This document shows positions 1-64,000 of a DNA stretch of 64,000 nt, one piece after another. Location of the stretch: contig NIVC01000592.1 in assembly GCA_002269645.1 (NCBI GenBank), positions 62,001 to 126,000 of the forward strand. Direction: 5' to 3'. Source of the stretch: Macrostomum lignano (taxonomy: Eukaryota). Below the pieces are notes generated by a model. It saw only the letters and a list, made by a program, of their open reading frames with translations, was not told the origin of the DNA and made no database searches. Both the position numbers and the translations under genes were made by a program. How positions within the stretch are numbered: the stretch's first letter is position 1; each line of letters starts with the position of its first letter.

Positions 1-23851: not shown

Positions 23852-26800
23852 TCAATTTCTGTCAATCAGAGGGGGCAGCTGGCCGGTCTCAGCCAGCAGG
23901 GCGACGACCAGGAAGGCCAGGTACAGCACAATCAGGATTATGCCGTAGACGCGGCCGAGCTTGAACCGCATCACGGTCAGGTACACCATGGAGACAATCA
24001 GGCTAGCCGTCACCGACACCACCAGCAGCAGCTGCACCACCGAAGCCTCGATCTGCGGGGCGATGGACAAGGAGTGGGGGAGGCTAATTTGAATTAATGA
24101 TCAGGGAGGCTCTGAGTCAATGACAAAGGCTCTGAGTCAATGACCAAAGCTCTGAGTCAACGAGGGAGGCTCTGAATCAACGAGGGAGGCTCTGAGTCAA
24201 CGAGGGAGGCTCTGAGTCAACGAGGGAGGCTCTGAGTCAACGAGGGGGCTCTGAGTCAATGACAAAGGCTCTGAGTCAATGAGAGAGGCTCTGAGTCAAC
24301 GAGGGAGGCTTTGAGTCAATGAGAGAGGCTCTGAGTCAACGAGGGAGGCTCTGAGTCAACGAGGGGGCTCTGAGTCAATGACAAAGGCTCTGAGTCAATG
24401 AGAGAGGCTCTGAGTCAACGAGGGAGGCTCTGAGTCAACGAGGGAGGCTCTGAGTCAACGAGGGGGCTCTGAGTCAACAACAAAGGCTCTGAGTCAATGA
24501 GGGAGGCTCTGGGTCAGTGGGTAAGTCGATGGCGGCAAGCTAAGGTGAGGCAGTGTGTCGGAGTCACCACTGACTCACCCGCATTTCTGTGGTGCCGTCG
24601 CTGAGCAGTTTGATGGTGAAGGGGATGCCGACGCCCAGCAGCAAGTTGAACAGCGGGCCGCCGAAGCAGGCCGAGATGGCCACGCGGGGGAAATTCTGCC
24701 GGGCCAGCACCGTGTTGGCGATCACGTCTGCGGGATGGCGGCTCCGGCTGTATGGCCCAGCTCATTGCGACTGTATGACCCAGCTCATTGCGACTGTATG
24801 ACCCAGCTCATTGCGACTGTATGACCCAGCTCATTGCGACTGTATGACCCAGCTCATTGCGACTATATGACCCAGATCATTGCGGCTGTATGACCCAGCT
24901 CATTGCAACTGTATGACCCAGCTCATTGCGACTGTATGATCCAGCTCATTGCGACTGTATGACCCAGCTCATTGCGACTGTATGATCCAGCTCATTGCGA
25001 CTGTATGACCCAGCTCATTGCGACTGTATGACCCAGCTCATTGCGACTGTATGACCCAGCTCATTGCAACTGTATGACCCAGCTCATTGCGACTGTATGA
25101 TCCAGCTCATTGCGACTGTATGACCCAGCTCATCGCGACTGTATGATCCAGCTCATTGCGACTGTATGACCCAGCTCATTGCGACTGTATGACCCAGCTC
25201 ATTGCGACTGTATGACCCAGCTCATTCCGTCTGGCTCTCCCTGATTCCATCTGACTCTTCCTGTCTATCTGACTCTCCCTGAGTCTATCTGACTCTCCCT
25301 GAGTCTATCTGACTCTCCCTGAGTCTATCTGACTCTCCCTGAGTCTATCTGACTCTCCCTGAGTCTGTCTGACTCTCCCTGAGTCTGTCTGACTCTCCCT
25401 GTGTCTATCTGACTCTCCCTGAGTCTGTCTGACTGTCTTTGATTTAATCTGACTCTCATCCGCTAGCCCGATTCATCGGAGGCCCCCTTCTCTCTCTCCC
25501 TCTCGCACCTCCGATGGAGTTCGCCCAGGCCAGCACGGTGAGCCCCAGAATGGTGCTGCTGATCCGAAAGATGGAGCCGACGCTCTCCAGGATGTTGACG
25601 ACCTCGTTGGCAAACGTGTAGATCCACACGATGGCCGTCAGGAAGCCGATGAAGGCGAACGCTGCGTGATATTTCGGCGGCTCAAAGTCGGACGAGGTGA
25701 AGTAGACCAGGATGCCCAGGGCGATGCCAACGATCAGCACGATGACCACGATGGGGAAGCCGCCACCGCCTTCGAATGGGATCATCCAGTTATAGCCTGG
25801 GGGAATTGGGGGCGGGGAAACCAGTCAGACAAGGCTGGGTTGTTGATCTCTGCTTGGGTACTGTGGGTGTCTGTGAGTTTCTGTGGGTTTCTGTGGGTTT
25901 CTGTGGGTTTCTGTGGGTGTCTGTGGGTGTCTGTGGGTGTCTGTGGGTGTCTGTGGGTTTCTGTGGGTGTCTGTGGGTTTCTGTGGATGTCTGTGGGTGT
26001 CTGTGGGTTTCTGTGGGTGTCTGGGTGTCTGTGGGTGTCTGTGGGTGTATGTTGGTGTCTGTGGGTTTCTGTGGGTATCTGGGTGTCTGTGGGTTTCTGT
26101 GGGTGTCTGTGGGTTTCTGTGGGTGTCTGTGGGTTTCTGTGGGTGTCTGTGGGTTTCTGTGGGTGTCTGTGGGTTTCTTTGAGTGTCTGTGGGTGTCTAG
26201 GTGTCTGTGGGTTTCTGTGGGTGTCTGTGGGTTTCTGTGGGTGTTTGGGTGTCTGTGGGTGTCTGGGTTGTCTGTGGGTGTCTGTGAGTGTATGTTGGTG
26301 TCTGTGGGTTTCTTTGGGTGTCTGTGAGTTTCTGTGGGTTTCTGTGGGTTTCTATGGGTGTCTGTGATTGTCTATGGGTATCTTTATGGGTGTGTATAGG
26401 TTTCTATAGGTTGTCTATGGGTGTCTATAGGTGTCTATGTGGGTGTCTATGTGGATTGTCTATGGGTGTCTGTGTGGGACTGTGGGTATCTACATGTATG
26501 GGTATCTATGTGGTTGTCCATGGATGTCTATGTGGGTGTCTATGGATATGTATAAGCAAAGCGGATATATAAATAATGTAGATTGATAGGTAGGGCTCGT
26601 ATCTACCTGTAGTTAATTATCTGTAATTAACATGTCAAATATTCTATAGTAGATCAGCTAGAATGTATCATAGAACAGAAAAGGGTCTTAATGATTATCT
26701 AGAAATAGACTCAATAAATTTCAATTCAATTGTGAGACCGTTGTTATTCAATTAACCCGTAGCTTTTGTCACTGAATGTGCACCGTGTCTCTGCTCACCT

Positions 26801-29800
26801 TTGAATGCCAGGGCGATGAAGACCGGAGCGATAGCGCAGTGCACGGAGTTCAGAATGCGGCTCCACCCGTTTAGCGGCTGGTCATAATCCACGAAGGGGG
26901 TGGACAGCAGCAGAAGGAACAGCAGTGGCGCCTGGGGAGACGTGAATCGAGACGAGTCGCGTGCTGAATTGTGATGTGAGCTTGTACGAGCGTACATTTA
27001 ACATTCCTTCTTTTCCCAGAGGCTAGAGATGTACATTCAATTCCTTCCTTCCCCAGAGGCTAGAGATGTACATTCAATTCCTTCCTTCCCCAGAGGCTAG
27101 AGATGTACATTCAATTCCTTCCTTCCCCAGAGGCTAGAGATGTACATTCAATTCCTTCCTTCCCCAGAGACTAGAGATGTACATTCAATTCCTTCCTTCC
27201 CCAGAGGCTAGAGATGTACATTCAATTCCTACCTTCCCCAGAGGCTAGAGATATACATTCAATTCCTTCCTTCCCCAGAGGCTAGAGATGTATATTAAAT
27301 TACTTTCAACTCGAATCGCCATTCGCACCTTAATAATCTCGTAGACTTTATTGTACCAGGTCATCTCAGGAAACTCCTCCAGATCCACAGGCACCAGGCT
27401 GTAGAGAAACTCTTTGATGGGGCTCTGGTTCTCGTCAACCTCATCGTCCTCTCCAGCGTCCTGCCGCTCGGCGGCGGCAGCTTCTTGTGCCGCCGCGGCG
27501 GCCTCTCTCTCCTCCCGCTCCCGCTGGCGCTCCTCCATCATGCGCTGCTCGTTGAGGCGGTTCAGCCGGTCCACGGTGTCATCGTCCAGGGCCTCGTCAA
27601 CTGACTCGATTCTGTACAGCTGGCGCTGGCGGTTCTCATCTTCTGAATGGGGAGATTGCAGCAATTCGAGTGCAGATGCTCTTGGCAACAGCTCAGCCTC
27701 AGAGTTGAGTAGAGAAGGACGAGCTTTTATTGCTAGAAGAACTTAATGATGCATCATATATTTATATAGATGCTAGACTGGGCTGCCTTTTCAGCTGCAA
27801 TACAACCAACTACAATGTATTGTACAATAGACAGAATTTTCTTAATACGTTAATTCCAGAAAAAAATAGCAGAGCATTAGGACACAGCTCATTGTGACTG
27901 TATGACCCAGCTAACCCCCTTTCAAATCTCCCCTGGCTCTCCCCCTGATTATATTTGACTCTCCCTGATTCTGCCTGACTCTCCCTGATGCCGTCTGACT
28001 TTCCCTGATTCTATTTGACTCTTTCTGATTCTGTCTGACTCTCCCTGATTCTATTTGACTCTTTCTGATTCTGTCTGACTCTCCCTGATTCTATTTGACT
28101 CTTTCTGATTCTGTCTGACTCTCCCTGATTCTGTCTGACTCTCCCTGACTCTGTCTGACTCTGTCTGACTCTGTCTGACTCTCCCTGACTCTATTTGACT
28201 TTCCCTGATTCTGTCTGACTCTCCCTGATTCTATTTGACTCTCCATGATTCTGTCTGACTCTCCCTGACTCTCCCTGACTCTGTCTGACTCTCTCTGACT
28301 CTCCCTGATTCAATCTGACTCTCCTTACTTATAGTAAGAATAGCAGATGATTACATTTATGAAGTTAGTAATAAAGCATTTTTACTTGATTCTCTACTGA
28401 AAGTAGAAGTATAGGAAAAATACCTTAAAATGCCACCAATTAAATAAAAACTAATAAGTTCTTAATTAGTCACGACTCAACAATCAGCTATCTAGAAGAT
28501 GTACTAGCAGAGATAAAAATGTCATGACATACCATCTTCTTCCTCTTGCTGTGGCTGCGGCGCAGGTGAGGATGGCGGCTGACGCGTCTGGCTAACCCTC
28601 TGCTGCTGCTTCGAGAGCTTTCTCGCTTGCTGCTCGCTTTCTTTCTTCTGGAAATAAGCTGACGCGGCTGAAAGCACCAGACGGGGCCGGCAGTTCATCT
28701 TTACTCTGCGTCAGTTTATGTCATCGATATGACCATGCAAACAGATTGCGCAATATTAAAATTTGTTGGCTTCTTTAATTTAGTTAAATATGCATATTCA
28801 ATCACTATGCTCTAATGTTATTGGCTGTATGTTAAATCTCTCCCCACGAGTCTATGGACGAGTCCCACGATTCAATCCTTTTTCTAACGACTCTCCGGAT
28901 GTAGATTCAATCCCTCTCCCTCACGAGTCTGGATGTACATCAATCCCTCCCCCTCACGAGTCTGGATGTACATTCAATCTCTCTCCCCCACGAGTCTGCA
29001 GATGTACATCCAATCCCTCTCCCTCACGAGTCTGGATGTACATTCAATCCCTCTCCCCCACGAGTCTGCAGATGTACATTCAATCCCTCTCCCTCACGAG
29101 TCTGGATGTAGATTCAATCCCTCTCCCCCACGAGTCTGCAGATGTACATTCAATCCCTCTCCCCCACGAGTCTGCAGATGTGTCTGCAGTTGCATTCGAG
29201 GCAACTCACCGTCCATTCCGAGCCCGCCGGATAGCTTGTACCCTGGCCGGATCATCGCACTGCCGCTGCTGCCGCCGCCACCGCCGCCGCTGCTAGTGCC
29301 TGGCCGGTAGGAATCAGACACCCGCCTTTCTGCGGGCTGCTGGCGCGCTGCCTGCGGCGGCGGCCGCGCGACGCTCACCGAGCGGGCCGGGGCAGGGCTC
29401 GGGGCCGCTGCCGCCGGATGGCCATCATGGGACACCTGCGAAGAGGATCGGCTGCGGTGCTCCACCTGCTCCAGGTTTCCGTACACTGGGGGGATGACGT
29501 TGGCGGTATGGGATATTTATGTTTTACGAACTTACTGAAGAACCACTTTTTGCTGTTTCAAACCCAAGAAAACCCAAGATGGAGTTGAAAATAATCAAGT
29601 TTTATAAGTATTGGACCCATAGAATCTCATACGAGCGATGAGACCAGGAACGAACCCAAGACTTATAGATACGAACTCAATACTCTCTAAAAAAATTTTG
29701 GGACTCGTACTCGCAACTTTATGAAAAATGAGATTCGAACCAAGGACCTCTAGGTAGGACTGGGATTAGATCTCAGGACCTTCATGTAGGAGAAGGATTT

Positions 29801-32800
29801 GATTTCATATTTTGGTGAGACTGAGATTCGAACCCAGCACCGCCAAATAGATCAACCTGAAGTCCCAGCCTCACCCAGCATCCAGCGCGTCAGATAGTTG
29901 GCCCGCCGCTCAACTCCCGTGAAGCTGGCGGTGGACACTTTCCGGCCCACTTGCGACCGCTTCCGGCCGCCGGACACAACACCGTCGGCCTCGCCGAAGG
30001 ACTCCTGGCCGGTACGGGACAGCTTCTGCATCTGGACGCGGGACACCCGCTTCATGCGCTCGTCCAGGCGGGACGGCTTCCTCGCCACTGAAGTCTTCGG
30101 CGAGCTGTGCACATCGAGCTCTTGGAAACGGCGAGACCTGGGCAGGGAGTGAACGGCCTCTCAGTGACCCACTAATCAGCCTGTCAGTGACCTATCAATC
30201 AGCCTGTCAGTGACCTATCAATCAGCCTGTTAGTGACCTATCAATCAGCCTGTCAGTGACCTATCAATCAGCCTCTCAGTGACCCACTAATCAGCCTGTC
30301 AGTGACCTATCAATCAGCCTGTTAGTGACCTATCAATCAGCCTGTCAGTGACCTATCAATCAGCCTCTCAGTGACCCACTAATCAGCCTGTCAGTGACCT
30401 ATCAATCAGCCTGTCAGTGACCCACCAATCAGCCTGTCAGTGACCCATTAATCAGCCTGTCAGTGACTCACAATCAGCCTGTTAGTGACCTATCAATCAG
30501 CCTGTCAGTGACCTATCAATCAGCCTGTCAGTAACCTATCAATCAGCCTGTCAGTGACCCACCAATCAGCCTGTCAGTGACCTATCAATCAGCCTGTCAG
30601 TGACGCATCAATCAGCCTGTCAGTGACCCACCAATCAGCCTGTCAGTGACCCACCAATCAGCCTGTCAGTGATCCATCAACTTGACGCGTCGACACGCAA
30701 TCGAACTCAAAACTGAACTCATCGAACTCACCGCGCCGTCTTCGACTCGTCCGGCTCGGCCCGCTGGAGGCCGCCTGGGAAATCCAGCGAGGTGTCGTAC
30801 CCGGCCGCGGCCTCGGCTTCCATCTCGGAGTTGAAGGCCGGATTGTCGTTGGCGTAGACTGCGCCGACGTCCTGCTGGATGTCGCTGCAGGAGCGCATGC
30901 GGAAAGCTTCGGAACCTCCCGCCGCCGGGTCCTGGAGGTGAATAGGTTGGTGAATGGATTGGTGAATGTATTGGTGAATGGATTGGTAAATGTATTGGTG
31001 AATGGATTGGTGAATGGATTGGTGAATGGATTGGTGAATGGATTGGTAAATGTATTGGTGAATGGATTGGTGAATGGATTGGTGAATGGATTGGTGAATG
31101 TATTGGTGAATGTATTTGTGAATGTATTGGTGAATGGATTTGTGAATGTATTGGTGAATGGATTGGTAAATGGATTGGTGAATGGATTGGTGAATGGATT
31201 TGTGAATGTATTGGTGAATGGATTGGTGAATGTATTGATGAATGGATTGGAGAATGTATTGGTGAATGTATTGGTGAATGGATTTGTGAATGTATTGGTG
31301 AATGGATTGGTGAATGTATTGGTGAATGGATTGGAGAATGTATTGGTGAATGGATTTGTGAATGGATTGGTGAATGGATTTGTGAATGTATTGGTGAATG
31401 GATTTGTGAATGTATTGGTGAATGGATTTGTGAATGTATTGGTGAATGGATTGGTAAATGGATTGGTGAATGGATTTGTGAATGTATTGGTGAATGGATT
31501 TGTGAATGGATTGGTGAATGGATTGGTGAATGCATTTGTGAATGCATTTGTGAATGGATTGGTGAATGGATTGGTGAATGCATTTGTGAATGCATTTGTG
31601 AATGGATTGGTGAATGGATTGGTGAATGCATTTGTGAATGCATTTGTGAATGGACTGGTAAGAGGTAGGTGAATAGATTGGTAAGAGGTTGGTGAATGGA
31701 TTGGTGAATTAATTGGTGAATGTATTGGTGAAAATTTTTGTGAATAGATTGATGAATGTATTGGTGAACGGATTGGTGAATAGATTGGTGAATGGATTAG
31801 TGAATGCATTGGTGAATGGATTGGAGAATGTATTGGTGAACGGATTGGAGAATGTATTGGTGAACGGATTGGAGAATGTATTGGTGAACGGATTGGAGAA
31901 TGTATTGGTGAACGGATTGGTGAATGGATTGGTAAAAGAAAACATCGAAGGATTGGGCGAAAGAACTCGCCAAAGGAATCGGTGAGGGCAACAGCAGACA
32001 AAAAGCGAATATCAGCTGCCTTCAAGCCGGTCACCTCATCCTGGGCCCCAGCGACAGCTTCGGTGCCGGCCTGGCCCTCCTTGCTGCCCGCGCCGATGCC
32101 CTGGGAATACAGCGCCCTGGACACCACAGTGAGGATCACGTAGAGCACGTACAGCACGATGAACCCGATCGAGTCCACCAGGGTGATGGTCTGCCTGAAC
32201 ATCACGATGAAGGCCCAGAAGATGGTGAACATGTAGAACACGATGTCCTTCATCAGCGGGCGGGACATCGCGGTGAACGGCTTCACGATGGCGATGGCGC
32301 CGGCTGTCACAGCGGTAACGAAGATACCGGCGCCTGGGAGAGAGGGATTTGGTTTTTGAGATTTGGGATATGGGATTAGGGATATCGATATTGGATATTG
32401 GATTGGGGATGTTGGATTGGGGTGTTGGATTTGGGATGTTAGATTTGAGATAGTTGATTCGGGATTTGAGACTTGGGATATTGGATTTGGGATATTGGAT
32501 TTGGGATATTGGGTTTGGGATATTGGATTGGGGATATTGGGGTATTGGATTGGGGAATGGGGATATTAGATTAGGGATATTGAATTTAAGATATTGGACT
32601 TAATTCAGAGTTGGGAGTTGTGAGTCGTGGCTTGAGAGTAGCGTTTTGGGATTTAAGATTTTAGATATCAGAGACTTATAACGTTTTGGATTTTGATTTT
32701 TAATTTAGGATTAAGGATTTGGGACTTCAGCTTTGAAATTCGATATTTTCTATCTGGGATTACGAGCTAATATTGGGAAAGAATGAAAACTGCGATCTGT

Positions 32801-35636
32801 GCAATTCTCTTAAGTTTGAAGAATTGGCCGATATGTATCGAAAATAGGCTTTAGTTACCCAGCAGCGCTCCGAAAGCCAAGCCGGCGTCGCCGTCCTTCA
32901 GCGTGGTGATGGAGGAGATGGCGCTGAAGATGTCCGGGGCGCCGTTGCCCAGCGCCAGGAGGGTGACGCCCGCCACATTCTGGCTCAGCCGCATGGTGTC
33001 CGCCATCACGATGAGGCACGGCCCGAAGCTGGACGCCGGTTAAGTTGGGAGCGATGGATTCTCATAGTTTCTGAGCAGAGCTTTAAGCAAAGTTTCAATA
33101 CAAAAATTCCGCACTTACAAGACGTCGGCTGTGGTGGCCAGGCCGATGAGCATCATGATGAGCCACAGGAACTGGGAGGGGGGTGCGAGCGAGTGACTGA
33201 GTTAGTGACTGAGTGAGTGACAGAGTGACTGAATTAGTGACTGAGTGAGTGACTGTGTGACTGAGTGAGTGACTGAGTGACTGAATTAATGACTGAGTGA
33301 GTGACCGAGTGACTGAATTAGTGACTGAGTGAGTAACCAAGTGACTGAATTAATGACTGAGTGAGTGACCGAGTGACTGAATTAGTGACTGAGTGAGTGA
33401 CCGAGTGACTGAAATAGTGACTGAGTGAGTAACCGAGTGACTGAATTAATGACTGAGTGAGTGACCGAGTGACTGAATTAATGACTGAGTGAGCGACCGA
33501 GTGACTGAATTAGTGACTGAGTGAGTGACTGAGTGACTGAATTAGTGACTGAGTGAGTGACCGAGTGACTGAATTAGTGACTGAGTGAGTAACCAAGTGA
33601 CTGAATTAATGACTGAGTGAGTGACCGAGTGACTGAATTAATGACTGAGTGAGTGACCGAGTGACTGAAATAGTGACTGAGTGAGTAACCGAGTGACTGA
33701 ATTAATGACTGAGTGAGTGACCGAGTGACTGAATTAGTGACTGAGTGAGTGACCGAGTGACTAAATTAATGACTGAGTGAGTGACCGAGTGACTGAATTA
33801 GTGACTGAGTGAGTTACCGAGTGACTGAAATAGTGACTGAGTGAGTAACCGAGTGACTGAATTAATGACTGAGTGAGTGACCGAGTGACTGAATTAGTGA
33901 CTGAGTGAGTGACCGAGTGACTAAATTAATGACTGAGTGAGTGACCGAGTGACTGAATTAGTGACTGAGTGAGTTACCGAGTGACTGAAATAGTGACTGA
34001 GTGAGTAACCGAGTGACTGAATTAATGACTGAGTGAGTGACCGAGTGACTGAATTAGTGACTGAGTGAGTAACCAAGTGACTGAATTAATGACTGAGTGA
34101 GTGACCGAGTGACTGAATTAGTGACTGAGTGAGTTACCGAGTGACTGAATTAATGACTGAGGGAGTGACTGAGTGACTGAATTAGTGACTAAGTGAGTGA
34201 CCGAGTGACTGAATTAATGACTGAGTGAGTGACCGAGTGACAGAATCAGTGACCGATTGACTGAATTAGTGACTAAGAGTTGAGTGAGAGGGTGACCGCG
34301 TGACTGAATGAGTGACCTGATTTTGTGACTAGATGCGAGTCATTTGTGAGTCAGTGAGTGAAAGACAACGCAACGCATCAGAGCTGCAGCTGCCCCGCAA
34401 CCCACCATCAGGGTGACGCCAAGCGGCACCACATCCTTGAAGACGCAGTACATGCCTAGAAGGTACTCGATATGGCCGTCATTAAAGATGCAGCTCTCGG
34501 TGGCGTTCACCAGCTGGCAGAGGGTGTTCGCGTCGTTGCCCCAGAGCCTGCGATCGGTGGGAATTAAATAATCATGGGCAGGTGAACGGGACCGCTTCAG
34601 TGACACCAGTGAGTGAATGAGTGAGTGAGTGAGTGAGTGAGTGAGTGGTGAATGAGTGAGTGAGTGAATGAGTGAGTGAGTGAGTGAGTGAGTGAGTGAG
34701 TGAGTGAGTGAGTGAGTGAGTGAGTGAGTTAGTGAATGAGGTAGTGAGTGAGTGAATTAGTGAGTGAGTGAGTGAATGAGTGAGTGGGTGAGTGGGTGAG
34801 TGGTGAGTGAGTGAGTGAGTGAGTTAGTGAATGAGGTAGTGAGTGAGTGAATTAGTGAGTGAGTGAGTGAATGAGTGAGTGGGTGAGTGGGTGAGTGGTG
34901 AGTGAGTGAGTGAGTGAGTGAGTGAGTGAGTGAGTGAGTGAGTGAGTGAGTGAGTGAGTGAGTGAGTGAGTGAGTGAGTGAGTGAGTTAGTGAATGAGTG
35001 AATGAGTGAGTGAGTGAGTGAGTGAGTGAGTGAGTGAGTGAGTGAGTGAGTGAGTGAGTGAATGAGTGAGTGAGTGAGTGAGTGAATTAGTGAGTGAGTG
35101 AGTGAATGAGTGAGTGAGTAAGTGGTGAGTGAGTGAGTGAGTGAGTGAGTGAGTGAGTGAGTGAGTGAGTGAGTGAGTGAGTGAGTGAGTGAGTGAATGA
35201 GTGAGTGAGTGAGTGAGTGAGTGAGTGAGTGAGTGAGTGAGTGATTGAGTGAGTGAGTGAGTGAGTGAGTGGTGAGTGAGTGAGTGAGTGAGTGATTGAG
35301 TGAGTGAGTGAGTGAGTGATTGAGTGAGTGAGTGAGTGAGTGAGTGAGTGAGTGAGTGAGTGAGTGAGTGAGTGAGTGAGTGAGTGAGTGAGTGAGTGAG
35401 TGAGTGAGTGAGTGAGTGAGTGAGTGAGTGAGTGAGTAAGTCAGCAAGTACACAATATGATGCCCCAAACAGAATCACCAATGGCAACCGCAGTGACATA
35501 CGTGTTATTGTGAATGACATCCGAGCACGCCAGCTCAGACGTGTCGAAGCCTGAAGTGACCAGCGGCCCCATTCTGAGTGCCGGCAGTCCGCTGGTTGCT
35601 CGCCGAGGCCGCAGCAAAAGAAGCAGAAATAACGGC
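23852..35636 (-). CDS. SLC8B1: NCLX/NCKX6-type (CCX family) cation/Ca2+ exchanger, at least 918 aa, start codon unresolved; exons 35502-35636, 34406-34547, 33119-33171, 32859-33028, 32035-32333, 30732-30931, 29875-30137, 29210-29485, 28533-28667, 27329-27642, 26799-26931, 25509-25796, 24579-24727, 23852-24052
   Basis: Alpha-1 repeat LSQNVAGVTLLALGNGAPDIFSAIS..GALLGAGIFVT and alpha-2 repeat ILGLTVLAWANSIGDVIANTVLARQNFPRVAISACFGGPLFNLLLGVG. Cys-containing N-terminal region C..GHIEYLLGMYC. All 13 introns are GT-AG with consistent phases. Confidence 0.9.
24105..24515. repeat. 19-bp minisatellite GAGGGAGGCTCTGAGTCAAC-like (NCLX intron)
   Basis: Tandem array. Confidence 0.95.
24750..25455. repeat. 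Composite array: 21-bp GACCCAGCTCATTGCGACTGTAT-like (24750-25228) then 20-bp CTGACTCTCCCTGAGTCTAT (25230-25455)
   Basis: Two abutting arrays. The same pair recurs at 27880-28320. Confidence 0.93.
25860..26540. repeat. 10-bp GT-rich minisatellite CTGTGGGTKT
   Basis: Tandem array decaying toward 26540. Confidence 0.93.
26990..27300. repeat. ~40-bp minisatellite GATGTACATTCAATTCCTTCCTTCCCCAGAGGCTAGA-like
   Basis: About 8 units filling the intron. Confidence 0.93.
27880..28320. repeat. One unit of the 21-bp family followed by the 20-bp CTGACTCTCCCTGATTCT family
   Basis: CAGCTCATTGTGACTGTATGACCCAGCT at ~27885, then the 20-bp array. Confidence 0.85.
28830..29185. repeat. ~39-bp minisatellite CACGAGTCTGGATGTACATTCAATCCCTCTCCC-like
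   Basis: Tandem array sharing the GATGTACATTCAAT core with the 26990 array. Confidence 0.9.
30160..30675. repeat. ~23-bp minisatellite CAGTGACCTATCAATCAGCCTGT
   Basis: Tandem array. Confidence 0.93.
30940..31935. repeat. 12-bp minisatellite TGGTGAATGKAT
   Basis: About 80 units. Confidence 0.95.
32345..32600. repeat. Degenerate GGGATATTGGATT repeat
   Basis: Low-complexity array. Confidence 0.75.
33190..34340. repeat. ~32-bp minisatellite GAGTGACTGAATTARTGACTGAGTGAGTGACC
   Basis: Tandem array. Confidence 0.95.
34610..35437. repeat. (GAGT)n microsatellite
   Basis: Direct reading. Confidence 0.97.
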
Positions 35637-36129
35637 CTAAAGAAATCGCTGCTGCTTTCAAGCCAATCTGCTCAGGCAAGTTTGACGGTTTCGCTTTAAT
35701 TCTCTCGCCGGTATAAAAGTGTTTTGACTGCAGCCACGGGGCGTTGGCTGAACCTGAGGCGTAAGAAGATTCTAACTGTGTCACTCAATCCCCGCCTTCT
35801 CTGATAACGGCTCAGCCAAGCAGTTCGAGGCAATCACAGGGGAAAGGAACACAGGCAATGATAAGCGAGTTGATAACGCACAAAAGTGAGCTGCACACGG
35901 GCAGCCAACTGCCTTCAAGAATTCGACTCTGTGCGACCGCAGGCTTCGCTTTGGTTGCTCATATCTTCAGCTCTTGAATCTTGAACTTATTAGACTTTTG
36001 AGAAATACTGCCAACCTATTTTGCTTCTGCAGGAGAGCCGGCAGAAGCCTAACATTTTTGTGTCACACCGGCTGCGGGTGATCCGTTGGATGCACCTGAC
36101 ATGCGCCTGTAAGCAGCCAGATGATCCCG

Positions 36130-37740
36130 TGAAGGATCCCAGAGGTGGGAAAAGTCCAGATGATCCCACACGGAGGATCAGAGGTGGGAACAGTCCAGAT
36201 GATCCCACACGGAGGATCAGATGTGGGAACAGTCCAGGTGATCCCACACACGGAGGATCAGAGGTGGGAACAGTCCAGGTGATCCCACACATGGAGGATC
36301 AGATGTGGGAACAGTCCAGGTGATCCCACACGGAGGATCAGATGTGGGAACAGTCCAGGTGATCCCACACATGGAGGATCAGAGGTGGGAACAGTCCAGA
36401 TGATCCCACACGGAGGATCAGATGTGGGAACAGTCCAGGTGATCCCACACACGGAGGATCAGATGTGGGAACAGTCCAGGTGATCCCACACATGGAGGAT
36501 CAGAGGTGGGAACAGTCCAGATGATCCCACACGGAGGATCAGATGTGGGAACAGTCCAGGTGATCCCACACATGGAGGATCAGAGGTGGGAACAGTCCAG
36601 ATGATCCCACACATGGAGGATCAGAGGTGGGAACAGTCCAGGTGATCCCACACATGGAGGATCAGATGTGGGAACAGTCCAGATGATCCCACACGGAGGA
36701 TCAGATGTGGGAACAGTCCAGGTGATCCCACACATGGAGGATCAGAGGTGGGAACAGTCCAGATGATCCCACACGGAGGATCAGATGTGGGAACAGTCCA
36801 GGTGATCCCACACGGAGGATCAGATGTGGGAACAGTCCAGGTGATCCCACACACGGAGGATCAGATGTGGGAACAGTCCAGGTGATCCCACACGGAGGAT
36901 CAGATGTGGGAAAAGTCCAGATGATCCCACACGGAGGATCAGATGTGGGAAAAGTCCAGATGATCCCACATGGAGGATCAGATGTGGGAACAGTCCAGGT
37001 GATCCCACACACGGAGGATCAGATGTGGGAACAGTCCAGGTGATCCCACACACGGAGGATCAGATGTGGGAACAGTCCAGGTGATCCCACACACGGAGGA
37101 TCAGATGTGGGAAAAGTCCAGATGATCCCACACGGAGGATCAGATGTGGGAACAGTCCAGGTGATCCCACACATGGAGGATCAGAGGTGGGAACAGTCCA
37201 GATGATCCCACACGGAGGATCAGATGTGGGAACAGTCCAGGTGATCCCACACATGGAGGATCAGAGGTGGGAACAGTCCAGATGATCCCACACGGAGGAT
37301 CAGATGTGGGAACAGTCCAGGTGATCCCACACATGGAGGATCAGATGTGGGAACAGTCCAGGTGATCCCACACATGGAGGATCAGAGGTGGGAACAGTCC
37401 AGGTGATCCCACACATGGAGGATCAGATGTGGGAACAGTCCAGGTGATCCCACACGGAGGATCAGATGTGGGAACAGTCCAGGTGATCCCACACATGGAG
37501 GATCAGATGTGGGAACAGTCCAGGTGATCCCACACGGAGGATCAGATGTGGGAACAGTCCAGGTGATCCCACACATGGAGGATCAGATGTGGGAACAGTC
37601 CAGGTGATCCCACACATGGAGGATCAGATGTGGGAACAGTCCAGGTGATCCCACACGGAGGATCAGATGTGGGAACAGTCCAGGTGATCCCACACATGGA
37701 GGATCAGAGGTGGGAACAGTCCAGATGATCGCACAAGGAG
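36130..37740. repeat. 39/41-bp minisatellite GGAGGATCAGATGTGGGAACAGTCCAGGTGATCCCACAC(AT)
   Basis: About 40 near-identical units with no unique spacers. Confidence 0.97.
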
Positions 37741-38329
37741 GATCAGTAAGTACAAATTATCCAACAGAACTTCTCAAGCCATCGCAGATCTGTAATTAAT
37801 ATTTTTAACGCAATAACGACAAGCAGGTAAACAGAATTAGTGTTTTTAATTGTAGGCATCAAAATGATTTGGCCATAAAGGAGGTCCACAGTAGTCCGAT
37901 GCGAATCTATTTCTGCCAACCTGCAGGCATATAAAAATATCCATAAAAAAGGCAAAACAAAAACAAAATCAAACGAGACCTACTCTTGCTTACCTACTCT
38001 TGACCTACTCTGACGAGTAGGAAGTCATTTCAGAGGCGGTGGGCAACGCTTGCAGATTCAAGCTGCACTGTACAGAGGAATGTTTGTTTGTCAGTGTACA
38101 CAAAAAGTACAAAAACTCTATATGAGATTCAATAGACGCAGCCAAATTTGCATTTTAAATACTTGAGCGAGTAACTACGATAGAGAAACAATCGGATTTG
38201 ATACATAAAATACAAGCAAACTCTTTACTTGCTACTTACAGTATGCAGGGAATGGCTTAATTCACATTTTGTACAAATTTTGAAATTCAGCTCAATAAAT
38301 GTGTGTGTGAAAGTCTTCCTGCAATAGTC

Positions 38330-39295
38330 CTTGTACAGCTCCCTTCTCAATCCCTGCACAGCCCCCTTCTCAGTCCCTACACAGCTCCCCTCTCAATCCC
38401 TGCACAGCTCCCTTCTCAGTCCATACAAAGCTCCCTTCTCAATCCCTGCACAGCCCCCTTCTCAGTCCCTACACAGCTCCCTCTCAATCCCTGCACAGCT
38501 CCCTTCTCAGTCCATACAAAGCTCCCTTATTAATCCCTGCACAGCTCCCTTCTCAGTCCCTACACAGCTCCTTTCTTAATCCCTGCACAGCTCCCTTCTC
38601 AGTCCCTACACAGCTCCCTTATTAATCCCTACACAGCTCCCTTCTTAATCCCTACACAGCTCCCCTCTCAGTCCCTACACAGCTCCCTTCTCAATCCCTG
38701 CAAAGCTCCCTTCTCAATCCCTACACAGCTCCCTTCTCAATCCATACACAGCTCCCTTCTCAATCCCTGCACAGCTCCCTTCTCAGTCCCTACACAGCTC
38801 CTTTCTTAATCCCTGCACAGCTCCCTTCTCAGTCCCTACACAGCTCCCTTCTTAATCCCTACACAGCTCCCTTCTTAATCCCTACACAGCTCCCCTCTCA
38901 GTCCCTACACAGCTCCCTTCTCAATCCCTGCAAAGCTCCCCTCTCAGTCCCTACACAGCTCCCTTCTCAATCCCTGCAAAGCTCCCTTCTCAATCCCTAC
39001 ACAGCTCCCTTCTCAATCCCTACACAGCTCCCTTCTCAATCCCTACACAGCTCCCTTCTCAATCCCTACACAGCTCCCTTCTCAATTCCTGCACAGCTCC
39101 TTTCTTAATCCCTGCACAGCTCCCTTCTCAATCCCTGCACAGCTCCCTTCTCAATCCCTACACAGCTCCCTTCTCAATTCCTGCACAGCTCCTTTCTTAA
39201 TCCCTGCACAGCTCTCTCTTTTTATCCCTGCACAGCTCCCTTCTCAATCCCTGCTAGCTCCCTTCTCAATTCCTGCACAGCTCCCTTCTCGATCC
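38330..39295. repeat. 23-bp minisatellite CAGCTCCCTTCTCAATCCCTRCA
   Basis: Tandem array. Confidence 0.95.
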
Positions 39296-39533
39296 CTCTA
39301 AAATATCCATCAAGTCAACAGTTTCATGAATATGAAAAGCAAGTCCCGCCAGTTAATAAATAAATAATACAAAAATAAAAATACAACGCACCAACTTTGC
39401 TACTCAGTCGAGTAGGCAGCAACGCATGCAAACAAATTATAATGGAAATATTCAGTGAAGGTGAAGTCGAATTGGAATTATGTTCTGTAATACCGCTCAG
39501 TCTGGTTTGCAGAGGATGAAGGCAAAGAAGGCC

Positions 39534-41173
39534 TCATACAGCCGATTCGTTCTGCCTTCGGCCTTGTCTGTCAGGCCGCGCAACCTGCTGATGCTGCTGA
39601 TGCTGTAACTGATGAAGCTGAAGCTGATGCCGAGTACTGTCGTGGGAGTTCAAGTGCCGATTTGAAGGAGACTGGGGTCCCGCGCCTCCAGCCCCGTTTG
39701 AAAATCCGTTGCCCACTGGGCCACTCAGCCAGGCTGGCCGCTCCTCTTCAGCGTAGCAACTCTCAAATGCAGTGTTGTAGTGCCCGGTCTCCATGCGGTG
39801 ATAGACACTGGGGTTCAGGGTGAGCCCGCCTGTCGTGTCTATGCCCCCACCGCCGCCATTGCTGCAGGCATCGCCAGAAGTCAGGGCCCGATTGATGGAG
39901 CGCTGACGGCGGAACTTCCGTCTGCATTGTTATTGAGGGTATCTTAGGACACGAAATAGCTGATCATGTCTGCCCTGCCCTGCGTTCTCTGCCCTAGCCC
40001 TGTGTTCTCTGCCCCTTGTCTGCCCTGCCCTGTGTTCTCTGCCCCTTGTCTGCCCTAGCCCTGTGTTCTCTGCCCCTTGTCTGCCCTAGCCCTGTGTTCT
40101 CTGCCCCTTGTCTGCCCTGCCCTGTGTTCTCTGCCCCTTGTCTGCCCTAGCCCTGTGTTCTCTGCCCCTTGTCTGCCCTGCCCTGTGTTCTCAGCCCTTT
40201 TCCCCCTTCTGTCTACTCTACTCGGCTGCCTACCTTTCTGCTCCAATATTTTCTCTTCCTCGTTTTCTACTTCTCTCTCTAACTATGTAAATTCTCTTCC
40301 ATCGATTATGCACATTTTTGCCTACTCTCACATCCTGTCCACTTTCACATCCTGTCTACTCTGATATCCTGTCTACTCTCACATCTTATCTACTCTCACA
40401 CCCTGTCTACTCTCTCATCCTATCTACTCTCACACCGTGTCTACTCTCACGTCCAGTTTACTCTCTCATCCTGTCTACTCTCACATCCTGTTTACTCTCT
40501 CATCCCCTGTCTACTCTCACATCCTGTCTACTCTCACATCCTGTCTACTCTCACATCCTGTCTACTCTCACATCCTGTCTACTCTCACATCCTGTCTACT
40601 CTCACATCCTGTCTACTCTCACATCCTGTCTACTCTCACATCCTGTCTACTCTCACACCCTGTCTACTCTCACATCCTGTCTACTCTCACATCCTGTCTA
40701 CTCTCACACCCTGTCTACTCTCACATCCTGTCTACTCTCACATCCTGTCTACTCTCACATCCTGTCTACTCTCACATCCTGTCTACTCTCACATCCTGTC
40801 CACTCCCACCCTGTCCACTCACACCCTGTCCACTCACATCCTGTCTACTCTCACATCCTGTCTACTCTAACTCTCACATCCTGTCTACTCTCACATCCTG
40901 TCTACTCTCACATCCTGTCTACTCTCACATATACTTTGAGCAGCCGCACCTGATGGAGGCGGAGAATCTTCCTATAGATTGCTGCAGCCTCTCGGCCCGG
41001 CCGGGCAGCCCCCGGCCAGTGTGCAGCGGCCTGTTGATTTCGGCAGCCGAGGTGGGCTGGTAGCGCCTGCGCCCCCAGAACCTGGCGCAGCAGCAGCAGA
41101 CAAGCAGGCTGACAGTGAAGCAGGCAATCAATGCTATGACTGACAGCACTGAGGTCTGCACAGCTGGGTCCAT
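39534..41173 (-). CDS. Uncharacterised single-pass membrane protein (203 aa) with a CCCC juxtamembrane cluster and C-terminal PDZ-binding motif; exons 40950-41173 and 39534-39921
   Basis: MDPAVQTSVLSVIALIACFTVSLLVCCCCARFWGRRRY.., then a phase-2 GT-AG junction (ATCAG|GTGCGG ... TGCAG|ACGG) joining in frame to RKFRRQRS..YHRMETGHYNTAFESCY..QNESAV*. A 3' splice site 2 nt before the ATG means upstream exons are possible. Confidence 0.75.
39965..40930. repeat. Two intronic minisatellites: GCCCTGTGTTCTCTGCCCCTTGTCT-like (39965-40195) and CATCCTGTCTACTCTCA (40320-40930)
   Basis: Direct reading. Confidence 0.93.
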
Positions 41174-43130
41174 CTCTGCTTGGCAAGGATTAGTTCAGAG
41201 AGATGGAAAGGAGAAAGAAGGCCTGTCCAAGTGGCATTAGCTCCTGTAATTGGTAAGAAGGAAAATGAATGAATGAATTAATTAAACTAGGACATCCTGA
41301 CTTGCATCATATATCCATGATTTTCATGGCTAAACAAAATCACAGTGGCTGGTGGTAAGCCTTTGTTGTGTGTTATTCATATTAATAGATCAGTTCCTTT
41401 TTTAAGTAAGCACCCAAACTAGAAAGCTAAGGTACAGTTACATGTAAAATTTTGCTGCTTCTGAAAATAATCTTTTTTTATTTACAATGAGTAGATATTA
41501 GGCCTATTCAAGCTTTATTACTCAATAATAATACTCATCTTTTATTTTCCCATGCTGCATACTCATTATTCAACATTTTAAAACCAATATTAAAATCCTT
41601 ACTTTTGAAAATTAGTCAAGTAATAAAAAGTTACATATAAAAACATTTTTGTATCCTAATTTTTGCTTAAATTTTTGTAATGTATTTTGTCTATTAGGCA
41701 CTATGATCATTTTCGCCCCAAAACTTTGGCTTTTACTAATAATGTTTATAATATTTTTAGTTAACCAATTTCTAATTGGTTGTTTTTAAGTCTGTTTAGT
41801 TTTTTATCCTTTATCTATTGATAAAAGTAAATCTAAAAATGCTAAAATAGTGAAAACCTACTTGGCAACAATGCCTAAAAGTTAGTCTTGGGCCTAAAAT
41901 GCATTGGAGCCATAGAAAAACATTCTATGTTATAACTAGATCCTTTAATTCATTTTTTGTAGTAGGCCTAGACATAATAATTAATTATAGTCAATTTAAT
42001 AGTTATAAGGGCCCTAGTCCATAATGTTAGGCCCTAATGGCTATAACCTATAAGCATGCAGCATAGCATAGGGCCTACACATAGCATAATAGCATGTAAT
42101 AATAATAACTAGGCCCTAGCAAGGATAATAGTAGGTATTCCTAATATGCCCAAAGGCCAAAGGCATTGATAAAGTGTGAAGCTTGTATCATAAGAACTCC
42201 TTTAAATGTGAGGAAAACAATGCATCACTGGTTCCTCATATATTGTGAAACTTGGTCTTTGCATGGGCCCAGGTGCCATCAACTAGGTTCATATAAATAT
42301 GTGGTGCATTGGGGTCTATATTAGGTCTATACTATACTAGGGAAGCTAGGATTTAGAAAAGCCTCTCCTTTAATTAATGTTCCAACTATTTATACAATTA
42401 TAGTTCAAACAAAAAAGGGAATTTTTAAAATGTCAAGAATTTTATGAATAAAATAGGAAAATTGCTGAACAATAAAATTTTCTTGATTTCCTCTCTGACT
42501 TTATATTTAGAAATATTTAGAAAGTTAAGAAATTCATTAAAAATTATTCAAATTCATTTTTAATAGTCCTAATAGTTTTAATAGGCTTCTCAATTTAATA
42601 TTTTTAATAGATAGTCACACACACACACAGACAAACCATTTTTAGTATATGGCCATGGGATATATAACAAACTATAGGGTCTAATTTTCTTTTAACATCA
42701 TTCATCATACTTTTACATCATGCCAAATAAGTTAATCTGATCTGACAAATCCTCTCTCTTATTAAATCTCTTAAATCTAGCTAAATAAGTGATAATAATA
42801 AGCCTTTGTTGTTTGCCAAATGCCAACTATAACTAACATATTATAGACTTAGTATTTTCCTTGGTGTGATACTTCCCATGCATTTCTAAATTTAAAATTT
42901 GCCAGTTAAGTATGTAAATTTAAGCAAAAAAACTCCGCGTTTTTATTTATAAGAAGCTTATAATAAAAAAACTAACACTACGCATCTTCGTAGAAACCTT
43001 TCTCCTGGTTTCATTTATAGACGTGTTTCATTATTGTAAATTTGATAAAATCTGAGCTTAATGTTAGCATACTATGGCGGTCTCAGCATGCCTGTGTAGT
43101 ATGAGACAGACAAGGCTCACAATCACAAGC

Positions 43131-44500
43131 TAAGGTTTGCGATCCTACACACCTGCACCCTCTATTCTGGTGCAGGAATGGCAGGAGAACTCTCTACAAG
43201 TTGACTCACAAGCCGATCTACGTCCAGCATGTAAAGCAGCTCTAGTTCTGCTGGGCTCCGTTGGCGGCAACCCAATCCGTGGCCTTGGCTTCTGTCTTGT
43301 CCGATTTGGGTACGGTGCACCTGTTCGTATCAGGTACCTCTGGCCACGGTTCTGAGGAACAGGTATCAGTATCACCCTCGATCTGACCTTAACAGGGTAT
43401 CGGCCAGTCCGCAGGCTCCAGAGACAGCCTTTTTGTCCTCCCTCAAAGACCCATTGTAGCACCGCGCGATGGACCTTTAGTTCGGCCTCTGGTTTCAAAC
43501 CGGGCTCTTAGCCGGGGAGTTTCCCGGTTGCTAGTGGTCGGGCGGGTAAAGCTAAACCTCCCGGTCGCTATTCTTTTGGCTGTCTGTTGGGTTTGGGGTA
43601 CGGCCCAGCAGCTTCTCACCTCTTAATTAGTCCCCATTCACCTTTAAGCGACTCATGGAGTATTCATTTACTTCCGACGCGTCCCCTGATGCTGCTGGAG
43701 CACTAACTGCGAGGTTGGTACTGCGCAGCCAGACATTCGCAACACCGGAACTTCCGGTGACTCTCAACCAGCCCCTGCCGCCATTCAGGACACTGCCGAA
43801 GTGGCTGGATAATAGGACCGGGGACCTCGGACCTCTAAGAAGAAGGCCCATAGCATTGCTCGCTACCAGGGACAACTCCCATGCACCTGGTCAAGATGGC
43901 CTTGAGCGGTACCGTCATTTCAAGTCCTTTAGACGAAAGTCGAGGACCAGGCCCTTCACATCCAGCCCGCCGACAGCCAGTCTGGGCAGCAGCTTCTCGA
44001 AATGCTGAAAGCCTTCGACTGGGATACGGAGCTGGAAAATCTGTTCATCTACAGGGAGGACGAGCGACCCCGGACACACCGGCACCGTGTCTGGATTCCG
44101 GCTCGCAGTTCCATCACCAAGGCCGACGAGCTGCACCGCCTGCTAGTGCTCCAATCCAGAGCTGCTGGCCAATGGCGTCGTAGTTCACGAGAACATCTCC
44201 AAGCCGGGTGGAGACGGTTTCACGGCAATCCTCGGACTGTCGGATAGCTGGATGCTCTCTGTCTCTGTCGGGCTGATGCGGAATTCTCATTCACGGCCCC
44301 GGTGGCGGCCCCGAGGGAGCCGATGGAACTGGAGTCTGGAGCCATCGGCGAGGCAGAAGAGGCAGCTCTCCTGCACAACTCGCCCTGAGCCAGCAGGAAG
44401 CTGTGCGGACCACCCGTGGAATCTCTGGAGTGGACATCCTGCAGCTTAAGCTGCACCCACTGCATCGCGGCCTCGGCAAACATGATGCAAGCGGCAAACG
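43131..44500 (+). mobile_element. Decayed 5' portion of an R1-clade-like non-LTR retrotransposon (5' UTR, DUF4780-like ORF1, start of the APE endonuclease)
   Basis: ORF1 segment ..WDTELENLFIYREDERPRTHRHRVWIP..ELHRLLVLQ/NPELLANGVVV..GDGFTAILGL (frameshift at ~44153) resembles DUF4780. 44430-44495 reads ILQLKLH/CIAASANMMQ, like the LQxNLHHCxAASA start of R1-type ORF2. Family assignment is by recall, not by a search. Confidence 0.65.
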
Positions 44501-44830
44501 AGCTATTCGAAAGCCATATGCCAAGTGTATCAATGCCAAGGGAAAAAAGCCTCAATGTGGGGTTGTGAGGCTGAGCTGTATCTTCTGTTTCCGAGTGGCC
44601 TGTGAGGCGTGGTGACAGCGACGGTGACAGTGATGAGTGAAGAGGACCCCCTTTAGGTTTATTTAATAAGCAGGTTCCGAATTCGATGGCTAGCGCCTCC
44701 CTGCTCAGACCGATCAGGTCTTGAATCTTTCCGCCAGCTCTGGAATAAAATCGGCTGTCGCACTGGCAGAAGCTTCCCTGCGGCCGACCCGGTGGTTAAG
44801 ACCTCCAGCCAACAGGCTACAGTTGCCGGC
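44496..44830 (+). repeat. Unidentified dispersed repeat, copy 1 (copy 2 at 53610-53925)
   Basis: Shared blocks GTGTATCAATGCCAAGGGAAAA, GTGAAGAGGACCC, AATTCGATGGCTAGCGCCTCCCTGCTCA, GCTCTGGAATAAAA and CAGCCAACAGGC in the same order. Confidence 0.85.
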
Positions 44831-45997
44831 ATCCTCCTTAGAGGCAGAAGAGGCGGCTTCCGCTCTCCTCTGTTTTCCACTTTGCGCCGGCGGAATTCCT
44901 GGAAGCGAGCGATGCTACGGGCCTTCTTCTTAGAGATGTGGAGCCTGCTGCCCTGTGGTCGTGTCATTTCGGTATTATGCTGAGTGCCGGCGGGGCTATT
45001 AGAGTGGGATGCACCAAAAGTTCATAAGTTGCTGCAAAAATCCGCTTGACCAACCGTACCAACCTCGGTTGGCGTTCCAGAATAACGACCGTGAGGTGGC
45101 TTAAGCTCTTACCGACCTATAAGTTTCCTAGTTGGCCGCAAACTAAGAACCTTACATATGATTAATAGTAACTCAAACGACGTATTGTAGAATATGCTTG
45201 GATGTTATTTACCGATCAACCATATAATTATATTTACTACTGCATTTTCAATGTTTGTATTAATAAGTAAATAAGCAAATAAGCGAGCTACAAGCAGGGA
45301 GAATAAGTCTGAGACACTACGGTATAACTAAGCTACTCAAACACTCCTATTAATCTATTATAAATATATATATAAATTACGCCTATCTACTTGGTCTGAG
45401 ACCGATACGCTACTATTCATAAATCTATCGTCATGGCAGTGCTCAGTCTTACCCTCCGGTCACAGGTGTCTGCAGAAGCGGTCGTCGTGATTTAGAAACT
45501 ATTAAGCAATCCAAAAGTTAATACAAGGCGTGTAAAAGAGAGTGAAAAGAGAGTGAGAAAAGGTAAAGTTTTAGACATTTAACCCCTCGCTTATTTATAG
45601 TAAATTTCCCCGATGAAGTCCCTGTGAAACTGTCTGCGTTATCATTTCTCACGTCTTCCAGCCACCGCGCAATTCCGGCCGATTCTCACGGTTCCCCTTT
45701 CTCGTGCGATTTCTGAAATGCCTCTGTTAAAAATGTAATTGAACCCCGCCCCACATAAAGGCATACAAGCCCTCTAAAGTGGAAGCAGACTTTTAGGGCG
45801 GCCTGCACTCGCCCTTTGCAATGCCGTCATCAAGCACTTGTGGCTTTTTGTAAGAGTGCAGCTGTCCACAACTGCTACACTCCACCACGCTCTGATAACA
45901 ATGCAATTCCCTAATTTTCGAAATCCTAAGTCCTATTCCTAATAGTTCCTACGATAGTCCCTAAATGTCGGTTGATTACCATCCTTATATTACGACC

Positions 45998-46735
45998 CTA
46001 CCACTAGCAACCGAGAAGCTCCCCGCTAGGAGCCCAGCCAGAGGCCGAACCAATGGTCCATCAGCACGGTGCTTCCCACCGGGCTCTTGAGAGAGACGAG
46101 GAGGCTGCCTACGGAGCCTGCGGACTTGCCGCATACCAAGCAAAGTATTGTGTAACCAAGGCTTGAAGTTTTCCAGTTGAGTTGAACAGTAAAGTGCTAG
46201 GTGCGTACAGTTGCTTTATTTATATTTTTGTTATTTAAGAAAAACTACATGATCGATATTTTAACTACACTAGAAAAACTGCACGATCGATAAATTCAAG
46301 AGCTAGAGATATCACGTGATTAATAATACATTATACAGATAATTTATCAACTACTCTACTTAAAGTGGCAGTATAAGTAATAGACAATAATAATAATATA
46401 GGTAGCATTTACGTTATAGTAGAAATATTCGTAAAATATTATCTATCATTAAGTTGGTCTGTCAGGTTACACGACACAACGCTAAGGTCAGAGGGTAGAA
46501 TCTGTTTCTAAGAGCCGCAGCTCTGAAGAACACGGCCAAGTCAAAAGCCAAGGCCACGGATAGATTGCCGCCGCCGGACCCCTGTCCTACAACTGCCTGA
46601 ACACGTGCGAGGGACGCGAACCCTTGGGTCGGCTTGTGAGTCAGTTTGGAACCCAAGCCCAAACTTCTCCGGCTATTGGGTGCAGTTGTGTAGCATCGCA
46701 GAAGCCTATCCACAACCCCCTAGCAACTAGTATCC
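45998..46735 (-). mobile_element. Fragment of the R1-like element 5' UTR, interrupted by an AT-rich insert
   Basis: CCAGAGGCCGAAC, GGAGCCTGCGGACT and AAGCCAAGGCCACGGAT are the reverse complement of blocks in 43131-43540. Confidence 0.7.
46151..46471. mobile_element. Possible solo LTR or MITE (TGTAACC...GGTTACA termini)
   Basis: 7-bp terminal inverted repeat with TG..CA ends that interrupts the R1-like UTR. No clear TSD. Confidence 0.35.
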
Positions 46736-47373
46736 GCTTCTTTCTTCGATTGGCGGATTTCATCAAAGCAAAGTTGATCTCTCTTAAATTAATCTCCTAC
46801 CTCAGTCCCGTGTCTTCCGTTATTTTTTGTGCCATCTCTAGCACTACCATCTGTTATAATGTACATAATGTACAATGCTCTTCTGTCAGATTTGCGTCCA
46901 AAAACAATCTTATACCGTCAGTCATATCGACAGAATTAAGTCTCATTGTTACACCTGCAGACAACTGGAGTTTGAGCGGACTCGATTTTCGGATGTTGTC
47001 TGCGTGGATTTCACTCCATCCATGGCCTGTTAATATCCAGACCACTGATGCCCATTATAGCAAATTGTAAGCAAATGATGGTTGAAATGGAAGATGTCTT
47101 GCTGTCTTGTGTCTGCTTGCCTTACAGAGATTAAATAACCACTGATAAAAAACTTATTCTCAGAATATTGTAAGCAAAACATTTTATTATTGTCTTCAGT
47201 TAGTCATTATATTTTGAAAAATGCACCGAAGTGCTACAAGAAAGTCAGTCTGACTAAAATATCTACTTTGAATTTCTCAATTGTTGCTTCAGTTATGAAA
47301 TCCAGCTCAGTTTGATGTCGAACTCAGCAGGCGCCGCAGACCAAAAGGGTCAAATTCAATTAGCAATTCAGTT

Positions 47374-48699
47374 TCACACCTGCAGCATCATCTGCATCGC
47401 ACGGAGGGCCTTCCAGCTTCCAATGCAATACGAGGCCATGTAGGAGGCACCGGTCGTCAGCGTGGTTGAGTACACACCGTTCGGGTTGAACCTCATCCAG
47501 CGGCCCCACCAGAAGCCGCCGCTCCCATATTTGGTGCTGCAGCTGTAAGAAGCAGCATCGTTGTCCCTGTCGAAGGTGGAGAACTGCTGGCCTCGATGGT
47601 GAAACAAAAAGTCGCAGCTGATGGTGGAGTTGGAGCTGAGGAAGCTGCCGAAGTTCATCCTGTAGTTCGTGCTGGAGTCTCCGACGGAAAAGCCGAGATA
47701 CGTGAACGCGTAGAACTCTCCCGCGAAGGTCTGGGCCTCGACTCTCAAGTTTCTCGAGCTGGTCGCAGTCACATTGTGGATATTTTCAAGACCTGCAATT
47801 TTCGTTGTCACGAAATTGCACGGTTCGAATGAAGAATTTCACCAAGCAGGTAATGCCTTGCATTTGGCACTGAAGATACTCACCAGCCCAGAACTCCGTG
47901 GCATCTCCGAAGCCGCTGACGTAGTCATCCCAGTTCCTGTTGAAGGCAATTTGACCCGTCTGTCTCTGCTGGAACACCCAGAATGTCCGGCCGCCGATCC
48001 GCTGCCGGTATCCGTGACTCATGACGGGAAAAACTGGAGGGGTGAACGGAGTGCGCGTTGGTCGCATGAGTGCGAGCTGTTAGTGCAGTGGCAGTGCTGA
48101 GTTGGTAAACTTTATCGATTGTGTCAACTGCTGGTTTAAATGACTTTCTGGTTCAACTTCAATTTTGTAATGCTCTCGGACATACGCATTATGCATAGCT
48201 ATGGGGAGTGTGTGAGGAATTTGTGAAGAGTGTGTAAGAAGTGTATCTGAAGTGCATGGACAGTGCATGGACATGGACAGCTTGATTGAAATTCACAGTG
48301 CCTAAAGTAGTGACCCTTCTAAAGCAATAGTAGAACTGAATTAGCAATAAGTGTTCACCAGTATTCTTGCGCTTCTACTGCACGGTCGCAGCACCGGATG
48401 CGGTGTAACAAGCACTGTGGGACAGGACGCAGACTCCGTTGATGAAGCTGTAGGAGAGGCTGTCGCCGGCCTGAGCGCATTTCACTGCGCACTCGACGTC
48501 GCTGCGAGCGCTCACGGTGACTGAGCTCGCATTGCAGGAGGCGGACGCGGTGACTGCGTCGAACTCGAAGGCTGTTTGAGAGAGGAGGGTTGAGCAGAGG
48601 ATGAGCTAGGACTCAACTATTCCTAGATATTCCAGGAAACTTACCCTGCTCAGCTGCAAGAGCTGCAGCGAACTGAGCAACGAGAAGCAGAGTGAGCAT
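47374..48699 (-). pseudogene. PAN/apple-like + fibrinogen-related domain gene, copy 1 (nonsense codon in exon 2); exons 48645-48699, 48359-48571, 47884-48033, 47374-47792
   Basis: Same 4-exon, all phase-1 structure as copies 2 and 3. TAG at 48377-48375 where copy 3 has TGG. The conserved WWxxC Cys is replaced by Trp (WWGRW). Confidence 0.85.
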
Positions 48700-48778
48700 G
48701 CTTTTGAGCTGCTTGCAGAGCTGATGAGGATTCTGCAGATCTCGAGCCGGTCTCAGGCCGCCGCTTTCGATGTGGCCG

Positions 48779-48819
48779 CTAAATAGCCCTGCCGTGTTTG
48801 CCGCTCCGCTCCTAGCAAC
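48779..48819 (-). promoter_or_regulatory. Conserved proximal promoter of FReD copy 1 (GTTGCTAGG X-box-like half site and TATTTAG TATA-like box); same at 52724-52765 and 61793-61833
   Basis: The block GCGTTGCTAGGAGCGGAGCG..CACGGCAGGGCTATTTAGCGG is retained 80-130 nt upstream of all three ATGs while flanks diverge. Confidence 0.5.
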
Positions 48820-50409
48820 GCAGCGGCAACCGTAGCGCACGACTGTACAGGTAGAACCTGAGTTTCTCCCTGCTCCCGACTATGATTGACTATTTTTTTT
48901 ATTGAGACCGGGAATAAACTCGCTCTGCTGACACTTCAGCTCAAGATTCCATCTAGTAAAAGGAAGGCAGCGTTTTTTAAACGTTGTGATTTTCGCAATA
49001 CTGCAACTCTATGTGTCTTTAGTTAACCATCAATCAACACAGCTTTGAGTAGTGGTTGTGTCAACAAGGCCGCACTAACGTATTTCGTCTTGTCTTCAGA
49101 TTCGAACTGAAGTCCAGGACCAGTTTCTGAGTTCTTACTGACTGTCAGCCGGTCTTAACCGCTGCTTCAGGACGTCACCTATTTTTGCTCACACTGTGAG
49201 AGAGTTGCTATCACATTCTTTTCTTGCTAGTCTTTAGTAGGCAATGCCTTATCATGCCCTGTTGCGCGGTACAGCGACTCAAATTTTATAATTACCATAC
49301 CTAAATGCAGCAAATGGAGCGCAAAACGCAGGCACAGACTTAAAATTGCAAGTCAACAACAATGATAAAACGGTATGAACTCCCAACTGGCTTTGTTCCC
49401 TGCTTGTTGCTGTCGGAGTCCGCTACAGAGTCCGAAAATGAAGGCTTTCTGCAGTACATCTGCAGTACGTGAGCAGAAAGATTATAAAGTTAAGATTTCT
49501 TGTTAGATTTGCATTTGGCTGAAGGTGTACACAATTGGCTGCAGAACCAAGTCAATGAAATCTCTCTCTTCCTCTCTTCTTAAACCCTAAAACCCTCTCC
49601 TTCTCTGTACAACTACATCGGGTGAGTGCAGTCTTGGCAAGTCTTGGCAGTTGAAAAGCACAAAATCCGCACCAAACAGGTGAGTAAAGCAAAGCCCACC
49701 TGCTCGTCTGGGTTTGTCAACAGACAGAAAAGAAAAACATGACTTTGTATGTATAAAATTTATTCAAGAACAAAGCGGTGTTTCTGTGGTAAATGATTTG
49801 TTCTTTTGGGCATCTTATTCATTTTTTAAATAAGCCTGCCCCACCCCACCTCTGGGCCTGCCCAATCCCGCCTTCGGGCCTCCCCATCGCTGATTGGTCT
49901 CAAATAGTCTCAAGACAGCTGATGCGGGGATAAGGAGTCAATGGGAGAAAATGATCCCTCTTTTCTCATCCCTTGCTTCCCTTCTGTCCACTGTTTTCCC
50001 TCTGCGTCACCATCACTATTCTGTCAGCCGTTGCTATTCAACAAGCTGGCTTCCCTTTTACTAACCCAGCCTCTCTCAGCCCATGCGAGGCTTACTTGGG
50101 TAGGAATTCAACAGACAGATGATTTTGTATCAAAAGTCGCAGTGAGTTGAGGCGGACAGAGGACTGCGCGCCCGGCCTGCAGAGCGGGCTGTCCGATGCC
50201 CAAATTATTTATGACTGCTTGACAATGCATTTAATGCATAATACGAGCGTATTGAGCATTATATATTATAGCTGAATGATGCCAGGCTGTATGAGAGGCT
50301 GTTAGGAGGGCGATAAACAGCTGAAAAATATCGTGTGGAAAAGTGACGGACTTGCTGGCATGCGAATCTCAATCCCTGTGTGATTATCTTTGACCAGTCT
50401 GTCAACTGA

Positions 50410-50792
50410 TGATGATGCGTATGATGATTATGATTATGATTATGATTATGATTATGATTATGATTATGATTATGATTATGATTATGATTATGATTATGAT
50501 TATGATTATGATTATGATTATGATTATGATTATGATTATGATTATGATTATGATTATGATTATGATTATGATTATGATTATGATTATTATGATGATTATG
50601 ATTATGTTTATGATTATTATAATTATGATTATGGTTATGATTATGATATGATTATGATTATGATTATGATTATGATTATGATTATGATTATGATTATGAT
50701 TGTGATTATGATTATGATTATGATTATGATTATGATTATTATGATTATGATTATGATTATGGTTATGATTATGATTATGATTATGATTATTA
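50410..50792. repeat. (GATTAT)n microsatellite
   Basis: Direct reading. Confidence 0.97.
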
Positions 50793-51388
50793 TGTCTCTC
50801 TGGAGCCGTTAACGCCAGGAGCCATTGACTGTTGCACCTCGACGACCCCTGGTTCGATTTCGCAACACCTCATAGCTACGCTTTGCCAATCTTTGTGTCA
50901 GACTGCACAGAATTCATAACTGAAAACACCAGGACGAAATGCAGAAACAAACTTTTATTGGTTTACTTCGTTGGGACAAAAGCGCATTTTCAGTAAAACA
51001 CAGTAACAGAATAGAACAGGTGATGCTGATCTCACTTTATTAACTATGCTCATAAAATTTTGAGTTATTATCAATAGAAAACAAATAGAATCGGAATGCA
51101 GCTTGAATGTGATGATTTTAGCTGGCATAGCAAGGTACAGAAAGGCATACTCACGCAAAGGAAATTTCTAGACATCTAAAGTAATGAATATTAACATACA
51201 TTGTGCCTAAATAAAAATTCATAAATATTTTAAACCTTGCGGCTGAGCTTGGAACCGGATAATTAAAACAGATAGTCGCAATTTGAATTTTTCAAGTTTA
51301 ATAAAATTAAAAAAACACGCAATGCTGACTAGTAGTCACTGATAACTTTGTTTTCAATAAAGTTTCTAAAGAATTTGCCTATGAGAAT

Positions 51389-52634
51389 TCACACCTGCAG
51401 CATCATCTGCATCGTGCGGGGGGTCTCGTAGCTCCTAATGCAATTCGAGGATATGAAGGAGTGACCGAACGTCAGCGTGGCTGAGTACACACCGTTCGGG
51501 TTGGAGTTCATGCAGCCGCCCCACCAGTAGCCGCCGCTCCCAAACTGGGTGCTGCAGCTGGTGGAATAAGCGTCGTTGTCCCTGTCGAAGGTGGAGAACT
51601 GATGGCCTCGAGCTTCCGACAAGAAGTCGCAGTCGATGGTAGAGTTGGCGCTGAGGAAGCTGCCGTAGTTCATCGTGTAGTTCGTGCTGGAGCCTCCGAC
51701 GGTGAAGCTGAGCCACTCGAACGCGTATAATTGTCCGTCGAAGGTCTGGGCCTCGACTCGCAGGTTTCGAGGGTTGGTCCCAGTCATATTGTGGATGTTA
51801 TCGAGTCCTGCAATTTGAATTGTCAAAACTTGCAGATTCGCCAAGTTGAACAAACAAAGACATTGTTTTACACCCAGCACATGGGATGCTCACCAGCCCA
51901 GAACTCCGTGGCATTCCCGAAGCCGCTGACGTATTCATCCCAGCTCTTGTTGAAGGCGATTTGACCCGTCTGTCTCTGCTGGAACACCCAGAATGTCCGG
52001 CCGCCGATCTGCCGCTGGTATCCGGCCGAAACATCTGAAGTGGTTGGTGCAGTGAGCTTTTTTTTCTTCTCAACTTGCAGCTATTGGGCAACAAGAAGCA
52101 AAAGTGTTTAGTCGGAAAAGTTTTAATCTAAGTTTGATTTTGCAGATTTTTTCAGCTTTAAGAGTAGCGATGCAGGGTCTGCGTGCTCTCAAGCTTCAGA
52201 AAGAGTCCACGACTTGACTTGATGTCAGTCGAGTCAAGTCATCAGTCGCTGCCCCTGTTTGCAGGCGAAAAAATAACCTGAAATATTCACCCGGTCCCAC
52301 GCGTTTCTTCCGGTACACGGTTGCAGCACCGGATGCGGCGCAGTCGGCCCTGTTGGACAGGACACAGACTCCGTTGATGAAGCTGTAGGAGAGGCGGTCT
52401 CCGGCCTGAGCGCATTTCACAGCGCACTCGACGTCGCTGCGAGCGCTCACGGTGACTGAGCTCGCATTGCAGGAGGCGGTCGCGGTGACTGCGTCGAACT
52501 CGAAGGCTGTTTGAGAGAGGAGGGTTGAGCAGAGGAGAAGCTAGGACTCAACTATTCCTAGATATTCCAGGAAACTTACCCTGCTCAGCTGCAAGAGCTG
52601 CAGCGAACTGAGCAACGAGAAGCAGAGTGAGCAT
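51389..52634 (-). CDS. Secreted PAN/apple-like + fibrinogen-related (FReD) protein, copy 2, 276 aa; exons 52580-52634, 52291-52506, 51894-52034, 51389-51807
   Basis: Signal peptide MLTLLLVAQFAAALA. PAN-like SARSDVECAVKC..SYSFINGVCVLS. FReD motifs FQQRQTGQIAFNKSWDEYVSGFG..EFWAGLDNIH, LRVE, FSTFDRDND..C..GGYWWGGC..NPNGVY. Open frame with phase-1 GT-AG introns. Confidence 0.9.
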
Positions 52635-53609
52635 GCTTTTGAGTTGCTTGCAGAGCTGATAAGGATTCTGCAGATCTCGGGCCGGTCTCGGGCTGGGCTG
52701 GGGCCGCCGCTCCCGCTGTAGCCGCTAAATAGCCCTGCCGTGTTTGTCGCTCCGCTCCTAGCAACGCAGCGGCAGCCATCTCAGTCTGAGCGCCATCACT
52801 TCATACAGGCTATAATGGCTTTTCATTCCTGCTCATCGGAATTGAATTTTTAAACCAACTGGGAAAGGACTAGGAGCCCCTTGAGTCCTACAGTCATGCG
52901 TTGGTTTGTGACTGGTTTTGACTAGTCTCAAACCAGTTTTAAACCCATTTCATTTGCACTGCCAAGTGTCGCCTTGCCTCTCTGTCCGCTTTGTGGGGGT
53001 GGTTGCCTGGTGGGGTGGGCTTTAGCCTCTGTGTCGTCGCCCTTTTATTTGCGTCTCGCTCTGTTTACTCAGCGTTTTTGGGTGCCTGAGTGAGCTCAAA
53101 AAGGTTGCTTCCACGCACCCCCTTTCGTGCCAATTCTGCTCTTGAATCTTCTTTAGGGTTAATACTCTCATAAATGTGCAGCTGCTGACCGCTGATTGGT
53201 CAGATAAAGCACTGGAGAGATAGCTCGTACCATCTCTCCTCTCTCACCCTGTCCCGTTGTCTCCTAGTACTACTTGTCCCCATCTCCCCTTTATCCTCTT
53301 CTCTCCTATCTTCTCGGGGTCAACTGGTACAGTGACTGCTGTCATAATTTCACAATACATAACTGGCTTCTAGTTTTTACGGAGTATCGATTTCGTAACA
53401 ATCGATAAATAACCGATTTCGATTGCTAAAGAATAGAGAAAAACTACTTAGCTGGGATCCACTGTCCGCAATAACGCAGCAAGCCATGACGCATCCAACC
53501 GACAAGTCCACAGTTGATGGACATCAAGGACTGCAGTTAAAGCAATCGGCAAGCACAAGAAAGTTTGCGACAAACTGAATTCATGCTGGGATTTTTCAAT
53601 TACCAGTTT

Positions 53610-53925
53610 AACCTGCTATTCGAAAGTCAAGATATGCCAGGTGTATCAATGCCAAGGGAAAATGCCTTAATGTGGGGTTTTGAAGCTGCATCTTCTATTT
53701 CCGAGTGCTCCGTGAGGCCCGATGACAGCAACGGTGACAGTGATAAGTGAAGAGGACCCTCTTTGAGGTTAATTATTGAGTCGATTCCAAATTCGATGGC
53801 TAGCGCCTCCCTGCTCAAACTCAGGTCTTGGATTTGGCCTCCCGCTCTGGAATAAAACCGGCTAGCGCACTGGCCGAAGCTTCTCTAGCTCCCGATGGTT
53901 GAGACTTTCAGCCAACAGGCCATGG
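53610..53925 (+). repeat. Unidentified dispersed repeat, copy 2 (of 44496-44830)
   Basis: See copy 1. Confidence 0.85.
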
Positions 53926-54739
53926 GCTTGCCTTGCTGCCTAGCTGACACACAGCCCTTCCCACTACCCTCATCACAGCCTACTACCTCACTGCAGGCTT
54001 GCCTTCCTTCACAGCTACCCTCATCGCAACCTATACTGCATCATCGCACGGGCCCAGCCGGTCAGAGAGACAAGCTTTGCAGGAGCCTGAGCCTCAAACA
54101 GGCTCAGGCGGGATCAGACGGGCTCAAATCCAGCTTAAAGTCCTTCAAGCGACTGCCGAATACTTTGTTTTTCTATCATTGTAAATTTTGCCAGAAGTAC
54201 ACCGAACGTAAGTAGATGTATATAATTGATCAATCTAACGATATACAACTTCAACACTCTACCGACCAATCAAGGGCAGCCCTATAAACAGCTAGTTAGG
54301 GGGGCGAAGAATTTGATGTTCACGAGCAGGAGTCACGTGACCGATGCAATGCACAGAATAAGCAGAAACAATCTCATATTCTAGGAGGACTGCTGCAAAC
54401 TCGAGGGAGGTCATCGAATCCACCGATGAAGAACTGCTGGCAGCTGCAATTACCGACGACATATGGACAGCCTGATCTGCATCGGCAACGATATTGACAG
54501 GTTCATCTATTTTCAAGGGCAGTATCTGACACCTACTATGACCTGTCTGATGGGCAAGGGCCGCCTCCCTACTGACCAGACAGACAATGCACTGAAAGCA
54601 TCACTGACTCAGCGATGAGGCTTCACCGCTCATTCCGCTGACCCCTGGCGACCATGGGAGATCCGGTGGTGCCGGTGTCCGCAGCGCGGTCCCCCTCCGG
54701 AGAGTCCAGGTGGTGGATGGTCGCCCGCTAGGTAGTCGA

Positions 54740-55130
54740 ATAACTGGGCCATGAATTGAGTGAAATCCAAACAGACAGCATCCGAAAATTGAGTCTGCTC
54801 AAACTTTAAGTTCTGGTGTGACAATGAACCTTGACTCATCCGACATGACGGATAAATTATATATGAATGTTTTCGAACGCGAATCTGACAGGAAGAGTAC
54901 AAATTCGGGCTATATGTTCATTGTAACAGATATTATATAGTATTATGACATAATATTATATTATTACATTTTAGTATGGAGATTCACAAAAGGATTAGCA
55001 AAAGACACGGGACATAGATGGCAGGTTAAAAAAGAGAGAGATAAAATTAGACTCCGGTTTTATCAACTTTGCCATAAAAAATCTACCAAGCAAAGAAAGA
55101 AGCGGATACTGGTTGCCTGGGGGTTGTGGA
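54740..55130 (+). repeat. Inverted copy of the FReD 3'-flank block (46705-47030; 57055-57130 plus 57920-58085)
   Basis: Reverse complement contains CAGATTCGCGTTCGAAAACAT, TTTCGGATGYTGTCTGTTTGGATTTCACTC and TCCACAACCCCC..GCAACCAGTATYCGCTTCTTTCTT. Confidence 0.85.
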
Positions 55131-55310
55131 TTCATCATCATCATCATCATCATCATCATTATAATAATAATCATCATCATCATCACCACCACCATCAACA
55201 TCACCACCATCATCATCATTATAATAATCATCATCATCTAAATCACCACCATCATCATCATTATAATCATCATCATCTAAATCACCACTACCACCATCAT
55301 CATCATCTTT
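55131..55310. repeat. (CAT)n-type microsatellite
   Basis: Direct reading. The poly-His ORF is spurious. Confidence 0.95.
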
Positions 55311-55544
55311 TCAGGACTGACTGAAAGCAATAAGGGAAGCAAGGGATGAGAAAAAGAGGGAGAATTTTCTCCCGTTAGTAGTTGTCAGGAGGAGGCTTTC
55401 AGGACAGAATTTTTCACAGCCTCCACAATCCCACTAATTCTCCCAAATTATCTCCCAGGTTATCCCAAATTCGTGTCAGAGGCAGGAAGGCGCAGACTGG
55501 AAAGAGTTGCGCTAAAGCAAAAAGCAACTAACAAAGCAGTGTAA

Positions 55545-55930
55545 AGCCTAAAACAGAGTCAGAGGAGCGAAGGTAGACAGTAGCTGGTGAGCTGAGCTGT
55601 TGCCGCAAACACTTGATGAAGCGGAAAGTCGAATCGCTTTGCCAATTCCCCCTAGTGACATGACTTCTGGCACCGATGCTCCGGGGCCATTGAAAAAAGT
55701 GGCACTGCCCTGTGCAGCGAATGTCCTGAGATCGCTGCTCCACGGTCGAAACCTGCCGCTTGAGTCAGCTGCCTCGCTAACCAGATCGGATCGATAACAG
55801 AAACCAGGAACCGGGAAGGCGTGGCGTCCAGCCCTGGTGGTGGCATTCAGAAAACTGAATGGTCTTGCTGGGCCCGATCCGCACCTCCATTCCATCTTCT
55901 TCTTCTCCGAAGAAGTCTTTCGACCAGTTG
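55545..55930 (-). mobile_element. C-terminal half of a DIRS-type tyrosine recombinase (frameshifted relic)
   Basis: Across three frames: GMEVRIGPSKTIQFSE..PRLPGS / QAAGFDRGAAISGHSLHR / SATFF..GASVPEVMSLGG / WQSDSTFRFI, matching the SKT..GHSxRxGxAT..GxWxSD pattern. Confidence 0.75.
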
Positions 55931-56081
55931 ATGCCCATCCAGTCCGACGTGGTCGATTGAGAAATCTGTGACCAATGATGGCTTTGCCGGCTTGGGCTGG
56001 GGTTCACAGGTCTGCATGCAGTCCCCTCATCGTGCATAAGAACTGCCCTAAGGTCAGCTGTCTTGACTTACTTGACTTGGT

Positions 56082-56335
56082 TGCATTCGACGCTTGAAGG
56101 CCCTCCGTGCGATGCGGATGCTGCTGCAGGTGTGATGCCGCTTCATTAACTTTTTGACCATTGCTGAGTTCGATATCAACCTGAGACAAATTTCATAACT
56201 GAAACAATAATTGAGAAAGTCAAAGTAGACATTTTTAGCTAGACTGACTCTTCTGGTAGCGCTTCAGTATTTGTCAAAATAAAATAAATGAAGACAATGA
56301 TAGAATGTTTTGCTTACAATATTTTGAAAGTAAAG
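56082..56335 (+). pseudogene. Inverted FReD relic: last 17 codons plus 3' flank
   Basis: 56082-56135 reads CIRRLKALRAMRMLLQV* versus CIGSYKALRAMQMMLQV* in copy 3. 56160-56330 is the reverse complement homolog of 58261-58432 and 47160-47330. Confidence 0.88.
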
Positions 56336-56364
56336 TTTTCAATATTTTTTATACTTTGTACGAG

Positions 56365-57085
56365 CCGAGGTACTCGTCGGTGAGCCTGTCCTGAGTAAAG
56401 GCGGGGCATTCACAGATGAAGTGCTCCGTATTCTCAACACCGGAGGAGAGGCAGAATGGGCATTCCTCACTGCGCCAACTCATTGCTGGGGTGGCCAGAG
56501 TGCTCAAGGATCGACCTTAGAGAATTACTGACCTTACTGACCCCAGCTTGGAAAGATGGACCGTCCAGATCCAAAGGGACGAAGTGAATGTTTTAAACAC
56601 TCCATTATATGTCGCTAAAAGGCGAATGGATACTAAGGTGAGAGGCTGCTGGGCCATAACCCCAAACTCAACAGCCAGCCATAAGATTGCAAACGGGGTT
56701 GGCCTAAGCCCTTAACGGCCCTACCGCTAGCGAACGAGAAACTACCCGAATAAGAGTTCAGCCAGAGACCGAGCCAACGGTCCATCAGCGCGGTGCTACG
56801 CTGGGCCCTTGAGACAGACAGGGAGGCTGTCTCCGGAGCCTGTGGACTGGCCGCATACCATGTTACGTTCGGAGGGGAAAACCAGGCCAAGTCAAAAGCC
56901 AAAGCCATGGATGGGTTGCCGCCGCCGGAGCCAGTCAGTCCAGCAGCTTTAGTGCTACCTTGACAACATGCGGGACGCGAACTTCTGGGTCAGACTGTGA
57001 GTCAGCTTAGAGAAACTTCTCCGGCCATTCCTACACCGTAACAGAGGGGGTCCTATCCACAACCCCCTAGCAACCAGTATTCGCT
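56365..57085 (-). mobile_element. Internally deleted derivative of the R1-like element (5' UTR and ORF1 start joined to the ORF2 C-terminal CCHC finger)
   Basis: 56580-57060 is the reverse-complement homolog of 43137-43680, including ATG GAG. 56365-56490 encodes CPFCLSSGVENTEHFICECPAFTQDR, the CCHC end of a non-LTR ORF2. Confidence 0.7.
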
Positions 57086-57629
57086 TCTTTCTTAGCTTTC
57101 TTACCGAATTTTATCGTCGCAAAGTTGATAGAATCTGAGTTTAATGTTATCTCATGTCTTTGTTGCCTTTTCTGCTCCGTCCGTGCGGACCGCAAATGGG
57201 ATAACGGGATAACGGGATCCGAGGGAGATGCGGATGAGGAGGCTGTGAGCAGGTAGCCACTCAGCAGCAGCAGAGGTGAGCACGGGTCTGGAGGCGTACA
57301 GACACTTCGCAGACCCGAAGGAAGACGGTGGCGAGAGAAGTGGATAATGGAGACGGGACAAATTAACGAAAGCGAACACTGTCTTACCGGGCGGGGTCAC
57401 TTGTCGCGCTCATGCAGGCGTGGCCTCTAATATTTTATTCTGCTCAACCAATGGTGTAGTTTCGCAAGCACAACGTTCGTAGTGGTAGAGAGAGAGGAGC
57501 GCGGGGAGAGCCGGGCGAGGGCCGCGCGCGCACATAAATACTGGGTGAGCACTGAGCAGGGGACTGGGCGGGCAGTTGACTGCCAGCCTTCGAGCTGGTC
57601 CATCCAGTAGGGACAGGCGGCAGAAGGTT

Positions 57630-57745
57630 GGCATCAAGAGCTACAACTGCTGGGCCACATCGCCAGGCGGTGCCTGAAGGCGATCGGCAGTAGTTGCAGC
57701 CGGTGCTCAGGCAAGGGCCACACCGCAGCAGTGCCCGCCACCTGC
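57630..57745 (+). mobile_element. Gag-like double CCHC zinc-knuckle relic
   Basis: YNC/LGHIARRC and CSRCSGKGHTAAV(C)P with small indels, inside a ~700-bp insert absent from the paralogous flank at 46790-46830. Confidence 0.6.
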
Positions 57746-58477
57746 TGGCCAGCCGCAGGGAAATTCATTCAATTCTCATTCACGGTTTGATAAGGCACGC
57801 ACCAAAAAGTTAGTCTGTGTTCTGGAATTTCGTCTGCCTGTGTTGCTTCGTTTCAGCAAAGCAAAAATGTCTGGGGAGGGTATTCCCACTGCCAACTGTT
57901 CTATTGTACATGTAGCCCCCTCTTCTTGCCAGATTCGCGTTCGAAAACATATGTAACTTATATAATTTATCAGTCATATCGACAGAATTTAGGCTCATTA
58001 TTACACCAGACTTCAAGAGTTTGAGCGGCCTCGACTTTCGGATGTTGTCTGTTTGGATTTCACTCCACGCGTGGCCTGGTAATTTCCAGGCCATTTCAAT
58101 GCCCATCATAAAAAAATTATAGGCGAAAGATGGTTGAAATGAAAGACGACTTGTGTCCGCTTGCCTTACAGAGACCATGAGAAGATTACCACTGTATATA
58201 ATTATATACAGTAGTCATTGACCATGAGTACCACGAATGAAAAATCTTGAAAAAAATTTTCTCAAAATATTGCAAGAGAAACATTCTATCGTTGTCTTCA
58301 GTTGTTTTATTTTTTTTAAATGCACCGAAGCGCTACCAGAAGAGCCAGTCTGACTGAAATGTTTACTTTGACTTTCTCAATTATTGTTTCAGTTATGAAA
58401 TTCGTCTCTGGTTAATGTCGAACTCAGCAATGCGCCACAGACCGGAAAGGTTAAATAAGTTAGTTAACGAAGCAGCT

Positions 58478-61400
58478 TCACACCTGCAGCATCATCTGCA
58501 TCGCACGGAGGGCCTTGTAGCTTCCAATGCATCTCGAGGCCATGTAGGAGGCACCTGGCTTTAGCGTGGTTGAGTACACACCGTTCGGGTTGATCCTCAA
58601 GCAGCTGCTCCACCAGAAGCCGCCGCTCCCGTAGTTGGTGCTGCAGCTGTAAGGAGCAGCTTCGTTGTCCCTGTCGAAGGTGGAGAACTGCTGGCCTCGA
58701 TGGTGAGACAAAAAGTCGCAGTTGATGGTGGAGTTGACCCTCATGAAGCTGCTGTAGTTCATCCTGTAGTTCGTGCTGGAGTCTCCGACGGTGAAGTCGA
58801 GAAATTCGAACGCATAGAACCCTCCGTCGAAAGTCAGAGCCTCGACTCGTAGGTTTCTCTGGCTGGTCGCAGTCACATTGTGGATATTTTCAAGACCTGA
58901 AATTTGCGTTGTCACGAACTTGCACGGTTTGAATGAAGACTTCAATAAACAGGTAATGTCTTGCATTCGGCGCTGAAGATACTCACCAGCCCAGAACTCC
59001 GTGGCATTCCCAAAGCCGCTGACGTAGTCATCCCAGTTCCTGTTGAAGGCGATTTGACCCGTCTGTCTCTGCTGGAACACCCAGAATGTCCGGCCGCCGA
59101 TCCGCTGCCAGTATCCGGGACTCATGACGGGAAAAACTGGAGGGGTGAACGGAGTGCGAATTGGTCACCATGAGCGTGAATTGTTAGTTTAATGGCAGTA
59201 CTGAGTTGATTGTATCAACAACTGGTTTAAATGACTTTCCGTTCAACTTAATTTGCCTTGGTTTGCTCTGAGAAAACCAGCTTTAGTACCCCGGGGGGGG
59301 CTAGTTTTGCTGGTTTGTGCGTGCTCGAGGTTTGCGTGGGGTTGTACTTTGTGTCGTTTTCTACCCTCCTGTGTGCAGCGGCCCTCCCCCCGCCTGCTGA
59401 GGGTTTTTTGCCCCGGTTCGTAGGACCTCCTGCGTTCCGGTCCTCGTTAACCTTTAGTCAATTGATTTGCTGAATCATGTCTGACTCTGTTAAGGTCCTA
59501 CGTGAGAGGCTACAAGGTCTAGGCCAACGCATGACAACAAGGGTGAACTGATAGAACGCTTCTCTCGTATCTCAGCATAGTCAAACATTGGCCTCTGAAC
59601 TGCAAAGTGAAGAAGCGGAGGCATCTGACCAGTACGAGAGCGGGCGAGATCGACGGTTTAAAAAGGGAACGAGGTGGCCGAGCTTCCGAGCGACGCGGGA
59701 GTAGCGGCGGCAACCGGAGGCCCTGGGTCTGGCGTGGCTGGCGGCCTGGTGGACATACTGCGAGAGACGCCGCCGCTACTCCGATGACTGATCTCGTGAC
59801 TCGCCTGGGCTTTACTTTCAACTGGGGTAAGTGTCAGCGGCCCTCTTAGCGTATGTCCTTCTTGGGTGTCGAAACCGTCAAATGAGAAGGTGGAGAAGCT
59901 TGTCTGTCTGCTAGAGTTGGAAGCGGGAAAAATTAGAATTAGTTGTTGCAGCATGTCATTGGTAAGCTCGGTTAGGCGGCGCAGGTTTATCTGCTCTGGG
60001 CGTACGTTCATGCGGGAGTTGATCGAGTGTTGTAATGCTCTTAAGCCAGTGCAGCGGATCAAAATCGATGAGCGGCTGCGGAGCCTTTTTCAGTGGTAGA
60101 CAGTCTCGTTGAAGTCATGTGGTGGTCGAATTGTGGCCCTGGTACGTGAATGATGTAGCCATCGAGTCGGATGCTTGCGGATGCCTAATGGTTGCTGGGA
60201 CTGGTGCTATGTGGACTGGTTGATAGATGCGGACTCGGCGTTTGTAGAGCTGCCTATCAACTACAAGGAAGCGGTGGCACCGCTGCTGGGTGTCATTCGC
60301 TGGAGGGAGCAGCCCAATGAATCCTGGATCAGCATCTATTGCGACAACCAAGCCGCCTACCACGTTATCAACAAAGGTTTTCAAAGTTTTCAAACTACAG
60401 CGGCTGCTGCAGACGGTGGCGCGCATGTGCCTGCGCTATTGCATGAGTGTTCGTGCCTTCCACGTGGCGGGCGAGTTCCAGATTTTGCGGATGCGGCTTC
60501 TAGGCTGCATGAGCCTAGCGAGTTGTTAAACTTTTTACTCCGTTGTCATGGTTCTGTGTACCAGTGGACACTGGCGACCCTGCACATGCATGCTTTCTGT
60601 CCGTCGCCTCCCTTCATTTACCGGCCGCCAAGCTGCGTCGGACCCTCTCAGCCATCGCGCCGCCTCGCTGCTGAGCGCCTCGTATGCGCCATCATCAAGG
60701 AGAGCCATCAACAGAAACCTCCTGGAGTGGCGTGAGTTCTGCCTGCGATCTGGTTGGGACTCGGTCCACTGCCCTGTGGTAGCATTGCTCAACTATCTGG
60801 CTGACCTTGTGGGCACCCGGATGCGTTCCTTCAGTGGTGTTTCCTCTTTGACCAGCCCCTGTCGCTGTGGTTCCGAGTCAACTCTGCGCCAGACCTGACC
60901 AAGCATGCTGCCACAGCACTGCTTCTACGTGGCGCCAAGCGCGAGTTGGGACTGCGAGCTACCAAAAAGCGGCTGGTATCTCCCTTCGTGCTGGTGGAGC
61001 TGCATTACCAAGTCGACGGGGCCCTGTTTTAATTTTTTAATTTTTCTTTTTTCTCCCCCTTTTTCTCCTCGTCTTGCCTTTGGAGGCTGTTGCTTCGCCT
61101 CTGTGTTCCTCTGTATTCTCGTGGTGTTCCTTTCAGACTGGGTACTACGAGTAATGCGTATTCTCACGGATTTAGGTTTTTTGCATGGCTAGGAGTATGG
61201 GCAGTAGTAGTATATGGGAAGTGTGTGGGAAGCGTGTCTGGAGTGTGTAAGGAGTGTATATGGGCAGTGGGCAGTACATCCTGATTGCATTTTAAAATTT
61301 CAAAATTACAAACACTTCGAAAACAATTTGAAGTTCGCTAATACTAAAACCGAATTAGCAATAAATATTCACCAGTATTCTTGCGTTTCCACTGCACTGT

Positions 61401-61711
61401 CCCAGCACCGGATGCGGCGCAGTCGGCACTGTTGGAAAGGACGCAGACTCCGTTGATGAAGCGGAACGAGAGCCAGACGCTGGACTGAAGGCTTTTAATC
61501 GCACAGTCAGTTTCGCTGCGAGCGCTCACGGTGACCGAGCTGGCAGCAGCGCACGAGGCAGTGGCGGTGACTGCGTCGAACTCGAAGGCTTCTTGAGAAA
61601 GAAAGAGTTGGGCAGAGGAGGAGCTAGGATATTCCTAGATATTCCAACAAACTTACCCTGATTAGCTGCAAGAGCTGCAGCGAACTGAGCAACGAGAAGC
61701 ACAGTGAGCAT
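58478..61711 (-). CDS. Secreted PAN/apple-like + FReD protein, copy 3, 279 aa; exons 61657-61711, 61373-61588, 58987-59136, 58478-58896
   Basis: Open frame across four phase-1 exons. Exon 2 uses an AAG acceptor. Intron 2 is enlarged by a DIRS relic. Confidence 0.85.
59275..61180 (+). mobile_element. DIRS/Ngaro-type tyrosine-recombinase retrotransposon relic, antisense in intron 2 of FReD copy 3
   Basis: RT end LVTRLGFTFNWGKCQRPS*..FLGVE and GRTFMRELI. DIRS RNase H PINYKEAVA..IYCDNQAAYHVINKG. YR N-half AASLLSASYAPSSRR..WREFC..LLLRGAKRELG. Flanks align with the uninterrupted intron 2 of copy 1. Confidence 0.88.
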
Positions 61712-62161
61712 GCTTTTGAGCTGCTTGCAGAGCTGATGAGGATTCTGCAGATCTTGGGCCGGTCTCGGGCTGGGCCGGGGCCGCCGCTCCCGCTAAATAG
61801 CCCTGCCGTGCTTGCCGCTCCGCTCCTAGCAACGCAGCAGCAACCCCAGCCTCTCCCTTGATGAAGCCAGCACTATCCATCCTCAAAACCTGTCCGCATC
61901 ATCCTATCTCTTAGCTCCTCACCAGCTTCCATCTTGATATTTGATAGTTGAAAATAAATATCTAGGTATGCGTGTGGTAAAAGAGAATATACTGGCATTT
62001 TCCGTTGGTACGCGTGAGAAGCGAGAGTGAGAGTGAGAAGAGAATAGATGGCACAGAGAGTCAGAAGTCACACAAATGCAGCTCATGGACACCTGAGACT
62101 TGAAATCGCTGAGCTGTGGTGTGAAATTTCCAACCTGCAACTCTGCAATGGAGATGCGACA

Positions 62162-62180
62162 GCGTTGCTAGGAGCGGAGC
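62162..62180 (+). promoter_or_regulatory. Perfect 19-bp inverted copy of the FReD promoter motif
   Basis: GCGTTGCTAGGAGCGGAGC is the reverse complement of 61817-61835. Confidence 0.7.
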
Positions 62181-62322
62181 CTCAAACACCGAGCAGGTCT
62201 GTTTCATGTTTTCACGTTGTTCTCAATTTTCAGTTCGGTGCTTGCTCATGCAGATGAGCCGGGTAAGGTTTTGGAATGTCATGTATTTTCTCATTCTTCA
62301 TATTTCTCTGCTAATAGTAATC

Positions 62323-63390
62323 TTCTGGCTCTGATCTGTGTCCTTCTGGCTCTGATCTGTGTCCTTCTGGCTCTGATCTGTGTCCTTCTGGCTCTGATCT
62401 GTGTCCTTCTGGCTCTGATCTGTGTCCTTCTGGCTCTGATCTGTGTCCTTCTGGCTCTAATCTGTGTCCTTCTGGCTCTGATCTGTGTCCTTCTGGCTCT
62501 GATCTGTGTCCTTCTGGCTCTAATCTGTGTCCTTCTGGCTCTGATCTGTGTCCCTCAGGCTCTGATCTGTGTCCCTCAGGCTCTGATCTGTGTCCCTCCG
62601 GCTCTGATCTGTGTCCCTCAGGCTCTGATCTGTGTCCCTCAGGCTCTGATCTGTGTCCTTCTGGCTCTAATCTGTGTCCTTCTGGCTCTGATCTGTGTCC
62701 CTCAGGCTCTGATCTGTGTCCCTCAGGCTCTGATCTGTGTCCCTCAGGCTCTGATCTGTGTCCCTCAGGCTCTGATCTGTGTCCCTCAGGCTCTGATCTG
62801 TGTCCCTCAGGCTCTGATCTGTGTCCCTCAGGCTCTGATCTGTGTCCCTCAGGCTCTGATCTGTGTCCCTCAGGCTCTGATCTGTGTCCCTCAGGCTCTG
62901 ATCTGTGTCCCTCAGGCTCTGATCTGTGTCCCTCAGGCTCTGATCTGTGTCCCTCAGGCTCTGATCTGTGTCCCTCAGGCTCTGATCTGTGTCCATCAGG
63001 CTCTGATCTGTGTCCCTCAGGCTCTGATCTGTGTCCCTCAGGCTCTGATCTGTGTCCCTCAGGCTCTGATCTGTGTCCCTCAGGCTCTGATTTGTGTCCC
63101 TCAAGCTCTGATCTGTGTCCCTCAGGCTCTGATTTGTGTCCCTCAGGCTCTGATCTGTGTCCCTCAGGCTCTGATCTGTGTCCCTCAGGCTCTGATCTGT
63201 GTCCCTCAGGCTCTGATCTGTGTCCCTCAGGCTCTGATCTGTGTCCCTCAGGCTCTGATCTGTGTCCCTCAGGCTCTGATCTGTGTTCCTCAGGCTCTGA
63301 TCTGTGCCCTTCAGGCTCTGATCTGTGTCCCTCAGGCTCTGATCTGTACCCCTCAGGCTCTGATCTGTACCCCTCAGGCTCTGATCTGTT
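62323..63390. repeat. 21-bp minisatellite GGCTCTGATCTGTGTCCYTCW, followed by a short 25-bp CTGACACAGCTGCCTGACACAACTT repeat to ~63475
   Basis: About 50 near-perfect units. Confidence 0.97.
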
Positions 63391-63772
63391 GTCTGACACA
63401 GCTGCCTGACACAACTTTCTGACACAGCTGCCTGACACAACTTTCTGACACAGCTGTCTGACACAGTTTCCTGACATAGTCGGCTTACGCAGTTTTCAAG
63501 CGAAATTTTAATTCAGATCGGAAGTCAACAAGCATGCCAATTTCCATTGAAGGATTGTCAGTGATTGTTCGACAAAATCTCGAACCATCTCAACTCACTC
63601 GTTCTGTAGTCAGAGGATTCGAATTTTTTATAACAACAGCAATTGGAGCAAATTGTCAGTAAAGTTAATACCGAAAACTAATCACATGGTTGAGGTAAAG
63701 GAATCAAAAGAGGATCATAAAGGAGCAACAGAGGAACCAAAAGGTTTTTCAACAGCGGTCAGTTTGATCGAG

Positions 63773-64000
63773 TCAGCGCGCCCACGTCGCCAGCAGCAAC
63801 ACCAGAAGCTGCACCGCGGGCAGCGACGCCCGAGCTGACTTCGAAGCGCTCGCTGATGGCGCGCCGTCTTCAACACCGCGACGGCGGCTCGAACTCCGGT
63901 CGCTGTCTAAGTTGGAAGCGGCAGCGCCGGCGGAGGCGGAGGCCGACTTAAACGAGGTGTCGGAAGCTGCAGCGGCGGCCGACACGCCGGACGCGGCTTC
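63773..64000 (-). CDS. Terminal exon (cut by the window edge) of a probable GPI-anchored protein
   Basis: GC-rich open frame EAASGVSAAAAASD..SASASKSARASLPAVQLLVLLLATWAR*: Ser/Ala-rich spacer with a hydrophobic C-terminus and no cytosolic tail. Confidence 0.6.
   Translation of the reverse strand, partial: EAASGVSAAAAASDTSFKSASASAGAAASNLDSDRSSSRRRGVEDGAPSASASKSARASLPAVQLLVLLLATWAR

What the first reader, a model, noticed from the sequence alone, without database searches (positions are those of the whole stretch)
47374..61711. Birth-and-death cluster of secreted PAN/apple-like + N-truncated fibrinogen-domain proteins
Three 4-exon genes encode signal peptide, a Cys-reduced PAN-like module and a FReD lacking the usual N-terminal DC..YCDM..GGW segment (EFWAG replaces EFWLG). 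Differences appear concentrated around the Ca/ligand-binding P subdomain: NDAASYSCSTKY..WWGRWMRF, NDAYSTSCSTQF..WWGGCMNS and NEAAPYSCSTNY..WWSSCLRI. Invertebrate FReDs (ficolins, tachylectin-5, snail FREPs) are pattern-recognition lectins. Duplication, conversion, decay and transposon load here look like a fast-diversifying immune or mucus lectin locus. This is the best candidate for an undescribed system in the window.
Basis: partly seen in the sequence, partly recalled or inferred. Interest (0 to 1): 0.72.

Follow-up and report, generated by a model that had tools for sequence, protein, structure and literature searches.

The report
Flatworm PAN-like fibrinogen lectin gene cluster
The region holds three tandem copies (two intact, one dead) of a Macrostomum lignano flatworm gene for a small secreted protein that joins a probably apple-like module to a shortened fibrinogen-type domain; this is a lineage-specific variant of a very common invertebrate family and is of modest interest.

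Summary
Window 47374-61711 (minus strand) carries three tandem paralogues, each with four exons, GT-AG splice sites and phase-1 introns. Each encodes a signal peptide, a roughly 70-aa Cys-containing module and a fibrinogen-related domain (FReD). The FReD scores Pfam Fibrinogen_C E about 1e-32 to 1e-35 but matches only from profile position about 40 of 221, so the N-terminal A-subdomain segment and its disulfide are missing.

Gene A is a pseudogene: it has an in-frame TAG in exon 2 and has lost a P-domain cysteine. B and C are intact. A is a mosaic, B-like at its 5' end and C-like at its 3' end. The source is Macrostomum lignano. Public databases already list these proteins as uncharacterised "fibrinogen C-terminal domain-containing" proteins.

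A divergent paralogue (PAA91134.1) encodes the module and the FReD start in one exon, so the architecture is real. The PAN/apple assignment is plausible but unproven. Sequence evidence is sub-threshold. One AlphaFold model (pLDDT 72.5) has PAN topology, and its top Foldseek hits are almost all PAN or PAN-like domains at weak E-values.

dN/dS is about 1.3 in the P subdomain and about 0.4 elsewhere, but raw amino-acid variability is no higher there. The known family is small. Lectin or immune function is inferred only. Verdict: a new variant of a known kind, interest about 0.3.

The parts
47374..48699 (-). Copy A, a pseudogene. Exons 48699-48645, 48571-48359, 48033-47884, 47792-47374. In-frame TAG at 48377-48375. 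The P-domain Cys is replaced by Trp at 47499-47497.
   Evidence: model and translation; public model P0017 ends at the same stop; mosaic, with exon 1 100% and intron 1 97% identical to B, and exon 3 96%, intron 3 88% and exon 4 89% identical to C.
51389..52634 (-). Copy B, intact, 276 aa. Exons 52634-52580 (signal peptide), 52506-52291 (module), 52034-51894 (FReD start, ends ...EFWA|G), 51807-51389 (rest of FReD plus stop).
   Evidence: Pfam Fibrinogen_C 1.6e-32, residues 103-251 against profile 41-193/221. The AF2 model matches ficolins with TM 0.67-0.71 normalised to the target.
58478..61711 (-). Copy C, intact, 279 aa. Exons 61711-61657, 61588-61373, 59136-58987, 58896-58478. Intron 2 is 2236 nt.
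   Evidence: Exons 3-4 equal UniRef A0A1I8GLA5 (P0002) apart from one residue. Pfam Fibrinogen_C 5.3e-35.
52291..52506 (-). Exon-2 module of B (equivalents 48359-48571 in A and 61373-61588 in C). About 70 aa, probably PAN/apple-like. Cys31, Cys46 and Cys66 are invariant across all five modules (B numbering). Cys74 is kept in B, C and P0012, displaced in A and absent in the L002 copy. Cys50 completes a helix C-x3-C in A, B and the L002 copy only.
   Evidence: Alignments. AF2 of the module alone gives pLDDT 72.5 and b-b-a-b-b-b topology. Foldseek top hits are HGF N domain, plasminogen PAp, FXI apple and SML-2. hhalign against a PAN profile scores 17.7, with 3 of 200 shuffles reaching that score. 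Pfam PAN_1 scores 15.3 and 13.2 bits, below the 21.4 cut-off.
59255..61330 (.). Insert of about 2.1 kb in intron 2 of C, absent from A and B. Possibly a decayed mobile element; unclassified.
   Evidence: A/C homology is interrupted here. Its ORFs have no Pfam hit and it has no terminal repeats.
56081..56361 (+). Inverted relic of a copy's 3' end: the last ~17 codons (...KALRAMRMLLQV*) plus about 230 nt of 3' flank.
   Evidence: tblastn, blastn 76-78% to the 3' ends of A and C, translation.
45992..47373 (-). 3' flank of A, duplicated together with the gene. It is homologous in patches to 56715-58477, downstream of C.
   Evidence: Self-blastn: 46842-48165 matches 57887-59254 (80%), 45992-46138 matches 56715-56860, and 46534-46778 matches 56885-57129.

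Best explanation
This is a lineage-specific tandem cluster in the flatworm Macrostomum lignano. It encodes small (about 260 aa mature) secreted, N-glycosylated two-module proteins. The N-terminal module of about 70 aa most likely has a PAN/apple-type fold: one canonical core disulfide (helix to strand 4) is kept and the other is lost. This module is fused directly to a fibrinogen-related domain that has lost the N-terminal half of its A subdomain and that subdomain's disulfide. The FReD keeps the B and P subdomains, the FSTFDRDND calcium motif and the P-domain disulfide.

The likely role is extracellular binding of a glycan or other surface ligand through the P subdomain, as in ficolins and tachylectin-5. 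The PAN-like module would supply a second binding or self-association surface in place of a collagen or coiled-coil stalk.

The cluster evolves by segmental duplication, unequal crossing-over or gene conversion, and pseudogenisation. The scaffold is under purifying selection, and the P-subdomain loops are under relaxed or diversifying selection.

Shown: gene structures, domain content, pseudogene status of A, mosaicism, conservation of the architecture in a distant paralogue. Inferred: secretion, PAN fold, disulfide pairing, calcium binding, any ligand binding, and any immune or mucus role.
For: - Gene models have consistent GT-AG, phase-1 junctions in all three copies.
- The FReD is well supported. 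Pfam gives 113-122 bits, starting at profile position 40-41 in B and C. PDB phmmer best hits are tenascin-R and ficolins, starting at chain residue about 43-50. The AF2 FReD part matches H-, M- and L-ficolin at E 1e-14 over about 180 of about 215 columns.
- The source is M. lignano. The public chained model P0017 reproduces the order C, B, A.
- The module-FReD junction is real. P0012 (PAA91134.1) has the same signal peptide + module + short FReD layout, with residues 19-144 in one exon and the other two introns at the same positions. Intron 2 of A and B is poorly conserved and non-coding.
- PAN-like fold is supported.
- Purifying selection acts on the scaffold: B-C dN/dS is 0.38 in the module and 0.41 in the B subdomain, and the non-P regions pooled depart from neutrality at p=0.003. 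In the P subdomain it is 1.32.
- Mosaic copy A. A's defects. A second tandem pair with a frameshifted allele.
- Cys in CDFL and Cys in S-x-C-I are both present in A, B, C and P0001 and both absent in P0012 and its neighbour. This fits an extra subfamily-specific disulfide.
Against: - There is no expression, secretion or binding evidence of any kind.
- No PAN match reaches a curated threshold. B, C and P0012 give no PAN hit at all. A PDB profile search with the module finds no PAN protein. Four of five AF2 module models have pLDDT 48-58, and in the full-length model the module has pLDDT below 50 throughout (block means 23-38). Foldseek E-values are only 0.3-3.
- From my recollection of the TL5A and ficolin pocket, not checked here, the residue after the second P-domain Cys is His in those lectins. 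Here it is Met or Leu, so acetyl-group binding cannot be assumed.
- There is no collagen, coiled-coil or other obvious oligomerising part, which lectins of this type usually need for avidity.
- P-subdomain dN/dS is not different from 1 (binomial p=0.72), and amino-acid variability equals that of the B subdomain. Relaxed constraint explains the data as well as diversifying selection does.
- Only about 8-10 distinct family sequences were recovered, all from M. lignano.
Confidence: 0.6

Rival explanations
1. The proteins act in reproduction or self/non-self recognition (egg coat, seminal fluid or sperm-egg interaction) in this outcrossing simultaneous hermaphrodite, not in immunity. Rapid change in the P loops would then reflect sexual conflict or allorecognition, as with the polymorphic FReD protein v-Themis of Ciona.
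For: Among the few non-flatworm hits of the family profile is the Ciona 'self-incompatibility-linked fibrinogen-like protein-B'. It shares the unusual YW-A-G motif in place of FW-L-G. P-subdomain dN/dS is elevated. Tandem duplication with turnover is typical of reproductive proteins as well as immune ones.
Against: The Ciona hit is weak (36% identity, 76 bits) and ranks below bivalve and insect FReDs. The WAG motif also occurs in an unrelated metagenomic FReD (P0007). There is no expression information. The literature searches returned nothing linking FReDs to Macrostomum reproduction.
Confidence: 0.12
2. The cluster is a decaying or non-lectin family. The FReD serves as an extracellular-matrix or structural protein (like MFAP4, tenascin or angiopoietin-like FReDs) or has no current function. 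The high P-subdomain dN/dS is then simply loss of constraint on a binding site that is no longer used.
For: One of three copies is already dead. P-subdomain dN/dS is indistinguishable from 1. Pocket residues are not conserved. The A subdomain is truncated. The best sequence hit in the PDB is tenascin-R, and MFAP4 and ANGPTL are as close structurally as ficolins. The family is small.
Against: B and C keep open frames, all splice sites, the Ca2+ motif, the P-domain disulfide and a covarying extra Cys pair. The module and B subdomain show dN/dS about 0.4. Conserved blocks within the P subdomain (FSTFDRDND, SCST, GSGG-WW, NPNGVY, MQMMLQV) alternate with the variable loops, which is not the pattern of uniform decay.
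Confidence: 0.2
3. Exon 2 does not encode a PAN/apple domain. It is either a novel small disulfide module or a strongly diverged remnant of the FReD's own A subdomain, with 'ADCAASGAATVY' corresponding to 'DC..G..SGvY'.
For: No PAN match is above threshold. The AF2 result rests on one model from a 5-sequence alignment. MAFFT places ADCAASGA-ATVY under the DC...G.Y.I segment of complete FReDs. For copy A the Pfam Fibrinogen_C match reaches back to profile position 14. Some phmmer alignments to angiopoietins reach back to residue about 75.
Against: Those extended alignments do not put Cys on Cys: the spacing from Cys to Trp is 32 residues here against 38 in angiopoietin-1 as I recall its sequence. 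Three independent weak signals agree on the same PAN register, with the helix ECAxKC on PAN C2/C3 and GVCVL on PAN C5. Apart from two unrelated proteins, the first 26 Foldseek hits are PAN, apple or PAN-like WSC domains. The predicted b-b-a-b-b-b order is that of PAN.
Confidence: 0.25

Closest known systems
Ficolins (human H-, M-, L-ficolin recognition domains)
   Same: They are the best structural matches to the FReD part (Foldseek E 1e-14, TM normalised to target 0.67-0.71, 28-31% identity). Both are secreted, and both keep the Ca2+ motif D-x-D-N-D and the P-domain disulfide.
   Different: This family has no collagen-like stalk and no N-terminal A-subdomain segment or its disulfide. It has a PAN-like module instead. 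The pocket His after the second Cys is Met or Leu. It reads FWAG where ficolins read FWLG. The window subfamily carries an extra Cys pair (CDFL / SxCI).
Tachylectin-5A/5B (horseshoe crab FReD lectins)
   Same: Small secreted proteins made essentially of one FReD, with no collagen or coiled coil, acting (in TL5) as Ca2+-dependent acetyl-group lectins. This is the nearest analogue in overall size and simplicity (from general knowledge; TL5 was not among the listed hits).
   Different: TL5 has a complete A subdomain, and its short N-terminal Cys-containing segment forms oligomers. Here a folded module of about 70 aa precedes a truncated FReD. Conservation of the pocket residues was not shown.
Snail FREPs and other expanded invertebrate FReD families (mosquito FBNs, bivalve FReDs)
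   Same: A lineage-specific FReD family in tandem arrays with duplication, conversion and pseudogenes. A different N-terminal module is fused to the FReD.
   Different: FREPs carry one or two IgSF domains and a complete FReD, and form large families with somatic diversification. Here the N-module is not IgSF, and the recovered family is small (about 8-10 sequences). No evidence was sought or found for somatic diversification.
PAN/apple domains (HGF N domain, plasminogen PAp, factor XI apple, Sarcocystis SML-2 lectin)
   Same: The predicted b-b-a-b-b-b topology, the S-x-x-E-C-A-x-K-C helix motif and the G-x-C-x-L strand match. The hhalign register puts module Cys on PAN C2, C3 and C5.
   Different: The module is below every curated threshold. 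The second core disulfide partner (PAN C4) is missing, and C3 is absent in C and P0012. An extra Cys pair (ASC...ADC) sits at non-apple positions. I found no described PAN-FReD fusion.
Ciona v-Themis (self-incompatibility-linked fibrinogen-like proteins)
   Same: A secreted FReD protein with variable regions and the W-A-G variant motif. It was retrieved by the family profile.
   Different: It is weakly related (36% identity over 57% of the query), has a complete A subdomain with CDM, and has a different N-terminus. Its role in gamete self-recognition is not testable here.

Membership tests
Fibrinogen-related domain (Pfam PF00147 Fibrinogen_C) | Profile match above the curated gathering score | tested here: met
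   113.6, 121.7 and 121.5 bits for B, C and A against a cut-off of 22. P0012 scores 109.8 bits.
Fibrinogen-related domain (Pfam PF00147 Fibrinogen_C) | Complete three-subdomain domain including the N-terminal A-subdomain segment with its Cys pair (DC...CDM) | tested here: not met
   In B and C the match starts at profile position 40-41 of 221. PDB alignments start at chain residue about 43-50. YCDM is replaced by GYQRQI. Foldseek aligns about 180 of about 215 target columns. No hidden exon exists: the junction lies within one exon in P0012.
Fibrinogen-related domain (Pfam PF00147 Fibrinogen_C) | P-subdomain disulfide (NC...WW..C) and Ca2+ motif D-x-D-N-D | tested here: met
   B and C have FSTFDRDND/E, SCST and WWxxC. 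A has lost the second Cys (GRW). This is sequence level only.
FReD lectins of the ficolin / tachylectin-5 type | Conserved acetyl-binding pocket residues (His after the second P-domain Cys, flanking Tyr residues) and demonstrated Ca2+-dependent glycan binding | tested here: inconclusive
   The residue after the Cys is Met or Leu rather than His. An aromatic four residues after the first Cys (F/Y) and the NGVY Tyr are kept. The pocket mapping comes from memory of TL5A and ficolin structures. Binding is not testable with these tools.
Ficolin | Collagen-like Gly-X-Y region N-terminal to the FReD | tested here: not met
   There is no Gly-X-Y run anywhere in the 276-279 aa proteins.
Snail FREP | One or two IgSF domains N-terminal to the FReD | tested here: not met
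   No Ig-family Pfam hit even at E up to 10. The module is about 70 aa and contains a predicted helix.
PAN/apple domain (Pfam PF00024 PAN_1 and clan) | Profile match above the gathering score | tested here: not met
   PAN_1 scores 15.3 bits (A) and 13.2 bits (L002 neighbour copy) against a cut-off of 21.4. B, C and P0012 give no hit. A module profile against the PDB finds no PAN protein.
PAN/apple domain (Pfam PF00024 PAN_1 and clan) | Five-stranded antiparallel sheet packed against one helix, order b1-b2-a-b3-b4-b5 | tested here: inconclusive
   The best AF2 model of the module (pLDDT 72.5, pTM 0.60) has exactly this order, but the other four models have pLDDT 48-58. Apart from two unrelated proteins, the first 26 Foldseek hits are PAN, apple or PAN-like WSC structures, with probability up to 0.93 and TM 0.5-0.6 normalised to the query, but E is only 0.28-3.
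PAN/apple domain (Pfam PF00024 PAN_1 and clan) | Two core disulfides linking the helix to strands 3 and 4 | tested here: inconclusive
   By the hhalign register, Cys46 and Cys66 (B numbering) sit on PAN C2 and C5 and are invariant in all five modules. C3 is present in A, B and the L002 copy only. The C4 position is never Cys. Pairing could not be measured because no model coordinates were available.
Birth-and-death multigene cluster | Tandem paralogues with at least one pseudogene, fragments, and evidence of exchange between copies | tested here: met
   Pseudogene A. Mosaic identity pattern. Inverted 3' relic and duplicated flanks. A second locus with a tandem pair, frameshifted by 13 nt of deletion in one assembly contig and intact in the other.
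Fast-diversifying immune receptor family | Large family and site-specific omega significantly above 1 | tested here: not met
   Only about 8-10 distinct sequences were recovered from the 5.8-billion and 1.84-billion protein sets. P-subdomain dN/dS of 1.3-1.4 is not different from 1 (p=0.72). A genome-wide census of the M. lignano assemblies could not be run.

The most novel reading that the evidence does not exclude
Macrostomid flatworms have built a previously undescribed kind of soluble recognition molecule. In it, a PAN/apple module has structurally replaced the N-terminal half of the fibrinogen-domain A subdomain. The ligand-binding loops are under diversifying selection, maintained by duplication and gene conversion. 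The molecule would serve as a pattern-recognition or allorecognition (mating or self/non-self) receptor in a phylum whose humoral immunity is almost unknown.
Probability: 0.2. Interest if true: 0.55.

Novelty: new variant of a known kind. Interest (0 to 1): 0.32.

Why it matters
FReD proteins are among the main soluble recognition molecules of invertebrates, but almost nothing is known about them in free-living flatworms. This family shows an unusual way of building one. The FReD has lost the N-terminal part of its A subdomain and that subdomain's disulfide, and is fused directly to a small, probably PAN/apple-like module. It has no collagen, coiled-coil or Ig stalk. If the proteins bind glycans or microbes, they would give a compact and tractable model of flatworm humoral recognition, because M. 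lignano supports RNAi, transgenesis and in situ hybridisation. They would also be a case study of domain remodelling within the FReD fold. If they do not, the locus is an ordinary example of tandem duplication, gene conversion and gene death in a repeat-rich, recently duplicated genome. One practical point: the public gene models for this locus are wrong. One chains C, B and A into a single 768-aa protein, and another starts C at an internal Met.

Tried and rejected
1. A whole-library HMMER search with the exon-2 profile gave only one true relative, M. lignano P0012. The other five hits are long repetitive proteins matched through Ala/Ser/Thr/Val-rich composition; the one inspected (P0014) was spurious.
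2. The word-indexed searches returned few proteins and even missed P0012, although its sequence was in the query alignment. They cannot be used as a census.
3. A PDB profile search with the module gave a best hit of intimin Ig-like domains at E=0.1, which is chance level. No PAN protein was found.
4. The first hhalign with 4 effective module sequences aligned only 15 columns (P=0.036), which was not informative. With a fifth, divergent module it reached 40 columns in the PAN register, with 3 of 200 shuffles reaching the score.
5. In the AF2 model of full-length B, the module had pLDDT below 50 throughout (block means 23-38), so it was unusable for the module.
6. I tested the idea that 'ADCAASGAATVY' is the FReD's own DC...SGvY segment. 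Extended phmmer alignments do not place Cys on Cys and the spacing differs, so it is kept only as a minor rival.
7. Look-ups of contigs encoding P0001, P0002 and P0019 found nothing on record.
8. The 2.1-kb insert in intron 2 of C could not be classified. It has no Pfam hit and no terminal repeats. My impression that it resembles a DIRS-type element is from memory only and is not claimed.
9. Literature searches found no paper on these proteins, on FReDs in Macrostomum, or on a PAN-FReD architecture.

Full report
**What is there.** The window is eukaryotic and very rich in mini- and microsatellites. Between 47374 and 61711, six-frame translation of the minus strand shows three related sets of coding blocks. 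Reading the DNA gives three genes with the same plan:
- Exon 1 is 55 nt: ATG plus a hydrophobic leader, MLT[LV]LLVAQFAAALAA.
- Exon 2 is 213-216 nt and encodes a Cys-containing module of about 70 aa.
- Exon 3 is 141-150 nt and runs ...GY.Q.IGGRTFWVFQQRQTGQIAFN..W..YVSGFG.ATEFWA|G.
- Exon 4 is 419 nt and runs LENIHNVT... to ...MQMMLQV*.

All introns are GT-AG and all three junctions are phase 1. Exon coordinates are:
- A: 48699-48645, 48571-48359, 48033-47884, 47792-47374.
- B: 52634-52580, 52506-52291, 52034-51894, 51807-51389.
- C: 61711-61657, 61588-61373, 59136-58987, 58896-58478.

B and C translate to 276 and 279 aa without interruption.

Copy A is a pseudogene. It has an in-frame TAG at 48377-48375, where C has Trp. 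A 3-nt deletion displaces the last Cys of the module. The second Cys of the P-domain disulfide has become Trp (WWGRW, 47499-47497).

**Source and public record.** The closest database proteins are all "Fibrinogen C-terminal domain-containing protein" of Macrostomum lignano. P0002 (UniRef A0A1I8GLA5) equals exons 3-4 of C except for one residue. P0017 (A0A1I8H7A6, 768 aa) is a chained model. It runs through the 3' half of C, an intergenic ORF (window 55548-55895), all of B including its 5' leader, and exons 1-2 of A. It ends exactly at A's TAG. The locus is therefore already in public data, mis-modelled and uncharacterised, and A's stop is not an error of this window. P0017's version of B carries an A-type tract in exon 3 (NRNWDDYVSGFGD). 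That fits exchange between copies, or between haplotypes or subgenomes.

**The fibrinogen-related domain.**
- Pfam Fibrinogen_C scores 113-122 bits (cut-off 22). In B and C it covers only profile positions about 40-193 of 221.
- phmmer against the PDB gives tenascin-R, ficolins, ANGPTL4 and MFAP4 (E 1e-23 to 1e-19). The alignments begin at GRTFW, opposite chain residue about 43-50.
- The AF2 model of B (10-sequence alignment, mean pLDDT 55; the B subdomain is mostly at 74-90) matches H-, M- and L-ficolin, MFAP4 and tenascins. Foldseek gives E about 1e-14 over about 180 of about 215 target columns, with TM 0.67-0.71 normalised to the target.
- So the FReD is real but lacks the N-terminal part of the A subdomain and its DC...CDM disulfide. 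GGGW survives as GGRTFW.
- Retained features are FSTFDRDN[DE] (the Ca2+ motif), S-C-S-T...WWxxC (the P disulfide, in B and C) and NPNGVY.
- From memory of ficolin and TL5A structures, the residue after the second Cys, His in those lectins, is Met or Leu here.
- A Cys in CDFL and a Cys in S-x-C-I occur together in A, B, C and P0001. Both are absent in P0012 and its neighbour. This suggests a subfamily-specific extra disulfide (inference).

**Is the junction real?** A whole-library profile search with exon 2 (1.84 billion representatives) found one genuine relative, P0012 (NCBI PAA91134.1, M. lignano, 283 aa). It is about 46% identical over the N-terminal half and has the same signal peptide + module + short FReD layout. 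In its genomic locus (L001, NIVC01000094.1), residues 19-144, meaning the module plus the FReD start, lie in a single exon. The intron after the signal peptide and the intron after FWA|G sit at the same positions as in the window genes. Intron 2 of A and B is short (325 and 256 nt), poorly conserved and non-coding. No exon for a canonical A subdomain is therefore missing.

**The exon-2 module.** Sequence evidence for PAN/apple is sub-threshold:
- PAN_1 scores 15.3 bits in A and 13.2 bits in a further paralogue (L002 14796-15197), against a cut-off of 21.4.
- B, C and P0012 give nothing.
- A module profile against the PDB finds nothing relevant.

I built a small PAN profile from plasminogen PAp, the HGF N domain and the four factor XI apple domains. 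hhalign of the five-sequence module alignment against it aligns 40 columns in the expected register. ARSDVECAVKCAQAG falls on AGSIEECAAKCEEDE, LSYSF on CRAFQY, and GVCVLS on QQCVIM. The score is 17.7, and 3 of 200 column-shuffled controls reach it.

AF2 on the module alone (5 sequences) gave one model with pLDDT 72.5 and pTM 0.60; the other four had pLDDT 48-58. Its order is strand 3-8, strand 17-21, helix 25-34, strand 40-44, strand 47-51, strand 63-68, which is the PAN order. Apart from two unrelated proteins, the first 26 Foldseek hits are PAN, apple or PAN-like WSC structures: HGF NK1 (probability 0.84-0.93, TM 0.52-0.61 normalised to the query), plasminogen (22% identity), factor XI, SML-2, a fungal copper oxidase and Wsc1. 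Their E-values are only 0.28-3.

In that register, the invariant Cys46 and Cys66 (B numbering) correspond to the PAN helix-to-strand-4 disulfide. The second core pair is incomplete: C3 is present only in A, B and the L002 copy, and C4 is never present. Cys31 is also invariant; Cys74 is kept in B, C and P0012, and the two may form an extra pair. I rate a PAN-like fold at about 70-75%. It is the best reading but is not demonstrated.

**Evolution of the cluster.** Segment-wise identities show that A is a mosaic:

| Segment | A versus B | A versus C |
|---|---|---|
| Exon 1 | 100% | 95% |
| Intron 1 | 97% | 87% |
| Exon 2 | 90% | 81% |
| 3' end of intron 2 | 61% | 82% |
| Exon 3 | 91% | 96% |
| Intron 3 | 69% | 88% |
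| Exon 4 | 83% | 89% |

This pattern indicates unequal crossing-over or gene conversion. The A/C duplication extends into the 3' flank (45992-47373 against 56715-58477, in patches). C's intron 2 carries an unclassified insert of about 2.1 kb (59255-61330). An inverted relic of a 3' end lies at 56081-56361.

The P0012 locus has its own tandem neighbour about 3 kb downstream. That neighbour is intact in one contig (L002) and frameshifted by two deletions totalling 13 nt in the other (L001). The birth-and-death description is therefore justified.

**Selection.** Nei-Gojobori estimates for the two intact copies, B versus C:

| Region | dN/dS | Substitution counts or dS |
|---|---|---|
| Module | 0.38 | |
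| B subdomain | 0.41 | dS 0.41 |
| P subdomain (CDFL to end) | 1.32 | 38.2 nonsynonymous, 7.8 synonymous; dS 0.18 |

Pairs that include A give the same pattern. The P subdomain differs from the rest (Fisher p=0.028) but not from neutrality (p=0.72). The rest is under purifying selection (p=0.003). The share of variable amino-acid columns among A, B, C and P0001 is 20% in exon 3, 41% in the B subdomain and 43% in the P subdomain. Within the P subdomain, conserved blocks alternate with variable loops. It does not hold as a raw excess of differences, and relaxed constraint is not excluded.

**Family size.** The two word-indexed searches and the full HMMER search recovered only about 8-10 distinct family sequences, all from M. 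lignano. They are A, B, C/P0002, P0001, P0003/P0018, P0004 (frameshifted in the module), P0012/P0016 and its neighbour. The more distant P0019 also has a short N-terminus. The index is leaky, since it missed P0012, and the genome assemblies could not be scanned, so this count is a lower bound. There is still no sign of a large family.

**Function.** Secretion is inferred from the leader, from 4-6 N-X-S/T sequons and from the Cys content. Ligand binding through the P subdomain is inferred by analogy with ficolins and tachylectin-5. The PAN-like module may add a second binding surface or mediate self-association, as apple domains dimerise factor XI and PAN lectins bind galactose (general knowledge). 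B has nine Cys, one of which is presumably unpaired. None of this was tested, and the literature searches found nothing on these proteins.

**Verdict.** This is a real and correctly located feature. It is a lineage-specific variant of the FReD family with an unusual architecture, in a small tandem cluster that shows duplication, exchange and decay. Interest is modest.

Noticed in passing
window 47374-61711 compared with UniRef A0A1I8H7A6 (P0017) and A0A1I8GLA5 (P0002): Public gene models of this locus are faulty. One 768-aa model chains the 3' half of C, an intergenic ORF, all of B with its 5' leader read as protein, and exons 1-2 of A. Another starts C at an internal Met in exon 3, losing the signal peptide and module.
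   Followed up: partly
L001 14250-15690 and L002 14796-16227 (NIVC01000094.1 and NIVC01000338.1): The divergent paralogue P0012/P0016 has a tandem neighbour copy that is unannotated in both fetched loci. Its module reading frame is intact in L002 but disrupted by two deletions (9 + 4 nt) in L001. This is either an allelic or homeologous pseudogene or an assembly error. A short duplicate of the start of exon 2 (PEYFDSVPALTCCC) also lies about 600 nt upstream of the annotated gene in L002 (9322-9456).
   Followed up: partly
window 50424-50790: A hexanucleotide microsatellite (ATGATT)n of about 62 copies lies between copies A and B. It reads as long DY or IM repeats in ORF lists.
   Followed up: no
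window 62327-63389: A very regular 21-nt minisatellite (about 51 copies, 97% matches) lies just upstream of copy C. It creates 390-400-aa artefactual ORFs on both strands.
   Followed up: no
window 7100-41100 (e.g. 13155-14453, 14882-15802, 30658-32310, 34824-35784, 40318-41063): Most long ORFs in the rest of the window are translations of minisatellite arrays (LSVC, DRQT, NPFT, HSLT repeats). This is consistent with a very repeat-rich genome. No convincing additional gene was identified with Pfam.
   Followed up: partly
window 30658-30900 and 27245-27688, minus strand: Two non-repetitive coding-looking stretches. One is hydrophobic and looks like transmembrane segments (MTAGAIAIVKPFTAMSRPLMKDIVFYMFTIFWAF...). 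The other is acidic and coiled-coil-like. They may be exons of an unrelated gene. Neither has a Pfam hit.
   Followed up: partly
window 46842-47180, 54739-54931, 57887-58180: A short repeated element (translating as ...GH.WSEI..DNIRKS.PLKL...SVDMTD) occurs downstream of A and C and, inverted, between B and C. It is probably a dispersed repeat or MITE-like element and was not classified.
   Followed up: no
P0006 (Sinanodonta woodiana, ACJMK2_018143): A bivalve protein with a complete FReD has an N-terminal Cys-rich region (…SQCFFKCVHENEICQSLFYNDITRKCQG…) with a PAN-like C-x3-C...C..F.Y...C pattern that Pfam does not call. A PAN-like module fused to an FReD may therefore exist outside flatworms.
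   Followed up: partly
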